NCBI GenBank assembly: GCA_015228925.1
Contig: JADGCQ010000001.1
Coordinates: forward strand, 50,669 to 114,668
Length of the DNA: 64,000 nucleotides
Direction: 5' to 3'
Source: Magnetococcales bacterium
GTDB taxonomy: Bacteria > Pseudomonadota > Magnetococcia > Magnetococcales > UBA8363
Below, piece after piece: positions 1 through 64,000 of this stretch. The notes under the pieces were generated by a model, which saw only the letters and a list, made by a program, of their open reading frames with translations, was not told the origin of the DNA and did not search any database. Within the stretch, counting starts at the first letter, position 1. The number at the start of each line of letters is the position of its first letter. The translations under genes and the position numbers were made by a program.

Positions 1-540
1 GTCATATTCATCGGTTAAAACGTGATCTACAAATGCCGTATCCCATTGGGGAACCGGGACCGGGAATCTGTTCCTGACTTTTAGCGTTCCATCAGGCTTG
101 GATTCGACCATCCCACCAGCCGCACTGGCTATTGTTCTGATTATATCAATCGGTGATGCGTTATCTACAGCCAATTGCCCACCAGTAATCATCCAATCAA
201 CCAATTGCCATTCGATATATTCACCTATCACCGATTCTGCTGCCAGTCTTGACCAGACTGGTTCATTCCACACTTTACTGATGAGTTTTGCCCTTGGGGA
301 TGAAAATCTTGCCGTAGGGCTTGCAACAGAAACGGTCATGCTCGGATTGTTTACACCGTCCCTGTTCAGGCTTTTATTGTCAACGATAAGTTTAAAAAGT
401 TCACCACCTAATTCAAGATCAATCTTATCGCCGATTTTGATTCTATGGAAAGAAAGTGGATTTGTTAATTCAATACTTCCGGTCCATAAGAAATCGCCTT
501 CGGATTGTGACAAATTGACGCTTATAATAGAGTTGATCAT
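1..540 (-). CDS. Partial CDS (C-terminus beyond left edge); distal tail / baseplate-associated hypothetical protein
   Basis: Absent from the ORF track because it runs off the window. A minus-strand ATG at 540-538 overlaps the stop of the upstream gene (ATGA at 537-540). The frame stays open for 180 codons to nt 1 (MINSIISVNLSQSEGDFLWTGSIELTNPL...). Confidence 0.5.
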   Translation of the reverse strand, partial: MINSIISVNLSQSEGDFLWTGSIELTNPLSFHRIKIGDKIDLELGGELFKLIVDNKSLNRDGVNNPSMTVSVASPTARFSSPRAKLISKVWNEPVWSRLAAESVIGEYIEWQLVDWMITGGQLAVDNASPIDIIRTIASAAGGMVESKPDGTLKVRNRFPVPVPQWDTAFVDHVLTDEYD

Positions 541-1145
541 ATCAAAGTTCCAAGATGAAACGCTCTAACGACTGATCCCGCTTTTATTACAGCCCTATCG
601 CTATTCAAATTATAGATTTGTTTGAAAGATGCCGTTACATGGTTCCTTTCGGCCAGATCATATTTGAATGTGGCTTGCGCTAAAAACGGCGTTATGAATG
701 ACCAAGAAAAATCGCAACTGGTTTTTATTTCCGACTGTAAATTCCAAGGGAAGGAACACGATGCCGAAAAAATAGCTGAATATGGTTGGGAATGCGATAC
801 ACTGAAAGGTCCGTTTGAGTATTCTGATTTAAACTCTTTTAGTATCCAACGAGATTCATACGGTTGATTATTTTTTGATCTAACGATAACGCAATCTCCC
901 AACGATTGCGAAAAGCCTTTAGAAACAATTTTTATCCCGTAAAATTGATCATTGGATGCAGAAAATGAACCGTTAGTGTAAGGTTGTACGCTTACAGATT
1001 CAACAAGCGACGTGTAAGATTGTTTATGATTTGAAATGAAAAATCCATTACCATAACTGAAAACGCAGCCAACTTTAATTACTTTGCTTCCAGACTGCAA
1101 ACTGGAAATCGGCAAAGCAGATATTGGAGATGCGGCTATGGACAT
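537..1145 (-). CDS. Hypothetical tail-module protein (202 aa)
   Basis: ORF in a tightly packed same-strand late operon, 4 nt from the upstream gene and overlapping the downstream one. No motif recognised. Confidence 0.4.
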   Translation of the reverse strand: MSIAASPISALPISSLQSGSKVIKVGCVFSYGNGFFISNHKQSYTSLVESVSVQPYTNGSFSASNDQFYGIKIVSKGFSQSLGDCVIVRSKNNQPYESRWILKEFKSEYSNGPFSVSHSQPYSAIFSASCSFPWNLQSEIKTSCDFSWSFITPFLAQATFKYDLAERNHVTASFKQIYNLNSDRAVIKAGSVVRAFHLGTLI

Positions 1146-1149
1146 TGGA

Positions 1150-2151
1150 TCATTCCATCAGTCGAACGGATAAATTGGCACCCGGTTGTGGCGATCCGAC
1201 TTGGGTAACGTCCAGGGTCAAATAATCACGGTGAGTCAGCGGCAGATTGATGGCGACCGAATCGGCATTGAGAATTTCTTCAGACGGCTCTGGTATGACA
1301 TCCCAATTTGTCCAATCCGTCCTAATTTCCCCCATCCACTGCATCCATCTCCCTGCCGTTCCACCGCCGGACGTGCGGACCACCTGCCCAACGAACGGAG
1401 TTGGTGTGGCGGTGATCGTGTAATTATTCGGAGTGCCAGACACAATATATACGCCCGTTTGATCACCAGTTCCGAGAAGTCCATCTATAAAAACGCGCAT
1501 CCCAACAAAAACAGTCACATTGTCAAAAAAATTATTATCATTAATATCTGCAAGTGCTTCTGCAAGGCTGTTTTTCCACGCATACGCATGAGCATCCGGC
1601 AAAGCAACTTCGACACGATTCAAACCAGCGGCCAAAGACCCTGTGATTGCAGGGATGCCGTTTTTCCTGAGAGTAAATTCGATGTCATTCCCAGACGATG
1701 CAACACCAACCCACACCGACATTTTTGTGAGTGTCACGTCACTCGGTGGATACCATCTATTTTGCCCTGTTTGGACTTTAAGCGTTCCCACAGTTTGGAT
1801 TGTTTTTGACAGTTTTGGTTTCTTGGCGAGAAGGTAAGTCTCCTCGATTTGATTGGCTGCATGAACACAGGAAATCGTCACGACCGATGCGGCTGCCCAC
1901 GGTACAGCGGTATTCGCAGAGGAAGAAGATAGGATCGTTGTTCTGCTGATGGTGATGTCAGCCCCAACCACCACCACTGTTCCAATCCCGACTTCCCACA
2001 GGCTGTCAAGTTGTGCGCAATAGGTGAACTGCTCCCCGGCGTTGAAAATGGAAAACACACCTCGGAAACTTGGAATTTCCACGCCGAGGACATAGCTTGC
2101 TGTCCCGGTCACGGTCGCTCTTTGACTTATCCTGTCGGCGTATCGGATCAT
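1150..2151 (-). CDS. Putative tail fibre / host-recognition protein (333 aa)
   Basis: Distal position in the tail module. Gly/Thr/Ser/Val-rich beta-type composition. ATGA overlap with the upstream 65-aa ORF. Confidence 0.4.
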   Translation of the reverse strand: MIRYADRISQRATVTGTASYVLGVEIPSFRGVFSIFNAGEQFTYCAQLDSLWEVGIGTVVVVGADITISRTTILSSSSANTAVPWAAASVVTISCVHAANQIEETYLLAKKPKLSKTIQTVGTLKVQTGQNRWYPPSDVTLTKMSVWVGVASSGNDIEFTLRKNGIPAITGSLAAGLNRVEVALPDAHAYAWKNSLAEALADINDNNFFDNVTVFVGMRVFIDGLLGTGDQTGVYIVSGTPNNYTITATPTPFVGQVVRTSGGGTAGRWMQWMGEIRTDWTNWDVIPEPSEEILNADSVAINLPLTHRDYLTLDVTQVGSPQPGANLSVRLME

Positions 2152-2345
2152 GAATCACTCCAGAATTGATAAGAGTCTGCTGCAACCGTTGGCGCATTTT
2201 CGTCGGAGGAAATGTCGGCGAAGAATCCCACCTTTATTGTGACGTTCACGCCGAACGAGAATTGCGGGAAGCCGATTGTATCCCCATAGAGTATCGGAAC
2301 GCCATATTCGGACGGGAGGACCATGACCTCATGAGCGATAGTCAT
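2148..2345 (-). CDS. Small hypothetical tail-module protein (65 aa)
   Basis: Fills the gap between two tail ORFs. 4-nt overlap at 2148-2151 and a 3-nt gap to 2349. Confidence 0.3.
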   Translation of the reverse strand: MTIAHEVMVLPSEYGVPILYGDTIGFPQFSFGVNVTIKVGFFADISSDENAPTVAADSYQFWSDS

Positions 2346-2348
2346 GGT

Positions 2349-3281
2349 TTATCCCTTCCGTACCGCAAACATCTTTGTTGAACCGGCGGCTTGAATGCAG
2401 ATGAAATCAAGGCCATTTTTCACAATGACATCAAGATTCGTTGCGATGTTTTGCGGCAAAGCAAAGATCCCGCATGTCGAAGATATTTCGCCATAAGGGG
2501 CGGGCATGTTGGTCGTATTCATCCAGGCAATCGGGAAGAACGGAATGACTGAACCGCCAGAACCATCGGGAACTTTCTGGTCAATCGACGCAAACGTGGA
2601 CATCATGGTGTGGACCGCGCCTTGAGTCCCGGCGTGGGCTGTCATGAGGGTTTGCGTTGTGAGAAGCGTTGTTCCAGCCTTTGTCAAGATTCGTGGGGGA
2701 TAGGTGCCACCGCCATTTGTCGCCATATCGCCCAGGTTGGTGTATGCAAATGGGGGCCACCCGGCAATCGGGGTATCCCATGGGCAAACCCTTGTCCTCT
2801 CCACACATCCGCTTGCACCGGAGTTTGTCGAACTTCCCCATGTCGCGGAGACGTTTGAAAACATCAAGACAAACCGAGCCGTTGCAAAAATGTGAACGGT
2901 GCCTGTCACGGACGTTGAAAATTGTTGTGCGCCGGACGTTGTGGCTGAGTTGTTGCAAAGGTTTGTCCCTGTGTTGGTGGTCTCATCCCATGCCTCATAA
3001 ACTTTTTGCAGGACAAACCCGGCAGTATTTAGGTCCAGGACAACATACTTGAAGGCGTTTGCGTCATCGGCCAAAGGGGCTTTGATGCACATCGCATTGG
3101 TTCCAGCCGTGGCATCATGCAATACCCACCCGGCAGCGATGGTGGAAAGAATGCTGGTGTTGGGTTTGTCGCAACTGGCAGACAGGTTGGCGACGTTGGT
3201 TTCACCCGTCAAGATTGCCACAAGATCAGCAAGGATGTTCGCGGCGGTTGAACCGGCTGAATAGACGTATTTTGCGTACAT
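2349..3281 (-). CDS. Hypothetical tail fibre-like protein (310 aa)
   Basis: Same-strand late operon. Thr/Ser/Gly/Ala-rich. No catalytic motif recognised. Confidence 0.4.
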   Translation of the reverse strand: MYAKYVYSAGSTAANILADLVAILTGETNVANLSASCDKPNTSILSTIAAGWVLHDATAGTNAMCIKAPLADDANAFKYVVLDLNTAGFVLQKVYEAWDETTNTGTNLCNNSATTSGAQQFSTSVTGTVHIFATARFVLMFSNVSATWGSSTNSGASGCVERTRVCPWDTPIAGWPPFAYTNLGDMATNGGGTYPPRILTKAGTTLLTTQTLMTAHAGTQGAVHTMMSTFASIDQKVPDGSGGSVIPFFPIAWMNTTNMPAPYGEISSTCGIFALPQNIATNLDVIVKNGLDFICIQAAGSTKMFAVRKG

Positions 3282-3298
3282 GACGACTCCATCCTATG

Positions 3299-4123
3299 TT
3301 AAGTTAGTCTAGGAAACTGTAAATTACCGCCTGTCCATTTGCAGTTTGGGTATCCATAAAAACACGAACCACCAACATCTTTAAAAGTATCTAATATTTT
3401 AGCTGTTGCTGGTAGTGTACGAAGATCCCAATGACCCAACACGAATATTTTCGTATAAAGTGTGAATACAATTGGAGTGTTTAATGTAATGTTTGTGTTT
3501 TCAAACGGACGTGGACCACTTGGAAATTCTATCGAACTAGAATAAGGCCCGGCTGGCCATGTGTTCCATTGATCGAAATATTGGTAGGAGCATGACAGAT
3601 AATATTTAGTTGGTGTTTGCGGCGGTCCCCATTGTGTTTGTCCTTCGCCAGAACTTATATCCGTAATTATTGGACGATAAAGCCCTAATGCGGTAAAAGA
3701 TCCATAACTTAGAAGTATCTTTCTTCCATTAGGCGCAACTTTATGGACCGTGTAGAATGGCTTATAAGAAATTCCCGGCGGGACTATCTTATTAACTATT
3801 CTACGCAAATAATCTTCCGTTGAGAGTGTGAAAATAAGCACTAGATTGTAATTAACTGTGTCTTGTCTCACCCAAACGTCTAATTCGTTAGTAAGTCCCC
3901 AACTGCTTCCCCATATTCCTGGTGCTGGTTCACCATTCCATGGATCATCTTGTAACCCAGACGCTCCAGCATAACGGAAAAACCTCCACGACCATCCTGC
4001 CCACCAATCAAATTCACCGTTCAATACAACTTTATCTTGAGGGAGAGAAATTTTCTTAATCGACTGAAACGGACCGAGATTAATTTTCAACCCTTTTTTG
4101 ATAGTCAAAATAATACTCCACAA
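3299..4123 (-). CDS. Hypothetical tail-module protein (274 aa), Trp/Tyr/Pro-rich
   Basis: ORF abuts 4124..5401 with no gap. Lower GC than its neighbours by eye. Confidence 0.4.
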   Translation of the reverse strand: MWSIILTIKKGLKINLGPFQSIKKISLPQDKVVLNGEFDWWAGWSWRFFRYAGASGLQDDPWNGEPAPGIWGSSWGLTNELDVWVRQDTVNYNLVLIFTLSTEDYLRRIVNKIVPPGISYKPFYTVHKVAPNGRKILLSYGSFTALGLYRPIITDISSGEGQTQWGPPQTPTKYYLSCSYQYFDQWNTWPAGPYSSSIEFPSGPRPFENTNITLNTPIVFTLYTKIFVLGHWDLRTLPATAKILDTFKDVGGSCFYGYPNCKWTGGNLQFPRLT

Positions 4124-5401
4124 TCAAGGAAGGCTAGCAGTGCCAGAGCCAGGGCTTGCAGGACTCTTTGAAAACTCATCAACATCGTTTAACATCTTTA
4201 ATGAGAATTTTCTTCCAGTTTCTTCGTCGTAACCTGTGACCTTTATGGTCTTTACAATGTCAATAAAAATCTCTGGATCATCTTCGTCAAGCTGATACCT
4301 TTTAGTTACAGTCTCCCGTGTTCCTGCCAATTCTAAATACTCATCAACATTGCTGGTATCTGCTTTCTTTTCATCCGAAAGGCCGCTTTTTTCTGCTTTT
4401 GGGTAACATGTAGGAAAGAACTTCCTCTCAAAAGTTGCAGTTTGCGCTGATTTGTCAGACATTACAAAGATCCGAACCGGAGCAAGCTTTCCACTTGAAA
4501 TATCATTTAACCACCATTGATTGCCTGAGAACAACCAATCGGATTCTGTAATTAAATCCTTCCCAATGTCGTAGGAAATTGCGTACTCTTCAAATTCAGG
4601 CTCATAGGATACAATGATTGCACCAATGGCATCCACCGTTGTTGACCATTCCCCTCTTGCTCTGTCATATACCGGACCTGGGATTTCTTTACCAGATAAA
4701 TCACGAAAGACGGTTGTATGGCGCAATACACATACTGGTTGATCGTAAAAATATTTCAGAGACTTAAATTTTGACCCTTCACCTTCCCATGAAAGCGTTT
4801 CAAAGATCGGAATTGATTTCCTTTGTATTCTTTGCGCGGTGTTGCACTTTACATTAACCGTTCCATAAACAGGTACTGGTTGAACAAAGTCATACCATGG
4901 CGCAAAATCCGGCTTATAGCTCACACTTTGTCCATCCCACCCCACCACCCTCGTCATGGTGTAGGTTTTCTCGCCGTTGTCCACAATTATTTCTAGACTT
5001 TTAGCGGTATCTTTTGAACAATATATCCGTACAATCTTTTCACCCATGGACATCATGAACACATTACCAGGGCTTCTCCAGGCGGTTGCGAATGTAGCCT
5101 CGTCAGCAAACGCTCTTCTAATTCCTTCTATCGCGTTGTTAATTCGACGTGTATTTTCTTCCTTAGAAAAGTAATTATCGTATGTGTACGAATAAGTTAC
5201 AGTGTTGTCTTTCATCTTTGGAGCGTTGAGCGATAGGCCACCCACAATATTCCCATTGACGGTAAAGACTTTATTGTTACTGTATTTTAAGAGGATTGGA
5301 CTTCCTGAATTGTCATCTCCCGTAACAATCTCCAAAGGGAACGTCTTTGAAAAAGAATTAAACGCTACTTGGAGATCGGCAGAAATGTCAGTCATGATCA
5401 T
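4124..5401 (-). CDS. Hypothetical tail-tip / baseplate protein (425 aa)
   Basis: Same-strand operon with a 4-nt overlap with the upstream ORF (5398-5401). Lies in the block after the tape measure. Confidence 0.45.
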   Translation of the reverse strand: MIMTDISADLQVAFNSFSKTFPLEIVTGDDNSGSPILLKYSNNKVFTVNGNIVGGLSLNAPKMKDNTVTYSYTYDNYFSKEENTRRINNAIEGIRRAFADEATFATAWRSPGNVFMMSMGEKIVRIYCSKDTAKSLEIIVDNGEKTYTMTRVVGWDGQSVSYKPDFAPWYDFVQPVPVYGTVNVKCNTAQRIQRKSIPIFETLSWEGEGSKFKSLKYFYDQPVCVLRHTTVFRDLSGKEIPGPVYDRARGEWSTTVDAIGAIIVSYEPEFEEYAISYDIGKDLITESDWLFSGNQWWLNDISSGKLAPVRIFVMSDKSAQTATFERKFFPTCYPKAEKSGLSDEKKADTSNVDEYLELAGTRETVTKRYQLDEDDPEIFIDIVKTIKVTGYDEETGRKFSLKMLNDVDEFSKSPASPGSGTASLP

Positions 5402-6438
5402 TCACTCTCGCCCCAAACACCGATGGATACAAAGTTTCCAGAAAGCGATGGTGAATTCGCAGAAATTGTTCTGCACTCCCAAATCGGAATCGCAGCAGGG
5501 TGTGTTTTGAATGTCAGAACATCGCCAATCGCCCACGTTCCAGCCCATTTTGTAAGTGGCAGCGTGAAATATGGCCGGGAAAACTCGGTGTTTTGCGGAG
5601 CAAAATTTGCCGTAGTTGAGCCGGAACCGACAAGGCCAAGCGTGTTCCCGCTGCATGAGAATGCCGTTGCGCTGGTGAATGTGATCGTCCAGGTTTGTTC
5701 GATCCCGGCGATGAAATCAGCCAGCCTTTCGGTAAGGAGTTCCGGCGGTACTGCACCTGACCCATTCCACCCGGAAAATGTACCTGTACTGGATGATATG
5801 GCCCATGTGTCGGTCATTGCCCACAAATTCCCGGCTTCGTACACGGTCGAAACAAAAGTGTCCGATGAAGCATAAGAATTCAGCAGCATTGCGCCGACTT
5901 CAAATGTCAGCGTTGCAACATCACCACTCCATGTCACACCAGACACATCATTTTTAATCCGAATGAATTCTTCCAATCCATCACTTTCAACCGTGGGCTT
6001 ATTTGAGATGCGCACAAGATTGCCAGGGATGAAAATATTGTCCGCAGCATTTTCAACCGTGACTTGTATTGAGTTCGCACCAGCAGTCGCGGAAGCCAAC
6101 AAAGCACCGCTTCCATGATTCACATGGCTACCAGAAATATCAGCCTGGGTGTCCACCTGAGTTCCAGCAAAGAAAAATACCCTGTCGGCAGCAGCAGTCG
6201 GTTGATGGACGAAAATTCTCATATCGATACCAGTCAGATTGTCGCTGTTGGCATTTTTGATAAACACTTTTCGCCATTTGATTGAGCCGTCCTTGCGTTC
6301 CCGGCCTGGCACATCGGCCCAAAGATTATTCTTCTGCCCTGATACGCTCTCATTGTTCGACATGCGACCGCCGTTACTTGCCCCATCGCTGACGATTTCA
6401 GAACGGAAGAATTTAATGTCCGTAGATTCGATTGACAT
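5398..6438 (-). CDS. Hypothetical distal tail protein (346 aa)
   Basis: Second gene after the tape measure. Tightly packed. No motif recognised. Confidence 0.45.
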   Translation of the reverse strand: MSIESTDIKFFRSEIVSDGASNGGRMSNNESVSGQKNNLWADVPGRERKDGSIKWRKVFIKNANSDNLTGIDMRIFVHQPTAAADRVFFFAGTQVDTQADISGSHVNHGSGALLASATAGANSIQVTVENAADNIFIPGNLVRISNKPTVESDGLEEFIRIKNDVSGVTWSGDVATLTFEVGAMLLNSYASSDTFVSTVYEAGNLWAMTDTWAISSSTGTFSGWNGSGAVPPELLTERLADFIAGIEQTWTITFTSATAFSCSGNTLGLVGSGSTTANFAPQNTEFSRPYFTLPLTKWAGTWAIGDVLTFKTHPAAIPIWECRTISANSPSLSGNFVSIGVWGESE

Positions 6439-6440
6439 TT

Positions 6441-6806
6441 TTACACCTGTACCAGTTTGATGGAGCCGTTATAGATGTTTGCGTGTGGGAAAAGTCTGGT
6501 GAAGTTGATTGCAGGGGAATCCTGGTGCCGGAACTGGACGAGGAATTCATCATCGTCAAACGTCAGGTTGTAGGTTCCCCCAGGGACGGACGCCATTGAA
6601 ACGAGTGCATCAACCATCTCCTTGGTGAGCCATGCCACATCGTCATTTGCTTCCAGATCGATGGGTCGGCCACCGTCCAAAAGAGCATTCCAGATCACAT
6701 TTTGCCCACCGAGAGTTCGTGCTGATTCCTGGATCACCGGCGACCAGGAATCCCGGTTCACCCATTCCATCGATCCTGGCAATTCCAAGTCACCGATTTT
6801 AACCAC
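6441..6806 (-). CDS. Hypothetical distal tail protein (121 aa)
   Basis: Immediately follows the tape measure and overlaps its 3' end by 8 nt. This is the typical location of a distal-tail / minor tail protein. Confidence 0.45.
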   Translation of the reverse strand: MVKIGDLELPGSMEWVNRDSWSPVIQESARTLGGQNVIWNALLDGGRPIDLEANDDVAWLTKEMVDALVSMASVPGGTYNLTFDDDEFLVQFRHQDSPAINFTRLFPHANIYNGSIKLVQV

Positions 6807-9800
6807 CGACCAGCCCCTTGTTGAGATTATTTAAAGCCCTCATGAATTTTTTCACTTCGCCCCTACTCCCACCCAACGATGGGGGCTTGCCAGTTTCACC
6901 CGGCGTCACAAGTTCAAGGCGCATGACACCCTCGACTTTCGGTTGAACCGCCCCACCAGTAGCGTATGCCGCCCGTGGGAGCGTTGGAATCCTTATCCGG
7001 TCAATAATTCTTGGAATCTCAAAACTATGGATTCTAGGCTGTGGCTGTACTGCACCGCCATGTGCAAACCGCTGTACCGGAGCCTTCATATTATTCATCG
7101 CATTCATCAAAGGTAGCCCATAATGCTTGACCACTTCTTTCCGAAAAACGAATTCTCCCCTTTGCAGCAGGGCTTCTACATCGTCCTTCTGCCCCCACCC
7201 AGGGAGAAAGCCACCGCGAGCAAAGCCTACTATACCACCTTTCGCCTTTTGTTCAACAGTTTTCTTCATGCGTTTTTCTATAATATCGATGGTGACAGTC
7301 TTGTCTTTTATTTGGGAAAGTCTATCGATAATTCTTTGCAGTAGATCCTCACTTTCCTTACCTTCTATTACAAGATTCACAGGATCATCAGTGTAAGTTT
7401 TCAGATTGTCAAAAAATCCAGTCACCATGTTTGTTAAACCTTCGATGCTCGCCTTCTGGCTTGGAAGGTTCAATTGCGCTTGAACTTCGGAATTCCACCC
7501 TTTTGCGTTTTCTTTAAGGGCTACAAAAGCACCATTTACTTGGTTAATTGTCTCATTGACGCGAGCAATGTTCCCACTAGCAATATCCGCAACAAGCGTA
7601 TCCAGTCTTTTGACCGAATCATCAAATACAGCTTTAACTTTGAGCGTGATGTCTTTTTTGGCGTTGATTTCATCGATGGATTTGCTAATTTCTGTGATTG
7701 CGGTTTTATTTCCAGCAATCTGTTTCTGCTGGATCTCAATCATCTGTTTGGCTAGGCTATCAATCATTTGTTGAGCCGTTTGGAACGTCTGTACTGCTTT
7801 CTCACCCATTCCTTTGGCTTCTTGGGTGGCACTATTATTAACTGCAAGTTCTCTATTTTTTATTTCTTGTTGTAGCTTTCCAGCTTCAATGAGTTGCTCT
7901 TTCGCCCTATTTGCGGCTGCATTTTTTCCAACAAAGACATGATCTCCTACCTTAACTTCATCGGCAGTGCTGTTCACCAACTGTATCAACTTTGCATTAT
8001 ATTCTTCGGCACTTTTTATATCATCACGCCTTAAATCTTCACTGGCCTTATTTTTAAGCTTTTGGATACGCTCTTGTCTCGATGCGTAAATCTCCATCTC
8101 ATCCATCGTTTTTTCTTCGATGGACTGAATCATATCGCCAATAGCATCGGCACTGGATTTCTTTTCCTCGTGAATCTGCTTGTTCCTTTCCATGAGCCGC
8201 TTTTGCTCTGAAATTGAAGCATCAACACTCGCTTTTGCTGCGTCTCTGAGTTTTTCCCAATAACCTTTTTGATTTGCAAGCCTTTCGGCGTTGATCGTAG
8301 CCTCGGATAGTTTCAGATTTTTTGCATTCGCAAGTTTTGTTCTATATTCGTCATCTGAAATTTTCAACATTTCCCTGAGATGACTACGTTCTAACGACAA
8401 CTTGGCCTGTTGCTCCTGGACAAGAAAGGTCGTCCGCATTTTGATAAGGTTGGCCTCGGAATATCTCGATATTGCATTAATTTCAGAATCGGTCAGTTTT
8501 TCAAGTCTGAGCCTTTTCTTGGCAATCTGGACAAATGCACCGTACCTGGAACCGAGTTCTTCTCTTAATCTTTTCGATTCTTCTTGTCTTGCGCTGACTA
8601 TCTCATTTTCTACTGAATTTACAAGTTCTACTGTCCTTTCTGCTTCCGCTATCCTAAAATCGTTATCTTCTTTTGCAAGATGTTTTACATCTTCCGATGC
8701 CCTTTCTGCCGCCATCATTTCTTTGTCATGAAATGCAGAAATTTGTCCAGACATCGTTGCGTATTTATCATCCGCTGCCTTGGCTACCATCTGCCCAAGC
8801 TTAACCTCTTCGTCAGCGTACATTTTCAACTTTTCACGATGCTTGTTTAATTCTTCGTCAAACTTTCCTACCTGAGTAATGGCGGCACCAAGCGCATCAA
8901 CCATATCTTTCTTAACGACACCCGCTTGCGCCTCTGCCGCTACAGAAAAATTCTTAATCCTTTGTTGGAGCGAACCGACTTTTCCATCGGCTATCTCTGT
9001 TGCACGATAGAATTGCACAAGTTCATTTCTTACTGCTGTGAAAGTGTCAAGATCCGTGATTTTTTCCAACGAATCAAGAAGACTATCCATGGGGATACCA
9101 CTCTTCGCCGCGCCCATAGCAAGTCCTTGCAATTTCTTGATAGACTCACTTGAAATACGTGCCAATTCGGCATTTTCATTGTTAAGTTCTTTTATCTTTT
9201 CCTTAACTGAATCAAACCCTACTAAAGATCCAATTCGCCTCCAAGATAACTCTGTGCCTTTGGATTGTTCTATATAATCTTTCAAGTCTTTTTTGTTTTG
9301 TTTTAATTTCTTGCTAACCTCTCCAATACTTGCTCCAGCATTAGCGAGCGCAAGCGCAAATTGATCAACATTCCCCTGTTTTAGCAAGTCAAGATATTCT
9401 TTAAGTGCGGCAGTCGCTTCTTTTGCTGCATCTCTGTTGTTTAATAAAACTCTTCCCTGCTCATCAATTAAAAGATTAGCACCGGGTATGATTAGTGCAA
9501 GTTCCTGTTGTGCAGCAATATATTCTTTACTTCCAGGGCTTGCGGTGGCGAATGTGTCTGCGAGTTTCTGGACCATGGCAAGATGCTTTTCACTAGCTTC
9601 CCGTGATTTATCTAACGCCTCCGATTCTTCTTTGAGACTTGGGAGCAATGATCTGTTCGCATACACCCACGCTGTAACCCCGGCTGCGATTAAAGCAGGA
9701 ATCGCAATATATGGATTGGTTGCTAAAGCAAGGAGACTTGCGCCGGTAGTGAGTGAGGCCGCCCGCACTGCGATAAGCGCACTTTCAAAAGCAAGCCAAA

Positions 9801-12800
9801 CTTTCGATGCGTTGGCAATAGCATAACTGAGTGTCCCCGCTGCTGCTGCTGTCGCGGCAAAAGCCTGTACAGTTGGAGAATTCAGCACCCCTACAACCGA
9901 TTGCATAGCCTTTGCCAGTCCTTGCGCCGCGCTGGCAACCAGAGGCAGGAACTTATCTCCAAGGGCGATAGCCGCTTCAGAAAAGGCGTTTTTAGCAAAA
10001 TTCAGTTGCGACTGGGTTGATTTCAGTCGGATTTCAAACTCTTTTTGCGTAGAGTTAAAGAAATTTGTATCATTTTCAACAAGTTTCAAATGTTGCCGAT
10101 AAGTGTCAAGACCAGCGACAAGACTTCCAACCTCATCCTGCCATTGCCGACCGAAAATGTTCTCCAGCGTGATCACCCTGGTCTTGGAATCAAGTTTCTC
10201 TACAGTTTCCAGAAATTCAAGCAAAGCTGCTTGCGGTTTATCTGAAATTTTTTCGGCCATACTTTCAGCCGAAAGCCCAATCCGCAGCATGGCGTTTTTG
10301 AAGGCCGGTTCGCGTTGCGATCCGGTGACGAGCGTTGTCAGCATGGCATTGATGGCTGACCCGGCAACTTCCATCGGGCGTCCAATGGCCAGAAACGTCG
10401 CAGCCAGGGCAGCCACTTCTTTGTTCAGTAGGCCAAAGTTTTTTGATATGGCCCCTGCACGCATGATGACGTTTAGCATTTCCCGTTCGGAAGCGACTGA
10501 ACTGTTACCAATATGGTTGATTGCATCAGCGAAATTGTCCATTTCGGCAATCGAAAGTCGGAAGATATTCTTGATTTTCCCGTAAGCGTTTGCAGCGTCA
10601 TCGGCACTCATGTTGAATGCAACTGAGATTTGAGCCACCGATTGCGTAAACCCACGAATATCTTTCGCAGCGATCCCCATCTGACCACCAGCTTCCGCAA
10701 TCTTCGTCAAGTCGTTTATTGCGATGGGAATCACACGCGACATCCCCTTAATGTCTTCGGTCAACATTTTGAATTCTTGCGGAGTTTCAAAATCGACAAC
10801 CTTCCTGACATTGGACATTGCAGTTTCAAAATCAATTGCGGCATTTACAGCGAGCGTAAGCCCGGCAGCAGTGGCGACCACCTGAGCGATTGCCAATTTT
10901 ATTTGATTCAGTTTTTCAAGCCAGCCACCAGTGCTATTTTGAATCTCCAGGATTTTTAACTTCATCCCGGCCCACGCCCTTGTCTGCTCGGCCAGCGACA
11001 TTTTTCCTTCCGCTTTCAGCCGAGCATAAGCGTCACGGACATCTTTGATCGAATTGGCAACGTCAACAGAAGACCGGACGCCAAGCGTGCGCCAGTCCTG
11101 GAATGATTGCGTTCCTTCCGTGAGCGTGCGACGGAGAGCGGCTATCCTGGTATTGAGCGCAACCTGCGCTTGGGCTAAATCCTCGGTCGATAATTTCCCG
11201 GACGTTTTAAGCGTATGGAAAGAAGCCTCCAGAGCCGCAATCTCTTTATTTATTTGTCTGACAGATTGGACGCCAAGAGTTTCCAGGTTTTTATAGACGC
11301 CCGGACCATGCTGCACCTCGGCCCATAATTCAGCAGTCTTCGTTTTTAGTTCAATTTTAGCCCTGGCAAGATCCGACGCCGTTGCAGTCCCGGATGCTTT
11401 TATAGTTTTGTAGGACTCAATGAGCCGATCAATCTCTTGCCTGACTGATGCTGCGGATTTAACCCCCAAATCCTGGAACGCCCGGAACACCGGGTTCTGT
11501 TCCTCCACGGATTTCTTTAGGGCATCGATCTTGTCTTTCGTGGCTACCATGACCCTGGCAAGATCATCAGCAGGTAATGCCGATTTCCCAGGAGAGCGCA
11601 ATCTGGCCAATGCGGCATTTAAATTGCCAATCTCTGTTTGAATATCTTTCATGGACTTGATGCCGACAAGCCCCATGTCCTTGTAAAACTGCGTCCCCTG
11701 CCGCACCGTGTTCAATAACGCTGCGTTTTTTTCCTGTAAAGCGATGCCAGCCCTCTCAAGATCCTGGGCAGTCGTGGTAGCAGAACCTTTCAGCCGGTCA
11801 TAAGCCGCCCGGACTTCCTTGATCGAGTTAGCGACATCGGCAGAAGACTGGACGCCAATCGTGCGCCAATCCTGAAATGATTGCGTTCCTTCCGTGAGCG
11901 TGCGCTTGGCTTCAGCTATCCGGGAGTTGAGCGCAACCTGCGCCCTTGCCAAGTCATCGGTCGATGCCTTGCCAGACGTGGCGAGCGTCCGATAAGCCGC
12001 CTCCAGTGTCGCTATTTCTTTGTTGATTTGTTGGGTGGATTGGACACCGAGCGCACCAAAACTTTTATAAACGCCCGAACCACGCTGGACCTCAGCCAAC
12101 AATTCAGCCGTTTTCGCTTTCAGTTCCAGTTCAGCCCTGGCAAGATCCGTTGCCGTTGCAGTCCCGGAAGTCTTGATGGTTTTGTAGGCATCGGTGAGCC
12201 TGTTTACCTCCTGCCTGATAGACGCCAGGGATCTCATCCCCAAATCCTGGAACGCCCGGAACACTGGGTTCTGTTCCTCCACGGATTTTTTGAGAGCGTC
12301 GATCTTATTTTTCGTGGCAACCATGGCCCGGTCTAAATCCCCGGTCGGCAAGGCCCCTCGTCCAGGCGTGCGCAATCGCGCCAATGCGGCATTTAGTTCA
12401 TTGATTTCCCTCTGAATGTCTTTCGTTGACCTGATGCCGACAAGCCCCATGTCCTTGTAAAACTGCGTCCCCTGCCGCACCGTGTTCCACAGCGCAACTG
12501 TTTTTTCCCGCAACGCAATGCTCGCCCTCTCAAGATCCTGAGCGGTTGCCGTTGGAGATCCTTTCAGCCGATCATAAGCGTCCCTCAACCTGTCAATTTC
12601 GTTTTTTACCGCCTGATTGGATTTGATTCCGAGCATCTGAAAATCTTGGAATGATCTCGTCGCTTTTTCGGCAGCAATTTGAATCTGCAAGATCCTCGTT
12701 GTCGCCTGTTCAAATGCCCTGGAAAGAGAAGCTGCACTCATCTTCCCTTCATCGGCTAAACGCTTATACGCAGCCTCAACAGCCGCAATCTGGCGGTTTG

Positions 12801-13338
12801 ATGTGTCAGGAGTATAGCCGATTGTGGTCTGAGCATTCTGACGGCGCATTAATTGTGTGGCTTTTGCTTTATACTCAGCATTCACCCGTTGGAGTTCGGC
12901 CTTCAAATTGCGTTCGTCTTCGGCAAGTCTTTTCGCCGCAACGCTTGTTTGTTCCATGGATAAACGATGTTCGCTTAAAGCTTTCTTGTTCTCATCCAAA
13001 GCATTACTGGCAGCTTCCGCAGCCTTTTGGAGTCTCCCTAAATCCTTGTCAAAATTATTTTGCGCTTTTTTTTGCAAGGGACCAACAAAAGAATTTTCGA
13101 GTTTCGCAACCTCCTCCAGAGCTTTTTTTAAAGCGTCCTGCGCTTCTTTCACGCCCTGCTTGAGATTGCGAAACTCTACGATTTTTTCCATGGCCTTCTG
13201 GATCTTGTCAGTTTCAGCACGCGCCGATTCTGACAACCCACGCAAACCGGAAACGACTTCTTTCCTGGCACTGCCCATCCCTTGAACGATGGATGCAGTG
13301 TTCATAAAAAGCGTGAATTCTAATGATCCAAGAGCCAT
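6799..13338 (-). CDS. Tail tape measure protein (2179 aa)
   Basis: Giant Ala/Lys/Glu/Leu-rich coiled-coil ORF directly after the G/GT chaperone pair. It has hydrophobic segments mid-protein, long internal repeats, and a C-terminal Gly-rich region (KGGIVGFARGGFLPGWG...HGGAV). Confidence 0.9.
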   Translation of the reverse strand: MALGSLEFTLFMNTASIVQGMGSARKEVVSGLRGLSESARAETDKIQKAMEKIVEFRNLKQGVKEAQDALKKALEEVAKLENSFVGPLQKKAQNNFDKDLGRLQKAAEAASNALDENKKALSEHRLSMEQTSVAAKRLAEDERNLKAELQRVNAEYKAKATQLMRRQNAQTTIGYTPDTSNRQIAAVEAAYKRLADEGKMSAASLSRAFEQATTRILQIQIAAEKATRSFQDFQMLGIKSNQAVKNEIDRLRDAYDRLKGSPTATAQDLERASIALREKTVALWNTVRQGTQFYKDMGLVGIRSTKDIQREINELNAALARLRTPGRGALPTGDLDRAMVATKNKIDALKKSVEEQNPVFRAFQDLGMRSLASIRQEVNRLTDAYKTIKTSGTATATDLARAELELKAKTAELLAEVQRGSGVYKSFGALGVQSTQQINKEIATLEAAYRTLATSGKASTDDLARAQVALNSRIAEAKRTLTEGTQSFQDWRTIGVQSSADVANSIKEVRAAYDRLKGSATTTAQDLERAGIALQEKNAALLNTVRQGTQFYKDMGLVGIKSMKDIQTEIGNLNAALARLRSPGKSALPADDLARVMVATKDKIDALKKSVEEQNPVFRAFQDLGVKSAASVRQEIDRLIESYKTIKASGTATASDLARAKIELKTKTAELWAEVQHGPGVYKNLETLGVQSVRQINKEIAALEASFHTLKTSGKLSTEDLAQAQVALNTRIAALRRTLTEGTQSFQDWRTLGVRSSVDVANSIKDVRDAYARLKAEGKMSLAEQTRAWAGMKLKILEIQNSTGGWLEKLNQIKLAIAQVVATAAGLTLAVNAAIDFETAMSNVRKVVDFETPQEFKMLTEDIKGMSRVIPIAINDLTKIAEAGGQMGIAAKDIRGFTQSVAQISVAFNMSADDAANAYGKIKNIFRLSIAEMDNFADAINHIGNSSVASEREMLNVIMRAGAISKNFGLLNKEVAALAATFLAIGRPMEVAGSAINAMLTTLVTGSQREPAFKNAMLRIGLSAESMAEKISDKPQAALLEFLETVEKLDSKTRVITLENIFGRQWQDEVGSLVAGLDTYRQHLKLVENDTNFFNSTQKEFEIRLKSTQSQLNFAKNAFSEAAIALGDKFLPLVASAAQGLAKAMQSVVGVLNSPTVQAFAATAAAAGTLSYAIANASKVWLAFESALIAVRAASLTTGASLLALATNPYIAIPALIAAGVTAWVYANRSLLPSLKEESEALDKSREASEKHLAMVQKLADTFATASPGSKEYIAAQQELALIIPGANLLIDEQGRVLLNNRDAAKEATAALKEYLDLLKQGNVDQFALALANAGASIGEVSKKLKQNKKDLKDYIEQSKGTELSWRRIGSLVGFDSVKEKIKELNNENAELARISSESIKKLQGLAMGAAKSGIPMDSLLDSLEKITDLDTFTAVRNELVQFYRATEIADGKVGSLQQRIKNFSVAAEAQAGVVKKDMVDALGAAITQVGKFDEELNKHREKLKMYADEEVKLGQMVAKAADDKYATMSGQISAFHDKEMMAAERASEDVKHLAKEDNDFRIAEAERTVELVNSVENEIVSARQEESKRLREELGSRYGAFVQIAKKRLRLEKLTDSEINAISRYSEANLIKMRTTFLVQEQQAKLSLERSHLREMLKISDDEYRTKLANAKNLKLSEATINAERLANQKGYWEKLRDAAKASVDASISEQKRLMERNKQIHEEKKSSADAIGDMIQSIEEKTMDEMEIYASRQERIQKLKNKASEDLRRDDIKSAEEYNAKLIQLVNSTADEVKVGDHVFVGKNAAANRAKEQLIEAGKLQQEIKNRELAVNNSATQEAKGMGEKAVQTFQTAQQMIDSLAKQMIEIQQKQIAGNKTAITEISKSIDEINAKKDITLKVKAVFDDSVKRLDTLVADIASGNIARVNETINQVNGAFVALKENAKGWNSEVQAQLNLPSQKASIEGLTNMVTGFFDNLKTYTDDPVNLVIEGKESEDLLQRIIDRLSQIKDKTVTIDIIEKRMKKTVEQKAKGGIVGFARGGFLPGWGQKDDVEALLQRGEFVFRKEVVKHYGLPLMNAMNNMKAPVQRFAHGGAVQPQPRIHSFEIPRIIDRIRIPTLPRAAYATGGAVQPKVEGVMRLELVTPGETGKPPSLGGSRGEVKKFMRALNNLNKGLVGG
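10970..12700 (-). repeat. In-frame macro-repeats inside the tape measure gene (period 774 bp = 258 codons, each made of ~65-aa sub-repeats)
   Basis: gattgcgttccttccgtgagcgtgcg occurs at 11105 and 11879. A diverged copy lies near 12651. The protein repeats ...GTQSFQDWRT(I/L)GV..., ...QGTQFYKDMGLVGI..., ...QNPVFRAFQDLG... Confidence 0.75.
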
Positions 13339-13339
13339 T

Positions 13340-13896
13340 TTACTTTCCCTTTGTTTTCTTTAACGAGTCAGTCAACTCATCAACTGCGATCAGAAATACG
13401 TCGTATGGTAATTCCCAAACATTCTGACCAGTAAGCCTTGCCACGGTACAAGCTGCATAAACAAAATTCTCTACGGATGTTCTACGCTTGCCCCCGGAAC
13501 TGCTGACAAATCCTTTTCGGATTCCGCTATTTTTGCCAGCATTTTTTCTGCTTCGCCGAGAGTCGCCATCGTCTCCTGCTGCATCTTTATTTGCAGTAGA
13601 CCCACGGCTCGCTCCCGTAGAGAAAAAAAACCTGGATTGACTTCCTTGCACGTTTCGACGAGCAATCCGAGTTCGGAAGGCACAAAGTTGTCAATCTCTT
13701 CTTGAGAGAGATTTGTCATAAACCCAAGATCGGTAAGGGAAATGTCAGCAAACAAACCATGTGTGACGGTATCCCATTTACCATCATTGGCTTTCTCAAA
13801 CCAGACAAGCCACCGCCTCATGTCGGCCACGGTAGTTTCATGGATCGTAACTTCACGGGGTGGTTCGCCAATAGTGACCGTTTTAGTGATTCTCAT
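13340..13896 (-). CDS. Tail assembly chaperone G-T fusion made by -1 programmed frameshift
   Basis: ORF 13471..13896 reads ...NPGFFSL through GGT TTT TTT TCT. Slipping -1 on T TTT TTT continues as FSTGASRGSTANKD..., which is exactly the frame of ORF 13340..13651. That frame ends 1 nt before the tape measure ATG. Confidence 0.7.
13471..13896 (-). CDS. Tail assembly chaperone (gpG-like, 141 aa)
   Basis: Lies between the tail tube and the tape measure. An overlapping -1 frame ORF follows. Confidence 0.75.
   Translation of the reverse strand: MRITKTVTIGEPPREVTIHETTVADMRRWLVWFEKANDGKWDTVTHGLFADISLTDLGFMTNLSQEEIDNFVPSELGLLVETCKEVNPGFFSLRERAVGLLQIKMQQETMATLGEAEKMLAKIAESEKDLSAVPGASVEHP
13624..13630 (-). 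promoter_or_regulatory. Slippery heptamer T TTT TTT (coding strand) for the G/GT -1 frameshift
   Basis: Plus-strand run of 8 A at 13623-13630. The phase is X XXY YYZ relative to the gpG-like frame (codon 89 GGT starts at 13632). Confidence 0.65.
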
Positions 13897-13903
13897 GGAT
13901 GAT

Positions 13904-14800
13904 TTACTCCACCATCTTCATTTCAAAAAACTGACTATCGCCGGTAGTGGTTTTGGTCGGATCTTTGAGAACGGAAGCCGTGAGCGTCAGGCCAGCAAAG
14001 TCATCTCCAAGCATGGATAAATCCTTGGTCGGGGAGAACTTGGCCCGGAACAGATCCATAGTGACGGGAGAGCCTTCATTGGCAAAGTTGGTCCCGTCAA
14101 AAAAGATGCGGTATTCAAAACCGGCGTTGACCAAGGCTTGCAGATTGATGCCAGCAGTCTTGGTGTAGTTGATCTTGATCGGAGTGGCGGTGGCTGCGAA
14201 CTTTGTGGACGTTTCAGGGATGTAGATACCAGCCGACTTGATGGTGAATTCACTGGCAGCAACCGCAATAAGCCCAGCATCTTTCCAGGTGACAGTGCCA
14301 TCAACAACGGTGGTCCCATCAGTTGGCCAAACAGGTGCCAGCGCACCAGTTGTCCCTGCGACCGTGGCACGATAAAAATGGGTTCCATCAAAAACCACAT
14401 CACCCTTGGCCTTCACCGCCAAAGCACCCCATGCAGGAGCATCCACAGTGACGGTAACGGCTGTCGGACCAACGCCAGCAAGCGGGATATACCCATTCAA
14501 ATAGGCAGAATGGGACTCATTGACCACAGCACCGGAAGCAAGGTCAGCCGTAGTCCCGCGCAAGGCTAGGGCAAGGTTTTCCTTGGAAAAAGACTTGAAA
14601 TTCAGCGAAGCTTCGACTTTGGAAATCATCGAAATGCTGTCAGCGATGCCACCGCCGCCCTGGTAGTTTTTCAGTTCTTTTTCTTCGGTGGATACATCAA
14701 CTTTGAATTCACTGACTTGACCGACCTCGCGGAGTTGTCCCCCAGATGCAAGACCCAAGTAAATAGTACCCTCTCCAACAAAACTTTGTTGAGTCGCCAT
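13904..14800 (-). CDS. Major tail tube protein (298 aa)
   Basis: Directly upstream of the chaperone pair. Beta-rich, with no coiled coil. No sheath gene was recognised, which argues for a non-contractile tail. Confidence 0.7.
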   Translation of the reverse strand: MATQQSFVGEGTIYLGLASGGQLREVGQVSEFKVDVSTEEKELKNYQGGGGIADSISMISKVEASLNFKSFSKENLALALRGTTADLASGAVVNESHSAYLNGYIPLAGVGPTAVTVTVDAPAWGALAVKAKGDVVFDGTHFYRATVAGTTGALAPVWPTDGTTVVDGTVTWKDAGLIAVAASEFTIKSAGIYIPETSTKFAATATPIKINYTKTAGINLQALVNAGFEYRIFFDGTNFANEGSPVTMDLFRAKFSPTKDLSMLGDDFAGLTLTASVLKDPTKTTTGDSQFFEMKMVE

Positions 14801-14813
14801 GTGATTTTACCTC

Positions 14814-15218
14814 TTAAAAATTAAAGACGAATGATGTTGAGAATGCCAACGCAAAATAGTGAACATGGTTTTCCGATGATTGCGGTGGTATTCCAGATTG
14901 GACTCTTTTAAACTCGGTGAAGGCTTTATTATCTGGCCTCCAACCATTCAAAGCCTGGATAACTCTACTGATTAATAATCCGGCATCGTTTTTAGGATCG
15001 GTTGTGGCAATAATACAGGTCCATATTTGAACCTGTAGCTGTTGACCACGTTGTAATGTCCCTGGAACGTCCTGCTCCAAGATTAAAAACACTGCTGGAG
15101 CCATATCCGACGATTCCTGAATCTTTTGCATTCCCCACATTGATTTAACCTTCACATCAGGAAGCATTTCCTCAAGGCGAGAGATAATGAGTGGTTCTGC
15201 TGCGAGATAATCGGGCAT
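14814..15218 (-). CDS. Putative tail terminator / tail completion protein (DUF1834 / Mu gp37-like by eye)
   Basis: 134-aa ORF immediately upstream of the tail tube gene. The family call rests on position and general sequence pattern only. Confidence 0.4.
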   Translation of the reverse strand: MPDYLAAEPLIISRLEEMLPDVKVKSMWGMQKIQESSDMAPAVFLILEQDVPGTLQRGQQLQVQIWTCIIATTDPKNDAGLLISRVIQALNGWRPDNKAFTEFKRVQSGIPPQSSENHVHYFALAFSTSFVFNF

Positions 15219-15228
15219 GGTATTCCCT

Positions 15229-15263
15229 CTAAAAACAAAAAAGATCGGCCAATGACCGATCTT
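15229..15263 (-). terminator. Rho-independent terminator inside the late gene cluster
   Basis: On the minus strand, an 8-bp stem AAGATCGG/CCGATCTT (15241-48 / 15256-63) is followed by TTTTTTGTTTTT. It lies in the 88-bp gap between 15307 and 15218. Confidence 0.6.
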
Positions 15264-15306
15264 TTGAATGTTATTTTATAGTTTGATTAAGCGATTGTCG
15301 TGGAGG

Positions 15307-15600
15307 CTAACTGATCGCTGCGGAGATTCTCTCTGCTGTCGCTTGAGAAATGACGCCTTTTGCCAGCAAAACAGGCAATGCGTAACTGCTAAGAATATGC
15401 GAGCCAAGGGAAACCGAATCATATTGTGAAAATATGAAAGCTAACGCCTTTTGATCATCATCAACAGTTTCATCAATCTCATACAAACCCTTATGACAAA
15501 ATAACGCAAAAGATTTTGCGTCAGCTTCAAAAAGTTCCCAAACCATCTTTTTCGTGAATTGAGGCATAGCGCAATCCTGTTTAGTTGATCTTGTCATCAC
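15307..15600 (-). CDS. Hypothetical protein (97 aa)
   Basis: ORF in the same-strand cluster, followed by a terminator. Confidence 0.4.
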   Translation of the reverse strand: MMTRSTKQDCAMPQFTKKMVWELFEADAKSFALFCHKGLYEIDETVDDDQKALAFIFSQYDSVSLGSHILSSYALPVLLAKGVISQATAERISAAIS

Positions 15601-15606
15601 AAGGTT

Positions 15607-16257
15607 TTACGGATATTTCTTGAAACCAAAAACCCGTACTTCAAACGCTCCCAATGCAGAAATCTGGCTCAAGTTGTCCCTAATACGGACAACAAGTCTA
15701 TCCTTGGTGCCTCGCCCGATACGCAGCCCCTCTGGGGGGAGAATCCGGCCAATGTCAAGAAATGCAAAAACGGCATCGGTGGTTCCCGTCATGTTTGAAA
15801 TGATGTTCAGTTCTGCCCCTGATCCAAAGGCATTCATAGCAGCAGTCTGCGAAATTAACTGGCCACTTGTCCGGGCTTGTTTCACCATATACGTGGTATC
15901 ACCTGACTCCTCGGCAAACATATCAAAGCCCAACGTCAACCCGGTTACATTGCCAAACCGATTCATCGATATTGCCGAATCGTTGATATAAAACGACACA
16001 GACATGATGTGGATGTCATAATCTGGGTTAGCTGCAATATAGGCATCCACGTTGCTTGTCAGTCCGTTGACTCGCAAATTGGTGGTCCCGGCATCCAGAC
16101 CCGCTGTTCCCAGAAGACCATTCAAAAGACGCCGTTTATTTTTGGTGCCAACCAAGGGAGGTGGAGGTGATTCCGAACAAACGAACACCGCGCCGTCGTC
16201 GTTGATTTTGGCCCCGACTCCGGTTTCTGGATCCCGCAGGTACGTCGTGATGGACAT
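15607..16257 (-). CDS. Hypothetical beta-rich virion-associated protein (216 aa)
   Basis: Tightly packed with 16260..16805. Gly/Thr/Ser/Asn-rich. Confidence 0.4.
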   Translation of the reverse strand: MSITTYLRDPETGVGAKINDDGAVFVCSESPPPPLVGTKNKRRLLNGLLGTAGLDAGTTNLRVNGLTSNVDAYIAANPDYDIHIMSVSFYINDSAISMNRFGNVTGLTLGFDMFAEESGDTTYMVKQARTSGQLISQTAAMNAFGSGAELNIISNMTGTTDAVFAFLDIGRILPPEGLRIGRGTKDRLVVRIRDNLSQISALGAFEVRVFGFKKYP

Positions 16258-16259
16258 GG

Positions 16260-16805
16260 TTAATGATCCGCCGTGTCGTGGGTGAACAAGATGACCGAGG
16301 CGTGTACGGTCGCGGCACCTTCCGCCACGAGATACAACGATGTCGATGCCGTGCTGATCAGCATCCCTTCCAGGTCGATCACCAAATCCTTGCTGGCGTT
16401 GGACATGCCCGACAGTACCAGTATCCCTCCCGTCACCGTGGCTGTGTTATCCCCGACGTGAACATGACTATCGAACACCGTGCCACTGCCCGCATTCATG
16501 TTGACGGAGGTTCCGGTCGCGGTGAAGGTATCGGAGGTGGCTTTGTTGAACACTTTCCATCGGACGGCTGCATCCGACTGGAGACGGATTTGATGAATGT
16601 GCGTTTCGCTGGGGTGGGTATGGATTTTCAAAACACCCTTCTCGCCCCCAGAGGTTAAAGTAATGAACCCCGATTCAACGACATGGGCATTTCCCGATTC
16701 CGAAGCCTCGGCGGCCAACTTTCGCATCGAAGACAGGGTGTACAGATGCCCATTGTCGGACACACGGGCAGAGGTGCCTTTTCGGCCATCGTTAATTTGC
16801 ATCAT
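16260..16805 (-). CDS. Hypothetical beta-rich virion-associated protein (181 aa)
   Basis: 4-nt overlap with the upstream ORF (16802-16805). Thr/Ser/Gly/His-rich. Confidence 0.4.
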   Translation of the reverse strand: MMQINDGRKGTSARVSDNGHLYTLSSMRKLAAEASESGNAHVVESGFITLTSGGEKGVLKIHTHPSETHIHQIRLQSDAAVRWKVFNKATSDTFTATGTSVNMNAGSGTVFDSHVHVGDNTATVTGGILVLSGMSNASKDLVIDLEGMLISTASTSLYLVAEGAATVHASVILFTHDTADH

Positions 16806-17224
16806 TCATCTCCTTGTAAGTCAGTATCCAAATTTTCCCCGGTGATTATCGACAGGTATCCATTGACCTTTTTTTGTTGCATCAACAATTCGTGCAGCAA
16901 TTGAATCACCTGGTCATCACGCACCATGAGTTCTTGGTTTCTCTGGCCAGCCAGTTGCATTGGATACGTCCATCCGTCCGCACCCATGGCCAGCCCCAGA
17001 TTCAACAACATCATTTCCTCGGCAACCAACTGTACCCACGCCGATGCTTCGGTTCCTATTCGCTTCCAGGCCGCGCCATTGCTTTGGAAATACGCAGAAC
17101 CAACAGGAACCTCGGACGTATCAATCGTTCTTGGATCTTCATCGCCACCAAAGACACCGATCTTGTCTTGCAGAGACAGACCTTGAACCCGGTAGGCACT
17201 ATTGAATTTCAATCCCGTTCCCAC
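16802..17224 (-). CDS. Hypothetical protein (140 aa)
   Basis: Same-strand cluster downstream of the 612-aa fibre-like ORF. Confidence 0.4.
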   Translation of the reverse strand: MGTGLKFNSAYRVQGLSLQDKIGVFGGDEDPRTIDTSEVPVGSAYFQSNGAAWKRIGTEASAWVQLVAEEMMLLNLGLAMGADGWTYPMQLAGQRNQELMVRDDQVIQLLHELLMQQKKVNGYLSIITGENLDTDLQGDE

Positions 17225-17313
17225 AGTTCACCTATGAGTTTTTTAATTAAAAAATGAAGCAGGGAGGCATCGTTCTGCCCCCCTGCATACAACCTCATTC
17301 AACCATGAAAGCG

Positions 17314-19152
17314 TCAAGCCACCCGGCGCAGCGGGTTCCGTTGAACGGTCACATCCACGGAATCGGTGGAGGCGATCCGCAGACGCATGAGACGGGCATC
17401 AAGCGCACCCGATGTTTCCACATCAACCCCGATGTCCAGACCATCGATGTTGTTGCCGAATTGCAGAATGCCAGCCTCGTTGTAGTCAGCACGAGTCGCA
17501 GCCAATCCGGTATTGGCATCGTGGGCTGCAAAAACATTGACGGTGTAAATGTTGGCGGGATTGGCCACCTCACGCACATGGACCATCCAGTTCACGGCCA
17601 AGTTTTGTTCCATGACGACGGAATCGACCGTGGTGGCGGCAGTCACCGCCGCCGATTTGCTTTCCTTCAAATTGTCCCCAAGCCGAGCATCCAATGCGCT
17701 GATGGCATCGGTCAGGCTGGTTCCACCAGAAACCACTTTGGTGGAAGAATAAGCGGGCATGGAGTTGCCGACCGACACCTTGCCAATGTAGGCAGAAATG
17801 AAATTGGCTTCGGTTGCATCAGCAGCACCCTGCTTGACGAATTGATTCTCGTCGTTGTAGATCCACAAAGAACCCCATTCTTGGCCACGCTCAACGTAGA
17901 ACGTGTCACCCTGATCAGGACGCCAGCCCACTTCAGGAGCATGGATTCCCCAACCCGGCATCAGGTGGTAATCACCGTCAACACCACCACTCATCGGAGT
18001 CCCCGAATATTGCGCAGCAATCACCGCAGTATCGGCAACACCATCCTCTTGGATGTCGAAAAGGCGGTCATACATCATCCGGCCATTTTCGTCCTTGTAC
18101 GATGGAGACAGGCTGTCAACGGCAACCTTGATGTCGGCAATGGTTGCCGTGATCGCAGACCCGTTGTTCTTCAGGCTGATGGTCAGGGTGTTGGTGGAGA
18201 AATTGTAAACAGCCGTGGTGGAAGACGCGCCATTGAATGAATTGTGCGTCAACACAACGGTCGTGGCATTCCACCCGGACCCGGCTCGACCAGACGCGAT
18301 ACTGAACTTGTCAACGGCGACCGTGCCGATAGTCCCCGTCGCACTGACCGCGCTGTTGCTGCCATCACCGGCACCGGACAAATTCGTCTGAGCCAGCGCA
18401 TATGGGGTAATGCCAGTTGGACCAGTTTCATCATTCATCGGCCAACGATAACGAACAACCACCCGGTTCGTGGTATCCGCAGTCTCGATTGCGGAAATCA
18501 CATCACGCATGTCGCCGGTAGGATTCGTGCCGTCGTCCGCCAGGGTGACAACGATATTGTTACCGATGAAGGTGGCCGTGGTGGTCGGATTGTTGTTGGC
18601 ATTGTTGATCATGGCCAGGGTGATGTTGTTCCCGGCAGGACCACACTCGGTAGCCACCAAATAAAAGCTTTCACCGCCGTCGGAGATGTCCTTCATCGCA
18701 AAGCCAGCCGTTGCCATGTAGCGGCCTTCGCCAAATCCACCGGAAATGTTCGGCAGAAGTACGGTTGCATTCTTTTTGAAAGCATCCCAATTGGTTTCAC
18801 CAACATCCGAGATAACATTGGTGCCACCAATCATGCCAAACTGATTCATGAAGGTTTCAAACTGAGCCTGGGTTTTGGCTTGAGTATCCACAACCCGGAC
18901 AGGGTGCTTCCAATGAACCGCGCCCACCTTGTCCGTGGCATCGGCGATTCTTGTCCACTTGTCAGCACCCGAACCCATGGTTGTTTTGCGGTAAATGAGT
19001 CCATTGGACCGGCAAATGACAATGGAGCCGAAGGCCATGGCATCAGACTTACCATCGCCGGTGGCCGGGGGGAAATCCAAAACGTCGAATTTGATATTGT
19101 CTTTGCCAAAAGCCAAGCCACCATTGATACGAAAAGGAACAGGAATACCCAT
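17314..19152 (-). CDS. Fibre-like structural protein (612 aa) with two internal ~100-aa repeats
   Basis: Repeat 1: ...NNITLAMINNANNNPTTTATFIGNNIVVTLADDGTNPTGDMRDVISAIE... Repeat 2: ...TTVVLTHNSFNGASSTTAVYNFSTNTLTISLKNNGSAITATIADIKVAVD... The C-terminal part (TSLTDAISALDARLG...) is fibre-like. Function is inferred. Confidence 0.45.
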   Translation of the reverse strand: MGIPVPFRINGGLAFGKDNIKFDVLDFPPATGDGKSDAMAFGSIVICRSNGLIYRKTTMGSGADKWTRIADATDKVGAVHWKHPVRVVDTQAKTQAQFETFMNQFGMIGGTNVISDVGETNWDAFKKNATVLLPNISGGFGEGRYMATAGFAMKDISDGGESFYLVATECGPAGNNITLAMINNANNNPTTTATFIGNNIVVTLADDGTNPTGDMRDVISAIETADTTNRVVVRYRWPMNDETGPTGITPYALAQTNLSGAGDGSNSAVSATGTIGTVAVDKFSIASGRAGSGWNATTVVLTHNSFNGASSTTAVYNFSTNTLTISLKNNGSAITATIADIKVAVDSLSPSYKDENGRMMYDRLFDIQEDGVADTAVIAAQYSGTPMSGGVDGDYHLMPGWGIHAPEVGWRPDQGDTFYVERGQEWGSLWIYNDENQFVKQGAADATEANFISAYIGKVSVGNSMPAYSSTKVVSGGTSLTDAISALDARLGDNLKESKSAAVTAATTVDSVVMEQNLAVNWMVHVREVANPANIYTVNVFAAHDANTGLAATRADYNEAGILQFGNNIDGLDIGVDVETSGALDARLMRLRIASTDSVDVTVQRNPLRRVA

Positions 19153-19193
19153 GTGAAAACACCTCTCTAAAGTTTGTTTAACAACGATTTACA

Positions 19194-19637
19194 TCAATTA
19201 AAAACGCCAATTCTTGCTGTTCTTGCTTTAACGACGTGATCTGATTTTACAATCAGGTGCAACTCTACATAACCGCCATTCATCTCAACAAATATCTCGT
19301 AAGAAAGATCGTCAACATTCCCTAAAATCGCAAACTCGGTGTACTCAACACCGACGTTTGTTGTAAATGCGTTAATTTCACAAGCTATCCCATGACCTTT
19401 ACTGTCATCAGAAGCAACGAACAACCATTTTAAAAGCCTGTATCTTCCAGGCATTAAAACACGGTCAATTAAAGTCTTAACACCTTGTTGGATACCTTCA
19501 ACAAAGTTAGGATTCGTACCGAATGGCCATCCGTTACCAAAAACAATCGGGGCTTTAGCATCCAACACGTCCTTTCTAAGTTGAACCTTTATTGGCTGTG
19601 CGCCGACCGTCACTTGTATTCTCTTGGGATCGGCCAT
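19194..19637 (-). CDS. Hypothetical protein (147 aa)
   Basis: Same-strand late cluster. Confidence 0.4.
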   Translation of the reverse strand: MADPKRIQVTVGAQPIKVQLRKDVLDAKAPIVFGNGWPFGTNPNFVEGIQQGVKTLIDRVLMPGRYRLLKWLFVASDDSKGHGIACEINAFTTNVGVEYTEFAILGNVDDLSYEIFVEMNGGYVELHLIVKSDHVVKARTARIGVFN

Positions 19638-19644
19638 CGCTTAA

Positions 19645-20013
19645 TTATCCATCATCCTGGGTTATATCCGGTATGACGTTCAACATCCCACCAACTGCTG
19701 TAGACACAAGCGGAGGATCACCAGGAATGCTATGTTGTATGTCATAAAGATAAACTCCAGGCTCAAGCAATTTGGTTTCATCAGAACCTAGAACAATAAG
19801 CCCTATACCATCTTGAGAGTTTTGATCTTCAGGACAAACAATACGCTTTTTAATCACAGCCGCAGAATCGGGATCGTTTACCGATTTTTTGATTGTGATC
19901 CGCAAGACATTGCCAGTTATGTCTAAGGGAACTTTGTCGGTAGTTGAGAAATGCAACTCAAAAGGTTGTGTGTCACCTCGGAAGAATTGAAGGTTTGCTT
20001 TATGTCGCTCCAT
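19645..20013 (-). CDS. Hypothetical beta-sandwich-like virion protein (start moved to MERHKANLQFFRGDT)
   Basis: GGAG lies 7 nt upstream of the ATG at 20013. The pattern F.RGDT...F..D(I/L)TG....I.IK......YLYDIQ resembles phage Ig-like/beta-sandwich proteins by eye. Confidence 0.4.
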   Translation of the reverse strand: MERHKANLQFFRGDTQPFELHFSTTDKVPLDITGNVLRITIKKSVNDPDSAAVIKKRIVCPEDQNSQDGIGLIVLGSDETKLLEPGVYLYDIQHSIPGDPPLVSTAVGGMLNVIPDITQDDG

Positions 20014-20080
20014 TGTGCGCTCCAGAAACAAAAAAACGCGCACAAGGCGCGACATTATTCGGTAAAATTAAAACCCGATG

Positions 20081-20446
20081 TTATGGAACAGGAAAAGGGG
20101 CAGCGATCTTGTTCAGCACAAGTTTTGCCATACCTTTTCCGTCAAATAACACCTCCAAAATCATGTATTCGCTTCCACCGATGGTTACGGTGTCGTCAAC
20201 CATGGGATCTACACCAAGTTCGGACACCCTTATCTCCAGTTCGGACCTTACGGATTGAACTTCAAAGCTTCCGCTGCCGTGAAGTGGTTGATCCACGACA
20301 TGCTCATCAAATATCCCTGACAAATTTCGCGGGATTCCACCTAATTCAATCCGGGTTAAAGCAGAGGGGGTATAAACGACGGGGGTTCCGAAAGTACCGA
20401 CAACATCTATTTGCAGCATTGCCAAAGCATCGTCCCACGCACTCAT
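20081..20446 (-). CDS. Putative head-tail joining / head completion protein
   Basis: ATGA overlap with the major capsid stop (20443-20446). This is the first gene after the capsid gene. Confidence 0.5.
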   Translation of the reverse strand: MSAWDDALAMLQIDVVGTFGTPVVYTPSALTRIELGGIPRNLSGIFDEHVVDQPLHGSGSFEVQSVRSELEIRVSELGVDPMVDDTVTIGGSEYMILEVLFDGKGMAKLVLNKIAAPFPVP

Positions 20447-21456
20447 GACATGGTAAGCTTCACAAGCAATTCGGGCCGATGACACATCGGGAGTGGGTTC
20501 GATTGCGTGTGAAGATCGGTTCCACGGTTGTACTTTGCCGGTTCCTGCTTGGCGTACAGTTCTTGACCCAGGGTATTGACCGTTTCCATGAAATCAGCCG
20601 GGGCAAAATAGGTGCTGAAACATTGATTCGTCCCGGTGGGGAAAGCATGTCCTTGGCCAGATTCGATAAACTTACGGACCGTCCCATCCTTATCCGAAGC
20701 TTGCCCACGATATTCGACGAAAGTAATACCGGCGAAATCAAAACCATCACGTTGATCGGCACGAAGGGCTTGGCCGTCCTGCCACAACGCCCATGCTTCC
20801 TGGACTTTCTTGTGGCCGGTTAGGGCATCGAAAAACTCGGCAGAAACCATTGCCTGAACGCCCTTACTGATCTCGCCTTTCAGATTGTCCTCAATATACC
20901 GTTTCAGATCCAAACAGACTTTTTTTACGTCCGTTGCGGCATTGGAAAACGCAAAGTCCACAACCTTTTGGGTGATATTAAATTCATTGTAAAGGTCGTA
21001 AATGGTGCTTCCATCAGCGTCCAGGATGACGCCTTTCAATGCGCCCATGCGGAGCCATTCCAATGTAATCGCATGTTTATTGCGCATATCATTGAGACGC
21101 ATCGCCAGGACGTTGGCGTAGGTTTCCATCTGGTTTTCTTGACCAAACGCACGAAGTCCTTGGATCTCTTCGGCTTTGATCACGTCTTCATGGGGGATGT
21201 GCGGTATGATGAAAGACCGCATTTTGCGTTTTCCATGGACGCCGACAGTGGCAGGTGCGCCACGAGGTACTGTTGGCAGCATGGCAAGCAAACCATCGCG
21301 CATTTCGACTGCGATATTCTGCATGGTCACTGGCTTTGGTGGAAACAGCTTCATTGCCCCAAGAACACCATAATTATTGGGCAGTCGGTTGATGGCAGCG
21401 GTGAGTTGGATTGCACCGAAGGCATCCGATTCAAAGGGATTTGCAGAAAGTGACAT
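20443..21456 (-). CDS. Major capsid protein, lambda gpE family
   Basis: 337 aa, preceded by the decoration and protease genes. The sequence pattern (MSLSANPFESDAFGAIQLTAAINRLPNNYG...MRSFIIPHIP...) matches the Phage_cap_E type as I recall it. Confidence 0.9.
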   Translation of the reverse strand: MSLSANPFESDAFGAIQLTAAINRLPNNYGVLGAMKLFPPKPVTMQNIAVEMRDGLLAMLPTVPRGAPATVGVHGKRKMRSFIIPHIPHEDVIKAEEIQGLRAFGQENQMETYANVLAMRLNDMRNKHAITLEWLRMGALKGVILDADGSTIYDLYNEFNITQKVVDFAFSNAATDVKKVCLDLKRYIEDNLKGEISKGVQAMVSAEFFDALTGHKKVQEAWALWQDGQALRADQRDGFDFAGITFVEYRGQASDKDGTVRKFIESGQGHAFPTGTNQCFSTYFAPADFMETVNTLGQELYAKQEPAKYNRGTDLHTQSNPLPMCHRPELLVKLTMS

Positions 21457-21459
21457 GGA

Positions 21460-21837
21460 TCAGACTCCTACCCGGATCAGGACGCCCAAAGCCTTCAACT
21501 GAGCCGTCGCTGTAAGTTTTTGGTTGTTGGTGATGCCCACGGGCCACACCAGAGCCTTGTCAGACACGGTACAATGACGCGAAACAATCAGGGCTGTGGT
21601 CACATCGGCGGTAGCGGCATCGGCATTCCCAACCAACACGCCAACCGCCGTTTCAGTCCCATCGACAGCAGCCGGGGCAAGAATGTAATGCTTGCCGTTC
21701 ACCGTTTGTTTGCCTACCACGGTGCCAATCAAAAGATCCGCGCCGCTTCCAACCGTGACCTGATCACGGCTAAAATAATTGTCTTCCTCAAATTTGAGCA
21801 GATCGCCCAGGTTATTCGGTTCTGATAAAACAGCCAT
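21460..21837 (-). CDS. Head decoration protein (lambda gpD-like)
   Basis: 125-aa ORF between the protease/scaffold and major capsid genes. Gly/Val/Ala/Thr-rich. Confidence 0.75.
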   Translation of the reverse strand: MAVLSEPNNLGDLLKFEEDNYFSRDQVTVGSGADLLIGTVVGKQTVNGKHYILAPAAVDGTETAVGVLVGNADAATADVTTALIVSRHCTVSDKALVWPVGITNNQKLTATAQLKALGVLIRVGV

Positions 21838-21905
21838 CGTTGTGGTACTCCATAGAGAAAATTACAAAATGCTATACGTTCTCAACTTACGAACGTAATC
21901 CGTTT

Positions 21906-23177
21906 TTAATGACCACCCGCAATGCGAACGCAAGCCTTCACGACCGGGTTGTTTTCAATGCTTGAATGGGTAGGCATGTTGGTCGTGTTTGCAGAAACAA
22001 CCTGGGATTGGATTTCTTGACCGTCAGTACGTTTGGCCAAAAGATCTTTGCGAACCGCCTCCATGGACGTGCCGGAAGCGATGTATCCCCCCGCAAGTTC
22101 TGGGAAACCAGCAATTTGGCATGTCTCACTGATGGCCTGGGCTTCCTTCCTGAAACCTTCCATGGCGGCAGCACGCAACGCACCTTCATCGGCCTTTTTC
22201 ACGGCCATTTCTTGAACAGCACCCGGAGCAGCCGGGGTCGCTGCCGCAGCCGGGGTCGCTGCCGCAGCCGGGGATTCACCAGCGGCAATTACCGCAACAC
22301 CCTGATTATCCATTTGAAACTCCTTCCGTAGATTATTGATTTTTAACGATGGCCTAATCGAACGCGATAGTTCGGCCATCACATCCCGCATTGTTCCAAC
22401 TGCATCAGCAAATCCAGCGGTTATTGCCTCATCGCCGAAAAATATACCGGCTTGCGTATTCACAACTTGTTCAATGGAAATGTTCCGACCTTGAGCAACA
22501 AGAGCCGTAAACTTTCCGTAAATACGGTTAATTTCCATCTGCAATTTTGTTTTTGCTGAATCTGTAAGAGGGGCATGACTGCTAAAGTCTGCCTTCTGTT
22601 CTCCAGCAGTTACCAATGTGTACTTAAGCCCCTCTTTTTCGTCTTTTTGGGACTCATCAACATGAACTGAAATGACTCCAACACTTCCAACTCCAGAAGT
22701 TTGTGTTACGTAAACTTTGTGTGCCGTCGATGCCAAAAGATACGCAGCGGAATACGCATCATCCGCGAACGCCCATAGCGGTTTTTCTTTTCTGACCTCC
22801 AGCAATAAATCTGCAAGATCGAATACACCACCAACCTCACCGCCATTTGAATCAAGATCGAGCAAAATAGCCTTTACTTTGCCATCTGTTGCTGCGTCCA
22901 TAATCATATTTTCGATGTCAACATACGTTGACAAGCCCGACATGGCATCAACACCAGAGGCTCTTTTTACTAAAGTGCCTCTCACGGGAATTACTGCGAT
23001 ACCATTATCAGTTACCTGATACCCGCCGTCCTTTGTATCAGGATTTTCAAGGTCAAATTGACTGGCATCAATGCCGATCCTTGGTCCAATAGCACCAAGG
23101 ATGATGTTCAATTTTTTCTCTTCAACCAATAACGGTGTTCCTATGATCCGGCTGGCCAGATTCGGTAAAATTCTCAT
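21906..23177 (-). CDS. Head maturation protease, S49 (SppA/ClpP-like, lambda gpC type) with C-terminal scaffold-like region
   Basis: Follows the portal. GGAGG lies 8 nt upstream of the ATG at 23177. The peptidase core reads ...ILLDLDSNGGEVGG...SAAYLLAS.... The C-terminus carries Ala/Pro repeats and a helical tail. Confidence 0.85.
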   Translation of the reverse strand: MRILPNLASRIIGTPLLVEEKKLNIILGAIGPRIGIDASQFDLENPDTKDGGYQVTDNGIAVIPVRGTLVKRASGVDAMSGLSTYVDIENMIMDAATDGKVKAILLDLDSNGGEVGGVFDLADLLLEVRKEKPLWAFADDAYSAAYLLASTAHKVYVTQTSGVGSVGVISVHVDESQKDEKEGLKYTLVTAGEQKADFSSHAPLTDSAKTKLQMEINRIYGKFTALVAQGRNISIEQVVNTQAGIFFGDEAITAGFADAVGTMRDVMAELSRSIRPSLKINNLRKEFQMDNQGVAVIAAGESPAAAATPAAAATPAAPGAVQEMAVKKADEGALRAAAMEGFRKEAQAISETCQIAGFPELAGGYIASGTSMEAVRKDLLAKRTDGQEIQSQVVSANTTNMPTHSSIENNPVVKACVRIAGGH

Positions 23178-23178
23178 C

Positions 23179-24867
23179 TCAACCGCCTCCAATAGAAAAA
23201 CCCCGCGATTGCGGGGCTTTTTCGGTTAAATAATCTTGATTTTGTTTTGCTGTTTTCTCGTCCGGGGGCGGTTTGTCTGGAGGGGGGTCTTCCGAAAGAG
23301 GTTTGTCTGGGGGCGGTTTGTCCAGGGGAGGTTCGTCCAGGGGCGTCTTCTCGTCCTGCACTACTCCACCCGCCCTGGTCCTTTTCCGTGGATCACCATC
23401 GAAAACCAGGCCGAGTTCATCAGACCTGGCATTGGACTTGGCAATTTCAATGTCAATTTCTTCGGCATCGTACCCGTAGGTTGCAACAACCTCGTCACGG
23501 GTAGTTAACCCGGCCCGGATCGCCGAGATGGCTGCGTTGAATTCTTTTTGCGGATCAACCCAGGCCCATCCTTGTCCTATCCACTTTACAGCCCGTGATT
23601 CTCTTGGATTCTTGATGAAATCTGGGATTCGTATCCCACCAGAAATTACAGCTTGTTCAAGCCAACGATTGAAAATTGGACGGCAGAATTGATGGATCAA
23701 AATCGTCTTCTGTAACTGTTCCATGCGACGGCGGTGTGAAATCATTCCGGCACGAATCGAAGAAAAATTAACTTTCTCAAGATCGCCAGTTAATTGCTCG
23801 TAGGTCAAACCGATACCGGCGGCAATTGCCCGAAGCTGCACCTTCATGAAAACTTCGTATTGACCGCCCAAGTCAGCGGGTTCAGAAAACGACACTTCTT
23901 CACCCGGCTCAAGAATCTGCAAAGTACCCGGCTCCCAGGTCACAGCCATGGACCCATAAGCATCGACAGGTTCTTCATCGTCATCTGCTTCATAAACCGG
24001 AGCGGGTTTACGCACAAACCCCGTAGCCAAAGCCGCTGTCTGTTTCCGCATAATCTCAGCGTCGTTGTATTTGTCTAATTCATGCAGGGCAATGATGACT
24101 TGCGCCATCCATGGTTCACCGCGAATCTGTCCAGGTCGCAACGGACGATAGATGTGCAACACTTCCGATGCGGGAATTCTGACTGGCTCTCCACCCATAC
24201 CAACACCGAACATGGCTTCGCCTGGGTGTTCCGGGTAAAGCCAATAGGCTACCCGTTTGTTTATTTTGTTAAATTCGATACCAGCCTTAATTTTGTTACC
24301 GCCGGGCAATTCCATATTGAGAGAATACGGGAGATGCTCAGGTTCGATCACCTGGATCTGGAACGGAACAGACAATCCATCAGACGCTACCCTATTGCGC
24401 AATCTAACCAGGACTTCACCACCTTCAGCCATCGACCTGGCGACAAGAGCTTGCAATCCGTAGAAATCAAGCACCCCATGGGCATCGGCCTCGGAAACCC
24501 AATCTGCCCAGAGAGATTGCAACTCTTCTTTTAAAGCTGCATCTTTGATCAATGATCGTGGTTTAATCCCCGTACCGACAAGATCAGACGCCAAACATTC
24601 CAGAGCATTGGATGCCCAGGTGTTGCGACGGACAAGATCACGTACCCGCGAACGCATGATTTCTGCATCACGGAAAAGCAGCGTATTGACACCAGCTTCA
24701 CCCGGTTGCCAGTTGGAAAGGCGTCTCCCTTGGCCAGCGGCTTCATACCCCATCCGTCTGGACGGAACACCACTGGCCTTGACAACATCACGACGATCAG
24801 GGACCACAAAGCTGGCCTTGCCCAACTTCTTTTTAAGTTTCGCCAGAGCTTTTTTGTGACCACCCAT
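23179..24867 (-). CDS. Portal protein, lambda gpB family (562 aa) with Pro/Asp/Lys-rich repeat tail
   Basis: Position between the gpW-like and protease genes. TAATG overlap with the gpW-like stop. C-terminal repeat: PPLDKPPPDKPLSEDPPPDKPPPDEK. Confidence 0.9.
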   Translation of the reverse strand: MGGHKKALAKLKKKLGKASFVVPDRRDVVKASGVPSRRMGYEAAGQGRRLSNWQPGEAGVNTLLFRDAEIMRSRVRDLVRRNTWASNALECLASDLVGTGIKPRSLIKDAALKEELQSLWADWVSEADAHGVLDFYGLQALVARSMAEGGEVLVRLRNRVASDGLSVPFQIQVIEPEHLPYSLNMELPGGNKIKAGIEFNKINKRVAYWLYPEHPGEAMFGVGMGGEPVRIPASEVLHIYRPLRPGQIRGEPWMAQVIIALHELDKYNDAEIMRKQTAALATGFVRKPAPVYEADDDEEPVDAYGSMAVTWEPGTLQILEPGEEVSFSEPADLGGQYEVFMKVQLRAIAAGIGLTYEQLTGDLEKVNFSSIRAGMISHRRRMEQLQKTILIHQFCRPIFNRWLEQAVISGGIRIPDFIKNPRESRAVKWIGQGWAWVDPQKEFNAAISAIRAGLTTRDEVVATYGYDAEEIDIEIAKSNARSDELGLVFDGDPRKRTRAGGVVQDEKTPLDEPPLDKPPPDKPLSEDPPPDKPPPDEKTAKQNQDYLTEKAPQSRGFSIGGG

Positions 24868-25088
24868 TATACAAGCCCCTTCGCGCTCTTGATGCGTAAC
24901 CGACGAACACGCCTTCTAGGTTGATCTGTTGCAAATTGCATTTCACTTTCGATCAGTGCCAATGCTTTTGTGGCTTGTTCAAGATCGAAAACCACCATTT
25001 TATCGCCATGGGTTACACTTTTCGTCAGCGACGCAACCTTTGCGATGATGGCCTGTCTTTTGGCTTCAAGTTCAGCATAAGTTGCCAT
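24867..25088 (-). CDS. Head-to-tail joining protein, lambda gpW-like (73 aa)
   Basis: Small ORF exactly between the GpA-type terminase and the portal, as in lambda. Confidence 0.7.
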   Translation of the reverse strand: MATYAELEAKRQAIIAKVASLTKSVTHGDKMVVFDLEQATKALALIESEMQFATDQPRRRVRRLRIKSAKGLV

Positions 25089-26998
25089 TATCTATTCATC
25101 CATTTTGATTTAGTTGCCTGACGTTTTTTACGTGGAGTTGTTCTTTCCACTACTGGAACATCACTACCAATCTCCAAACCCTTCCTTACTGGATACTCAA
25201 GAAGCAAACCTGCGCTTACGTTTAAACGCATACCAAGTGCATACAGACCATGCAAAGCAGCCATACTGTAAACGGTTACATCAAGAACTTCGTTTCTCAC
25301 GCCATCCATTATCTTCCATACGCGCACTGATCTGCCTTTATGGAATCTTTGGGCAACACTTTCTGAAGTGAGTTGTTTGAAAAATTCTGCATCTCGCTCC
25401 ATGGGAAAGTGCATGAAGCCCGGTCCCGGCTCTCTCATCTTCAACCTTGAGTAGATTGCCTCTTTGAGAGCATCAACGCCGATGACATAAAGCGGGATTT
25501 TGCCGACATTGTTCTTGGTGGGCTTCTTCGGCCAAACTGGATACCCTTGACCACCCTTACCCTTGATGCCCCAAATCTTTCGCTCCTGCCGGTTGCGAAC
25601 AAATCCACTGACTTTCAATGTGTGATGCCCACCTGTATCAATGCAAACGGCACTGATTTTCATATCCGGCATTATTCTGGAATGCTGAAAAGTGGTTTTC
25701 AGGAGATTATCAAGATCCTGCCAGACTGCGCTTCCAGATGGATCGCCGATCAAAATCCGGTAATCAATCGACCAGCATTCTTCATCCCGGCCCCATCCAT
25801 AAATGCCAACTTCCAACCGATCTCCCTGCACGTCCACACCAGCAGTCAGCAGAGCCACCATTGGCGGCAGATGAGTTTTACTGAAAAACTCACGCATACC
25901 CATGAGAGCATCACCATCGACACTCTCACTGTCCTCAACCCAGGACTCGCCCAGCTTGGTGTTGACCCAAACCTTCAAACGGACCGGATCTCTATAGGCT
26001 TGACCATGTTCAACCGCTATTTGCCCCCAGGACACCCACCCAAGCGGGCTGTAGAGGGAAGACAAATGGAACCCGGCTACCAGACCGCTACCCGTGGCCT
26101 CTGCGATCCAACGCCCGTTTTCCAGCATCCATCCCTTACGATGTTCCTGGATCTTTGCCTCGCAATGGATACAGACGTAATAGGCTTTTGCACGATCTTT
26201 TTCTGGCCATTTTATTTGCGACCAAACCAAAACCTGTTCCTTGGAGCATTCTGGACACGGGACGTAATACCGGCGTTTATCGCTTTCATTGAAAGCGGAT
26301 TCGATGCGAGAAAAACCTCTGATTGTCGGGGTGGAAACAATCAGGATTTTTTTGTTTGAAAAATTCGCTGTCCGTTGGAGGGCAAGGCCCAATGGATCAC
26401 CCTCACCATCCACGTCGCCTGGATAGCGGTCTACTTCATCAAGGAAAAGGAAACGAACCGGCATAGCAGCCAAACCCGCCGCCGAATTCGCACCGACCAT
26501 CCTTAGAATCCCACCAGGAAATTCTTTAACAAAAATGGTGTTTCCACTGTCCCTGGATCGCGGCTCACTTATCAAACCCCGCAATGCCGGACTGGAATTA
26601 ATCATTGGAGCAAGCCGTTGCTTGCTGTACATTTTTGCCAGTTCAACGGTTGGCTGAACCATCAGCACAGGCCCTGGAGAATAGTGGGCAATGAACCCAA
26701 GCCAATTCAGACCCGACTCTGTTTTTCCAAGCTGTGATCCGGCCATAAACACAACACGCTCGACAGCCGACGACGGTGACAGGCAGTCCATAATCTCCCG
26801 GAGATATGGCGTTCTGTTCGTCCTCCAGTCACCCGGCCCGCTTGAAGCAGTCGATGAAAGCTTTCGGTACTTGTCAGCCCATTGGGACACTTTGATCATT
26901 GGTTCAGGACGTAAGCCATTTTTGAAAGCTCTCTTGAATACTGTTGCAACATCGACAATGCCATCGGCATCGGAATACTTAACTCTCAAGGTCTTCAT
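25088..26998 (-). CDS. terL: Terminase large subunit, lambda GpA family
   Basis: Start moved to MKTLRVKY (AGGGGA upstream). Motifs ...FMAGSQLGKTE (Walker A-like)...RFLFLDEVD... Size ~636 aa. Overlaps the terS 3' end. Confidence 0.9.
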   Translation of the reverse strand: MKTLRVKYSDADGIVDVATVFKRAFKNGLRPEPMIKVSQWADKYRKLSSTASSGPGDWRTNRTPYLREIMDCLSPSSAVERVVFMAGSQLGKTESGLNWLGFIAHYSPGPVLMVQPTVELAKMYSKQRLAPMINSSPALRGLISEPRSRDSGNTIFVKEFPGGILRMVGANSAAGLAAMPVRFLFLDEVDRYPGDVDGEGDPLGLALQRTANFSNKKILIVSTPTIRGFSRIESAFNESDKRRYYVPCPECSKEQVLVWSQIKWPEKDRAKAYYVCIHCEAKIQEHRKGWMLENGRWIAEATGSGLVAGFHLSSLYSPLGWVSWGQIAVEHGQAYRDPVRLKVWVNTKLGESWVEDSESVDGDALMGMREFFSKTHLPPMVALLTAGVDVQGDRLEVGIYGWGRDEECWSIDYRILIGDPSGSAVWQDLDNLLKTTFQHSRIMPDMKISAVCIDTGGHHTLKVSGFVRNRQERKIWGIKGKGGQGYPVWPKKPTKNNVGKIPLYVIGVDALKEAIYSRLKMREPGPGFMHFPMERDAEFFKQLTSESVAQRFHKGRSVRVWKIMDGVRNEVLDVTVYSMAALHGLYALGMRLNVSAGLLLEYPVRKGLEIGSDVPVVERTTPRKKRQATKSKWMNR

Positions 26999-27554
26999 CA
27001 CTATCCCCTGAAAGTTCAAGTAATTGAAGATTAACAAACCGTTCTAAAGTGATTCTGACCTTACGGGGATCACCACCCAATTCAGCAGCAATTTCACCAC
27101 TCATTCTGCTTGGCCATGATTCCCATGCTGCCCGGTTTTCCCGGCCAGAATCCCTGGCAGCTTTCCGAACCTCATCAGCATCCAAAAGCTGCCCTGTCTT
27201 GTATTTCCTTTCCAACGTAAGTAATTGCCCCCGCTCAATTTCTGACTTTAATTTCGCAAGAGTCAGTTTCTTCGTCAGCGTATTACCTGAATAGCTGTGC
27301 GGATTTTCCTGGTCGTGCTGGTCGTGTTGGTCTTCCTTGGAATGCGGATCTTCATGACCAGCCGCACCGTAACGCCCAAGCTGACGCGCCGGATTCCGTT
27401 GAAGGGCAAGAGCCTCCATGGCTTGCTCTGGATCGACCTTCCCATCCCGTAAAATGACGGTCCCGTTTCTCACCAACTTGCTTACGTACTGCCTGGAAAA
27501 CTTTTGGCGTCGTGCAAATTCGGATTGAGTGATCAATATTTTATTTTTCGCCAT
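26979..27554 (-). CDS. terS: Terminase small subunit (Nu1-like N-terminal winged HTH)
   Basis: Immediately upstream of and overlapping terL. N-terminus ITQSEFARRQKFSRQYVSKLVRNG looks like an HTH. His/Asp/Gln-rich linker. Confidence 0.65.
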   Translation of the reverse strand: MAKNKILITQSEFARRQKFSRQYVSKLVRNGTVILRDGKVDPEQAMEALALQRNPARQLGRYGAAGHEDPHSKEDQHDQHDQENPHSYSGNTLTKKLTLAKLKSEIERGQLLTLERKYKTGQLLDADEVRKAARDSGRENRAAWESWPSRMSGEIAAELGGDPRKVRITLERFVNLQLLELSGDSDEDLES

Positions 27555-27674
27555 TTTATCTCTTTAAGCATATCGTTCGCACGCCATCGTTATGCGGGCA
27601 AGTCATGTGATCATGCTTGTCCGTCCCACTTTGGGTTTTTCCAAACGTGCAGGGGATGGTTGAAGATGTGTTGA

Positions 27675-29030
27675 TTATTCTTCGATGCTGACGTTCCGTT
27701 CCGCAGCCACGGTTTCAAATGTTTTCCCGCCAGAGCCGTCCAGGTAGACGATCCGTCCGGTCGCTTTGATGTACCGTTTCACGGCAACGTCAACAAAATT
27801 CGGTGATAATTCCATTGCATAAACTTTGCAACGTGCGTTTTCGCCAGCTATGATTTGGGAGCCAGAACCGGAGAACGGTTCGTAGCAAACATCGCCCGGA
27901 CGAATGTGCATCCTCATTGGTATGGCAAAACAATCAAGCGGCTTCGGAGTCGGGTGGTCAGGGCGTTCATCGCCAAGGAGAGAATCGATCTCCCATACCG
28001 TGGCCTGGGAACCTGAGTCCTTGTTGTGATGCGGAGTCTTTCCCCTCATCCAGCCAAATAAGCATGGCTCATGGTTCATCATGTAGAGCGCCCGGCCCAT
28101 AACCTTGTTGTTTTTCTTCCAGATGATTTGCTGGTGAACGAAAGCACCGGCACGTTCCCAGGAAGATTCAACCATCATTTGTTTCTTGTAGGCGTGCCAG
28201 CAGTACCATGCCGCACGCTCATCAATCGCATGTTCCACAGCAATCTTGATAAGCCGATCAAAGAACTCATCTCCATCGCCATTGGAATCCCACGTCGTGC
28301 CATGCGCTGTAGACCAATCTCTTTCAACTTCACTGATCTGTTTACCTTCGGCGCGTTTCTCATCACGCTCTTTATTGACGCGCTTAAAGCCAGCCGGATG
28401 ACTTGCACCAGAATAATTGATCAGGTAGGGAGGATCGGTGGCAAACAGTTTTGCCCTCTCCCCGTTCATAAGCCGGATGACGTTTTCTTCGTTCAGGCTG
28501 TCACCACAGAGCAGACGGTGTTCCCCCAAAATCCACAAGTCACCCGGTTGCGTGACAGCGACAGTCGGCGGTTCCGGGATTTTGTAGTCCAAGCCGTCCG
28601 ATTCACCTGAACCTTCAATCTCTTTTTCGATACCAGCAAGTAATTTATCAATCTCATCGGAGTTGAATCCGGTCATATCCAAGTCAAAGCCATCATTTGA
28701 AAGATCTTCAAACTCAAGCCGCAATAATTCTTCATCCCATTCGGCCCAACTTGCCGATCTATTCGCCAGCAAACGAAATGCTTTTATTTGCGTCGGTGAT
28801 AGTTCGTCTGCCAGTGCTACCGGGACATTTTTCAATCCGCTTTTAATTGCAGCCTTCAATCTCAGATGGCCATCAATTACAGTTCCGTCACTAAGCGCAA
28901 CGATTGGAATCCGAAACCCGAACTCCTTGATGGCAGCAACCATTTGCGTTACCGCTTCATCATTCTTTCGCGGGTTACGAGCGTATGGTGTGAGTCGTTC
29001 TATCGACCATTCTTCCACTTTTAAAGGCAT
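27675..29030 (-). CDS. ParB-like nuclease domain fused to a beta-class N6-adenine/N4-cytosine DNA methyltransferase
   Basis: N-terminus ...YARNPRKNDEAV..MVAAIKEFGFRIPI... is ParB/Srx-like. Motif IV DPPY (FATDPPYLINY) precedes motif I FSGSGS, which is the beta-class order. Confidence 0.85.
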   Translation of the reverse strand: MPLKVEEWSIERLTPYARNPRKNDEAVTQMVAAIKEFGFRIPIVALSDGTVIDGHLRLKAAIKSGLKNVPVALADELSPTQIKAFRLLANRSASWAEWDEELLRLEFEDLSNDGFDLDMTGFNSDEIDKLLAGIEKEIEGSGESDGLDYKIPEPPTVAVTQPGDLWILGEHRLLCGDSLNEENVIRLMNGERAKLFATDPPYLINYSGASHPAGFKRVNKERDEKRAEGKQISEVERDWSTAHGTTWDSNGDGDEFFDRLIKIAVEHAIDERAAWYCWHAYKKQMMVESSWERAGAFVHQQIIWKKNNKVMGRALYMMNHEPCLFGWMRGKTPHHNKDSGSQATVWEIDSLLGDERPDHPTPKPLDCFAIPMRMHIRPGDVCYEPFSGSGSQIIAGENARCKVYAMELSPNFVDVAVKRYIKATGRIVYLDGSGGKTFETVAAERNVSIEE

Positions 29031-29249
29031 TGGCTTGTCATCCGTGTAAACCGATGGTTAACAAAAAAATATTAAAAATTTCAATTCATTGTATGCACGA
29101 TGCGATCTTGCGGGGACTTTTTTCAGAGGCAATGTAAACCTTTTGTAAACGATGCACGCTAGAGATTTTGCGAGCTTCGCGCGGAACCCGCTGATAATAC
29201 CGCTGGTAGTACCTTTGATGGCCATCATTAGCACTATAGATCGAAACTT

Positions 29250-29621
29250 GGACCGATCATTGCGTTAGGTAAACGGATCGAAGATTGCACTATACATCCT
29301 GGACCAAAGATTGCACTATAAATATTGGACCGATCATTGCTACCAAACAAATGGACCAAAGAATGCAATAAACAAACGGATCGAAGATTGCATCAAGCAA
29401 CTGGACCGAAGATTGCACCATACAATCGGACCAATCATTGCATCATAAGGATTGGACCAAAGATTGCGACCATGTATTGGACCAATCATTGCACTATACA
29501 GACTGGACCAACCATTGCATTACATAACGTGGACCTACCATTGCATTGGATACATTGGACCGAAGATTGCGACTATGTAATGGACCAATCATTGCTAAAC
29601 ATAGTCTGGACCAGATATTGC
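29250..29621. repeat. Iteron array: 15 direct copies of GGAYCNAHNATTGC spaced 25-26 bp apart
   Basis: Copies start at 29250, 29275, 29301, 29327, 29353, 29378, 29403, 29428, 29454, 29479, 29505, 29531, 29557, 29582 and 29608, all in the same orientation. Two subtypes are present: ..ATCATTGC and ..AAGATTGC. Confidence 0.9.
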
Positions 29622-30064
29622 TACGCGCACCACATACTAAGCCCTAGCCTATCCATGCCCTAGCCATGCCTTGCCCATGGCGTGGCGTGGCGTGGCCGTG
29701 CCTTATCCCCTTGGCATTGCTCCAATTTCCCGTTTTCTATAGCCAAAAACAACAAGTTACAAGATTCTTGCAACATGTTTTTCGTTCAATATCAATGCGT
29801 TGAGTGACCGTTGCTATGAAATTCGTGAATTTTAATTTGAAAAATTATTCAACAATTTCAATATATTACGATTTGAATTCTTAGTCTAAAAAACTCCACA
29901 TAAAACGATGTGTTTCAAGAAAAATCAAGAAAATTCACGATTCTTTTCTCTTTTGTTCCGTTGTTTTTATTCACATTTTATCGACTACCCGTTTTTTTAT
30001 CCTTAGATTTAAAAAATAGTGGTTGATAAGAGATTATATCGGAGCGATAGTTGAATTGTCAGTT

Positions 30065-30121
30065 GGGAACAAAGAGAGAACAAACAGGGAACAAACAGGG
30101 AACAAAACAGGGAACAAAAAC
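30065..30121 (+). repeat. Five tandem GAACAAA(C)AGG-type units in the 5' leader of the first plus-strand gene
   Basis: gggaacaaagaga gaacaaacagg gaacaaacagg gaacaaaacagg gaacaaaaac, ending 25 nt before the ATG at 30147. Confidence 0.8.
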
Positions 30122-30146
30122 TTTAAAATATTTTGGAGAAAATAGA

Positions 30147-30761
30147 ATGAAACAGATCGGACAACAATTCGACTTTGAAAATTCCAAGAATATGGATGCC
30201 GAGTGGTTGAACTTTGAAAATGCTGCACAAGCAGCACATGAAAGCATCCTGCAAATACCATACTACAGTGATGCCATCCAGGGTGAAATCCTGGAAGAAC
30301 AAGAAGAAAAACAGGAAGAACAAACCGAAAACAAGTTTGATGACGTTATCTTGGAAGTTTGCAACGGAATCATGAAGCTTTGCATCGTTGACAGGGAAAA
30401 GGATGCAATCAAACTCCTGAAAGTGGTTGGAAACAAATTCGGATTTGAGTCAGATTATTACAATCTGGCTCTTGAGACTTTGGTCGATACGACCAAAAAA
30501 ACAGGATTGGCCAAGGGATTCGGATCGGCCAAGGGCAAAAAGGTTAAGGACCACAAGAAAGATGCAGTTGAATCGTTGTTGTTGCGCCCATGTGGCGCAA
30601 ATGCTACGGAAATTCATGCCATCACCGGATGGCAGATTCACACCATCCGAGCGTTCGTCTCTACCCGTAAGAAGCATGGTTTCAATGCTTGGAAGAATGT
30701 CATGCAAAAAAGTGGTGAGAAGCCAATCACCACTTGGTTCATCGAACGGATAGCTGCATAA
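30147..30761 (+). CDS. DUF3489-like (winged-helix) domain protein with acidic N-terminal region
   Basis: GGAG RBS before the ATG at 30147. The C-terminus ...LLLRPCGANATEIHAITGWQIHTIRAFVS... matches the DUF3489 pattern (RP.GAT..E....TGWQ.HS.RGF.S). Confidence 0.6.
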   Translation: MKQIGQQFDFENSKNMDAEWLNFENAAQAAHESILQIPYYSDAIQGEILEEQEEKQEEQTENKFDDVILEVCNGIMKLCIVDREKDAIKLLKVVGNKFGFESDYYNLALETLVDTTKKTGLAKGFGSAKGKKVKDHKKDAVESLLLRPCGANATEIHAITGWQIHTIRAFVSTRKKHGFNAWKNVMQKSGEKPITTWFIERIAA

Positions 30762-30861
30762 GCCATCCTAATCTCCTGGACGCCAACATTTAATGGCGTC
30801 CAGGGTTTTAACTAATTTTTTAATGTGTTTAAACAATCAATAAACAACAGGATCTAACGTG

Positions 30862-31083
30862 ATGAGGATATTAAGCCAAGGATTTTGTATGCGACCTCAT
30901 GTTAATGCCGTGATCGTTGGCAGGGGGAACAGTGCAAATGCTGCTTTCTGGAACGCAGTGAAACAAGGGGTTCCAGAGGATTTTTGCAAAAACGGATGGA
31001 GATTCACTCACCGTGAAAGGTGGGAATTGTATCCAGACGGTACAGAGGGACCAATTGAGTATAGGATTTCATTTGGTGAGTAG
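30862..31083 (+). CDS. Hypothetical protein (73 aa)
   Basis: ORF with the operon orientation. Weak RBS. Confidence 0.3.
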   Translation: MRILSQGFCMRPHVNAVIVGRGNSANAAFWNAVKQGVPEDFCKNGWRFTHRERWELYPDGTEGPIEYRISFGE

Positions 31084-31329
31084 CTGTTCAAGATCAAGAT
31101 GATACCTTTAAGGATGCACTAGCATCCACGGTTTAAGCAACGGATTATAAGGAACCGTGTGGATGTTGGCTAGTTGCGCCTTGCATGTTTTGAATTCTAC
31201 GATGTGCGTTTCTTAAACGGAACATCGCATCGTTTCAATAAACACCAACACAACGCTGGCATTGTATAGAGCCATAAATATAAGGTTCTGGCTCTACATA
31301 ATGCCAACAAATTAAACAGGAGCAATCCT

Positions 31330-31767
31330 ATGATTTTCAAGATGACGGTCGTTGCGAGCGTTGATATGCAAAAACTTATCAGCGTGAAAGCAAAATCGGT
31401 GATGGATGCCGAATTTAAGTATCAAAAGTTTCTGAATGCTCGGTCACAATTCACCGGAGCAACGAACGATGGGTTTAAGTTCACATACATCCATCACATA
31501 TCGCCAGTTTACAAGTTCGATCTTGCCAGAACGGAAGATGGACGTTTCGCTGGGGTTGTCCAGGCCAACATCACCATGACTCTGAATGTGTGTAAGGAAT
31601 GCACATCGGAGCAAGATGCTTGGGAAAAGGCTGAAAAACAATTCATCGAATTGAAACAAGCCGATCCATTCTATGATTGGGAATGGAAAAGCTGGATTGC
31701 TGCCGAAGAAAGCAGCAGGTACATGATGAAACACTTTTATACCGAACAGGATCGGGTTGCTGCATAA
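31330..31767 (+). CDS. Hypothetical protein (145 aa)
   Basis: AGGAG RBS 7 nt upstream of the ATG. Confidence 0.45.
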   Translation: MIFKMTVVASVDMQKLISVKAKSVMDAEFKYQKFLNARSQFTGATNDGFKFTYIHHISPVYKFDLARTEDGRFAGVVQANITMTLNVCKECTSEQDAWEKAEKQFIELKQADPFYDWEWKSWIAAEESSRYMMKHFYTEQDRVAA

Positions 31768-31813
31768 GCAACTGACGATAAACAACCACATTAAATTAAA
31801 AAGGATGACGAAA

Positions 31814-32905
31814 ATGCAACTCACACAAGCCAGCAACCAATGGAAGAACCGACCTGATGATGAACGGTTTTTGAGTATAACCGACATGAACAATCATTTC
31901 CAAAGGCTTCGATCCCGAAGTGCGGAAAAGGTACTCTTGAACAGTGATTTGAGAGTGATCCCCAACGCCAGCGGGAATGGAGAAATCGAGATCATCGGTA
32001 AGAATTCGACCATACCTGCAAAAATTACCCATTGGTCGCTCGGCCAGTTGGCGCAACGCGCTCAGGCTCCAGCGTCTTACATCCGGTCGCTGCCTCCTGA
32101 AATTGCATCGACCTGTTTGAACTATGGCTTGCAGAGCAGCGGGGTCGGCTCCATCGGCGCGTTGCTTTCAGTCAATGACAACATGGAGCCGGAACTTCGC
32201 GCAGTGACAGGTCCGAATTATGGACGGATCTGGAATGCGACCATCAGCAATGCCATCGTTGAACGGTTTGGGGATGGCATCACCAGTGATTTTCGGGTTC
32301 CGGGTGAATTCGGAAAAGACATCGTTGTGACGAAACAGAACACAACGCTGTACGCCAGCGACCGTGACATGTTCGTTTTCCTTGCGGATGAGAAAAACCG
32401 CATCGAAATCCCCAACAGGAGAGACGGAAAAAACGGATCGCTCGCTCGCGGGTTCTTCGTATGGAACAGCGAAGTTGGAGCAGCCACGTTCGGGGTTGCA
32501 TCATTCCTGTTCGACTACGCTTGCAGCAACCGCATCGTCTGGGGTGCGCAAGGGTATAAGGAATTCAAAATCAGGCACACCAGCCAAGCACCGGAACGCT
32601 GGATCGAAGAGATCCACCCGATGATCAAGCAGTACACCAACAGCAGCACGATGGGGATCGTAACCGCAATCAAATCAGCGATGAATATGCCCGTCGCTGA
32701 CCCGAAGGGATTTTTGCAACAAAGGTTCACCGGAACGCTGGCTGATAAGATCATGCAAGCGCATTTCAATGATGAACACAAACCCATTGAAACAATCTGG
32801 GATGTCACAACTGGCATCACAGCGTTTGCCCGATCAATCGAACATCAGGACGCCAGGGTGGGCATGGAGCGGACCGCTGGTAAAATCCTGGAAATGGCTC
32901 TCTAG
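31814..32905 (+). CDS. DUF932-like (phage/plasmid-like protein) family member
   Basis: ...QWKNRPDDERFLSITDM...RAVTGPNYGRIWN...FFVWNSEVGAATFGVASFLFDYACSNRIVWG... resembles DUF932 by eye. The start could also be 31805. Confidence 0.6.
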   Translation: MQLTQASNQWKNRPDDERFLSITDMNNHFQRLRSRSAEKVLLNSDLRVIPNASGNGEIEIIGKNSTIPAKITHWSLGQLAQRAQAPASYIRSLPPEIASTCLNYGLQSSGVGSIGALLSVNDNMEPELRAVTGPNYGRIWNATISNAIVERFGDGITSDFRVPGEFGKDIVVTKQNTTLYASDRDMFVFLADEKNRIEIPNRRDGKNGSLARGFFVWNSEVGAATFGVASFLFDYACSNRIVWGAQGYKEFKIRHTSQAPERWIEEIHPMIKQYTNSSTMGIVTAIKSAMNMPVADPKGFLQQRFTGTLADKIMQAHFNDEHKPIETIWDVTTGITAFARSIEHQDARVGMERTAGKILEMAL

Positions 32906-32985
32906 GCTTGCGAACGATCAAGGGCTGCACATTTAAGCAGCCCTTGAAATTCACATATTAATATAAACTATCAAGGACATATAAA

Positions 32986-33336
32986 ATGGAAACCATCGAA
33001 ACCAAAGAAGTCAGCGTCCAAGACATACTGGACAGCGTGTTCACCACAGCTACCAATCCAGGAGATGCTCGCCAGACAGGGAGTGCCGCAAGACTCCCCA
33101 AAGCCATCAACTCACAACATCACCATAACGTCGTCATGCTCCTACTCCATCGGCCTTGTGGCGTCACGCAACAGCAGATCACCGATGCTACCGGGTGGAA
33201 CGCAGCCAATACCAGGATGTTTTTCTCCATGGCCCATCAGCGGTTCGGTGTGCTTGTGTCCATCAAACAGACTTTGAAAGACGGCGTAAAAACGATCTCT
33301 TACAGCGTTGTCGAGCAAGCCCAAAGGAGCGCATGA
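32986..33336 (+). CDS. Divergent DUF3489-like protein (116 aa)
   Basis: AAGGA RBS. ...LLLHRPCGVTQQQITDATGWNAANTRMFFS... aligns by eye with the other two DUF3489-like C-termini. Confidence 0.5.
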   Translation: METIETKEVSVQDILDSVFTTATNPGDARQTGSAARLPKAINSQHHHNVVMLLLHRPCGVTQQQITDATGWNAANTRMFFSMAHQRFGVLVSIKQTLKDGVKTISYSVVEQAQRSA

Positions 33337-33337
33337 A

Positions 33338-33586
33338 ATGGTTGCACTTGAAGACATCACCAACCAGCAAAGAGATGCACTGAAAGAACTATTCTTTGAT
33401 CAAACGCTGGAAGAAAACCTCATCGACGTCTTCCAACTACCAATTAGTGATCGATATATCGATCATGGGGCCGCAGAAGCAATAGAAAGATCCGGCATCG
33501 TCCAAAGTTGGATGGTCTGGATCGACTATATTGGGAGAGAAGCATATGCGATCAACCCGGATGGAAAAGTCACCATCATTGATTGA
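33338..33586 (+). CDS. Small paralogue 1 of a tandem family (82 aa)
   Basis: Preceded by the conserved junction aaaggagcgcatgaaATG. Shares the pattern (T/S)N.Q..AL.EL.....W..WI.Y.....A..I.PDG. Confidence 0.5.
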   Translation: MVALEDITNQQRDALKELFFDQTLEENLIDVFQLPISDRYIDHGAAEAIERSGIVQSWMVWIDYIGREAYAINPDGKVTIID

Positions 33587-33601
33587 AAAGGAGCGCATGA
33601 A

Positions 33602-33805
33602 ATGATGAAAATTGAGCAATTAACCAACAAACAAATAGCCGCACTTGAAGAGCTACGGCATGACGTGAGCATCGAGGTCGGGATGACCGACGTTTTGTTC
33701 GATGTTCATCCGCTGCCAATCGGCGGTTGGATCATCTGGGTGAATTACATCGACCAAGTAACCTTCATCATCGACCAAGATGGTGAAATCACCCGACTGG
33801 ATTGA
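33602..33805 (+). CDS. Small paralogue 2 of the tandem family (67 aa)
   Basis: Same junction, aaaggagcgcatgaaATGATG. ...LTNKQIAALEEL...GGWIIWVNYIDQVTFIIDQDGEI... Confidence 0.5.
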   Translation: MMKIEQLTNKQIAALEELRHDVSIEVGMTDVLFDVHPLPIGGWIIWVNYIDQVTFIIDQDGEITRLD

Positions 33806-34194
33806 TGGTGGCCAAGCAAATGAGCGGAAAAATGATCAAACTCGTAGAGATTACCAGAGATTGCATAGGCTGCAAAAGCTGCAAAGATTGCATCACCTGG
33901 ATCAATAGCACCATTCAAGAAGCGTTTGTGATCAAACCGGATGGGGCAACCATCTACATCATTCCTAAAGGATTGCATGAAATGATTAAAATGGAGGATA
34001 TGTCAGCACAGCAATTCGCTGTGATGAGGGGTCTTTTTATATCCGGCAAGATGCCGAACCTGGACGATGCTCATTGGGTTCCGATAGGCACAAGTGATTG
34101 CATCCTATGGATAAACTTTGACAGCAAGGAAGCTGGCATAGTCAAACCTAACGGGAAAACCGAAGAATTCGCATCAACAAGAATGGGAGCGTGA
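33805..34194 (+). CDS. Fused paralogues 3+4 of the tandem family (129 aa)
   Basis: TGATG overlap with the previous stop. An internal relic of the junction (cctaaaggattgcatgaaatg at ~33966) lies in frame between the two modules. Confidence 0.5.
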   Translation: MVAKQMSGKMIKLVEITRDCIGCKSCKDCITWINSTIQEAFVIKPDGATIYIIPKGLHEMIKMEDMSAQQFAVMRGLFISGKMPNLDDAHWVPIGTSDCILWINFDSKEAGIVKPNGKTEEFASTRMGA

Positions 34195-34195
34195 A

Positions 34196-35389
34196 ATGAA
34201 ACACACACAAAAATTAAGCGGAACGCAGGAAAGCATCATCTACAGCGCAATTCTGCGGTTAGGGAAGTCTATTCATCCTTTACCGTACTACCTGAACGGC
34301 GCACCAGCGAAAAAGGTGCTGGCAGCCCTCCGGTCGAAAGGGTACATCGATGACAAAGACATCGTAACCCAGGAAGGTATTGAAATGTTCAATGCCTTCC
34401 GAAAGAGCAAAGGTGTCCAGGAAGTCATATTGATGGAAAACAGTGAACCGCTTACGGAGCCTACCATCGTTTCCATAGCGGAAACCATGGCCGAACCCAT
34501 GCCGGAAACCATGGCCGAGCCTATGCCGGAAACCATGGCCGAACCTATGCCGGAAACCATGGCCGAGCCTATGCCGGAAACCATGGCCGAACCTATGCCG
34601 GAAACCATGGCCGAACCCATGCCGGAAACCATGGCCGAGCCTATGCCGGAAACCATGGCCGAACCCATGCCGGAAACCATGGCCGAGCCTATAGCCGCCG
34701 ATGAACCAGCGGGCGATCCGGCAGCCGACGCTCCGGCATCCGACGCTCTTGCAGCACTTTCGGACGCTGATCTTTCAAACTCAGCTTTTCTCGAAAACTT
34801 GAAAGAGTTTGTCGATCAAACCGTTTCGGAGCATGGAGAAAAACATGTTGCAGAGCCAGAAATTTGTGATTTTAAGGAACTGGATCTGGACAAACTGGAT
34901 TCTAAGGAATCGGAAGTGGATGAATATCTTGCGATTTACATCCCAGAGATTCATAAACGCATCGACATGCGAAATTGGACCTCTGTACATAATGCGCTTG
35001 TGTTTATCAGGGAGAAACACGGGAAAGCGAGCTTCCATCACCTAGTTGCCACCACCGAGGCATTGAAATACACTTTCAATGCCGGGATGGATCAAGGTAA
35101 AACATACGTCACATGCAGATCACAAAATGGAACCAAAAAAGCCAAAGTGATTGAGATGATCATGCGACCTGAAGGCGTCACGCTCGATGAAATCTTTGAA
35201 CTCACCAAATGGCAACCACATTCCATCAGGGGGTTCATTTCGACCATCAAAAAGGATCTTGGCATTGAGATCCTTGTCTCCAAGGAATGGATTGCCGGAG
35301 CAAAAGGCAAACCGACCACAACATACAAGGGTGTTTCGCCACAAGGAACTACCGATCAGGCCACCGAACTGGCCAACATGGCTGCATGA
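34196..35389 (+). CDS. DUF3489-like C-terminal domain protein with (ETMAEPMP)n repeat linker (397 aa)
   Basis: GGGAG RBS. The C-terminus ...MIMRPEGVTLDEIFELTKWQPHSIRGFISTIKKDLG... is a strong DUF3489-like match. Central 24-bp repeat array. Confidence 0.65.
   Translation: MKHTQKLSGTQESIIYSAILRLGKSIHPLPYYLNGAPAKKVLAALRSKGYIDDKDIVTQEGIEMFNAFRKSKGVQEVILMENSEPLTEPTIVSIAETMAEPMPETMAEPMPETMAEPMPETMAEPMPETMAEPMPETMAEPMPETMAEPMPETMAEPMPETMAEPIAADEPAGDPAADAPASDALAALSDADLSNSAFLENLKEFVDQTVSEHGEKHVAEPEICDFKELDLDKLDSKESEVDEYLAIYIPEIHKRIDMRNWTSVHNALVFIREKHGKASFHHLVATTEALKYTFNAGMDQGKTYVTCRSQNGTKKAKVIEMIMRPEGVTLDEIFELTKWQPHSIRGFISTIKKDLGIEILVSKEWIAGAKGKPTTTYKGVSPQGTTDQATELANMAA
34481..34696 (+). repeat. 24-bp in-frame tandem repeat, 8 full units plus 1 variant (gaaaccatggccgaRccYatgccg = ETMAEPMP)
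   Basis: Counted directly. Units start at 34481, 34505, 34529, 34553, 34577, 34601, 34625, 34649 and 34673. Only synonymous third-position differences distinguish them. Confidence 0.9.
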
Positions 35390-35399
35390 TTCTCAAACA

Positions 35400-35430
35400 A
35401 AGCGGGGGACCGCTTATAGTTCCCCCGCTT
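35400..35430 (+). terminator. Terminator-like hairpin after the 397-aa gene
   Basis: Perfect 10-bp inverted repeat aagcggggga / tcccccgctt with an 11-nt loop. Only a short T run follows, so termination efficiency is uncertain. Confidence 0.4.
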
Positions 35431-35441
35431 TAGGAGCGAGC

Positions 35442-35681
35442 ATGGTAAAAATAAAAAAAGAGCCGTTTAGGCATGTAAGACGGTTTATGATCGATATACA
35501 TTCCGTTCTCCAGGAAGCAAACTGCTGCCAAAAATCAGAAGGTTGTCCTGATTGGGCAACCATCAAGATGCTGGTCGAGGCCGCTTATAGGCTCGGCGTG
35601 GAGCATCAAACAGATCCAGTCAGACGTTATCTTTCTGTGAAAAAAAGCATTCAGAGAACACCACCGTCGGAGTCAGACTAA
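35442..35681 (+). CDS. Hypothetical protein (79 aa)
   Basis: AGGAG RBS 6 nt before the ATG at 35442. TAATG overlap with the next gene. Confidence 0.4.
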   Translation: MVKIKKEPFRHVRRFMIDIHSVLQEANCCQKSEGCPDWATIKMLVEAAYRLGVEHQTDPVRRYLSVKKSIQRTPPSESD

Positions 35682-36283
35682 TGGCGACAATAGATGTAAC
35701 ACCAGTTGATGCGTTTGAATTCGTATATGAGTTTCATTGCGAATGGACTCATCTGCTGCAAATTCATCTGGACCAACCACACTATCTAAGGGTGACCCAT
35801 ATCCCAAACTTCCTGATGGAAGATGAAGAAAAGATTAAAAATGTATTGGTGGTTCCATTTGCAACAAATATTAATGCAATTAAGTTTGTTGCTCTACTTG
35901 AGACTAAAATCTCAAGTCTTGCTGACATAGTGACAGCAGGAACGGACGGAACCACCTATACTCTCGATGAGAAAGCAAAAGCCGCACTGGCAACCATTAC
36001 CGCTATCCTTGCCGACGTTAATAGCCATTGTGACCGGGTTGAAATCGGTGTTTCACCCGAATGGGTTTGCAGCGGCAATTGCGATACGCTCCGGTGCAAC
36101 GGTGATGATAAGATTAAGAATTACGCCGAACAGCACATCGCCCTGATTGAATCCAAGGGCGGGAAAGTTTTTGGTGGGGTTCCCGCTCTCGTCAAAGCCA
36201 TCAAGGAAAAGCAACTGTTCGACCCGGAAGAGCTTTTATCCCAGGACGAACTGGATGAGATGCCATGGCTCGGTAAAAAATAG
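35681..36283 (+). CDS. Hypothetical protein (200 aa)
   Basis: Translationally coupled to the upstream ORF. No motif recognised. Confidence 0.45.
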   Translation: MATIDVTPVDAFEFVYEFHCEWTHLLQIHLDQPHYLRVTHIPNFLMEDEEKIKNVLVVPFATNINAIKFVALLETKISSLADIVTAGTDGTTYTLDEKAKAALATITAILADVNSHCDRVEIGVSPEWVCSGNCDTLRCNGDDKIKNYAEQHIALIESKGGKVFGGVPALVKAIKEKQLFDPEELLSQDELDEMPWLGKK

Positions 36284-36329
36284 GTAGGCAACAGGCAACA
36301 GGCAACAGGCAACCAACCAAGGAACCAAA

Positions 36330-36680
36330 ATGAACCAAAATGGAACCAAAATGCAAAACTTTTCCATCATTGAAGATAACGGTGGAACAATCCACATTAT
36401 TATCCATGAGCCGAATGATGATTCTTGCACGACTTGCATCATGGCTTTCGCTGGTGAATGGAACATACTGGCCGAAGCGGTCAAAGATTTGTTCAATGGG
36501 GAAGATCCAAGCGATTGGGAAAACGCTGTAGAAAATCCCCAAGAACATTGGGATTATTACACCGTTGAAAGCCTCCAGAACGGCGGCTGGAAATACATCG
36601 CTGACAGTAAGGGCGGATGGTTCGGATCTGAGACTTTTGGCTTTGCTGGCCAATCGCTTTACGAGGCTTGCCAATCTTAG
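36330..36680 (+). CDS. Hypothetical acidic protein (116 aa)
   Basis: The start lies within a short tandem repeat. The in-frame ATG at 36351 is an alternative. Confidence 0.4.
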   Translation: MNQNGTKMQNFSIIEDNGGTIHIIIHEPNDDSCTTCIMAFAGEWNILAEAVKDLFNGEDPSDWENAVENPQEHWDYYTVESLQNGGWKYIADSKGGWFGSETFGFAGQSLYEACQS

Positions 36681-36733
36681 CTGTAATATTAAACTCCTGG
36701 ATCTACAGGAACAATCAGTAAAGGAAACATAAA

Positions 36734-37198
36734 ATGGGAATCTTTAAGCAACTTTCCGAGAAGGGTTTCACTCTGGAATCCATCAATATGTTGGAAGAAA
36801 TTATCGCAGTTGAATGGGCCAAGAACGATGATGACTATCCAACATTCGCCGTCGAACTGATGGGTAATCTGCAAGAGCTTGTAGAGAACAGCATCAGAGC
36901 AGGTACAGGATTTTTCGGTTTCGACCGTTGGCAGCAGAAAGGGGATCACGCCACTGGTGTTACCCGGTTTAAGGTCTCCATGGTGACGCCAACCATGGTC
37001 AAACAGCTTCATGGAACGTGCAGCGCAAAGGGCAAGGTGAAGCTGGAGGATGGGGTGACGCTAGACGACATCGACCGTAAATGTCTTGCTACATTGGTAT
37101 CCCCCCGGCCCCAGGTGGAAGAAGACTTGTACGAAGATGAGCAATTTATCGATCACGACGCCATCGAAGAGGAAGCAGCAAACCCCAATTGGGCTTGA
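36734..37198 (+). CDS. Hypothetical protein (154 aa)
   Basis: AAGGA RBS. Last gene of the plus-strand operon, followed by terminators. Confidence 0.45.
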   Translation: MGIFKQLSEKGFTLESINMLEEIIAVEWAKNDDDYPTFAVELMGNLQELVENSIRAGTGFFGFDRWQQKGDHATGVTRFKVSMVTPTMVKQLHGTCSAKGKVKLEDGVTLDDIDRKCLATLVSPRPQVEEDLYEDEQFIDHDAIEEEAANPNWA

Positions 37199-37232
37199 GC
37201 GTCGGATCTACTCCATGCCCCTATGGATTTAA

Positions 37233-37280
37233 AGCCCTGGCCCTTGCCAGGGTTTTAACTTTGCCCCCTTGCCAGGGTTT
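37233..37280 (+). terminator. Duplicated rho-independent terminator at a convergent gene junction
   Basis: ccctgg-cccttg-ccaggg followed by tttt (37235-37256). The element cccttgccagggtttt is directly repeated at 37265-37280. Confidence 0.6.
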
Positions 37281-37913
37281 TTATTTTGCCGTCGCCGTGG
37301 CGTATCTCAAGGCGTCCACAAACCGTTTTTGGATTCGCAATCCGGCCACCCTTTTTGCCGTTTTCTCAAAACCAAACCTTGGTTTAATTTTCGAGTCGCG
37401 GGAAAACATGTACATCAACGCCAACGGTTGCCGCTTTTTCCCCTCATACCGACCGCTCGGCATCACCTGCTTTTTGCCCGTCCGATGCCAGACACCATAC
37501 CGATGACCGCCAGAAGAGATCGGCGCAATAAAATGCCCCTTCTTTGCCATCAATTTTCCGGGATATTTCCCCGGCCTGGTTAAATCGGTTTTACGTTTCC
37601 TGGCACCAACAGGGATGGCTGGAGCCTTGCCTGATTCTAAACTCCTGACGCCACCTTCCTCCTGGACCGCCATGAACTGATCTTTGACGTAGACCGTGGC
37701 TTTCAGGTTATTATTGGTCGCCTTTGTTACCTTGATGCCCTTCGCAATCCATGTGGTCCTGATCGTGAATCTTTCCGGTAGTTCCTTCCGCACCTCGGCC
37801 TGAATATCATAAGCCGTGTCGGTCAACGCTTTGGAGGCAGCAAAAATCACCTGCTTTTGTGCTGCCGCAAAAAGTCGGTCAACCTGCGCGAAGTTGATAT
37901 TTACCCCAAACAT
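37281..37913 (-). CDS. Hypothetical basic protein (210 aa), possibly virion-morphogenesis related
   Basis: Last gene of the minus-strand lysis cluster. No secure motif. The functional guess is weak. Confidence 0.35.
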   Translation of the reverse strand: MFGVNINFAQVDRLFAAAQKQVIFAASKALTDTAYDIQAEVRKELPERFTIRTTWIAKGIKVTKATNNNLKATVYVKDQFMAVQEEGGVRSLESGKAPAIPVGARKRKTDLTRPGKYPGKLMAKKGHFIAPISSGGHRYGVWHRTGKKQVMPSGRYEGKKRQPLALMYMFSRDSKIKPRFGFEKTAKRVAGLRIQKRFVDALRYATATAK

Positions 37914-37916
37914 GAA

Positions 37917-38300
37917 TCATTTTTCATAGTTGCTGTTTACCTCGTCGCCGCGATCTGGTCTACCAGCACGCCGAAACTCCCGACCTAAATCTTCGCGTCT
38001 CTGGTGATAGACGTATTCATCAGACCTGGAATCAATGCGAACGATTAATTTAGAAACTAATTCCAGGTTGGTCTTACTCACATTATCTATCATCCTTTTT
38101 AATTCATCAATATCTTCATTTTTGACTCTGTTTTCAGCGCAATGAAGTTGAAACTCCATGAAACTATCAGATACTTCATCAACACGTCTTTTTAAATCTT
38201 TATGGATATGGAACTGCCCGTAAATTAATGCAGCAAGGATGAGAAATAAAGCGGTTGGACCACCACTAGAAACAGCATTTATTGTGGTTATGATGTCCAT
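37917..38300 (-). CDS. Single-pass membrane protein with coiled-coil ectodomain (holin- or i-spanin-like, 127 aa)
   Basis: One N-terminal hydrophobic helix (GGPTALFLILAALIYGQF), then a charged helical region. No embedded out-of-frame lipoprotein ORF: both alternative frames are full of stops. Confidence 0.45.
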   Translation of the reverse strand: MDIITTINAVSSGGPTALFLILAALIYGQFHIHKDLKRRVDEVSDSFMEFQLHCAENRVKNEDIDELKRMIDNVSKTNLELVSKLIVRIDSRSDEYVYHQRREDLGREFRRAGRPDRGDEVNSNYEK

Positions 38301-39009
38301 TACGTCGCTCCGGTATCTTTAAAACATTTTTCAGGTAAGAATCCATTGAATGTTTGCTTAGTGAAACTAATCCACTTTTCCTGTTTTTTGTCATAGCGTT
38401 GAAACCTGCCATGGCTCGTTGTTGCCATGTCGGATTGACAACCGTGTGATCAGCGTCAAAAAATACAACCTGCCCAGAATGACGAAACCGGATAAACGTA
38501 GGCAAATGCGGCACTATGTCTCCAGCGTTTACAACTCGGATGTAACTGTTTTCCCAATCTTTAAAAACATTTGACACCCATTTAGCATCACCAACCCTTG
38601 GTTGACCAAATGTGTGAAGATGCAGCTTTACATTCGGCAATAGGTGCATGTACCTTGCGGCAGTTACCACAGCGATTGCACCGCCAAGCGAGTGGCCACA
38701 AAAGGTAATATTCTTCCAAGGTCTGTGCGCGACCTGTCGGTCTATATCATCTTCAATCTCTTTGGCCGCATTGCAAAAACCAGCATGAAGACTTCCGTAT
38801 GGAGTTTTGATCTTTCGCACATCAAGATTTTCAAGCCAATCGGCCATTTCATTTGTTCCAGCAAATGCAACCCAAATGTCATCGCCTCTGATAGCTGTTA
38901 GCCACTGGATGTTATTGTTGCTGAACCTCCTTATTCTGAATCCAAACACCCGTACTTTGCATGGATCGTAAATCCTGGAAGCAAAGGTTGCTGATAGCTT
39001 GATGTGCAT
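38266..39009 (-). CDS. Class-3 (triacylglycerol-type) lipase / esterase family protein
   Basis: Lipase_3 hallmarks: ...VAFAGTNEMADWLEN..., nucleophile elbow GHSLGGA, ...TFGQPRVGD..., ...NAGDIVPHLP..., ...SKHSMDSY... Confidence 0.8.
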   Translation of the reverse strand: MHIKLSATFASRIYDPCKVRVFGFRIRRFSNNNIQWLTAIRGDDIWVAFAGTNEMADWLENLDVRKIKTPYGSLHAGFCNAAKEIEDDIDRQVAHRPWKNITFCGHSLGGAIAVVTAARYMHLLPNVKLHLHTFGQPRVGDAKWVSNVFKDWENSYIRVVNAGDIVPHLPTFIRFRHSGQVVFFDADHTVVNPTWQQRAMAGFNAMTKNRKSGLVSLSKHSMDSYLKNVLKIPERRNGHHNHNKCCF

Positions 39010-39041
39010 GGATTTGCTCCAAAGGTCAGGGATTTTCAGAG

Positions 39042-39509
39042 TTAGGAATGCGCCGTCAGTCGATTCCAGTTGGCGATGTACTCTTCCGGTTTGCCCTTGC
39101 CCTTGATGGTGTTATAGTGCTTCTTCCAATAGATCGCCTGGCCATGAAGATCACCAGCAGCAGGAAGCAGTTCATCTTTCCTGAAATAGTGAATCCGGCA
39201 CATCGCGCAGCCATACCTGAGATCGTACAAGAGCCGACCTGCGTTGTGCGTAAGATCGGTCCCTAAAACCTTGGCCGCGAGCGAACCCCTGGCTTGCAAA
39301 AAATTAATCCAGATGTCGTCGTGAGTTGCTGGCTCCATCTGCCAAAGCCCTAAAGCTGGACCACCGCCTTGCTGTTTGATCAAACGCAGCCCGGACTCCT
39401 GGATGCACGTACCCAGGACAAGTTCCTCCGCTGCCAAAGACCAAAGGTCCAGTTGTTTGAGCGTTGGGATTATGATGTATTCTCGGAGTTGGAAAGTATT
39501 CAGGCTCAT
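39042..39509 (-). CDS. Endolysin, SLT-type lytic transglycosylase-like
   Basis: AAGGAA RBS. ...GTCIQESGL...GPALGLWQMEP... resembles the E-S...GLMQ signature of the SLT domain. No signal or SAR sequence. Confidence 0.6.
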   Translation of the reverse strand: MSLNTFQLREYIIIPTLKQLDLWSLAAEELVLGTCIQESGLRLIKQQGGGPALGLWQMEPATHDDIWINFLQARGSLAAKVLGTDLTHNAGRLLYDLRYGCAMCRIHYFRKDELLPAAGDLHGQAIYWKKHYNTIKGKGKPEEYIANWNRLTAHS

Positions 39510-39690
39510 GGTTTAGAATTTCCTTTTATAAATCGAGCGTTTCCGTTTTGTACCGTTTCCGTTGCACTTTGATATACCTCCAAGATGCCCGGTGCTGGCA
39601 CACCAAGCGTAGTTTGGGATCGCGGAAGCGATCACCGGACACCTTGGGGGTTCGGAATATCTCTTCTACGCTCTATGTCCAGTGCCAACC

Positions 39691-39720
39691 GGACAACAAA
39701 AAGCCACCCGAAGGCGGCTT
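39691..39720 (-). terminator. Rho-independent terminator (minus strand)
   Basis: Minus strand: AAGCCGCC-TTCG-GGTGGCTT followed by TTTTGTTGT. Confidence 0.6.
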
Positions 39721-39895
39721 GCGTTATTTGTAATTCGTGGGGGGGTCTCGCCAAATCTGGCGAATCAATATGACCGACCTTTTTGACGTTCCCCAGTTTT
39801 GGGGAACGTCAAAACAAAGTCTTGATTTTCCATGAATTCGAACTTATCGATCCGGTCTTTGATCCAGGTCGAAAAATCCTTACCGACCTCCAGGG

Positions 39896-40087
39896 TTAAA
39901 AATCAAAGCTTTTTGATTCTCTTCGCATGGATTCTCTTCGCCTGGATTTCTCCGGCTTGTTCTTCGGTTTGTTCTTCGGCTTGTTCTTCGGCTTGTTCTT
40001 GTTTTTCTTTTTCGATGTAAACTTCGGATGACAGCCGCAAACTCCAAAATCTCTTCCACACACTTCACATTCGTTGCTCTTGGCCAT
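39896..40087 (-). CDS. Small Cys-cluster protein with (KNKP)4 basic repeat tail
   Basis: MAKSNECEVCGRDFGVCGCHPKF...KNKPKNKPKNKPKNKP... GAGGA lies 10 nt upstream of the ATG at 40087. The longer ORF (TTG at 40123) would start inside a terminator T-run. Confidence 0.35.
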   Translation of the reverse strand: MAKSNECEVCGRDFGVCGCHPKFTSKKKNKNKPKNKPKNKPKNKPEKSRRRESMRRESKSFDF

Positions 40088-40120
40088 CACCGTCATATCC
40101 TCGCCGTCATGCCATCGTAC

Positions 40121-40202
40121 CAAACAAAAAAACCCGCGACGAAATGCGCGGGTTCTGAAATTTCAATAAATAAAAAAAGGCCCAACCGGGGGGATTGGAC
40201 CT
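40121..40202 (-). terminator. Two tandem rho-independent terminators (minus strand)
   Basis: Minus strand: AGGTCCAA..TTGGGCCT followed by TTTTTTTA (40171-40202), and AACCCGCG..CGCGGGTT followed by TTTTTTGTTTG (40121-40154). Confidence 0.6.
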
Positions 40203-40405
40203 TTTAGCCCGATGCTCTTGGCTGAAACAGGAGCATCGGGGTGTAAATAAACTCGCAAAACTCAGGGACCAAACTCAGGGATCTACTCCAGAGGCAACTC
40301 GACTGGTACAAAAACGATAGCACAAATCTAAGAACAACATCAATAAAAAATGAAAGGATGAAGTGCTTCGTCTTAGTTTTTTATTGTCTTTACGGTTACT
40401 TACAA

Positions 40406-41029
40406 TTATTTGAACGCCTCGGTGCTATGGATTGGGTAGCGTTTACCGAGCATACCAAGCGCAGCACTCAGCACTCCAAATGTGAAATGGTAGTCGATTA
40501 CATTTCTTGAATTTGTATATTTCTCTAGTTGATCGCCAAGACCGAGAATGTGCCACACTGCATGTCCAGCGGGTGAATCCACCCCGCCAAGGTAATCCAT
40601 CGTCCGTGAGACGTGCTTTTGAGCCATTTCAACAAGATCCCAATTACGCTCATGCCCGGTTGGCGCACGGTTCAGGTCAACAGCACTTATCTGATCCAGC
40701 ATAGCGATGGTGAAATGGTCTTGAAATTGTCTGCCAGCGTTATACTGTGCATGATTGATCTTTCCTTTGCGATACAGTATTTCAAGTACATCCTGTATCC
40801 GGCGTTTCTGTTTTATTTGACCATCGGTAGCTTCGACTGTCAGCTTGTACTCCCTGCCTCCCGGCCCAGGAGCAGGGATATAGCCAACTTCCGCACCTCC
40901 GTTCTTGGGCAAGGGTTTTGGCATCGGCTTCCGGCCATGCTGTGGTCTACCAGCCTTCCCTGTTTTCCTGATTGCCCCAGGATTCGATTTTTCGCCTCTG
41001 CTTTCGCCCGTCAAAATCTGTTCTTGCAT
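40406..41029 (-). CDS. Hypothetical DNA-binding-like protein (DUF6456-like by eye, 207 aa)
   Basis: ...LYRKGKINHAQYNAGRQFQDHFTIAML... resembles the alphaproteobacterial DUF6456 pattern. Basic N-terminus. Confidence 0.35.
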   Translation of the reverse strand: MQEQILTGESRGEKSNPGAIRKTGKAGRPQHGRKPMPKPLPKNGGAEVGYIPAPGPGGREYKLTVEATDGQIKQKRRIQDVLEILYRKGKINHAQYNAGRQFQDHFTIAMLDQISAVDLNRAPTGHERNWDLVEMAQKHVSRTMDYLGGVDSPAGHAVWHILGLGDQLEKYTNSRNVIDYHFTFGVLSAALGMLGKRYPIHSTEAFK

Positions 41030-41295
41030 TTTGCCACTCCAAACCAGGTTTAAAATCGTGCGCTTTGTCGCGTGAGAGTCCCTGTGTTGCGTTTTTCTAC
41101 TGTCTTGGCTACCTACCTACCATGGCATAGCCAACGACGCTTAAAATGGCCTTTTTTGCGCCAGGAGAAAAAATCATTTTGCCAGGCCGCTCTGGAAAAA
41201 TTTCCCCGCCGTACTGCAAAATCATAACACGATGGCCAATTATGATCGGTTTGCATATCGGTACGAGCAGTTTGCTCATCGCCCATGATCATTTA

Positions 41296-42058
41296 CCTTG
41301 TAACGGCGTAACAGACAATTTGCCTGCTGTGCGGGTTTGTTACAAATTTTGTTACGCAAAAATTTTAACAATTATAGCCACTTCCTTATATATATATAAA
41401 TATGTAACATATATATATATATATATATATAGATGGGGATATATATGAAAATATTTTTATGTGTGACTCTCTCCTTTTTTATATGGATATATCCCGGAGA
41501 AGTTTGTTACGCCATTTTTTGTCACAAACCGCTCCCAAGCCAACAGAAAAATCATTATAAAGCGTTGTTAATGATTAAATATAAAATTGTACCAGTTTTT
41601 GGAAAATTTTCCAGTTGTAACAAAAATCGCCATGGGCAGGCCCAAAATTTTCCCGATTTACCCACCATGGAGGTGCTTTTGGAAAAAATTTTGGGAAAAA
41701 TTTTCCAAAAACACGTCCAAAAAAAATAATTTTGCCCCCAGAAAAAATAATTTCGGCCACGTTTTTGAAAATTTTTTGGGAAATTTTTCCACTTTTCCAA
41801 AAAATTTTTCCACTTTTGGGGAAATTTTTCGGGAAATTTCCAAAATTTTTCCCGGCTCCAAAAATTTTTCCCAAAATTTTCCAAAATTATTTTTCGTGCC
41901 AAATAATATTTTTGGACCAAGAAAAGTTTCCTTTGTAATAAAAACAAGCACATGACCGTTTTCCCCCAAAAAAGCCATCGGGAAATTTTTTCTGGAAATT
42001 TTCCCCGGTCGAAAAATTTTCCCCGGTCGAAAATTCTCAAGATGCCAAGAATACAAAT
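41296..42058. other. Candidate replication origin / architectural DNA region: TTTGTTAC repeats, (TA)n, and an array of G/C-flanked AnTn tracts
   Basis: GTTAC/GTAAC at 41300, 41308, 41339, 41351, 41404, 41506 and 41617. At least 17 AnTn blocks lie between 41603 and 41925. An 18-19-bp tandem aaattttccccggtcga x2 sits at 41996-42030. No credible ORF. The region abuts the primase-helicase gene. Confidence 0.5.
41387..41431. repeat. (TA)n dinucleotide tracts
   Basis: (TA)6 at 41387-41398 and ~11.5 AT units at 41409-41431, separated by aatatgtaac. Confidence 0.9.
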
Positions 42059-45016
42059 TCAGATCACAATTTCATCATCGTTGATGCGAACCTGATTCAG
42101 ATCATCTTTACCATTCCAGCAGAGATCCAACGGAACCCAGACTGCGCGAGTTGGTCTACCGTTGATGCGGAGCGTCTTATCAACTTCCCTCACCGTTTTA
42201 AGCGTCAGAAGCATCGGATGCCACTTCTTTTCCCACGCAGTTCCCCGCAAAATATCTCTGATGGCCGGAGAGTTGTGTGAAATAAGGACTCCATCTCTCC
42301 AATCATTGGCATCCACAATCTGCCCGTTGCACGTTGCTCCTGCTTTGTATGGCGAATCGGTTCGGAACCCATATCTTTGCAGGTGTTCCTCTGCAACATC
42401 TTGTGAAAAGCCAGCAAGTTTCCTTTCAAGAGCGATGGCAATCAATTCCGATACTGTCATGTGGCCAAAGTTTTTACCGTCATGTTGGATATTGATCTTG
42501 TGATACATCAATTTATTGAGCAATATGTTTTCGTTTTTCGACAGTTCATCTGTAGTATGATCAAGCCAATCCCGTTCCTTGATCCATTCTAAAGCCGCAG
42601 CAGGAGTGATTTCTTCGTCTTTGTACGCAAGATAAGCCCCCGCCAGGAGTGGCCCAAGCTGGTCAGCCGTTCGCCTTGACCCAAGATGCAGGGCAACCGC
42701 ATTAGTAAATGTTTCGATGTTTTTAAGTAAAACATGGACGTTGTTGATGACACGCACACGCAAGCCATCGATAAACTCATCAGTGAGATAATCACTTACC
42801 ATTTGCATAAGTTCGTTGTAATGTTGCTTGTTTCTTTCTTTGTCTTTAGCTGTGCAATCTTCCGGCTTGACCAATTTCAGTAAGGTTATCCGGGATTCGT
42901 CCTGGAAAGTGTTTGCGCCATCGACCACTGAAGCGAAAGCAAAGCAAGATCGCACAACAAAAGCCTTTGCCCCCGATTGGTTTTGCGTACCTTTATAGAT
43001 ATACCCACCAGACGATGAAATTCTCGCAAGTTCAATAATCCCTTGGATTAAACTGTCGGTGTACTTATCGCCACTGCGTTCGCTTTCATCGAAAATAACT
43101 GGGATTGCATCGGTCTTAATGGAATGCCGAACCGCAGCTTCGGTAGTTCTTCCATATACTGAGATGCAAAAATTGTTGAGGATTCGATGGACAATTTTTT
43201 TCATCACGGTCGTTTTGCCGCACCCGGATTCTCCGTAAACCCAAACATGTGAACGCCAAGGGAGGACGCCAGAAACCAGGGCAATCATGATCCAACCAGC
43301 AAGGCAATATGCTGAAATTGGTTTTTCCCAATGGAGCTTCTTGCAAATTTCCAGCAGCCTCCTTGAATGATTCGTATCAAGTGGGGCAGCAAGGCAATTG
43401 AACGGGATTTCTTGCCCAGCTTCGTAAAAGTTTTTCGAGCGAAAAGCAGCAAGAGATACAGATTCTCTGTTTATTATCAACTGGTTTCCCAGGTTCAGAA
43501 CGATCTGGTCTTTATCCATCCATGCCCCACGCCCACGGATCAAATCCCTGGCAACGAACACCCCCCGCGCTTCTGCCATGCGCATCAAAGCGTTCATGGC
43601 CGCATCCCAATTAACGCCTGATCTTTGCGGGAATCTCCTGGCCCAAAAATCAAGTGGAGCCATCATGATCAAGTTGTTCTTTGTGTGCGCCGATGACGAT
43701 AACTCAAGTATTTGCATTGTGCCACGAGGATAATAATAATAGACATTCCCGTTGTAGCCAAGAACGCGAAAAGGCATTTCCTCATCGAACGCAAAAACAG
43801 GGTTCGGAATGGCCTGATTCGCTTGACTTTCACCATTTTTGGAAATGTTTATTTCTGTCTGGCCATCGCCATGGTCGTAATCATCTAAAGGTGGACCATC
43901 CAAATGTGGGGGTTCTTCGCCATAATAGTCCTCTGGGTTCTCCTGAACTGGGATCTCCTGAACTGGTGGGATCCAATCTTTAAGCCGGATTTTCACCCAT
44001 CGCTGTATTGCGTCCACATCCCATTTCCCTTCAACGTCGGCAACATCCCATCCTTCTTCCAGCTTGTCCGATTCTTCGATTCGGCAAATCTGCACCGTGC
44101 AGCCCAAGCCGACTAGGATAGTGCCGATGGCTTCCGCTGCTTTCGTTCCAGGCACGTCATTGTCAGGCAAGATTCTAATGTGCCGCCCACGCAACGGGGA
44201 AAAGTCGGTTAAGGCGTATGCGTTTGATCCACCAGACCAGGTGAGTACCGGGTGATCAGGGAATATGCGCTGCGCTGCGTCGGCGGTTTTTTCACCTTCC
44301 GGCAAGTACACCGATGCGCCAGGGAAAAGCTTTAGAGATTTGAGATTGTAGAGCGGTCTTGGTGATGCAAAAGCTTTCCATCGCCAGCTTGCGTTAGGGC
44401 TTTCCTCCGACTTGCACCAACTCTGAGGCAGGATTTGTTTTTTCCCCAGTTCCGGTTCTTCATCCAGCGGTCGCTCTTTCTCCTCTGGAGGATCGAATCT
44501 GGCGATACGCCCAACGAGCCTACCTTGAATGTCGTGATAACTCCAAATTTTGCTGGCTTTTCCGAGTTTATAGTGGCTGTCAGGTGGTGATGGAGCATCG
44601 GGATCAACAAATGGCAGAGCCAGCCATTCGGTCGGGCGTGGATCGTCTTTCTTTTTGCCCGCTTTACTCTGGCCAGATTGGTTCCACTTTTTTTCTTCGA
44701 TGTTGAGATTGAATCGTTTGGCTATGGCAACCGCAGCTTTGGTTTGGTCTTTTCCTGTTGGTGATCCTTTTGTTTGGATCGCCGCATACAAAGAGATGAG
44801 ATCACCCCCTTTTAAACCGGATGCAAAGTCCGACCATTTGCCAGTTTTCACGTTTATTGAGAGCGAACTACCTTTGCTCCCGGTTACGTCCCCAATTTTA
44901 AATTCATGCCCATCCAGCACACCCGCCGGGAACCACTCAAAGAGCAGGTCGGTGGAACTCAGCAATGCTGTGTTTGCGATTCTTTCAAAGTCTATCTTGC
45001 CGTTTTGCTGCGTCAT
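42059..45016 (-). CDS. Bifunctional primase / SF3-type helicase (Toprim + DUF927-like NTPase)
   Basis: N-terminus ...KTGKWSDFASGLKGGDLISLYA... is primase-type. A Toprim-like segment reads ...YLPEGEKTADA...ILPDNDVPG... Walker A is VYGESGCGKTT. Start moved to MTQQNGK (GGGGG upstream). Confidence 0.8.
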   Translation of the reverse strand: MTQQNGKIDFERIANTALLSSTDLLFEWFPAGVLDGHEFKIGDVTGSKGSSLSINVKTGKWSDFASGLKGGDLISLYAAIQTKGSPTGKDQTKAAVAIAKRFNLNIEEKKWNQSGQSKAGKKKDDPRPTEWLALPFVDPDAPSPPDSHYKLGKASKIWSYHDIQGRLVGRIARFDPPEEKERPLDEEPELGKKQILPQSWCKSEESPNASWRWKAFASPRPLYNLKSLKLFPGASVYLPEGEKTADAAQRIFPDHPVLTWSGGSNAYALTDFSPLRGRHIRILPDNDVPGTKAAEAIGTILVGLGCTVQICRIEESDKLEEGWDVADVEGKWDVDAIQRWVKIRLKDWIPPVQEIPVQENPEDYYGEEPPHLDGPPLDDYDHGDGQTEINISKNGESQANQAIPNPVFAFDEEMPFRVLGYNGNVYYYYPRGTMQILELSSSAHTKNNLIMMAPLDFWARRFPQRSGVNWDAAMNALMRMAEARGVFVARDLIRGRGAWMDKDQIVLNLGNQLIINRESVSLAAFRSKNFYEAGQEIPFNCLAAPLDTNHSRRLLEICKKLHWEKPISAYCLAGWIMIALVSGVLPWRSHVWVYGESGCGKTTVMKKIVHRILNNFCISVYGRTTEAAVRHSIKTDAIPVIFDESERSGDKYTDSLIQGIIELARISSSGGYIYKGTQNQSGAKAFVVRSCFAFASVVDGANTFQDESRITLLKLVKPEDCTAKDKERNKQHYNELMQMVSDYLTDEFIDGLRVRVINNVHVLLKNIETFTNAVALHLGSRRTADQLGPLLAGAYLAYKDEEITPAAALEWIKERDWLDHTTDELSKNENILLNKLMYHKINIQHDGKNFGHMTVSELIAIALERKLAGFSQDVAEEHLQRYGFRTDSPYKAGATCNGQIVDANDWRDGVLISHNSPAIRDILRGTAWEKKWHPMLLTLKTVREVDKTLRINGRPTRAVWVPLDLCWNGKDDLNQVRINDDEIVI

Positions 45017-45341
45017 AAATACCCCCGTCAAGCAATCTTAGCCTTACAATGTACATTGATTGTTTGTAAGACGCGATGGCACGTAATCCCATCTCCACGT
45101 ACATAAATTTTGCAAGTTCCGTCCATTCACTGGATTCTCTTTCTTTCCCTTCGACTACAAAACAAGGCACATCGTTTCTTATGTGGCGAATCAGCGCAAG
45201 TTTGTTTTCTCTTATTTTTTTTAATAATTCTTTTTGGATTTTTTTTGTGTCACCTTTAAGCACAAGAACATTAAGATCCTTTATCTCAAAATAGCATCCG
45301 TGTGCATTGACTCTATCTATAATCTGTAATGGATATACCAT
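44985..45341 (-). CDS. Hypothetical protein (118 aa)
   Basis: Same-strand operon. Overlaps the primase 5' end by ~30 nt. Confidence 0.35.
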   Translation of the reverse strand: MVYPLQIIDRVNAHGCYFEIKDLNVLVLKGDTKKIQKELLKKIRENKLALIRHIRNDVPCFVVEGKERESSEWTELAKFMYVEMGLRAIASYKQSMYIVRLRLLDGGIYDAAKRQDRL

Positions 45342-45346
45342 GGAAT

Positions 45347-45544
45347 TTATCTCGATATTTTATTTCTAAACGGTTGAATACAGCTACATCCAGCATGATT
45401 ATTGAATTCACAATTACGACATGAAATTGGTCGCACCCATTCAGGATTCCTCCAGCAAACGGTTTCTTTTGCAAGAAAATCTTCCGAAAGTATATATCTC
45501 ATTCGGTCGATCGTGTCTTTATCGATCATATCTTTATCACTCAT
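45347..45544 (-). CDS. Hypothetical Cys-containing protein (65 aa)
   Basis: ATGA overlap with the VRR-NUC stop. Confidence 0.3.
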   Translation of the reverse strand: MSDKDMIDKDTIDRMRYILSEDFLAKETVCWRNPEWVRPISCRNCEFNNHAGCSCIQPFRNKISR

Positions 45545-45927
45545 ATGTTTAACAATATCTTTGCGTCATCAACCGATCTTGCTATTCCAGCAATCCCGCC
45601 ATATTGCAGGATTGTTGCAATAAAATTCTCTTGCTTCTCTTTCGCTGTACCCGTTAGCTGCTTTACTTCGATTGCTGCGAAAACGCCAATAGAACGCCCA
45701 ACCATTTCATCTGTAATGATGATCGTCCGACATCCAATTAAATCCGATGAACCTGGGACCAAACCAAAAGAGATTCTCCGTGGGTTTCTGATGGCGAACG
45801 AGCCGTCACTTAACTTTATTGGTTCTCCCCCAACATAACCCAAACCCACCGGGTTGTTAAACAAGAGTACCTCCGGTCGTCGAGTAATATCAACCAAGAT
45901 TTCGCGTTTTATCGGACTTTCTTTCAT
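45541..45927 (-). CDS. VRR-NUC domain nuclease
   Basis: ...GSSDLIGC...FAAIEVKQ...KEKQENF... fits the PD-(D/E)XK-type VRR-NUC signature (D...E.K...Q). Confidence 0.65.
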   Translation of the reverse strand: MKESPIKREILVDITRRPEVLLFNNPVGLGYVGGEPIKLSDGSFAIRNPRRISFGLVPGSSDLIGCRTIIITDEMVGRSIGVFAAIEVKQLTGTAKEKQENFIATILQYGGIAGIARSVDDAKILLNI

Positions 45928-45948
45928 TAACTTTGCCCCACTTACTTT

Positions 45949-46341
45949 TTATCTTTGATTGCTTGCTATAATCTGGATAGTTCTAACAGACAAATGGTAA
46001 ATTCTTGCGATGGCTATGTTTGTTTTTCCTGAAAGTTTTAATGATCGGATCTCATCATTCCGTTTTTCAAGTACAGTTTTTTTACTGATATGATTTTTTG
46101 GAATATAAACGTAGCATCCACCAAATATTTTACTGACATTTTTTCTCATTGTTTCATTGAGCGTTTGATATAGTACGTGATCGCGTTTTAGCGTTTTTGG
46201 AATAAACAGCCGACAACCACCATACTGTTCGATCAGGATAGGAATAGTTTCTGGACTGATAAGGCTCAGAAAATGGGAATTTGCAGGTTGTGTGGGCTTG
46301 CTGCCACACCGGAGTTGTTCAACTTTCAAGCCCATGACCAT
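45949..46341 (-). CDS. Mor-family transcription activator-like protein
   Basis: ...GGCYVYIPK...RNDEIRSL..SGKTNIAIARIYHLSVRTIQII... parallels Mu Mor (GG.vYIP....R...I.....G.n...La..Y.vs...vy.i). Confidence 0.55.
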   Translation of the reverse strand: MVMGLKVEQLRCGSKPTQPANSHFLSLISPETIPILIEQYGGCRLFIPKTLKRDHVLYQTLNETMRKNVSKIFGGCYVYIPKNHISKKTVLEKRNDEIRSLKLSGKTNIAIARIYHLSVRTIQIIASNQR

Positions 46342-47735
46342 CACCTATATGTCCAAACTTTTTGTTGCCTTGCCTTCATGAGTTTGTGCGTCCAGCCGGG
46401 GGCATAGCCCCTTTGCATTCGGATACGTTCCAGATCAGCAAATGAGTGTGCTTTTTTCACTTCTTCTTTTTTTCGTATTGCTGTTTCAACTCTTAAAACT
46501 TCTTCCAGGTCGCCATCGACTTCGTGGATGGGTGGCCTTTTTGTTTCCCGCACATGGCCACAAGATGGGCAGACAGGAGCCGGTGGGAAGACGCAATAAC
46601 ACTTCTCGCAAATGATTACGCCCGAATCCACGTCGTTTTTGCTGCCTTTCTTTTTTGGTATCCCGGCAAGTTTCCAATCGTGTTCGACATCGGGCATCCC
46701 ATGCCTTGTGTAATTACCAACATGGTCCAGGATGATTGCCACTTTGCCAGCAACGTACCGGAGGACGCGCCCGACCTGTTGCAAATACATGGCGAGAGAT
46801 TGCGTCGGTCTGAGCAGGATCGCCACCTCCACGGATGGAACATCTAACCCTTCTGAAATAAGATCGACGCTGCATAACACCTGGATGGTTCCGGCAGCGA
46901 ATTTGCGCATCTTTTCGTCACGATCCGGGTCGGTCCCGTAGATTGGAACTGCTTCAATGCAATTATTCTGGAATTCAGCCGCAACATTTCGGGCGTGTTT
47001 AATGGACACGCAGAACACGATGGCTCGTTTGCCGTCGGCATAGCGCAGATAGTGTTTAACGGCGTTCCCGGTGATCGTCTTTTTATCGACAACTTCTTCA
47101 AGTTGTTGTTTATCAAAATCGCCCAGGACAGTTCGTATTTTTGATGTGTCGATACCGATTGGTGGGATGAAAAGGCGATATGGAGAGAGAAATTTGTTAT
47201 CGATCAACCAGCGTACCCGTGGTCCGATGACGAGCCGCTGAAACAGGCCATCCAAACCTTTCCCGTCCAGGCGTTGCGGTGTTGCAGTTACCCCGACTAT
47301 CGCTGCATTCGGCCAATGTTTGATCACTGTGGCCCACTGTTTGGCCATCCCATGGTGCGCCTCATCAATCAAAATGAGGTCTGGCGGTCTGATCTTATCG
47401 AGCCGCCGCACAAGGGTCATGATTGATGCAATATGGAGTTTTTCATCGGCATAGGGTTGGCCAGAAGCGATGACACCATGTGGGATTCCCCATTTCTCAA
47501 AGGATTTTGATGATTGCTGCATCAATTCATGCCGATGGACCGTGGAAATAACCTGCTTATCGAGTTCCAAGGCACCTTTCGACATCGCAGCCATGATGAC
47601 CGTTTTTCCTACCCCCGTTGGCCCCTGCATAATCACCGCCCTTGGACCGGATGTGATGCTCCGAAGCGCAAGCCGGGTATTTGCAATCATTTCGTTCTGG
47701 TGTGGGTAAAGATCGGAGTAGTCCATGGCTCGCAC
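46341..47735 (-). CDS. DEAH-box SF2 helicase (type III restriction Res-like) with C-terminal Cys4 zinc ribbon
   Basis: Walker A GPTGVGKT. DEAH (LILIDEAHH). Motif III TATP. ...QQVGRVLR. CEKCYC...CPSCGH near the C-terminus. Confidence 0.85.
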   Translation of the reverse strand: MRAMDYSDLYPHQNEMIANTRLALRSITSGPRAVIMQGPTGVGKTVIMAAMSKGALELDKQVISTVHRHELMQQSSKSFEKWGIPHGVIASGQPYADEKLHIASIMTLVRRLDKIRPPDLILIDEAHHGMAKQWATVIKHWPNAAIVGVTATPQRLDGKGLDGLFQRLVIGPRVRWLIDNKFLSPYRLFIPPIGIDTSKIRTVLGDFDKQQLEEVVDKKTITGNAVKHYLRYADGKRAIVFCVSIKHARNVAAEFQNNCIEAVPIYGTDPDRDEKMRKFAAGTIQVLCSVDLISEGLDVPSVEVAILLRPTQSLAMYLQQVGRVLRYVAGKVAIILDHVGNYTRHGMPDVEHDWKLAGIPKKKGSKNDVDSGVIICEKCYCVFPPAPVCPSCGHVRETKRPPIHEVDGDLEEVLRVETAIRKKEEVKKAHSFADLERIRMQRGYAPGWTHKLMKARQQKVWTYR

Positions 47736-48124
47736 TACTTTAATGAATGGCGGTTGTAATCCATTTCAGGTTCGCTCTCCAATCTCTCCATGTTGAATAT
47801 TTCCAGGTCGCCTTTCGGCACTTTCAAGATCCGCTTCATAAATTTCAGCGTACCCATAAGTTTTTCCAGAACTTTTTGATGATTAATTTCAATGATCCAA
47901 CAAATCCATAACATGGAGCCTATTTTGCCACTTTGGTCTGTCGCCCAGGCGGTTAACTCCAGTGCGCTCGATCTCCAGCGTGCGTCTCCGGGATGCGGAT
48001 TTTCTGAAATTCGATATAGATCCCTTAAACCCATCAAGAACACATTTTGCCAGAGGCGGATTTCTGGCGGCGTGCCTGTATTAGTGCGCTCCATCAAAGC
48101 CGTGGATGGTAATTTTTCAGTCAT
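47735..48124 (-). CDS. Hypothetical first gene of the leftward replication operon (129 aa)
   Basis: Divergent from the repressor gene. 1-nt stop/start overlap with the helicase. Confidence 0.4.
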   Translation of the reverse strand: MTEKLPSTALMERTNTGTPPEIRLWQNVFLMGLRDLYRISENPHPGDARWRSSALELTAWATDQSGKIGSMLWICWIIEINHQKVLEKLMGTLKFMKRILKVPKGDLEIFNMERLESEPEMDYNRHSLK

Positions 48125-48419
48125 AAACCTTGTTTCCGTGCCAATAATTGTAAATTTTATATCATTTTAATTCTGTTTGCTGAACCATTTTCGCAGTTTA
48201 CGAAACTTTCCGCAAGCGGGAATATTTAACAGAAATTAACTGTTTATTATTTGCATTTTTAGGAATCATTGGGTTTTGTTGAATTAAATTAACTATAAAT
48301 ATTTTTATGTAAGTCTTGTTAAAATTATCTACTTGAAATTTTCGCTAGCTTAATGTAGCATATAGTGTGTTATCGATACTTTAACGAATCTTACAAGTAA
48401 AAAAGTATGCCTAGAGGGG

Positions 48420-49133
48420 ATGGCTATGAAAGGAAATCAAGAAGAACCTACGTCTGAACCCGAAAATGCAAAAAAGGATGTTGTACGGAAAAGAAAGCTA
48501 GCCGATGGGGTAGAAAGAATTGAAAACGGTATTGCAAATCGTCTCAATGATCTATTAGTTCAACATGGCGATACGCAACGGAAAATCGCGCAAGAACTTG
48601 GCGTATCAACCGCTACAATTTCAAATATTTTTTCCGGTGTAACCCATAAAATTGATGCTGAATTTCTAATGAAACTCGCAAAGAGATTCAACGTATCAGC
48701 AACCTGGCTTTACTCAGGGGAAGGCAGGAAGAATCCCAATGATTACGTCATTATTCCTTTTATTGATCCTACCGTTGAGCAACCAGAGTCAGAGCCGATT
48801 ATGTTAAGCCACAAGTTCATAATTGATAATAAGTTAACAGTAAGAGCGATTGCCGCGCTGAGATATTACGGCACACTTTCGGAAAGGTTGATCATGAACG
48901 GCGACATTGCAATCATCGACCAGCGCGTTAAACATATTGACAGGACCGGCTTGTTTTGTTTTAAAACAAAAGGATCAATACAGAGCTACCAACTTCAATA
49001 TTTTGTACGTCTTTATGACGGCCAAGTGAAGGTTTATGCTTCCGGGTCAGAAAATGCGGATCATGTGGTTAACGCAAAAGACATCTACGTCGATGGCAAG
49101 GTTGTGATGGTGTTGCGGATAGGTGCCAGTTAA
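48420..49133 (+). CDS. cI/LexA-like repressor (XRE HTH + S24-like C-terminal domain)
   Basis: HTH ...DTQRKIAQELGVSTATISNIFSG... The C-terminal fold-like pattern reads ...MNGDIAIIDQR...VDGKVVMVLR. Flanked by an AT-rich divergent region and a terminator. Confidence 0.75.
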   Translation: MAMKGNQEEPTSEPENAKKDVVRKRKLADGVERIENGIANRLNDLLVQHGDTQRKIAQELGVSTATISNIFSGVTHKIDAEFLMKLAKRFNVSATWLYSGEGRKNPNDYVIIPFIDPTVEQPESEPIMLSHKFIIDNKLTVRAIAALRYYGTLSERLIMNGDIAIIDQRVKHIDRTGLFCFKTKGSIQSYQLQYFVRLYDGQVKVYASGSENADHVVNAKDIYVDGKVVMVLRIGAS

Positions 49134-49227
49134 GAGGGAGACACCTTGACGGCACATCCTTGACGGGAGAACCACAGACAACTGGCCGAGGTCTCATTTC
49201 TTTATCGCCACGATCCACAAACAAAAA

Positions 49228-49250
49228 AACGCTGCGAGGCGTTTTTTTTT
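49228..49250 (+). terminator. Rho-independent terminator after the repressor gene
   Basis: aacgc-tgcgag-gcgtt followed by 9 T, preceded by an A-run (potentially bidirectional). Confidence 0.55.
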
Positions 49251-49251
49251 G

Positions 49252-49279
49252 TTTACATATTGTTTCGTAATTTGATAAT
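49252..49279 (+). promoter_or_regulatory. Sigma70-like promoter candidate
   Basis: TTTACA (49252-57), 16-nt spacer, GATAAT (49274-79), 24 nt upstream of the 49303 ORF. Confidence 0.4.
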
Positions 49280-49302
49280 CTTGCTCCAAGACGTTACTTT
49301 GA

Positions 49303-50133
49303 ATGGTGCTTATGTTAAATTTACGAATCAGAGCGTCAATGCTGCCAGGGTGGAATGATTGCCAACGTAGATCGGCAGCGAAACAGTATAGACGACAAAT
49401 TGAAGCTCAAGGTTTTGATTTGCGGTCCAACAAGCCAACGATTGGCGCAGCAGTGGGAACTTCTGTACATGAGGCGTTTGCAATCGCTTTTACCGCAAAG
49501 AAAGATTTTTGCGAAATACCGAAAAATTCACAGCTTGTTGAAGCGGCAGTTGAAAAACTTAAAAAAGAAGCTGCAACAGGGATGGAATGGGACGATACCA
49601 CCCCAAACCTTGGCGTTGCGAGTACGCAAATTTCACGAATGGTATCCATGTGCGTTGATTCTATTCTGCCCGTTTACACACCTTACAGGGTTGAATATGA
49701 AGCGATTGTATCGGCAGGGGATGGTTTTGAATTTTCCGGCAAGCTTGATTTGCTTACCCTGGACGGAATTCTGATTGATCTAAAAACAGGGGCAGTTGTC
49801 CGACCTTACCAAGCGCAACTTGGGGGTTATTCGCTGCTACAAAAGCATGAAAAAAAAGAAACAGGTGAAGCGTTTTCGGTCAGGGAAATACAAACAATAT
49901 TCGTAAAGCGATCACCAAAATATAAAGCACAAGATTCTCCGGTCGTGAGTGAATATAATTTGCAAACGTGCGAAATGGCTGCTTGGCATTCAATTGAGAG
50001 TATCAAAAGCTGTATGACAAGCTTTTTGAAAAGTCCAGATCCTTGGACTTTTGCTGCAAACCCGATGTCGATGATGTGTCGTCCCCAGTTTTGTCCTGCA
50101 CATGGGACAAATTTTTGCAAAATGGGGGTTTAA
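49303..50133 (+). CDS. PD-(D/E)XK nuclease, Cas4/RecB-like with putative 4-Cys cluster
   Basis: ...GKLDLLTLDGILIDLKTG....YQAQLGGY... gives D..(D/E)xK plus QxxxY. One N-terminal Cys (NDCQRR) plus C-terminal CRPQFCPAHGTNFC. The start codon is uncertain. Confidence 0.6.
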   Translation: MVLMLNLRIRASMLPGWNDCQRRSAAKQYRRQIEAQGFDLRSNKPTIGAAVGTSVHEAFAIAFTAKKDFCEIPKNSQLVEAAVEKLKKEAATGMEWDDTTPNLGVASTQISRMVSMCVDSILPVYTPYRVEYEAIVSAGDGFEFSGKLDLLTLDGILIDLKTGAVVRPYQAQLGGYSLLQKHEKKETGEAFSVREIQTIFVKRSPKYKAQDSPVVSEYNLQTCEMAAWHSIESIKSCMTSFLKSPDPWTFAANPMSMMCRPQFCPAHGTNFCKMGV

Positions 50134-50157
50134 CTTTTAATCAAAAAAGGAAGTGTT

Positions 50158-50397
50158 ATGCCCGAATTGTCTGAAGTGACTGGTGTGGCTGGTGTCGTCA
50201 CCAAGAAACCCCGCAAGCAGCGCAAGAAACCCGAAGGGATGCGGCTCAGCGTTGTCCTCACGCAAGCCCAATATGACCTGTTCATCGCCAAGGCCAAGGC
50301 TGGATTCCGTAGCGTTGAAAATGAACTTCTCATGATGATCTCTCTTCATCTGCACGCGCCCAGTGCCGGTCCCCAAGGTGAAGGAATCAGCCAGTAA
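50158..50397 (+). CDS. Small ribbon-helix-helix-like protein (79 aa)
   Basis: AAGGAAG RBS. ...MRLSVVLTQAQYDLFIAKAKAGFRSVENELL... is a beta-strand/helix/helix pattern typical of Arc/CopG. Confidence 0.45.
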   Translation: MPELSEVTGVAGVVTKKPRKQRKKPEGMRLSVVLTQAQYDLFIAKAKAGFRSVENELLMMISLHLHAPSAGPQGEGISQ

Positions 50398-50561
50398 CAT
50401 CGGCTGATGTAGTAGTTGTCTGCTTCATAGGTCGCGCTCCAGGCGGGAACCACACCCGCAGCAAACAAAGCATCCTCGTCACAGCGACCGGGCAGGGACC
50501 GGATAGCGACCGGACAGCGTAACCTGCCAATTTTAAGTATGTAAGGATTGCAAGTGGTGAC

Positions 50562-50586
50562 AGCCCGGAAAGACGGGCTTTTTCTT
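50562..50586 (+). terminator. Rho-independent terminator
   Basis: agcccg-gaaaga-cgggct followed by ttttt. It lies 165 nt after the 50397 stop. Confidence 0.6.
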
Positions 50587-50611
50587 CATCTACCATATCT
50601 AGGCAAAATAA

Positions 50612-51568
50612 ATGACCACTACTGACAGCAATCCTGACAAACTCGACCGTGATATTAAATGTCTTGGCATCAGGTTTAGAGTTGGTGAGATTGGATTCTG
50701 CACAAGATCCATCGAAGAATACAAGTGGTTGGCAGACGTTTGCCCACAATGCAATGCTTTTAAGTCATTTTCGGAAGAAACCCGGACAAAATTGAGTGCG
50801 TCGTTTGGAATAAGAAAGATACGGGCTGCTGCGGCCATTGCAGCGGCCAAGGCAAAAAAAAAGCTGTCTGAGCCGAAAGTCGCTCCAGCAGTTGAAGTTC
50901 CCGAACCAATGGCCGAACCAATGGCCGAACCCAAGGCCGAACCAATGGCCGAACCAATGGCCGAACCAATGGCCGAACCCGTTTCAAAGCCAAGGTTAAA
51001 GCCCGGTCCTAAGCCAAAGTTAAAACCCACTCCCGTATCCATGCCGGAACCAGCACCAATACCCGTTCCAGTGCCGGATCCCGTTCCCGCTCCAGTGCCG
51101 GAACAGAGTTGGATGCAAAATCGGGTGAAACCAGAAGTTGCTCCAAAGAAACCCCGTGGTAGACCACCGAAGCCATCTTTGGAAAAATTTCTAAGAGTTC
51201 CAGGCAACGGGACTAATCTGATCGACGGGGAAACTTTCACGGGGAAATGTGGAGAATTGGTTTCGATCCCTGAATGCAAGCCATCCGACTGCGAAAAATG
51301 CAATATCGAACGTAAGAGATCGCAAGATGAGGAATGCGCTGCAAAAACAGGCTGGACAACCACTCCACCAGTCCAAAAACCAAACCGCCAAAAACCGGAG
51401 CAACCAAAAGTCGATCACACCGGGACAAGGCATTTGCGCGGTGGGATGTTCCCCGCTGATTCAGATTTCATCCGACGGTTTGACCGTGTGTGCGAAGAGT
51501 TGAAACTGGACCGTGGCAGCGTCGTGAAAATCGCCGTCGCAAAAATGATCAAAGAAATGGGTTTTTGA
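50612..51568 (+). CDS. Hypothetical protein with (MAEP)n / Pro-rich linker and RHH-like C-terminus (318 aa)
   Basis: N-terminal Cys pair (CPQC). 12-bp repeat gaaccaatggcc x6 at 50903-50974. Pro-rich PKPKLKPTPVSMPEPAPIPVPVPDPVPAPVP. C-terminus ...FIRRFDRVCEELKLDRGSVVKIAVAKMI. Confidence 0.5.
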   Translation: MTTTDSNPDKLDRDIKCLGIRFRVGEIGFCTRSIEEYKWLADVCPQCNAFKSFSEETRTKLSASFGIRKIRAAAAIAAAKAKKKLSEPKVAPAVEVPEPMAEPMAEPKAEPMAEPMAEPMAEPVSKPRLKPGPKPKLKPTPVSMPEPAPIPVPVPDPVPAPVPEQSWMQNRVKPEVAPKKPRGRPPKPSLEKFLRVPGNGTNLIDGETFTGKCGELVSIPECKPSDCEKCNIERKRSQDEECAAKTGWTTTPPVQKPNRQKPEQPKVDHTGTRHLRGGMFPADSDFIRRFDRVCEELKLDRGSVVKIAVAKMIKEMGF

Positions 51569-51587
51569 TTCCATCGGGAGGTTCCAG

Positions 51588-51728
51588 ATGGAAATTTCAG
51601 AGGGAGACAGGCTTATGGGTGACGAAACCTTCATTCTTTGTCTGGCAGTAGCGTGCGCCGTTTTCCTGGGATGGGTGAAGTTGCGCGGGAATACGGTATG
51701 CGACGATTGTAAAGATAAAACCAAGTAA
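51588..51728 (+). CDS. Small membrane peptide (46 aa; below the ORF-track cut-off)
   Basis: GGGAGG RBS 7 nt upstream. MEISEGDRLMGDETFILCLAVACAVFLGWVKLRGNTVCDDCKDKTK has one hydrophobic helix. Confidence 0.35.
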   Translation: MEISEGDRLMGDETFILCLAVACAVFLGWVKLRGNTVCDDCKDKTK

Positions 51729-51763
51729 CATCAAACAAAACGCAAACAAAATGGGGCAAACTT

Positions 51764-52009
51764 ATGGGTGGCAGCAACGATGTGGAATGGTGGCAGGAAG
51801 CATCTACGTATTTAGGGCCATATCGGCCTAGAAGCTGCGATGAAGGAGAATGGTTCCAGCGAAAGTGGTGTGACACATGCGCCAAATATGGACCATGCAT
51901 CACACCTGCTTTAACAAAAATCTACGACATCACTGCCACGGAATATCCTCAAAATTGGCAAAAAACCGATAACGGGCCAATTTGCACAGATTACGTCTCT
52001 AAGCAATAG
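51764..52009 (+). CDS. Hypothetical Cys/Trp-rich protein (81 aa)
   Basis: ORF with the operon orientation. Confidence 0.35.
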   Translation: MGGSNDVEWWQEASTYLGPYRPRSCDEGEWFQRKWCDTCAKYGPCITPALTKIYDITATEYPQNWQKTDNGPICTDYVSKQ

Positions 52010-52048
52010 TCTCCCCACGGATGGGTGCCGTCCCTGGGGGTTGGAGAT

Positions 52049-53134
52049 TTATCCGCACAATCGTCCTCCGACCAATACCGGATGGATCCATTTCAAAATC
52101 CTCCGTCGTCCCACCGTCCCCTCTTTGCCAACCCAATAGGTGTGCCAATGGGCACGCCTGATATGGACCTTTGGGGATTCATGGGAACCGTCTTTTGGAT
52201 CTTGAGTTGATGCGGATCGTATTTCCTCCCCAATGCTCGCCCCGACATCCCATATAGTTTGGTTGTCTGGAGGGAAAAGGCGCATCCCTTTTTTAGTCTT
52301 GGCCGGGGCAGGGTGTCGGGGCCGACGATCAATGTCGGCAAGTGATCTTATGGCTGGCTCATCGCTGCACAGGTAGAGGACCAGGGAGATTATAGGCTCC
52401 CAAAAGTCACGGAATTCCTCGGAATTAAACCCTACTTCCAACCCCGACATTAGTGCGTTGGCAACTGCCCTGTCCGTTGCTGCGGATAGACATGCATCAA
52501 GCGTCCCGCCGGGGATCAGATGCATCACCGCCGGGTCCAGCGACTTATCGCGGTCCAGGAGGAGGCGCAGTTCCGCGCCCCGTGATTGGGTGTCCCACTC
52601 CAAAAATACATAGATCCCATGGAGGTCGGTCATGGATGGGTGGTCAGGTATCTCGATGTACAGGCACCACTCTGGGAGCCTGTAAAACAGATCCACGGGG
52701 ATTTCACCTGTCAGAGGGGTGGACATAAGTGCCCTCCTGACTGTTGGATCTATGCGATAGACCCCCTGGGTCAGCCTCCAAGCCCCGATGCCGACGATGA
52801 CCGATCCAGACATCTCGGCATCGGGGATTGATAGACCTCCTTCGGCGGCAACAGCCACTCCCGCCGCAATTGGAACCCAACACCACATAGGCCATTCCGG
52901 GAGTTCTTTCCCACGACCGAAAAACAATTTCTCCAGCCCCTTCCAAGCGTCAGGGAAACGCTTTGACACCTCGGAGAGGTGTCGTTGTTGTCTTGTCATA
53001 TTTTTTTGCATTTTCTGGGACGCCCCCTTCGAGAGATAGATGGGGGTGGTGATTGATCCAGGGACATTACCAGTAGCCTGTATTTCGGCTCCGGTATCGG
53101 GGTGTGTCGCGGATACCACGGATCCCCCATCCAA
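52049..53134 (-). CDS. Hypothetical protein (up to 361 aa), counter-oriented moron-like gene
   Basis: Long GC-rich ORF antisense to the flanking operons. Alternative starts at 53011 (MQKNM) and 52999. C-terminal basic motif VHIRRAHWHTYWVGK..RRRILKWIHPVLVG. Family not recognised. Confidence 0.5.
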   Translation of the reverse strand: MDGGSVVSATHPDTGAEIQATGNVPGSITTPIYLSKGASQKMQKNMTRQQRHLSEVSKRFPDAWKGLEKLFFGRGKELPEWPMWCWVPIAAGVAVAAEGGLSIPDAEMSGSVIVGIGAWRLTQGVYRIDPTVRRALMSTPLTGEIPVDLFYRLPEWCLYIEIPDHPSMTDLHGIYVFLEWDTQSRGAELRLLLDRDKSLDPAVMHLIPGGTLDACLSAATDRAVANALMSGLEVGFNSEEFRDFWEPIISLVLYLCSDEPAIRSLADIDRRPRHPAPAKTKKGMRLFPPDNQTIWDVGASIGEEIRSASTQDPKDGSHESPKVHIRRAHWHTYWVGKEGTVGRRRILKWIHPVLVGGRLCG

Positions 53135-53225
53135 GAGTTAATTGTTGACAGGCATGACCCAGTAAGGTCAGCGATGTCTTCACAAAAGATTCTCCAGGCA
53201 GAGTTCCGGGCGACATCAGGAAAAA

Positions 53226-53573
53226 CTATCTTCCGCACACGCTTTTATAAACACAAGAATATTTTTCTTTTACATCGCTATCACCCAAATCCATAGCTTC
53301 CAAACACTTGTTAGCATTCATCCATTGATAAACAACATCTTCACTGATCCATGGAGAACGGGAAGAATCCCTTTCGTACCTGGATATTTTGCAGCAGCAA
53401 TCTGGATTTTTTAATGTTTCTTTACATATCTTGTCAATTTCAGTCTTTGAAAAACCCTGCTTCACCATAAGCAGGATTTCCTGTTTTGTGCATTCGTTAG
53501 CTGCATTCAGATTTCCAGATAAACTCAGAAGAATAACAAAAACAAACATAAAAATATTAGATTTTCCTAACAC
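53226..53573 (-). CDS. Secreted Cys-rich small protein (115 aa)
   Basis: Signal-peptide-like N-terminus MLGKSNIFMFVFVILLSLSGNLNA/AN. Ten or more Cys residues. Visibly AT-rich relative to its neighbours. Confidence 0.5.
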   Translation of the reverse strand: MLGKSNIFMFVFVILLSLSGNLNAANECTKQEILLMVKQGFSKTEIDKICKETLKNPDCCCKISRYERDSSRSPWISEDVVYQWMNANKCLEAMDLGDSDVKEKYSCVYKSVCGR

Positions 53574-53725
53574 GACTGCAATCCTTTCATGTTTTGGTTA
53601 ATTTCATGTCAAGTTCGATCTCTAAAAGCTTAGACGAACAAAAATAATCCTATTATTAGCAGAAAACGATAACCATGATCAAGAAAAAATTCACATGGGA
53701 ATTTCAAACTAAACCAAAAATTCCC

Positions 53726-53755
53726 TTGACAAACTTTCTTTAAGTAAGTTAACGT
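53726..53755 (+). promoter_or_regulatory. Sigma70-like promoter candidate for the 54-kb rightward operon
   Basis: TTGACA (53726-31), 18-nt spacer, TAACGT (53750-55). A hairpin-rich leader follows. Confidence 0.4.
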
Positions 53756-54002
53756 TATTTCCGTCACGGAAAAATTCCGTGATCGGGTTTCGACTCCCGA
53801 ATTGTGTCAAAGGCGTGCAAACGCCGCATCTTTATGTTGGCGTTTTTTTATGCCAACATGTCGTCTGGCGGATTGCGCGGGGGATCCTTCGGGATCGCCG
53901 GTACCCTTTGACGCCGGTAAGTCGAACCCCGCACAGTCCGCCAATGTTCTGCTTCGACTCAGAACGTGGCGGGTTCCAGCTTTCAAGTCAAAGGATCCTG
54001 TC

Positions 54003-54359
54003 ATGAGCAGCACGTCCCCCCATGCCCGCGATCCGGGCGCACCTTTACCTGTTCCCATCCCTGCACCACTCGTCAGCGACGCCCTGCAAACCCTGCGCGA
54101 TGCCGCCAGGGAGGGACGGATCGACCCGGCTTTTTGCCAAAGTATCGGGACCGAGTTCCTGGCATTTGCAAACCCCTGCTTCAGCCCCAACCTGATCACC
54201 GCCGCGCCTGATCTTCTGACTGTTCTGGATAACTTGATGGGGCGGCTGGCAACTATGCGCCAAGCCAGCTATATCGCCAGATGTTCCGTCAATGATTATC
54301 TTCCTGGCTTGGTTGCCCGGTGGCGAGATCCTGTCCGATGCCCGGGATGCCATCAGTAA
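54003..54359 (+). CDS. Hypothetical protein (118 aa) with AAPDLL motif
   Basis: AAAGGA RBS before the ATG at 54003. ...ITAAPDLLTVLDNL... parallels APELLATLEAL of the next ORF. Confidence 0.45.
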   Translation: MSSTSPHARDPGAPLPVPIPAPLVSDALQTLRDAAREGRIDPAFCQSIGTEFLAFANPCFSPNLITAAPDLLTVLDNLMGRLATMRQASYIARCSVNDYLPGLVARWRDPVRCPGCHQ

Positions 54360-54377
54360 AGCGGAAGGGGGTGAATC

Positions 54378-54668
54378 ATGAGCGGGCATACACCAGGGCC
54401 ATGGAAGTGGCAAGTGTCCATGAGACGCATGAGGTTAACCCAGGACAATCCTCGCGGTGAGGAGTTGTGGGTGATGTGGACCGAACGCGGGAAATTCGCC
54501 TTAAACTCCGACAGTGGCCAAGTACGGTTTGACGTGACGCACCCTGACGCAATACTTATCGCGACGGCTCCAGAGTTGCTCGCGACGTTGGAAGCTCTGG
54601 TCGATGGGCGGTGCGATCTCGATTCCGCCAAGGCGGCCATCGCCAAAGCGAGAGGAGTCGGCCAATGA
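54378..54668 (+). CDS. Hypothetical phage protein (96 aa), HTPGPW...APELL type
   Basis: AAGGGGG RBS. An N-terminal MSGHTPGPW and a C-terminal IATAPELLATLEAL pattern are common in phage hypothetical proteins, from memory. Confidence 0.5.
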   Translation: MSGHTPGPWKWQVSMRRMRLTQDNPRGEELWVMWTERGKFALNSDSGQVRFDVTHPDAILIATAPELLATLEALVDGRCDLDSAKAAIAKARGVGQ

Positions 54669-55762
54669 AATGGTTTAAAACTCCCTCCATTGATTATCTT
54701 GCCGGGAACACCCTGGCACTCATCGAAGAAGGTGGCCTGGAAGCCTATGGCCTGTTGCACCTCCTCATGCAGATGGTTGCCCTCCAGTTTGAACCAGGTG
54801 GGGATCCATCCATCACCGTCCCTGCTGGGTATCTGTCTCGTTCCCTCAACATCCACCCGAACAAACTGACCAAACTCCTGGGTATCCTAGGGGTACATGG
54901 GGGGGTGATAGTAGGGTACGAGGGGGGTACGATACGGGTTGAAATTCCCAAATTGTTGAATTTGTTAGACAATTATACGGCAAGGTGCGAACAAACTACG
55001 GAGCAGAACAGATTAGATAAGAATAGAAAAACAACCACAACCCAGAAACCCGTAGCCACCGCCATGGATGAATCGGTTTCCGAAAGCGTTGTTGTTTTTT
55101 CTCTAAATCGAAAAACCGAACCCCAACCGCAATCGCAACCCGCAATTTCCGATATGGGAATTCCCATATCGTCTGCCAAAAACCCTGAAAGCGTTGTTGT
55201 TTTTTCTCAGGCAATCGAAAACCAGAAAACCCTGGATCTCAATGTCGTAGCCATGCCAGGGCAAGACCTTTTCCCTCAATGCAGCCCACAAGAGACACAG
55301 GCCATCAACGTCCTGTTGGCCTCTTTACCGCCAGGGATTGGCGAATCAGTGCGCCATGAAATTATGGCCAGATTCTCACAGCCAACGAAAATCTCGGCCC
55401 CCGTCGGCTATGCACAACGGCTTGTGGTCTCGGCAAAAGATGGTGCGTTTGTCCCTGCTGCCAGCAAAAAAGCGGTCGAAACGGCTATAGCCAAATCCGC
55501 TTTGGCTGCCAAAGAAGCCAAAGAACGGCGAGAACAGGATGAGTCGGAGGCAAAATTTAAGCAAGAAAATGACCTGCTGGCGGCCAGGATGAATTTTCTT
55601 GGCAATGAAAAGGTCGATGAATTGAAAGCAAATTTTATCGATCAGTTGAGAATCGAAAGCAACATCATGCACGACGTTTTCAAAAAATCTTGGTTTGAAG
55701 GATCTCTTTTTGACGGATCTTTCCATGGGTTCTTGAAAAAAGAATTGGGAATCAGCCAATGA
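54665..55762 (+). CDS. Putative replisome-organizer / initiator-like protein (DUF4373-like N-terminus by eye)
   Basis: ATGA overlap with the upstream stop. N-terminus MKWFKTPSIDYLAGNTLALIEEGGLEAYGLLHLLMQMVA... Internal 22-bp direct repeats flank a 20-bp palindrome. C-terminal coiled coil. Confidence 0.4.
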   Translation: MKWFKTPSIDYLAGNTLALIEEGGLEAYGLLHLLMQMVALQFEPGGDPSITVPAGYLSRSLNIHPNKLTKLLGILGVHGGVIVGYEGGTIRVEIPKLLNLLDNYTARCEQTTEQNRLDKNRKTTTTQKPVATAMDESVSESVVVFSLNRKTEPQPQSQPAISDMGIPISSAKNPESVVVFSQAIENQKTLDLNVVAMPGQDLFPQCSPQETQAINVLLASLPPGIGESVRHEIMARFSQPTKISAPVGYAQRLVVSAKDGAFVPAASKKAVETAIAKSALAAKEAKERREQDESEAKFKQENDLLAARMNFLGNEKVDELKANFIDQLRIESNIMHDVFKKSWFEGSLFDGSFHGFLKKELGISQ

Positions 55763-55778
55763 CAACTTCCTCCAGGAA

Positions 55779-56294
55779 TCAAAGCAACTTCACCAGAGCC
55801 GCCACCACGGCCACAGACGCAGCCATCATTCCACCAAGACGCATGGTCAGGTTGTGCGTGAGGCGCAATTCCATTTCCTTCATCTTGGCTTGTAAGCTGG
55901 CATCAAGTTCCTTCATATCGCGCTTGAGTCCGGTTTCCATCTCCTTCATGTCGCGCTTGAGTCCGGCTTCCATTTCCTTCATGTCGCGCTTGAGTCCGGC
56001 TTCCATTTCCTTCATGTCGCGCTTGAGTCCGGTTTCCATTTCCTTCATGTCGCGCTTGAGTCCGGTTTCCATTTCCTTCATGTCACGTCGGACGTTCTCA
56101 ATGTCGCGCTTGAGTCCAGCTTCGATCTCCCTCATGTCACGCCTTACAACCTCGATGTCCAACTTAGTCGCCAGCCGTTCTTCCATCAGATCAACGATGG
56201 TTTCAGCCTGGACTTCGGCCTGGGCTTCGGGAACACCAACGGCTTTAAGTCTCTTGGCATACGCCAACGTGTCAAACGCAATCGCGGTACTCAC
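55779..56294 (-). CDS. DUF1640-like coiled-coil protein with C-terminal membrane anchor; contains an 11-aa repeat expansion
   Basis: N-terminus ...AFDTLAYAKRLKAVGVPEAQAEVQAE... RDMKEMExGLK x5. C-terminus GGMMAASVAVVAALVKLL. Counter-oriented single gene. Confidence 0.6.
   Translation of the reverse strand: MSTAIAFDTLAYAKRLKAVGVPEAQAEVQAETIVDLMEERLATKLDIEVVRRDMREIEAGLKRDIENVRRDMKEMETGLKRDMKEMETGLKRDMKEMEAGLKRDMKEMEAGLKRDMKEMETGLKRDMKELDASLQAKMKEMELRLTHNLTMRLGGMMAASVAVVAALVKLL
55911..56075 (-). repeat. 33-bp in-frame tandem repeat x5 (plus degenerate flanking copies to ~56140)
   Basis: Units cttcatgtcgcgcttgagtccggYttccatYtc start at 55911, 55944, 55977, 56010 and 56043. Confidence 0.9.
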
Positions 56295-56680
56295 GGGGAT
56301 TCTCCTTCCAGGGTTACAACTAACTCCAGCGTTTATGCGTCCAGGAACCGGATGACGCTGCCAACCAGACGGCTAATTCTGACATATTTAACCTAAAAAA
56401 CGCAAACAGCATATTAATTGTCAAGCATTTCATGATGTTTAGACGATATTCAGTAGTTGCGGCTAAAAAACATCACTTTGCTTATATAATGAACCAATAA
56501 TCGCATTTTTCGTTTTGTTTGCGAAATTTCAAAACATGATCGTTTTGTTCTTGTAATTTTAAAATCGTTTTGACAAAATGTTCAGAACGAAAACGCAAGA
56601 TAACGTAAAACGAATCTTCGTGACGAAACACGCCAGTTTAAGTGTGAAACGATGACATTGGACACCAAAAAGGAATCCGT

Positions 56681-57736
56681 ATGAACGAACTACAGAAACC
56701 AGATCACAGACCGGAACAAAGCAGACCGGAACAAAGGCTCGACCCAAAGCAGCAACAGGCATTGGTTGTTGCCGATTTTCGACGGACGCTTGAAAAACCG
56801 GCTATGCGTAATCAGATCCAAGCTGCCTTGCCAGCGCATGTCGATGTTGACCGTTTCATCCGGGTAGCCGTGTCGTCGATCGCTCAGAACCCGTACCTGC
56901 TCCAATGCGACCGGACATCGCTGTTTGGTGCTTGCGTCAGTGCTGCACAACTTGGGCTTATGACCGATGGATTCCTGGGGGAAGCCTACCTTGTCCCGTT
57001 TAAGGGCAAAGTCCAGATGATCCCCGGCTACAAAGGGTTGGCAAAGCTGGCTCGTCAGTCAGGCGATGTGAAATCCATCGAAGCTGGTTTGATCCATGAA
57101 CTCGATGAAGTGGATTGGGAAGAAGGGGATCAATCAGTTTTCCGTGTAAAGCCCCGTTCATGGAATAATCGCGGTGCCGTGGCCGGGGCTTTTGCCATCG
57201 TTAAATTCAAGGATGGCGGGGTTCAGCGGTCCGTTTTGACCATGGAGGAACTGCTCAAGGTGCGCGACGCTGCCCTGAGTAAGTCGCAAAAACCGGCTTA
57301 TTCCCCATGGACTACCCATTTTGATGAAATGGCCAAAAAAACCGCCGTTCGCCGGGTGATGAAGCTTGTAAGCCTGTCGCCCGAACTGCAAAACGCTGTG
57401 GCCATGGAAGACGCCTTCGACGCCGGAAAGACTTCGGCCATTGTGGACCAACAATTAGTTGCTTCCCCAGGACCGGGAATTGACTACATCGATGGCGAAC
57501 TTGAGCCTGAGACGCCAGTTCAGCAGCCGGTTCAGCAGCCGGTCCAACAGCCAGTTCAGCAGCCGGTCCAACAGCCAGTTCAGCAGCCGGTCCAACAGCC
57601 AGTTCAGCAGCCGGTCCAACAGCCAGTTCAGCAGCCAGTTCAGCAGCCGGTCCAACAGCCAGTTCAGCAGCCGGTCCAACAGCCGGTTCATCAGCAACCA
57701 GGCCATGCTGATAAAACCGAGAACGATCCGTTCTAA
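56681..57736 (+). CDS. recT: RecT-family single-strand annealing recombinase with C-terminal (PVQQ)n tail
   Basis: AAGGA RBS. ...DRFIRVAVSSIAQNPYLLQCDRTSLFGACVSAAQLGL...GEAYLVPF...IPGYKGLAKLA... is typical RecT. Confidence 0.85.
   Translation: MNELQKPDHRPEQSRPEQRLDPKQQQALVVADFRRTLEKPAMRNQIQAALPAHVDVDRFIRVAVSSIAQNPYLLQCDRTSLFGACVSAAQLGLMTDGFLGEAYLVPFKGKVQMIPGYKGLAKLARQSGDVKSIEAGLIHELDEVDWEEGDQSVFRVKPRSWNNRGAVAGAFAIVKFKDGGVQRSVLTMEELLKVRDAALSKSQKPAYSPWTTHFDEMAKKTAVRRVMKLVSLSPELQNAVAMEDAFDAGKTSAIVDQQLVASPGPGIDYIDGELEPETPVQQPVQQPVQQPVQQPVQQPVQQPVQQPVQQPVQQPVQQPVQQPVQQPVQQPVQQPVHQQPGHADKTENDPF
57515..57694 (+). repeat. 12-bp in-frame tandem repeat, 14 PVQQ units plus 1 PVHQ (higher-order 24-bp unit ccagttcagcagccggtccaacag)
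   Basis: Counted directly from the sequence. Confidence 0.9.
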
Positions 57737-57757
57737 AATCAAGGCAGGGGGTTAAAA

Positions 57758-59458
57758 ATGTTGAAAATTGATGTCACAGGATTTCGCGGGATAACTCAAG
57801 CGCAATTTGATGCGCCAAAAATCACGCTTTTGACTGGCCGGAACGCTGTTGGAAAATCATCAGTGCTGGCAGCGTTGGCGGCTGTCTTGTCGGGAGACAC
57901 AATGCCTGTCAGTGGCATGGACAAGAAAGGAAGCGGAGCAGCCTATGTGAATCGCAGGGCGTCAACCGCAAAAGTCAGCATCACAAAAGACGATGGAGCT
58001 ATCACATGCTCCTGGCCGGAAATGAAAATCCGTAGCGACGGTGAGCAGTTTGTGTGTGATGCACATGCCGCTGGCGTGGTCAGATTTTCAAGTCTCATTT
58101 CTTCCCGTGAGAGAGCCGGGTTTCTGGGGGAATACATCAAAGCAAATCCGACAAAAGAAGACCTGGAGAAAAATTTGATTGGAGCCGGGTTTGAACAAAA
58201 ATTTGTGGATACGCTTTGGAATGACATCGAGTTAAACCGTGATTGGGATGTGATGTACAACACTTGGACCGAGCAGGGGCGTGCTGCAAAGAATCGTTGG
58301 CAAACTATCGCCGGGGAAGCTTACGGGTCAAAGAAAGCCGAATCGTGGCTCCCAAAAGGTGCGGACCACTCAATTATTGGCGCGTCACAACAAGAAGCCG
58401 ATCAAGCCGTGAAGGACGCAGAAGCGGCCCTGGAGAAAGCAATCGCAGCAAAAGCTGTGTCTGCCGATGTCGTGGACAGGTACGAAACTCTGGCAAAAAA
58501 AGTCCCGGACCTTAAAATCAGCATCTCCAATATTGAAAAGGTCGTTGAGGCATTAAAGCTCAACATTGATGCGTTGGAGACAGAAAGAAACAGCATTCCC
58601 ACCAGCAAATTGCCCACGAACTCTGGGGCTTGCCCCCATTGCGGATTGGCCATCGCTTTTGAAAAGTCAGCAAGCGGTTATGCCGTGTCCAAAACGGTGG
58701 AAGTTTCACCGGATGAGTTGGGTCTGCGACAGGCAGCCATAACCGTTTGCAACGACAAGATTGCGGATGCCAGAGCCGAGATGAACTTGCAGATCAAAAA
58801 TCAACGTAATTTGTCAGCAGCATACCGGGAAGCGAAAGGCGCGGAAGACCAGCTTGCAGAAATCCGGGCAAAAGGATCGACGGGGGGTGAAGGCGATGTT
58901 GATGCTGCCCGTCTTGCAAAAGACATTGCAGTTGAGTTCGCCAAGAACATCAGGAAAAAGAACGAAGCCGACACCTTCCATAGGGATGTTCAAATTATCG
59001 CTCTCATCGTCAAAGCCCTTGCGCCGGATGGCGTGAGAGCATGGAAGATGCAGATTGCTCTTGAAGATTTCAACTCTGCCTTGGCCAACGCTTCAACCGT
59101 AGCCGGATGGGGCAAAGTATCCGTCAACAGCGAGATGTTGATGCACTTTGAGACAATCTACGGCGACCTTCCGTATTTTGCTCTTTCCACGTCGGAAAAA
59201 ATGCGTGCCGATCTGGTCATGCAGATCACCCTGGCAGCGTACTCAAAAGCCGAAATCGTGCTTATGGATGGCGTCGAAATTCTGGACAACGCCAACGGAC
59301 GCCGGGGGCTTTTCCGTCTGCTGAACAACGCCCGCCACTCCACCATCGTGGGGATGACGACAAACAATCTTGAAAAAGATCCCCCACCGGATCTGGCAGC
59401 ATTGAAACTTGGTCAAACATTTTGGGTTCAGGACGGCACGGTTTCAAGTTATCCGTGA
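57758..59458 (+). CDS. SMC/Rad50/SbcC-like ATPase (566 aa) with central CxxC hook-like motif
   Basis: Walker A GRNAVGKSS. Coiled-coil middle interrupted by GACPHCG (58631-58642). Signature-like LSTSEK. Walker B/D-loop EIVLMDGVEILD. Confidence 0.7.
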   Translation: MLKIDVTGFRGITQAQFDAPKITLLTGRNAVGKSSVLAALAAVLSGDTMPVSGMDKKGSGAAYVNRRASTAKVSITKDDGAITCSWPEMKIRSDGEQFVCDAHAAGVVRFSSLISSRERAGFLGEYIKANPTKEDLEKNLIGAGFEQKFVDTLWNDIELNRDWDVMYNTWTEQGRAAKNRWQTIAGEAYGSKKAESWLPKGADHSIIGASQQEADQAVKDAEAALEKAIAAKAVSADVVDRYETLAKKVPDLKISISNIEKVVEALKLNIDALETERNSIPTSKLPTNSGACPHCGLAIAFEKSASGYAVSKTVEVSPDELGLRQAAITVCNDKIADARAEMNLQIKNQRNLSAAYREAKGAEDQLAEIRAKGSTGGEGDVDAARLAKDIAVEFAKNIRKKNEADTFHRDVQIIALIVKALAPDGVRAWKMQIALEDFNSALANASTVAGWGKVSVNSEMLMHFETIYGDLPYFALSTSEKMRADLVMQITLAAYSKAEIVLMDGVEILDNANGRRGLFRLLNNARHSTIVGMTTNNLEKDPPPDLAALKLGQTFWVQDGTVSSYP

Positions 59459-59460
59459 CC

Positions 59461-59637
59461 ATGATGAAGGATCAGCGGTGGGATTTATCCGATCCCACCG
59501 CCACCCATACAAACAATTCAATATTTAAGGTCAGGAAAATGGAAAAATGCAACCCATTATTGCTCTTATTGTCTCTTTCTCTGGTCGCGTATTTATTGTT
59601 TTACGACATTATCCCGCAATTCCTGAGATTTTCATGA
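59461..59637 (+). CDS. Small membrane protein candidate (58 aa)
   Basis: ATG 3 nt after the ATPase stop. C-terminal hydrophobic helix PLLLLLSLSLVAYLLFY. Confidence 0.3.
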   Translation: MMKDQRWDLSDPTATHTNNSIFKVRKMEKCNPLLLLLSLSLVAYLLFYDIIPQFLRFS

Positions 59638-59675
59638 TCAGCAGGTATGACACACGTTAAAGATGGAGGAAATCA

Positions 59676-59822
59676 ATGAAAAAAGAAATGGTTGAAATCA
59701 GCAAAGAAGAACTCGACGAATTGCGGTGGGATTCTCTGGTCATGAAAGCCCTACGCGCTGCCGGGGTGGATAATTGGGATGGGTTCGATGAGGCAATAAG
59801 CAACCTGCCTGATAATCTTTAA
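59676..59822 (+). CDS. Small acidic protein (48 aa; below the ORF-track cut-off)
   Basis: GGAGGA RBS 5 nt upstream. MKKEMVEISKEELDELRWDSLVMKALRAAGVDNWDGFDEAISNLPDNL. Confidence 0.35.
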   Translation: MKKEMVEISKEELDELRWDSLVMKALRAAGVDNWDGFDEAISNLPDNL

Positions 59823-59856
59823 ATTTTCCGTTCAACAGATTAAAGGAGAACTTTAC

Positions 59857-60144
59857 ATGGATAACGCATCTTGCGCGAGCAACACCGTCAATGCAGACGA
59901 GAATCCAATTCAAGACATTGATCCGGGTTATTTGCAAGCTGTTGTTGACAGGATTGAAAGGCTTGAAGAAGAAAAATCCGAAACGGCCACCGCCATCCGG
60001 GATGTTTACAGCGAAGCGAAGGGCAATGGTTTCGACCCAAAAGTCATCCGGGAGATTATCCGGTTGCGGAAGCAAGATCCCCACGAACTGGACGAGCAAG
60101 AGGCGATTCTGCACCTGTACAAACAGGCTTTGGGGATGGGGTGA
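59857..60144 (+). CDS. gapR: GapR / DUF2312 (UPF0335) nucleoid-associated protein homologue
   Basis: AAGGAG RBS. ...LQAVVDRIERLEEEKSETATAIRDVYSEAKGNGFDPKVIREIIRLRKQDPHELDEQEAILHLYKQALGM is near-canonical DUF2312. Confidence 0.85.
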   Translation: MDNASCASNTVNADENPIQDIDPGYLQAVVDRIERLEEEKSETATAIRDVYSEAKGNGFDPKVIREIIRLRKQDPHELDEQEAILHLYKQALGMG

Positions 60145-60148
60145 GGCT

Positions 60149-60649
60149 ATGGAGATTTTTGGATATTGTGAGGGAAATGTGTGCCGCAGGAACGGGTGTG
60201 ATGGGATCATGGAATGGATCCGCCCAAGAGGCGGGTGTTCCTGTCATCTGTGCGCCCCGTGTAGCGACAACTGTTCAAATCCAAAAGTCAAATGTCCGAA
60301 ATGTCGGCATGACACAAGCGATCCGGTTGATGCTGGGCTAGATGCGTGTTTAACGATGATTTTGGAAGAACCTGCACTCAAGCAAGAGGGGATCGAACGT
60401 GGGATTATGAAATGTCCCTCTGGCTGCCTGTATGGATTCTTGGAGATGGGATCGGCCCCCATACCTGACCATGAGTCGTTTTTACGACGGCTTCTTACCG
60501 GCGAGAGTTTTTTTAATTATATCCGGTGTTTGGCTTGTGGGTTTGGCGAAGAAAGCAAGGAACACCCGGACCTTGGGAAAGATGCGGCTTTGAAGACATG
60601 GAATCGCCTTGTGACCGAGGAGATCAATAAACAGGATTTGGGGATGTGA
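60149..60649 (+). CDS. Cys-rich (multi-CxxC) protein (166 aa)
   Basis: ATG 5 nt after the gapR stop. ...CEGNVCRRNGCDG...CSCHLCAPCSDNC...KCPKCRH... Confidence 0.45.
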   Translation: MEIFGYCEGNVCRRNGCDGIMEWIRPRGGCSCHLCAPCSDNCSNPKVKCPKCRHDTSDPVDAGLDACLTMILEEPALKQEGIERGIMKCPSGCLYGFLEMGSAPIPDHESFLRRLLTGESFFNYIRCLACGFGEESKEHPDLGKDAALKTWNRLVTEEINKQDLGM

Positions 60650-60654
60650 AGAGT

Positions 60655-60795
60655 ATGAATATTTCAGTAGATGAACCAGTTTGTGATTGCAGTTGGGAAA
60701 AAGATGACCCCACTTGCGAAATCTGTAAACACTATCCGGTTTGTCCAAAATGTGGTGATCGTACCCCACCAGATTGGATTCATCTTTGTTCATGA
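60655..60795 (+). CDS. Small Cys-rich protein (46 aa; below the ORF-track cut-off)
   Basis: MNISVDEPVCDCSWEKDDPTCEICKHYPVCPKCGDRTPPDWIHLCS. ATGA overlap with the next gene at 60792-60795. Confidence 0.35.
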   Translation: MNISVDEPVCDCSWEKDDPTCEICKHYPVCPKCGDRTPPDWIHLCS

Positions 60796-61037
60796 CCACA
60801 CCAACAACCGCCCACGAGTTTATTGCCATCTATAAAAAATGGCCGTGGGATTTTAAATACGGGGAACCCCACGAAGGCAGGAAAACTTTGATCCCTGAGA
60901 TTTGCCACAGGACATTTTCTCACTGGTGTCCTGAATGCGGTCGATGGGCAGAAGCCGGGATGGGGTTCGATCCCAAAAAGGGAAAGTTGGGGAAATGGTA
61001 TTGCTCGCTGCATATCCCAACGTGCTGGGCGATGTAG
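60792..61037 (+). CDS. Hypothetical Cys/His-containing protein (81 aa)
   Basis: Translationally coupled to the upstream ORF. ...HWCPECGRW...WYCSLH... Confidence 0.4.
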   Translation: MTTPTTAHEFIAIYKKWPWDFKYGEPHEGRKTLIPEICHRTFSHWCPECGRWAEAGMGFDPKKGKLGKWYCSLHIPTCWAM

Positions 61038-61116
61038 CCAGAAAAGTTTGTGTATCGTAAAACGCAATTTATGAGACACAAAATCGTTTGTGGCTCACAG
61101 GATGAACACAAGGAGC

Positions 61117-61437
61117 ATGGAAATGGAAAGGCAGATAGACAGATTGAAAATTGTAATCGCCAGGAATCTAAAGACTGGAGAATGGCTCCTGTTGGATATT
61201 GACGGTAGAGCGAACATTTCCACAAAAGACGAAGATTCTGGCGAAATTAAACAAACTTTAATTAGCAATTCTGACGCAGAAGCTTTCCTGTTCAATGATA
61301 GAACAGTGGTTGATACCCATTTTGCAGCTTGCGCTGTAATGAAACGACACAGTTTGTTCCCTGTTCTTTTGGATCAGGCAATGAGGGCCATAGTCACCGA
61401 AACGATCACTAAGAGGATACAGAAAATTGAAGCGTAA
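61117..61437 (+). CDS. Hypothetical protein (106 aa) ending in the first copy of a degenerate tandem duplication
   Basis: AAGGAG RBS before the ATG at 61117. The C-terminal FPVLLDQAMRAIVTETITKRIQKIEA recurs downstream. Confidence 0.4.
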   Translation: MEMERQIDRLKIVIARNLKTGEWLLLDIDGRANISTKDEDSGEIKQTLISNSDAEAFLFNDRTVVDTHFAACAVMKRHSLFPVLLDQAMRAIVTETITKRIQKIEA

Positions 61438-61621
61438 GAGGCTACAGAAAATTGAAGTGGTGTTGTTCCCTGTTCTTTTGGATCAGGCAATGATGGCCAT
61501 AGCCACCGAAACGATCACTAAGAGGCTACAGAAAATTGAAGCGGGGTTGTTCACTTTTCATTCGGAGCAAGTAATGAGGGCCATAGCCACCGAAACGATC
61601 ACTAAGAAAATAAATGAATAA
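61427..61621 (+). pseudogene. Out-of-frame duplicated 3' segments of the preceding gene (copies 2 and 3)
   Basis: Copy 2 starts 109 bp after copy 1 (61463 vs 61354), so it is in the +1 frame. It encodes FPVLLDQAMMAIATETITKRLQKIEA and then a diverged EQVMRAIATETITKKINE. Confidence 0.3.
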
Positions 61622-61631
61622 AGGTGAAACA

Positions 61632-61985
61632 ATGAACAGTGATTTGAAAGAGAGAATAATTTCCGTATTGGAAGCATATGCAACTGTCCACAGGGAAAAT
61701 ATTGTTTTGTGTCATGGTTTTCCTGAATCTGTAAAAGAATGGGAAGAATCATATTTAACAATTGAAACACTAATCTCAGAAGTCGAAGCTTTGCAAACGT
61801 CGATTGAATCCGCCAGAGCAACTTGCCTGACAGCCGGTGTGGACGTTCAAAAGGATGGTATTTTAATCGGTATTCCCCATGGAGAACCATCGTTGCAACC
61901 TGACGACATAACATGGTTTGACGATAAAACATGGTCGGAATTTCTTGCAACATTGTCGGAAGCTGAGGCCGAAAAACTTTTTTAG
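61632..61985 (+). CDS. Hypothetical protein (117 aa)
   Basis: AAGGTGA RBS. ATG at 61632, with 61614 as an alternative. Confidence 0.4.
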   Translation: MNSDLKERIISVLEAYATVHRENIVLCHGFPESVKEWEESYLTIETLISEVEALQTSIESARATCLTAGVDVQKDGILIGIPHGEPSLQPDDITWFDDKTWSEFLATLSEAEAEKLF

Positions 61986-62069
61986 AACAATCAGTACGCC
62001 TATCGGAATATAAAATTTGCGGCAGCCGGGAATAATCATCACCTACTTCCACGAAATGATGAGGGACAA

Positions 62070-62528
62070 ATGGACGACATCACTTTCTACCGATCCAGCG
62101 ACAAGCCTTATGGGGCATTCAGCAATCTTTACCAGCGGGAAATGTTTTTTGAAGGAGAAAAATTTCCGACCGCAGAACACGCCTATCAAGCCGGGAAGCC
62201 ACGAAAGAAAGAGGTTCGTGACTGGCTGATGGCATCCCCGTCCCCCTCCCTGCTGGCCATGGCCGCACACGGACTCTACTCGTGGGACATCGCTCCAAAC
62301 TGGAGCCAGATAAAATTTGACCGGATGGGCGTCGTCCTGTTTGCCAAATTTGCCCAGCACCAGGACTTGGCCGACTTGCTCCTGTCTACCGGCGATGCAC
62401 GTCTGGTTGAGTCGGCCACGGTTGATAATGCAGTCAACCGGCTGTGGGGAGAGGTCAACGGCAAGGGCAAAAATATGCTAGGGCTGATCCTGATGGAAGT
62501 CAGAGAACTGATAAGACGTAAGACGTGA
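62070..62528 (+). CDS. NADAR (YbiA / DUF1768) family protein
   Basis: ...YGAFSNLY...FPTAEHAYQAGK...AKFAQHQDLADLLLSTGDARLVE...WGEVNGKGKNMLGLILMEVRE aligns motif for motif with E. coli YbiA as I recall it. Confidence 0.85.
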   Translation: MDDITFYRSSDKPYGAFSNLYQREMFFEGEKFPTAEHAYQAGKPRKKEVRDWLMASPSPSLLAMAAHGLYSWDIAPNWSQIKFDRMGVVLFAKFAQHQDLADLLLSTGDARLVESATVDNAVNRLWGEVNGKGKNMLGLILMEVRELIRRKT

Positions 62529-62544
62529 TGCGTGAAATGAACGA

Positions 62545-62808
62545 TCAATGCGGAAAGAAGGATTTCAGGATGAGAGCCATCACGCCAGCCAGTTGGATGC
62601 CCATCATCCATTTAAGAAGCACCAAATCTGTACGGATGGGGGCGAGTTCTTTTTCCAATTTTGACTCCGTAACGAGGTTATTCAACGACATCTCGTTAAC
62701 TTCCGCTTGCGCTTCTGCCATGGCTTCGGCCTGCTGTCCCGGAACTCCAGCGGCCTTGAGGCGGTTAGCATACTTGAGCGTGTCGAAGGTAACAGCGGCA
62801 GAAGTCAT
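62545..62808 (-). CDS. DUF1640-like membrane-anchored protein, short paralogue of 55779..56294
   Basis: GGAG RBS. MTSAAVTFDTLKYANRLKAAGVPGQQAEAMAEAQAE... C-terminal helix WMMGIQLAGVMALILKSFF. Counter-oriented single gene. Confidence 0.6.
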   Translation of the reverse strand: MTSAAVTFDTLKYANRLKAAGVPGQQAEAMAEAQAEVNEMSLNNLVTESKLEKELAPIRTDLVLLKWMMGIQLAGVMALILKSFFPH

Positions 62809-62940
62809 GGTCAATTCTCCAGGGCAGCAAGTGACGGACAACCATAGCCTACCACACATTCCGAATAAGAAGGCAAAAAATCCTGTTTACACCACCCGCC
62901 ACCCTGGCGCAACCGCACCACAACCAACACGAGGATCACT

Positions 62941-63174
62941 ATGAACGCAACATCCAGGCTTAATGGTCGTTTTGGGATTACCTTTTGGGTTCCCGCTCCA
63001 CAGAGAAAACAAGTCACGGTCAGCATTGATGTGCTTGGGGATTTTACACATTGCCTCCCCATCCTGAGCAGAATCGGCATTGAAATGTCAAAAATCGACT
63101 TCGAGGAAGTGTTGCCTTCCGAAAGCGAGATTACATCTGCCCCTGGGGTTTGGGTTTATAGGGAAACCCAATAA
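62941..63174 (+). CDS. Hypothetical protein (77 aa)
   Basis: GAGGA RBS. Followed by an 11-bp perfect inverted repeat, gccccttgcca/tggcaaggggc, at 63191-63223. Confidence 0.35.
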   Translation: MNATSRLNGRFGITFWVPAPQRKQVTVSIDVLGDFTHCLPILSRIGIEMSKIDFEEVLPSESEITSAPGVWVYRETQ

Positions 63175-63256
63175 AACTGTAACTGATCGCGCCCCTTGCC
63201 ATCGCGTTTGGTTGGCAAGGGGCATGGCCCTTCTTCCCTGTTACAAGGAAACCATC

Positions 63257-63745
63257 ATGAATAGAACCCACACCGATCCGAACAATGACATCATCACCAC
63301 CAAAGATCGTATCGCCATCATCATCATCAAAGATGGCATCCCCACCACCACATCCCTGGCCATTGCCTCTGGAACCTCGACGCAACACGAAACCGTCCTG
63401 AATCTGATCAGCACCCACAAAACTGATTTGGAGACATTTGGAATGGTCGCGTTTGGAACGCTATCCTTTGAAATCTATGGTGGAACTCAAAAAACAGAAT
63501 TCGCCTACCTCAACGAACGCCAGTCCACCATCATCCTGACCTACATAAAGAACACTACCATCAGCCGGGAGTTCAAGATCCGGTTGAACAAGGCATTCTA
63601 TAAAATGGCTGGGGCGCAACGAAGCCATCCCAACCTAGACATGATTCAAAGCATGATCGACAAATCGGTGAATCAGGCGATTACGGTTGGCTTGGGCAAG
63701 TTAATCGCCAGGATGGTGGCAAAACTAGGTTGCTGTCACGGTTGA
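63257..63745 (+). CDS. Rha-family phage regulatory protein
   Basis: AAGGA RBS before the ATG at 63257. ...IPTTTSLAIASGTSTQHETVLNLI..H..DLE.FG...F......GGTQKTEFAYLNERQSTIILTY... fits the Phage_pRha pattern. Confidence 0.65.
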   Translation: MNRTHTDPNNDIITTKDRIAIIIIKDGIPTTTSLAIASGTSTQHETVLNLISTHKTDLETFGMVAFGTLSFEIYGGTQKTEFAYLNERQSTIILTYIKNTTISREFKIRLNKAFYKMAGAQRSHPNLDMIQSMIDKSVNQAITVGLGKLIARMVAKLGCCHG

Positions 63746-63785
63746 TGCCCAACTGAAAGACGATCCCCGTGTTGCCATCGAAGCG

Positions 63786-64000
63786 ATGAAATCGGCCAAG
63801 CAGATTCTCGACTCGGAAAAAGTTCCATCAAAAGGTCGCCGTGGTTTGGTTCTGAAGGCCAGCCACAGCCTGTTGGATTTCTGTCTTCAAACGACGGGGG
63901 CTACTGCAAAACGATGCGCACGCACCAGAACTTGGCTGTTCCCAATTGAAGTGATCAACCAATGGTTGAAACTGGTTGGCCGAACCCTGATTGCAGACCA
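63786..64000 (+). CDS. Partial ORF running off the right edge (or a frameshifted continuation of the Rha gene)
   Basis: A different frame opens at 63729 and stays open to the window end (..VDAQLKDDPRVAIEAMKSAKQILDSEKVPSKGRRGLVLKASHSLLDF...). Its first ATG is at 63786. Confidence 0.25.
   Translation, partial: MKSAKQILDSEKVPSKGRRGLVLKASHSLLDFCLQTTGATAKRCARTRTWLFPIEVINQWLKLVGRTLIAD

Follow-up and report, generated by a model that had tools for sequence, protein, structure and literature searches.

The prophage and its repeat array

The DNA analyzed here, a stretch of 64 kb referred to below as the window, carries a lambda-type cos prophage of a Magnetococcales MAG, the host being an uncultured magnetotactic bacterium. 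Its large terminase (TerL) is 100% identical to a protein on a 148-kb contig of a Magnetococcales MAG, and the next relatives, at about 65% identity, occur in other Magnetococcales MAGs, in Magnetofaba australis and, in several copies, in Magnetococcus marinus MC-1. The minus strand encodes this GpA-family large terminase (25088..27037), in which ATPase and nuclease domains are recognized (PF05876 and PF20454, E 6e-96 and 4e-89), a small terminase (TerS, phrog_57, 26979..27554) with an N-terminal HTH-like segment, and a protein that combines a ParB_N domain with an N6_N4 DNA methyltransferase (27675..29030), together with a lambda-family portal (PF05136) and head and tail genes. The ParB_N-methyltransferase consists of PF02195 and PF01555 only, with no HTH or other parS-reading domain. 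A look-up of the exact protein returned no record, and PADLOC, when applied to the cassette beside the array, matched the methyltransferase and nothing else. Fusions of this kind are common in phages and come without a parA partner (PMC12704722).

On the plus strand, a 7-kb cassette encodes three DUF3489 proteins, the first at 30147..30761 and its paralogs at 32986-33336 and 34196-35389, which are candidate binders of the array described below. Models of the DUF3489 proteins show a MarR/ArsR-like winged helix (mean pLDDT 65, with 70-88 in the domain), and a homologue search with the protein adjoining the array returned only that protein itself. The cassette has a sigma-70-like promoter of its own at 30023..30051 (plus strand, TTGATA-17-GATAGT), which is kept in relatives without the array as GCTTGATAAG..N17..TATGGCT. 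A separate small repeat, GGGAACAAACA, present in 4.8 copies, is better placed to be the operator of the DUF3489 cassette. Farther along are lysis-type genes, a primase/SF3-helicase, a Mor-family activator, a cI-like repressor, RecT, and Rha. Among the ORFs scanned in the 64-kb window there was no integrase, ParA, Rep initiator or sigma-54 activator, consistent with an earlier reading of this DNA from its sequence only, in which no integrase was visible; since the window lies inside a 148-kb MAG contig, integration beyond its limits is likely. A blastn search with the 27-32 kb region against cultured phages gave no match.

Between the packaging operon and the divergent cassette lies an array of 15 phased T-GGACC-(R)A-NN-ATTGC units with a 25/26-bp period (29250..29621, plus strand). 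A pattern count over the 64-kb window recovered 15 copies of GGAYCNNNNATTGC, all on the plus strand and all at exactly the starts given by the sequence-only reading (29250, 29275, 29301, 29327, 29353, 29378, 29403, 29428, 29454, 29479, 29505, 29531, 29557, 29582, and 29608). The assertion that every spacing is 25 or 26 bp also held on re-measurement (mean 25.57 bp), and TRF reported periods of 25, 26, 50, and 51. The match to GGAYCNNNNATTGC is exact in 14 of the 15 copies, the copy at 29353 reading AATGC. Each unit is made up of two invariant 5-bp blocks, GGACC and ATTGC, whose centers are about one helical turn apart, with invariant A's inside the core and a preference for T in front of it; read on the minus strand, in the direction of the packaging operon, the unit becomes GCAAT-NNTN-GGTCC-A. 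Two interspersed subtypes, with ATC or ACC vs. AAG before ATTGC, are real and follow one another in irregular order. Outside the array, four one-mismatch matches to the motif were counted on both strands of the window, which is the chance level. A degenerate 16th copy (29220..29236, plus strand, GGCCATCATTAGCACTATA), 30 bp before the first full copy, reads GGCCATCATTAGC followed by ACTATAG. The likeness of the ACTATA spacer to a T7-type promoter, an Int arm site or an IHF site was dropped by eye, there being no matching enzyme or att context. As described earlier, the array is 220 bp from the start codon of the methyltransferase gene (29030), and a GC-rich island (about 29640-29710, with small internal repeats of CCTAGCCATGC in 2-3 copies and TGGCG in 3.8) and an AT-rich zone (about 29715-30146) are both present.

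Conservation within the array is confined to its sites. The core is 95% identical between copies (11 positions), whereas the spacers are 37% identical (10 positions) against 32% expected from composition, and adjacent pairs of units are no more similar than pairs far apart. The near-identity of the core, the spacers at random level and the strict 25/26-bp phasing indicate that the sites are under selection, and the same pattern of identity in core, spacers and neighbors points to an old array that has been kept by selection on core and phase and did not arise by recent slippage. The units are probably sites for a sequence-specific DNA-binding protein. The 112-aa ORF predicted here (29325-29663) lies inside the repeats, of which it was first supposed to be a mere translation, and has no Pfam match. 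A structured or sponge RNA transcribed from the array is unsupported, since Rfam holds no family for it and RNA folding of both strands gave z values of about -1 relative to shuffles. Of three public collections searched for two adjacent copies of the motif, the viral one returned nothing. Among genomes, the search picked out a palindromic element of REP-like type (L007, L010) and a Lewinellaceae MAG (L008) with a perfect 26-bp tandem, and metagenome matches were single pairs without a phased array; all were treated as coincidence and not as relatives.

The predicted cos site

The position of cos was sought from the ends of related contigs. Ends recur upstream of terL, at a distance of a few hundred bases, in IMG/VR contigs whose TerL is 46-53% identical to that of the window, and nine independent contigs start at one homologous sequence, GGTNA..CGCG..CTAG. 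Seven of these begin at GGT[AC]A..CGCG..CTAG[TC]G exactly and an eighth begins one base inward; the ninth (L088), from a further lineage, starts at the same place, and its relative L085 has the junction internally. Such shared starts point to cohesive-end genomes, which give recurrent ends at one homologous nucleotide. The regular expression that describes the contig ends has a single match on the two strands of the window, at 29188 on the minus strand, reading GGTTCCGCGCGAAGCTCGCAAAATCTCTAGCG. With six of the contig ends as its only input, a weight matrix ranked 29188(-) first among about 128,000 window positions, with 13.2 bits vs. 10.6 for the next. A 45-nt contig-end profile gave no significant match in the window with nhmmer, a method without power in this setting, so that the assignment of cos rests on the rank test and on synteny, with ends predicted by homology. 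The top match of the matrix lies just upstream of the ParB_N-methyltransferase gene in five Magnetococcales relatives (22.8 bits in L055, 16.8 in L052, 14.1 in L020, 12.5 in L022, and 12.4 in L053), and the L055 sequence, GGTTCCGCGCGATCGCGGCATTTCGCTAGCG, is nearly identical to that of the window; in MC-1 (L024), the same position is marked by a match to the regular expression. Because the cos motif is always upstream of the ParB_N-methyltransferase gene, a cos at the junction of DUF3489 and terS was rejected. The records of the cultured relatives AcaML1, WO, and the Roseobacter CRP phages are circularized or in prophage order and carry no information on ends.

On these grounds cosN is predicted at about 29177-29188 (minus strand, GGTTCCGCGCGA), the genome end and the start of the left cohesive end being identified by homology to the contig ends and the 12-nt extent of cosN being taken over from lambda. 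The conserved segment that follows (29157..29176, minus strand, ..AGCTCGCAAAATCTCTAGCG), which ends in the CTAGCG shared with the contig ends, lies at the position of I2 in lambda. For the roles of cosQ, cosN, and cosB we follow published accounts (PMC4669245; PMC9026076). At -27..-21, the heptamer GG[GT][TA]CCT is found in eight related loci whose junction is internal, with GGGGCCT in L085 and GGGTCCC in L048. Lambda has GGGTCCT at -30..-24 from its nick, reported to be cosQ by Wieczorek and Feiss, and a heptamer at the cosQ position is common to lambda and to the relatives of the window. The window's own heptamer, AGGTACT (29208..29214, minus strand, -26..-20 from the predicted nick), is only a 5/7 match to GG[GT][TA]CCT.

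On the terminase side of the nick, every relative has a phage-specific short motif (GGTTGACA, GGTTTGC, GGTTCGC or GGTTGYCA) at about +46 and +61, with further copies up to about +550 in both orientations. These short repeats, which resemble R3, R2, and R1 of lambda, are the classical cosB picture. Where relatives carry GGTTGACA, GGTTTGC or GGTTCGC, the window has two copies of GTTTACA (29133..29150, minus strand, +39 and +50), candidate R-type sites for TerS (cosB), and a third copy lies at 29045..29051 (minus strand, +138). As in lambda, 21, N15, and the PICI cos sites, a GpA-family TerL, a TerS and a lambda-family portal are all found beside the site, here as PF05876/PF20454, phrog_57, and PF05136, and, as in lambda-type cos generally, a GC-rich cosN-like sequence is homologous to physical contig ends. 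The window departs from lambda in the ParB_N-methyltransferase gene that stands between cos and terS, and which is the first gene after cos in the ten related cos-junction or ParB_N-methyltransferase loci examined, and in all Magnetococcales-type relatives whether they have an array or not.

The array as a candidate part of cos

In the direction of packaging, the cassette promoter (30023-30051) is followed by the AT-rich zone, the GC island, the array (29621 to 29250), the degenerate copy, AGGTACT (29214-29208), cosN (29188-29177), the GTTTACA repeats, and the start codon of the methyltransferase (29030). The array thus extends from 62 to 433 bp from the predicted nick, with the degenerate copy at 32-48 bp, on the right-end (cosQ) side and opposite the terminase genes. 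By analogy with lambda, right-end DNA is packaged last and injected first. Since the predicted cosN falls between the array and the packaging genes, the array belongs to the cosQ side and not to cosB. The outline of the sequence-only reading stands, in that the array is real, phased and under selection, is made up of probable protein-binding sites between the packaging and divergent operons, and belongs to the neighborhood of cos, but the roles that were written for it do not. A greatly expanded cosB-like loading platform for TerS is contradicted by the position of the array beyond the predicted cosN, outside the interval from cosN to the terminase genes, and by the three GTTTACA copies that the cosB side has of its own; moreover, the array unit, GCAAT-N4-GGTCCA, differs from GTTTACA. 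The accompanying remark that fifteen copies far exceed the number of R sites in lambda is correct.

An array within 2 kb on the right-end side is present in just two of the eleven loci whose cos junction is internal, the window and L022. In the comparison with related phages, which had been put forward as a check, one of ten related loci thus had a comparable right-end array, indicating that the array is lineage-specific and, as nine of the ten lack a comparable one, that this terminase family does not require it. L022 carries a repeat block of about 1.3 kb at the same right-end position and with a different sequence. Part of this block consists of about 17 near-copies of the R-type motif of L022 itself (GGTCGACA vs. 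GGTTGACA), and five true GGTTGACA copies are located just before cos; the near-copies imply that TerS-type sites can multiply on the right-end side in the terminase family to which L022 and the window belong. To that extent the L022 block is a precedent for an array at the right end. With their different sequences and hairpin-like units, however, the L022 arrays may be unrelated to the array of the window. The noncoding gap beside cos is also a place where accessory DNA tends to accumulate.

Tentatively, we prefer to read the array as an accessory to the lambda-type cos, a candidate protein-binding platform that helps the terminase there. The packaging signal would then probably have an unusual supplement on a side that is normally almost bare in lambda-type phages: the only element upstream of cosN in lambda is one cosQ of 7 bp, whereas the window has 15-16 phased 14-bp sites over 400 bp. 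In virion DNA, these same-orientation sites would fill the final ~430 bp, directly before the cosQ position and cosN, and a phage protein would coat them cooperatively. This protein could be terminase or a protein of the winged-helix type, for instance any of the three adjoining DUF3489 paralogs. What speaks for terminase is that GGTCC, the core of the consensus GG[GT][TA]CCT for cosQ, recurs in each unit; TerS as the reader of the array would need a second specificity, since the array motif is not the R-type motif. The presence of this core in every unit, combined with the weakness of the window's own heptamer at the cosQ position, suggests a link between the array and the termination signal, on an argument that is thin and post hoc. 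The likeness to cosQ comprises five bases only, and GGWCC is self-complementary. With a site every ~2.4 turns, successive sites lie on nearly opposite faces of the helix, and such an alternation would suit a wrapped or filamentous complex. It is conceivable that this complex acts while terminase works at cos, either by helping to assemble the cutting complex on the concatemer or by slowing and positioning the translocating motor as it nears the terminal cosN, which is the job of cosQ in lambda.

A possible but doubtful alternative is that the units form a bank of binding sites for a regulator of the phage, such as a DUF3489 protein, and act as an operator or titration device in transcription around cos, in which case the targets would be the divergent early cassette or the ParB_N-methyltransferase/terminase operon. 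The array does occupy a divergent intergenic region, three paralogs with a MarR/ArsR-like winged-helix fold are encoded directly beside it, and the only other array-bearing relative, L022, has the same long two-domain form of DUF3489, shared with the window over ~300 aa. Nevertheless, DUF3489 genes are present in all relatives without an array, the conserved promoter of the cassette is about 400 bp away, and the GGGAACAAACA repeat is the better placed operator. No copy of the motif was found at any other promoter in the 64 kb, and fifteen phased direct sites are atypical of operators. The related suggestion in the sequence-only reading, an array of activator sites for the divergent promoters, is likewise disfavored, because the cassette promoter at 30023-30051 is conserved in relatives that have no array.

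We think it unlikely that the array is a multimerized cosQ-type signal or "end cap," that is, a candidate brake and possibly a shield of the right end. Under this scheme, a nucleoprotein brake would assemble at the 15 phased GGTCC-bearing sites, in the 400 bp that are packaged last, and would slow the translocating terminase and position it for the cut at the terminal cosN; the DNA of the array would then enter the next host first, and protection of the free right end may be a further role of the complex. We know of no lambda-type phage for which a cos architecture with multimerized cosQ has been described.

A polar signal for host end processing, either a Chi-like cluster or a coated barrier to RecBCD/AddAB, is improbable. 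Such a signal would keep RecBCD/AddAB from entering cut or injected DNA by its free right end, and the units of the array are indeed of a single orientation and situated at the right end, much as some lambdoid phages have 20-32 Chi sites of one orientation near theirs (PMC12315714). Abundant Chi sites clustered at the right end are, however, a property of phages without a Rec module (PMC12315714), whereas the phage in the window has RecT. The Chi clusters of LLS and MD8 share with the array the many polar motifs of one orientation at the right end of a cos phage, but they are single contiguous octamers in Rec-less phages (PMC12315714) and the array is bipartite; Chi needs neither strict phasing nor a second invariant block. 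Outside the array, GGACCA is skewed 24:8 toward the same orientation whatever the direction of the genes (5:0 in plus-strand genes, 15:8 in minus-strand genes, and 4:0 in intergenic DNA), a post hoc skew of small numbers seen after several k-mers were tried, and the ATTGC block is not skewed (98:109).

It is very improbable that the array represents a run of sigma-54 (RpoN) -24/-12 promoter-like elements, acting as tandem promoters or as a sigma-54 sink, at which host holoenzyme would be held in stable closed complexes pointing inward from the first-injected end. The spacing agrees with this idea: all 15 units contain GG-N10-GC in the frame TGG......A TTGC, with TTGC in 14/15 (ATGC at 29353) and A or T as the next base in 12/15, as compared with TGGCA[CT]-N5-TTGC[AT] in a list of sigma-54 promoters (PMC3844500), and all units point to the plus-strand cassette. 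On the other hand, the A.T pair of TGGCA with which sigma-54 makes its specific contact (PMC3844500) is missing at -23, the position being C in 15/15 units (TGGACC/TGGATC), and at two more positions, where sigma-54 promoters are not constrained, the array has an invariant A. On a rough matrix the units score 10-12.5 of 19.2 bits, no higher than chance matches in the window, the best of which reaches 13.5. Neither an enhancer-binding protein nor any PF00158 protein was found in the window, no gene lies close downstream of the array, and nothing like a sigma-54 element is present at the corresponding place in relatives. The footprint of the sigma-54 holoenzyme, moreover, exceeds the 25-bp spacing, and fifteen tandem sigma-54-like elements at 25 bp are to our knowledge without precedent.

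The origin and parS readings of the array are disfavored as well. That the array comprises replication or incompatibility iterons, with the AT-rich zone as the unwinding element, is highly improbable. Like the iterons of P1 incC/incA, R6K, RK2, and F ori2/incC, the array is built of one-orientation repeats of the 14-22 bp class with conserved cores, degenerate spacers and strict phasing, and its core is bipartite like that of iterons to which two winged-helix domains bind, which suggests that a monomer reads two major grooves in succession; winged-helix proteins are encoded beside it, and an AT-rich region is about 100 bp away. Iterons, however, are normally spaced by about 22 bp, or about two helical turns, and the period here is 25.6 bp. 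The array is not beside replication genes, the primase-helicase gene being 12.5 kb away, the ORFs scanned include no Rep-type initiator, the conserved promoter of the cassette falls within the AT-rich zone, and relatives lack the array. As a candidate origin, the region at 41.38-42.05 kb is far better and of more conventional appearance: there, a (TA)23 run and about 20 GGAAAWTTTT-type repeats are situated directly 3' of the primase/SF3-helicase gene.

A centromere, or a loading site for the ParB_N-methyltransferase or another partition protein of a plasmid-like prophage, is hardly credible. Phased direct repeats are typical of some centromeres, such as F sopC (12 x 43 bp), R1 parC (10 x 11 bp), and pBtoxis tubC, which nucleate a filament-like or wrapped complex, and as in those systems the many repeats of the window adjoin a gene annotated as "ParB," in a prophage for which no integrase was found in 64 kb. 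Unlike them, the locus has no partition NTPase: neither ParA, ParM or TubZ nor a centromere-binding HTH or RHH protein was among the ORFs scanned. The ParB_N-methyltransferase, itself devoid of a parS-reading domain, is conserved in L020-L024 and L052-L055, and of these only L022 has an array; with nine of ten loci lacking a comparable array, the parS role proposed earlier for the ParB-domain protein is not borne out.

Implications for cos packaging

In lambda, termination of packaging hangs on a single 7-bp cosQ, and the recognition of the genome end by the translocating terminase is, as far as we know, the least understood step of cos packaging. If the "end cap" proposal were true, the array would be a natural handle on how packaging termination is signaled, and if a link to packaging holds in any form, the prophage would provide a useful comparative system for signaling on the cosQ side. 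Should the array instead serve a regulator as a bank of sites, or act as a decoy of a Chi-like or sigma-54-like kind, the design would still be uncommon, although of narrower interest. Independently of the function of the array, cos has been located, by homology to contig ends, for a group of Magnetococcales, Acidithiobacillus and Wolbachia-type prophages. These share a layout in which a cosQ-like heptamer is followed by cosN, a phage-specific cluster of R-type motifs and the ParB_N-methyltransferase as the first gene, and this fusion is thereby recognized as a conserved cos-proximal gene.

Cos architecture in the terminase clade

Among the related prophage and viral loci whose terminases fall in one clade with that of the window, the layout of cos is conserved, being found at 29031-29214 of the window and in L020, L022-L024, L052, L053, L055, L032, L048, L072 and L085. 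Common to the clade are a heptamer at the cosQ position (GG[GT][TA]CCT, -27 from the predicted nick), the predicted nick sequence itself (GGTNNCGCGCGA..CTAGCG), short phage-specific repeats of 7-8 bp from +46 onward and, as the first gene after these repeats, the ParB_N-methyltransferase. Nine IMG/VR contigs start at the predicted nick. Upstream of the cos of the L022 phage lie ~1.3 kb of noncoding repeats (4424-5743), which comprise 45-bp units with GGTCGACAATCAG, hairpin-like 68-bp units with CTGAGG..CCTCAG, and 2.5 copies of TGGTTGACACGGGCAGTTGACAAGT. Adjoining the cos of L055, a pair of neighboring HU/IHF-family genes (2838-3405) directly follows the ParB_N-methyltransferase, an arrangement reminiscent of the part that IHF plays at cosB in lambda.

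The GGACCA block of the window's 15-site array is also skewed in orientation outside 29240-29625, where GGACCA (24:8) and TGGACCA (11:2) both favor the sense of the array; the GGACCA skew is present in genes of either orientation, albeit with small numbers and in a post hoc test.

Location and repeats of the DUF3489 cassette

Most relatives (L023, L024, L052-L055 and L098, which is AcaML1) carry a minus-strand cassette, with DUF3489 as its first gene, inserted between the ParB_N-methyltransferase and terS/terL. In the window and L020, the DUF3489 cassette instead lies on the opposite side of cos. Magnetococcus marinus MC-1 (L024) has at least seven prophage copies with the clade's terminase.

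In the window, 4.8 copies of GGGAACAAACA (30065-30118) lie between a conserved sigma-70-like promoter (30023-30051) and the first DUF3489 start codon (30147), and are likely an operator or leader element. Within ORF 34196-35389, nine in-frame copies of a 24-bp unit (34479-34697) encode a (PETMAEPM)n linker that joins an N-terminal domain to the DUF3489 winged helix at the C terminus. This two-domain arrangement recurs in L022, with a different acidic linker. More long in-frame tandem repeats, with units of 33/66/99 bp, 24/36 bp and 12 bp, occur inside early-region ORFs without assigned function (55869-56159, 57514-57695 and 50901-50979).

A candidate replication origin

Immediately 3′ of the minus-strand primase/SF3-helicase gene (42059-45031, 990 aa), a (TA)~23 run is accompanied by ~20 short repeats of the GGAAAWTTTT/TTTTGGAAAA type, which occur in either orientation (41380-42045). 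The ORF called at 41555-42040 on the minus strand is probably spurious, and the block looks like a replication origin in the style of SaPI/PICI elements.

Follow-up and report, generated by a model that had tools for sequence, protein, structure and literature searches.

Temperate phages have hotspots for accessory genes (morons), an example being the variable loci that P2-like phages and their satellites carry close to cos and to the packaging genes, reportedly described by Rousset and colleagues in 2022. The locus analysed here belongs to a temperate phage of a magnetotactic Magnetococcales bacterium, and was studied within a window of 64,000 nucleotides. It resembles the P2-like hotspots in that it occupies a fixed site flanked by conserved core genes, close to the packaging module, its content varies by phage, the cargo comes with transcription signals of its own, and the cargo of relatives includes toxin-antitoxin and defence-type genes. 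Unlike those hotspots, however, the slot is marked by a conserved, counter-oriented winged-helix resident, and its cargo gave no PADLOC match among the ten island proteins scanned. Furthermore, the GC content of the island (0.470) equals that of the remainder of the phage, so that its composition bears no sign of recent acquisition.

With acr-aca operons the locus shares small, fast-changing and often acidic genes accompanied by a conserved HTH gene usable as an anchor in searches, as well as direct repeats, a candidate operator, between a promoter-like site and the first gene, g01. It differs from them in that the anchor usually stands alone, without cargo, and is thus not merely a cargo regulator; moreover, no CRISPR link is apparent, and in Pfam and PHROGs the anchor shows no sequence similarity to the Aca families. 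The leading or establishment regions of conjugative plasmids and ICEs, said to have been treated by Samuel and colleagues in 2024 (ssb, psiB, ardA and ParB-methylases), are alike in gene types, namely DUF932, ParB_N-methyltransferase and small orphans. In contrast to those regions, the present locus lies on a tailed phage whose DNA enters double-stranded, and it has no oriT, relaxase, ssb or psiB. In the immI region of phage P22 (mnt/arc/ant), small DNA-binding-protein genes run against the flow in the late region. The likeness to these counter-flow genes of a temperate phage is one of analogy only: the P22 proteins are of the ribbon-helix-helix type whereas those found here are winged-helix proteins, and our block has no antirepressor but, elsewhere, a Rha-like gene. 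Membership of the Pfam families DUF3489 (PF11994) and DUF932 (PF06067; TIGR03299 'phage/plasmid-like protein') is by sequence and fold, and in the literature searched none of the papers mentioning either family reports a mechanism for it.

Gene content and signals of the block

The features of the block and its surroundings are listed in Table 1. All open reading frames of a preliminary description of this DNA were recovered on the plus strand at their positions, with two amendments to the gene list: g06 more likely starts at 33338, and a 13th gene, g09b, is likely present, with AGGAG 6 nt upstream and a stop codon overlapping the start of g10. Three genes encode DUF3489 winged-helix proteins, one a DUF932 protein and three a four-module family, and the remainder are orphans. 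All except g08 have an AGGA/GGAG-type ribosome-binding site 6-10 nt before the ATG, g01 included (AAGGA lies upstream of g02, and the contexts of g06 and g07 are identical). Several genes abut or share a 1-nt overlap, and the AT skew flips sign exactly across 30-37 kb.

Table 1. Coordinates of the block, its signals and neighbouring genes in the window
Feature	Position	Strand	Description
TerL	25088-27037		terminase; packaging operon
TerS	26979-27554		packaging operon
ParB_N + N6/N4 DNA methyltransferase	27675..29030	-	Pfam; divergent from island
Repeat array	29250..29621	+	15 copies GGACC-N4-ATTGC, 25-26 bp spacing
Promoter-like site	30023..30051	+	TTGATA-17-GATAGT, weak sigma-70-like, upstream of g01
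Direct repeats	30065..30118	+	4.8 copies of 11-bp GGGAACAAACA, 88% matches
Island	30147-37198	+	12-13 same-strand genes with ribosome-binding sites
g01	30147..30761	+	204 aa; unique N-terminal region, C-terminal DUF3489 winged helix
Hairpin after g01	30774..30805	+	12-bp GC-rich stem, then GTTTTAAC...TTTTTT
g02	30889..31083	+	orphan, 64 aa; 74 aa from GTG at 30859
g03	31330..31767	+	orphan, 145 aa; ribosome-binding site
g04	31814..32905	+	363 aa; DUF932 family
g05	32986..33336	+	116 aa; degenerate DUF3489 winged helix
g06	33338..33586	+	module A, 82 aa, pI 4.2; alignment
g07	33602..33805	+	module B, 67 aa, pI 4.3
g08	33802..34194	+	modules C + D, one protein of 129-130 aa
g09	34196..35389	+	397 aa; winged-helix-like N-domain, linker, C-terminal DUF3489
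g09b	35442..35681	+	candidate extra gene, 79 aa; in-frame part of ORF 35187-35681
g10	35681..36283	+	orphan, 200 aa, acidic
Repeats ahead of g11	36286-36353		AGGCAAC x4 and GGAACCAAAAT x3
g11	36330..36680	+	orphan, 116 aa, pI 4.1
g12	36734..37198	+	orphan, 154 aa, pI 4.5; final gene of the block
Closing hairpins	37239..37290	+	two tandem CCCTTGCCAGGG hairpins, then T-run; terminator region
Conserved phage protein	37281..37913	-	210 aa; convergent with island
Lipase_3	38266-39009	-	lysis-side cluster
Lysozyme-like	39042-39509	-	lysis-side cluster
CI-like repressor	48420-49133		phage layout
Rha-like gene	63080-63745		outside block

The signature scan took in ten island proteins in full, and g02 and g07 in part. 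In agreement with the earlier description, no replication, structural or lysis signature was found in the ten proteins scanned, and profile scans saw no membrane or toxin signatures in the block. Among the orphans, g02 has no significant family match in its partial scan of Pfam and PHROGs, and g03 has none in Pfam, PHROGs, NCBIfam or PADLOC and no homologue in the related loci L001-L276; indeed, DUF932 excepted, no homologues of the island cargo were found in these loci. The four modules described as a tandem family do form one: spanning 33338-34194, they align and share the pattern W-I-x-Y ... I-x-P-D-G, and their profile, when searched against 1.84 billion representative proteins, retrieved only the three proteins of this window and repeat-protein noise.

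The block had been regarded as a single operon. Its genes do lie on one strand, but the strong hairpin after g01, a predicted terminator or attenuator, means that it may comprise more than one transcription unit (fold of -23.7 kcal/mol, z -4.5; 0 of 200 shuffled sequences were as stable). The promoter-like site matches 9 of 12 positions, and such sites are not enriched relative to shuffled sequence; it is therefore a candidate only. The GGGAACAAACA repeats between this site and the ribosome-binding site of g01 constitute a possible operator.

A C-terminal motif and DUF3489 membership had been attributed to three proteins. Both hold for g01 and g09, whose Pfam matches to PF11994 lie above the cut-off of 29.5 bits (39.9 bits, E 4e-10, and 60.4 bits, E 2e-16, respectively), and g01 also matches phrog_10315 in PHROGs (E 7e-7). 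In g05, by contrast, the motif is degenerate (TGWNAANTRMFFS) and the match falls slightly under the cut-off (28.2 bits, E 2e-6); a profile built from relatives matches it at E 1e-9. The model of the DUF3489 C-domain is a canonical winged helix (core pLDDT about 90), and among PDB structures it comes closest to MarR, PadR, HlyU and the TFIIE-alpha winged helix.

The DUF932 identity of g04 was confirmed. Although its match to the Pfam family is weak (18.4 bits versus a cut-off of 23), g04 matches phrog_1362 in PHROGs at E 1e-44, and its AlphaFold model (pLDDT 85) aligns structurally with DUF932 proteins from viruses in BFVD (TM 0.65, E 5e-16); neither fold nor sequence gave a PDB match. It has 5,336 homologues, with about 57% identity. 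The view that links DUF932 to phage early regions and to plasmids was likewise supported: both contexts were found. On the one hand, the family occurs in early/DNA-metabolism regions of phages, including phages taken as lytic; isolated phages with DUF932 among DNA-metabolism genes are Synechococcus virus S-ESS1 and Erythrobacter phage ZS04. (The ZS04 gene carries the annotation 'integrase' in its own record.) On the other hand, homologues with 38-41% identity are present on 309 plasmids, of which 184 are conjugative. On one plasmid the gene has ssb, radC, a methylase-helicase gene and a large ParB-like gene as neighbours, and this gene content would fit an establishment role.

The slot and its anchor gene

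The slot is the sole place with transcription against the lytic operons. It is bounded by the end of the lysis-side genes and by the ParB-methylase-TerS-TerL operon, and lies beside the probable cos region. The methylase gene, with Pfam matches to N6_N4_Mtase (E 1e-10) and ParB_N (E 8e-5), heads this packaging operon, and the large terminase subunit is of the lambda gpA type (GpA_ATPase in Pfam, E 6e-96). As described earlier, the block diverges from the packaging genes out of an AT-rich hub, which is filled with repeats, and a genome end beside it is plausible just upstream of TerS, given that, among 26 related contigs of viral origin, 9 end at a point 544-676 nt upstream from TerL. At the other flank, the gene for the 210-aa protein ends the minus-strand lysis-side cluster, and its homologues hold the corresponding place in the Magnetococcales relatives L122-L125 and L134. 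Along the phage, minus-strand genes for SNF2 helicase, Mor, VRR-NUC and primase-helicase come first, then the lysis-side genes, then the island, and lastly the packaging genes.

A profile built from 70 relatives picks up the N-terminal winged-helix-like domain of g09 (residues 2-66) at E 1e-16, and the long acidic linker of the protein contains nine PETMAEPM repeats (DNA 34479-34697). PF11994 is present in 20 of 20 sampled relatives, and the orthologous AcaML1 Gp32, L085 and L086 share both architecture and gene order with the g09 locus. At least 513 stretches from genomes and at least 551 from viruses encode a relative, and most relatives are integrated prophages inside large chromosomal contigs; in the collection of phage records searched, the family appears in 5 of 50,697. 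The anchor gene runs counter to the lytic-gene flow in 160 fetched related loci, which come from many phyla. Within 4.5 kb downstream of it, a ParB-methylase homologue is encoded on the other strand in 100 of 111 evaluable loci (52 of 53 viral and 48 of 58 genome loci), and in 55 loci the distance is <700 nt. The TerS/TerL genes, also on the other strand, are present no more than 3 kb upstream of the anchor in 64 of 114 evaluable loci (viral loci, 31 of 54; genome loci, 33 of 60). The slot contains no gene but the anchor in at least 55 loci.

Judged by sequence and gene order, g09 is the local orthologue of a gene that occurs throughout the lineage in a fixed position; it is a conserved phage gene, and its role is probably regulatory. 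Its recognition helix, GWQxHT[VI]RG, is nearly invariant across phyla, which is unusual for an operator-specific regulator; the helix could instead bind a partner protein or act on DNA non-specifically. No DUF3489 gene was found in 26 TerL-related viral loci, and the anchor is thus not essential to this type of terminase. The preliminary description had also proposed that one module joined to differing N-termini makes a family of adaptors or decoys. This does not apply to g09, in view of its fixed position and its near-invariant recognition helix.

Possible explanations of the block

The explanation that we favour, with some reserve, is that the block is an accessory-gene (cargo) island grown in one fixed slot of the temperate phage genome. 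The slot holds one gene in L134, two in L125, about four in L121 and L142, and 12-13 here. Its cargo in relatives includes HipA with an HTH protein, ParE, RelB, Fic, Dcm, a beta-lactamase-like protein, a metal ATPase, a serine recombinase with DUF2924, and others, some of the large inserts resting on crude ORF calling in high-GC DNA. The presence of toxin-antitoxin, Fic, methylase, resistance and recombinase genes in the slot of relatives argues for a general cargo hotspot rather than an anti-defence island, and the window, by its gene content, appears as an expanded hotspot of this kind around a conserved phage gene and not as a dedicated decoy family. The permanent resident would be g09, two winged-helix domains joined by a linker, acting for the phage itself as a DNA-binding regulator or a junction factor; its target may be the control region that it has in common with the packaging operon, or it may act jointly with the neighbouring ParB-methylase. 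The variable cargo with its own terminators would consist of the DUF932 gene, two DUF3489 paralogues, the four-module family and seven orphans that are small and for the most part acidic. Together with the 11-bp repeats in front and the terminator behind, g01 might gate read-through into this cargo, and the DUF932 gene, probably along with the acidic orphans, would most likely serve the phage in establishment or early infection.

The block had originally been interpreted as an early anti-defence island that enters first, is transcribed at once and supplies decoys or adaptors against restriction and other defence. We consider this unlikely. The block does lie at the probable last-packaged end and reads inward from cos, as judged from contig ends and from lambda, the analogy used for end order near cos; six of its proteins are acidic (pI 4.1-4.8), and the net charge of g09 is about -27. 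In hypervariable regions of phages, DUF932 forms a conserved anchor (785 adjacent ORFs fall into 599 clusters), and on the plasmid mentioned above it adjoins ssb, radC and methylase-helicase genes; a NADAR gene is present elsewhere in the phage. However, none of the ten island proteins scanned matched an assigned defence or anti-defence family (Pfam, PHROG, NCBIfam, PADLOC), g09 is a fixed lineage gene and no variable decoy, the slot of relatives holds the general cargo listed above, and a strong hairpin parts g01 from the other genes.

A cluster of morons expressed from the prophage and benefiting the lysogen, by superinfection exclusion, defence or other lysogenic conversion, seems quite unlikely to us. 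The block is oriented against every lytic operon and has its own terminators, and HipA, ParE/RelB, Fic, the beta-lactamase-like protein and the metal ATPase in the slot of relatives are classic lysogen-benefit cargo. Furthermore, a DUF932 gene on an integrated plasmid is reported to have been under strong selection after phage attack (preprint, 10.1101/2025.06.20.660599). Against this, no PADLOC model was matched, membrane and toxin signatures were not seen in the block, and S-ESS1 and ZS04, being taken as lytic, would have no lysogen that their DUF932 genes could benefit.

Very improbable, finally, is a maintenance or partition module of a plasmid-like prophage, with the 15-copy array as centromere or iterons bound by the winged-helix proteins much as TubR/ParR bind their repeats: a regular array conserved in L121 does lie directly upstream, three winged-helix proteins and a ParB_N-domain protein are encoded beside it, and neither an integrase nor a tRNA turned up in the window (about half of the ORFs scanned), but profile scans of the block found no ParA, ParM or TubZ-type NTPase, 144 of the 146 relatives tested have no array ahead of the anchor gene, most relatives are integrated in chromosomes, and the replication genes lie elsewhere in the window, outside the island. 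The array itself sits between the methylase gene and the island and accounts for 15 of the 18 matches to GGACC-N4-ATTGC in the window, where 5.8 are expected. In L121, another Magnetococcales phage, a similar array (2557-2752; TGGACC-N5-TTGCAAC, 7.8 copies) lies between the methylase and DUF3489 genes.

The accessory island and its signals

The gene block is a prophage accessory island with a defined architecture, in which one conserved gene, that of the DUF3489 protein g09 (the anchor), and variable cargo occupy a fixed slot beside the packaging genes. By its gene content, the window carries a temperate tailed phage of Magnetococcales; judged by TerL, Acidithiobacillus phage AcaML1 (53% identity) is its nearest isolated relative, and the Wolbachia WO phages come next. 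Megablast of the whole block against phage records returned no match, and Rfam and tRNA searches gave nothing relevant.

Genes of the window and slot cargo of related loci
Feature	Sequence	Position	Strand	Remark
Large terminase (TerL)	window	25088-27037	minus	lambda gpA-type
Small terminase (TerS)	window	26979-27554	minus	N-terminal HTH
ParB_N-methyltransferase	window	27675-29030	minus	packaging operon
g01	window	30147-30761	plus	DUF3489
g04	window	31814-32905	plus	DUF932
g05	window	32986-33336	plus	DUF3489
g06-g08	window	33338-34194	plus	four-module family
g09 (anchor)	window	34196-35389	plus	N-terminal domain, linker, DUF3489
Conserved 210-aa protein	window	37281-37913	minus	lysis side
lipase_3, class-3 lipase	window	38266-39009	minus	GHSLGG motif; inside lysis-side cluster; Pfam E 1e-25
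Lysozyme-like gene	window	39042-39509	minus	lysis side
CI-like HTH repressor	window	48420-49133	plus
SNF2-type helicase, Mor-family activator, VRR-NUC nuclease, 990-aa primase-helicase	window		minus	operon divergent from the CI-like repressor
Beta-lactamase-like (transpeptidase-domain) gene	L238	2865-3680		slot cargo in a relative
Heavy-metal P-type ATPase	L158	9069-11357		slot cargo in a relative
HipA-HTH pair	L169	8231-9822		slot cargo in a relative
Fic protein	L205	8230-9447		slot cargo in a relative

The co-directional block reported in the preliminary description exists: 12 plus-strand genes extend over 30147-37198, and a thirteenth is probably present at 35442-35681. All of them except g08 have AGGA/GGAG-type ribosome-binding sites, several abut or share one base, and a change in the sign of the AT skew coincides exactly with the block. 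The designation of the genes as an operon has to be qualified, because g01 is followed by a GC-rich hairpin of 12 bp with a T-rich tail (-23.7 kcal/mol, z -4.5). Two further hairpin-plus-T-run elements (37239-37290) end the block, and the terminator-like hairpins at both places are convincing. The sole promoter-like match 5' of g01 is weak, and promoter-like sites are not enriched. The distinct base composition that was looked for as a mark of a cargo locus was not found, the GC content being 0.470 in the island and 0.479 and 0.455 in its flanks (1-29030 and 37281-48124, respectively).

Several repeats lie in and around the block. Direct repeats of GGGAACAAACA (x4.8, 30065-30118) are located between the promoter-like site and the ribosome-binding site of g01, and four copies of AGGCAAC plus three of GGAACCAAAAT (36286-36353) just 5' of g11, a small gene near the end of the block; both sets may act as operators or as signals for translation. 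An array of 15 direct repeats GGACC-N4-ATTGC with a spacing of 25-26 bp (29250-29621) is located between the island and the ParB-methylase gene; its units are of two alternating sub-types, and GATC is present in several of them. L121, a further Magnetococcales phage, has a 7.8-copy array (2557-2752) with the same core, period and place. Arrays upstream of the anchor were abandoned as a general feature, since apart from L121 they were present in only 2 of the 146 loci tested. The GG-N10-GC spacing of the array unit fits the -24/-12 elements of sigma-54 promoters; this assignment was rejected, however, because every unit departs from the consensus at two positions and the window shows no enrichment of the pattern.

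The DUF3489 proteins and the two-domain family of g09

The assignment of three block proteins to DUF3489 holds. With a PF11994 gathering score of 29.5 bits, g09 (60.4 bits) and g01 (39.9 bits) lie above the Pfam cut-off. The third protein, g05, scores 28.2 bits, just below it, and is for this reason called a divergent DUF3489 paralogue; its recognition helix is degenerate, and it is matched at E 1e-9 by a profile built from relatives. No functional study of DUF3489 was found in the papers searched.

The family to which g09 belongs came to light through its neighbour. A search for relatives of the adjacent ParB-methylase, which gave three loci, and inspection of AcaML1 together revealed similar proteins beside terminase genes: Gp32 of AcaML1 and those encoded in two of the fetched loci (L085, 11305-12279; L086, 12639-13364). 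In the alignment these proteins share one plan, consisting of an N-terminal domain of about 65 aa (consensus LTxxQxxIL..A....G.I.P.P..LKGGA..KV...L..GLI), a linker and a C-terminal DUF3489 domain. Residues 2-66 of g09 match an N-domain profile, built from 70 relatives with the window sequence excluded, at E 1e-16. Both domains are carried by 123 ORFs in the fetched loci; g01 and g05 have the C-domain and no N-domain.

An AlphaFold model of the g09 C-domain, made from four sequences (overall pLDDT 76, core 88-94), has the order of a canonical winged helix: H1, a short strand, H2, the recognition helix H3 and a beta-hairpin wing. Its Foldseek neighbours in the PDB are DNA-binding winged helices, among them the TFIIE-alpha winged helix (E 1e-3), MarR, PadR, HlyU and Pex. 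The recognition helix, T-G-W-Q-x-H-T-[VI]-R-G, hardly varies within the family; this may reflect a conserved target, either a site or structure of the DNA or a protein, for instance the methylase. The g09 linker, of unusual length and acidity (net charge about -27), contains nine PETMAEPM repeats that are encoded by nine perfect-frame 24-nt units (34479-34697). Linkers of 100-230 aa that are acidic, rich in T/E/A/P and often repetitive are present in the Magnetococcales homologues (L118, L120, L121 and L123), and those of homologues from other phyla measure about 37 aa. A homologue search with linker-deleted g09 returned one protein.

A conserved slot beside the packaging genes

Pattern scans detected stretches encoding a relative of the anchor at least 513 times in reference genomes and at least 551 times in IMG/VR, and 160 loci from these scans, with the DUF3489 gene set to the plus strand, formed the neighbourhood sample. 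A minus-strand homologue of the ParB-methylase gene lies within 4.5 kb downstream of the anchor in 52/53 viral and 48/58 genome loci, that is, in 100 of the 111 evaluable ones; in 32 viral and 23 genome loci the distance is below 700 nt, which leaves no space for another gene. Upstream, minus-strand genes for a gpA-type TerS/TerL are found within 3 kb in 64 of 114 loci (31/54 viral, 33/60 genome). Clustering of the neighbours gave the canonical order portal <- TerL <- TerS <- (HNH) / DUF3489 -> / <- ParB-methylase <- 146-aa protein <- 244-aa protein ... <- primase <- SNF2, and the anchor is therefore a lone counter-flow gene where the early/middle operons meet the late ones. The hosts include Alpha-, Beta- and Gammaproteobacteria, Acidobacteria, Verrucomicrobia and others, and in over 100 prophages from these groups the two-domain DUF3489 protein is associated with genes for a ParB-methyltransferase and a terminase. 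Among the 50,697 phage records of the collection searched, only five contain the anchor family (three of AcaML1 and two of Ralstonia phages), and none of the 26 loci related by TerL encodes DUF3489 or any island protein.

In a Magnetococcales subgroup that comprises L121, L123, L125, L134 and the window, the methylase gene has moved beside TerS, and the DUF3489 gene is divergent from it and convergent with the gene for the 210-aa protein and the lysis genes. In the window itself, the block is divergent from the MTase-TerS-TerL operon, g09 being the ninth gene of the block and not directly adjacent to that operon.

Between TerS and the DUF3489 gene, the beta-proteobacterial relatives have a conserved plus-strand ORF of about 70 aa (MKKQNPQAIQDLLEKIALDHLF...), located at about 7480-7700 in L149 and in the equivalent region of L170, L252, L259, L274 and L168. 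The motif GCTTGGCTTC-N8-GAACAGCGCGT, which may be a shared promoter or operator, is located 5' of this region and has two copies in L168. The idea that this ORF was fused into the g09 linker was discarded, as BLAST detected no similarity.

The position of the slot between conserved core genes is fixed and its content varies among relatives, which is what characterizes a cargo hotspot. The slot measures about 1.2 kb, with a single gene, in L134; it holds two DUF3489 genes in L125 and about four genes in L121 and L142, and in the window it reaches 8.2 kb and comprises 12-13 genes. The distance from the anchor to the next conserved gene is 0.9-5 kb in 47 of 141 loci, where unrelated genes occupy the gap. 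Representative ORFs from these gaps matched HipA_C with an HTH protein, ParE toxin, RelB/PaaA2 antitoxins, Fic/DOC, C-5 cytosine methylase, a penicillin-binding/beta-lactamase-type transpeptidase domain, HMA-P-type ATPase, serine recombinase with DUF2924, PRiA4_ORF3, GIY-YIG and DUF7220. Judged by these family matches, the gap contents in relatives are ordinary prophage cargo. In L263, three genes (3708-5927) directly 3' of a DUF3489 gene encode a DUF2924 protein, a large serine recombinase and another small protein.

As to the cargo of the window, only DUF932 has homologues in the related loci L001-L276. One ENA contig contains a DUF932 gene with 61% identity in a similar island, in the order DUF3489, DUF932, small ORFs, DUF3489, DNA ligase and YoqU, after which come genes for lipase_3 and an endolysin on the minus strand. 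The arrangement of the class-3 lipase gene inside a lysis-side cluster is thus common to this contig and the window.

The cargo genes, anti-defence and a possible role of the anchor

The protein g04 was rightly placed in the DUF932 family. Against PF06067 (gathering score 23 bits) it reaches only 18.4 bits (E 0.002) over a partial stretch, below the cut-off; the assignment comes from phrog_1362 (E 1e-44), thousands of homologues and the predicted fold. Many homologues with 55-64% identity carry a precomputed PF06067 hit, and tblastn matches g04 to annotated DUF932 proteins in phages and plasmids. The model (pLDDT 85, pTM 0.80) has a central antiparallel sheet and a C-terminal helical bundle, and aligns with DUF932 proteins of BFVD at a TM-score of 0.65 (E 5e-16); there was no match to solved structures, either by fold or by sequence. 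The protein has numerous invariant polar residues.

DUF932 is very widespread, two peptide patterns alone locating it in 372 IMG/VR contigs. The protein is highly conserved, at about 55% identity, but its surroundings are not, 785 neighbouring ORFs falling into 599 clusters. In isolated phages, its neighbours are nucleotide-metabolism, methylase, Erf, SSB and RecT genes. Plasmids gave 309 hits, mostly alphaproteobacterial, 184 of them on conjugative plasmids; on one plasmid the gene adjoins ssb, radC, a large ParB-like gene and a methylase-helicase gene. We dropped the view that DUF932 and DUF3489 travel as a pair: DUF3489 was present in none of 84 DUF932-anchored loci, DUF932 in none of the 160 DUF3489-anchored ones, and the pairing was seen only in the window and on one ENA contig.

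The tandem four-module family is also real, its modules being g06, g07 and the two halves of g08. A profile searched against 1.84 billion representative proteins found only these three proteins and repeat-protein noise, so the family is private to the window phage. A kinship with giant repeat proteins was rejected, as those matches were repeat or low-complexity noise. Scans of the remaining block genes, each against some or all of Pfam, PHROGs, NCBIfam and PADLOC, gave no match.

How do these genes compare with known systems? The closest known kind is the phage cargo, or moron, hotspot beside packaging genes. The conserved HTH-type anchor recalls the aca genes of anti-CRISPR loci, but membership fails on the defining features that can be tested. 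The same applies to the leading regions of plasmids and ICEs, to which the block had been likened: the gene types are all that is in common, and the window has no relaxase, oriT, ssb or psiB. Lastly, g09 had been taken for a possible decoy, which does not accord with its being the conserved anchor.

The preliminary description had read the block as a possible early or anti-defence island whose genes would be among the first to enter the cell, and this reading is partly supported. Nine of the 26 TerL-related IMG/VR contigs (L093, L094, L096, L100-L102 and L105-L107) break off 544-676 nt 5' of the TerL match, exactly where TerS starts, which points to a physical genome end (cos) or to a repeat that interrupts assembly. 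If, in line with these ends, cos is located just 5' of TerS or of the methylase gene, the block would be at the last-packaged, first-ejected end, the order of packaging and ejection being taken from the example of lambda. The argument from entry order is therefore reasonable, yet it is no evidence of function. The scanned island proteins matched none of the described anti-defence families (Ocr, ArdA, KlcA/ArdB, Acr and others) in Pfam, PHROGs and NCBIfam, and ten island proteins had no match among the PADLOC defence models. The finding does not establish a new anti-defence mechanism. Since two isolated phages, taken as lytic, keep DUF932 among DNA-metabolism genes, we propose that a probable role of DUF932 and the acidic orphans is to assist the phage while it becomes established.

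The fixed divergent or convergent position of the anchor, together with its fold, leads us to propose that it binds DNA and would act on the region that it has in common with the packaging operon, or together with the methylase. The g01 gene, the GGGAACAAACA repeats and the hairpin behind g01 may gate transcription into the cargo. The tie to the methylase and terminase genes supplies a concrete hypothesis, namely that the anchor is a regulator or a junction factor. In its most far-reaching form, which we regard as improbable, a very large group of temperate phages would have the two-winged-helix DUF3489 protein as their junction factor. At cos it would cooperate with the terminase and the neighbouring ParB-methyltransferase, for instance by setting the time or the target of the methylation of DNA due for packaging or by turning on the late operon, and the adjoining DNA would be a general cargo hotspot. 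If true, the anchor could be used like the aca genes in the search for new genes of counter-defence and defence, DUF932 and the orphans among them. A two-winged-helix DUF3489 anchor at the methylase/terminase junction is useful comparative genomics and apparently previously undescribed, and it provides a practical marker for prophage cargo, which in relatives includes toxin-antitoxin, beta-lactamase-like and metal-resistance genes.

Two genes elsewhere in the window deserve mention. A NADAR-domain protein is encoded at 62070-62528 (Pfam E 6e-26) and has a close homologue in the Magnetococcales prophage L134 (12561-13121). Because NADAR enzymes can reverse the ADP-ribosylation of DNA by DarT, this gene would be a better anti-defence candidate than any gene of the island. 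The second, at 57758-59458, adjoins the RecT gene (56681-57736) and encodes a 566-aa ATPase with matches to AAA_23, AAA_15 and DUF2813, which suggest a resemblance to OLD/Gabija-like or PARIS-like proteins; it may be a prophage-borne defence gene.
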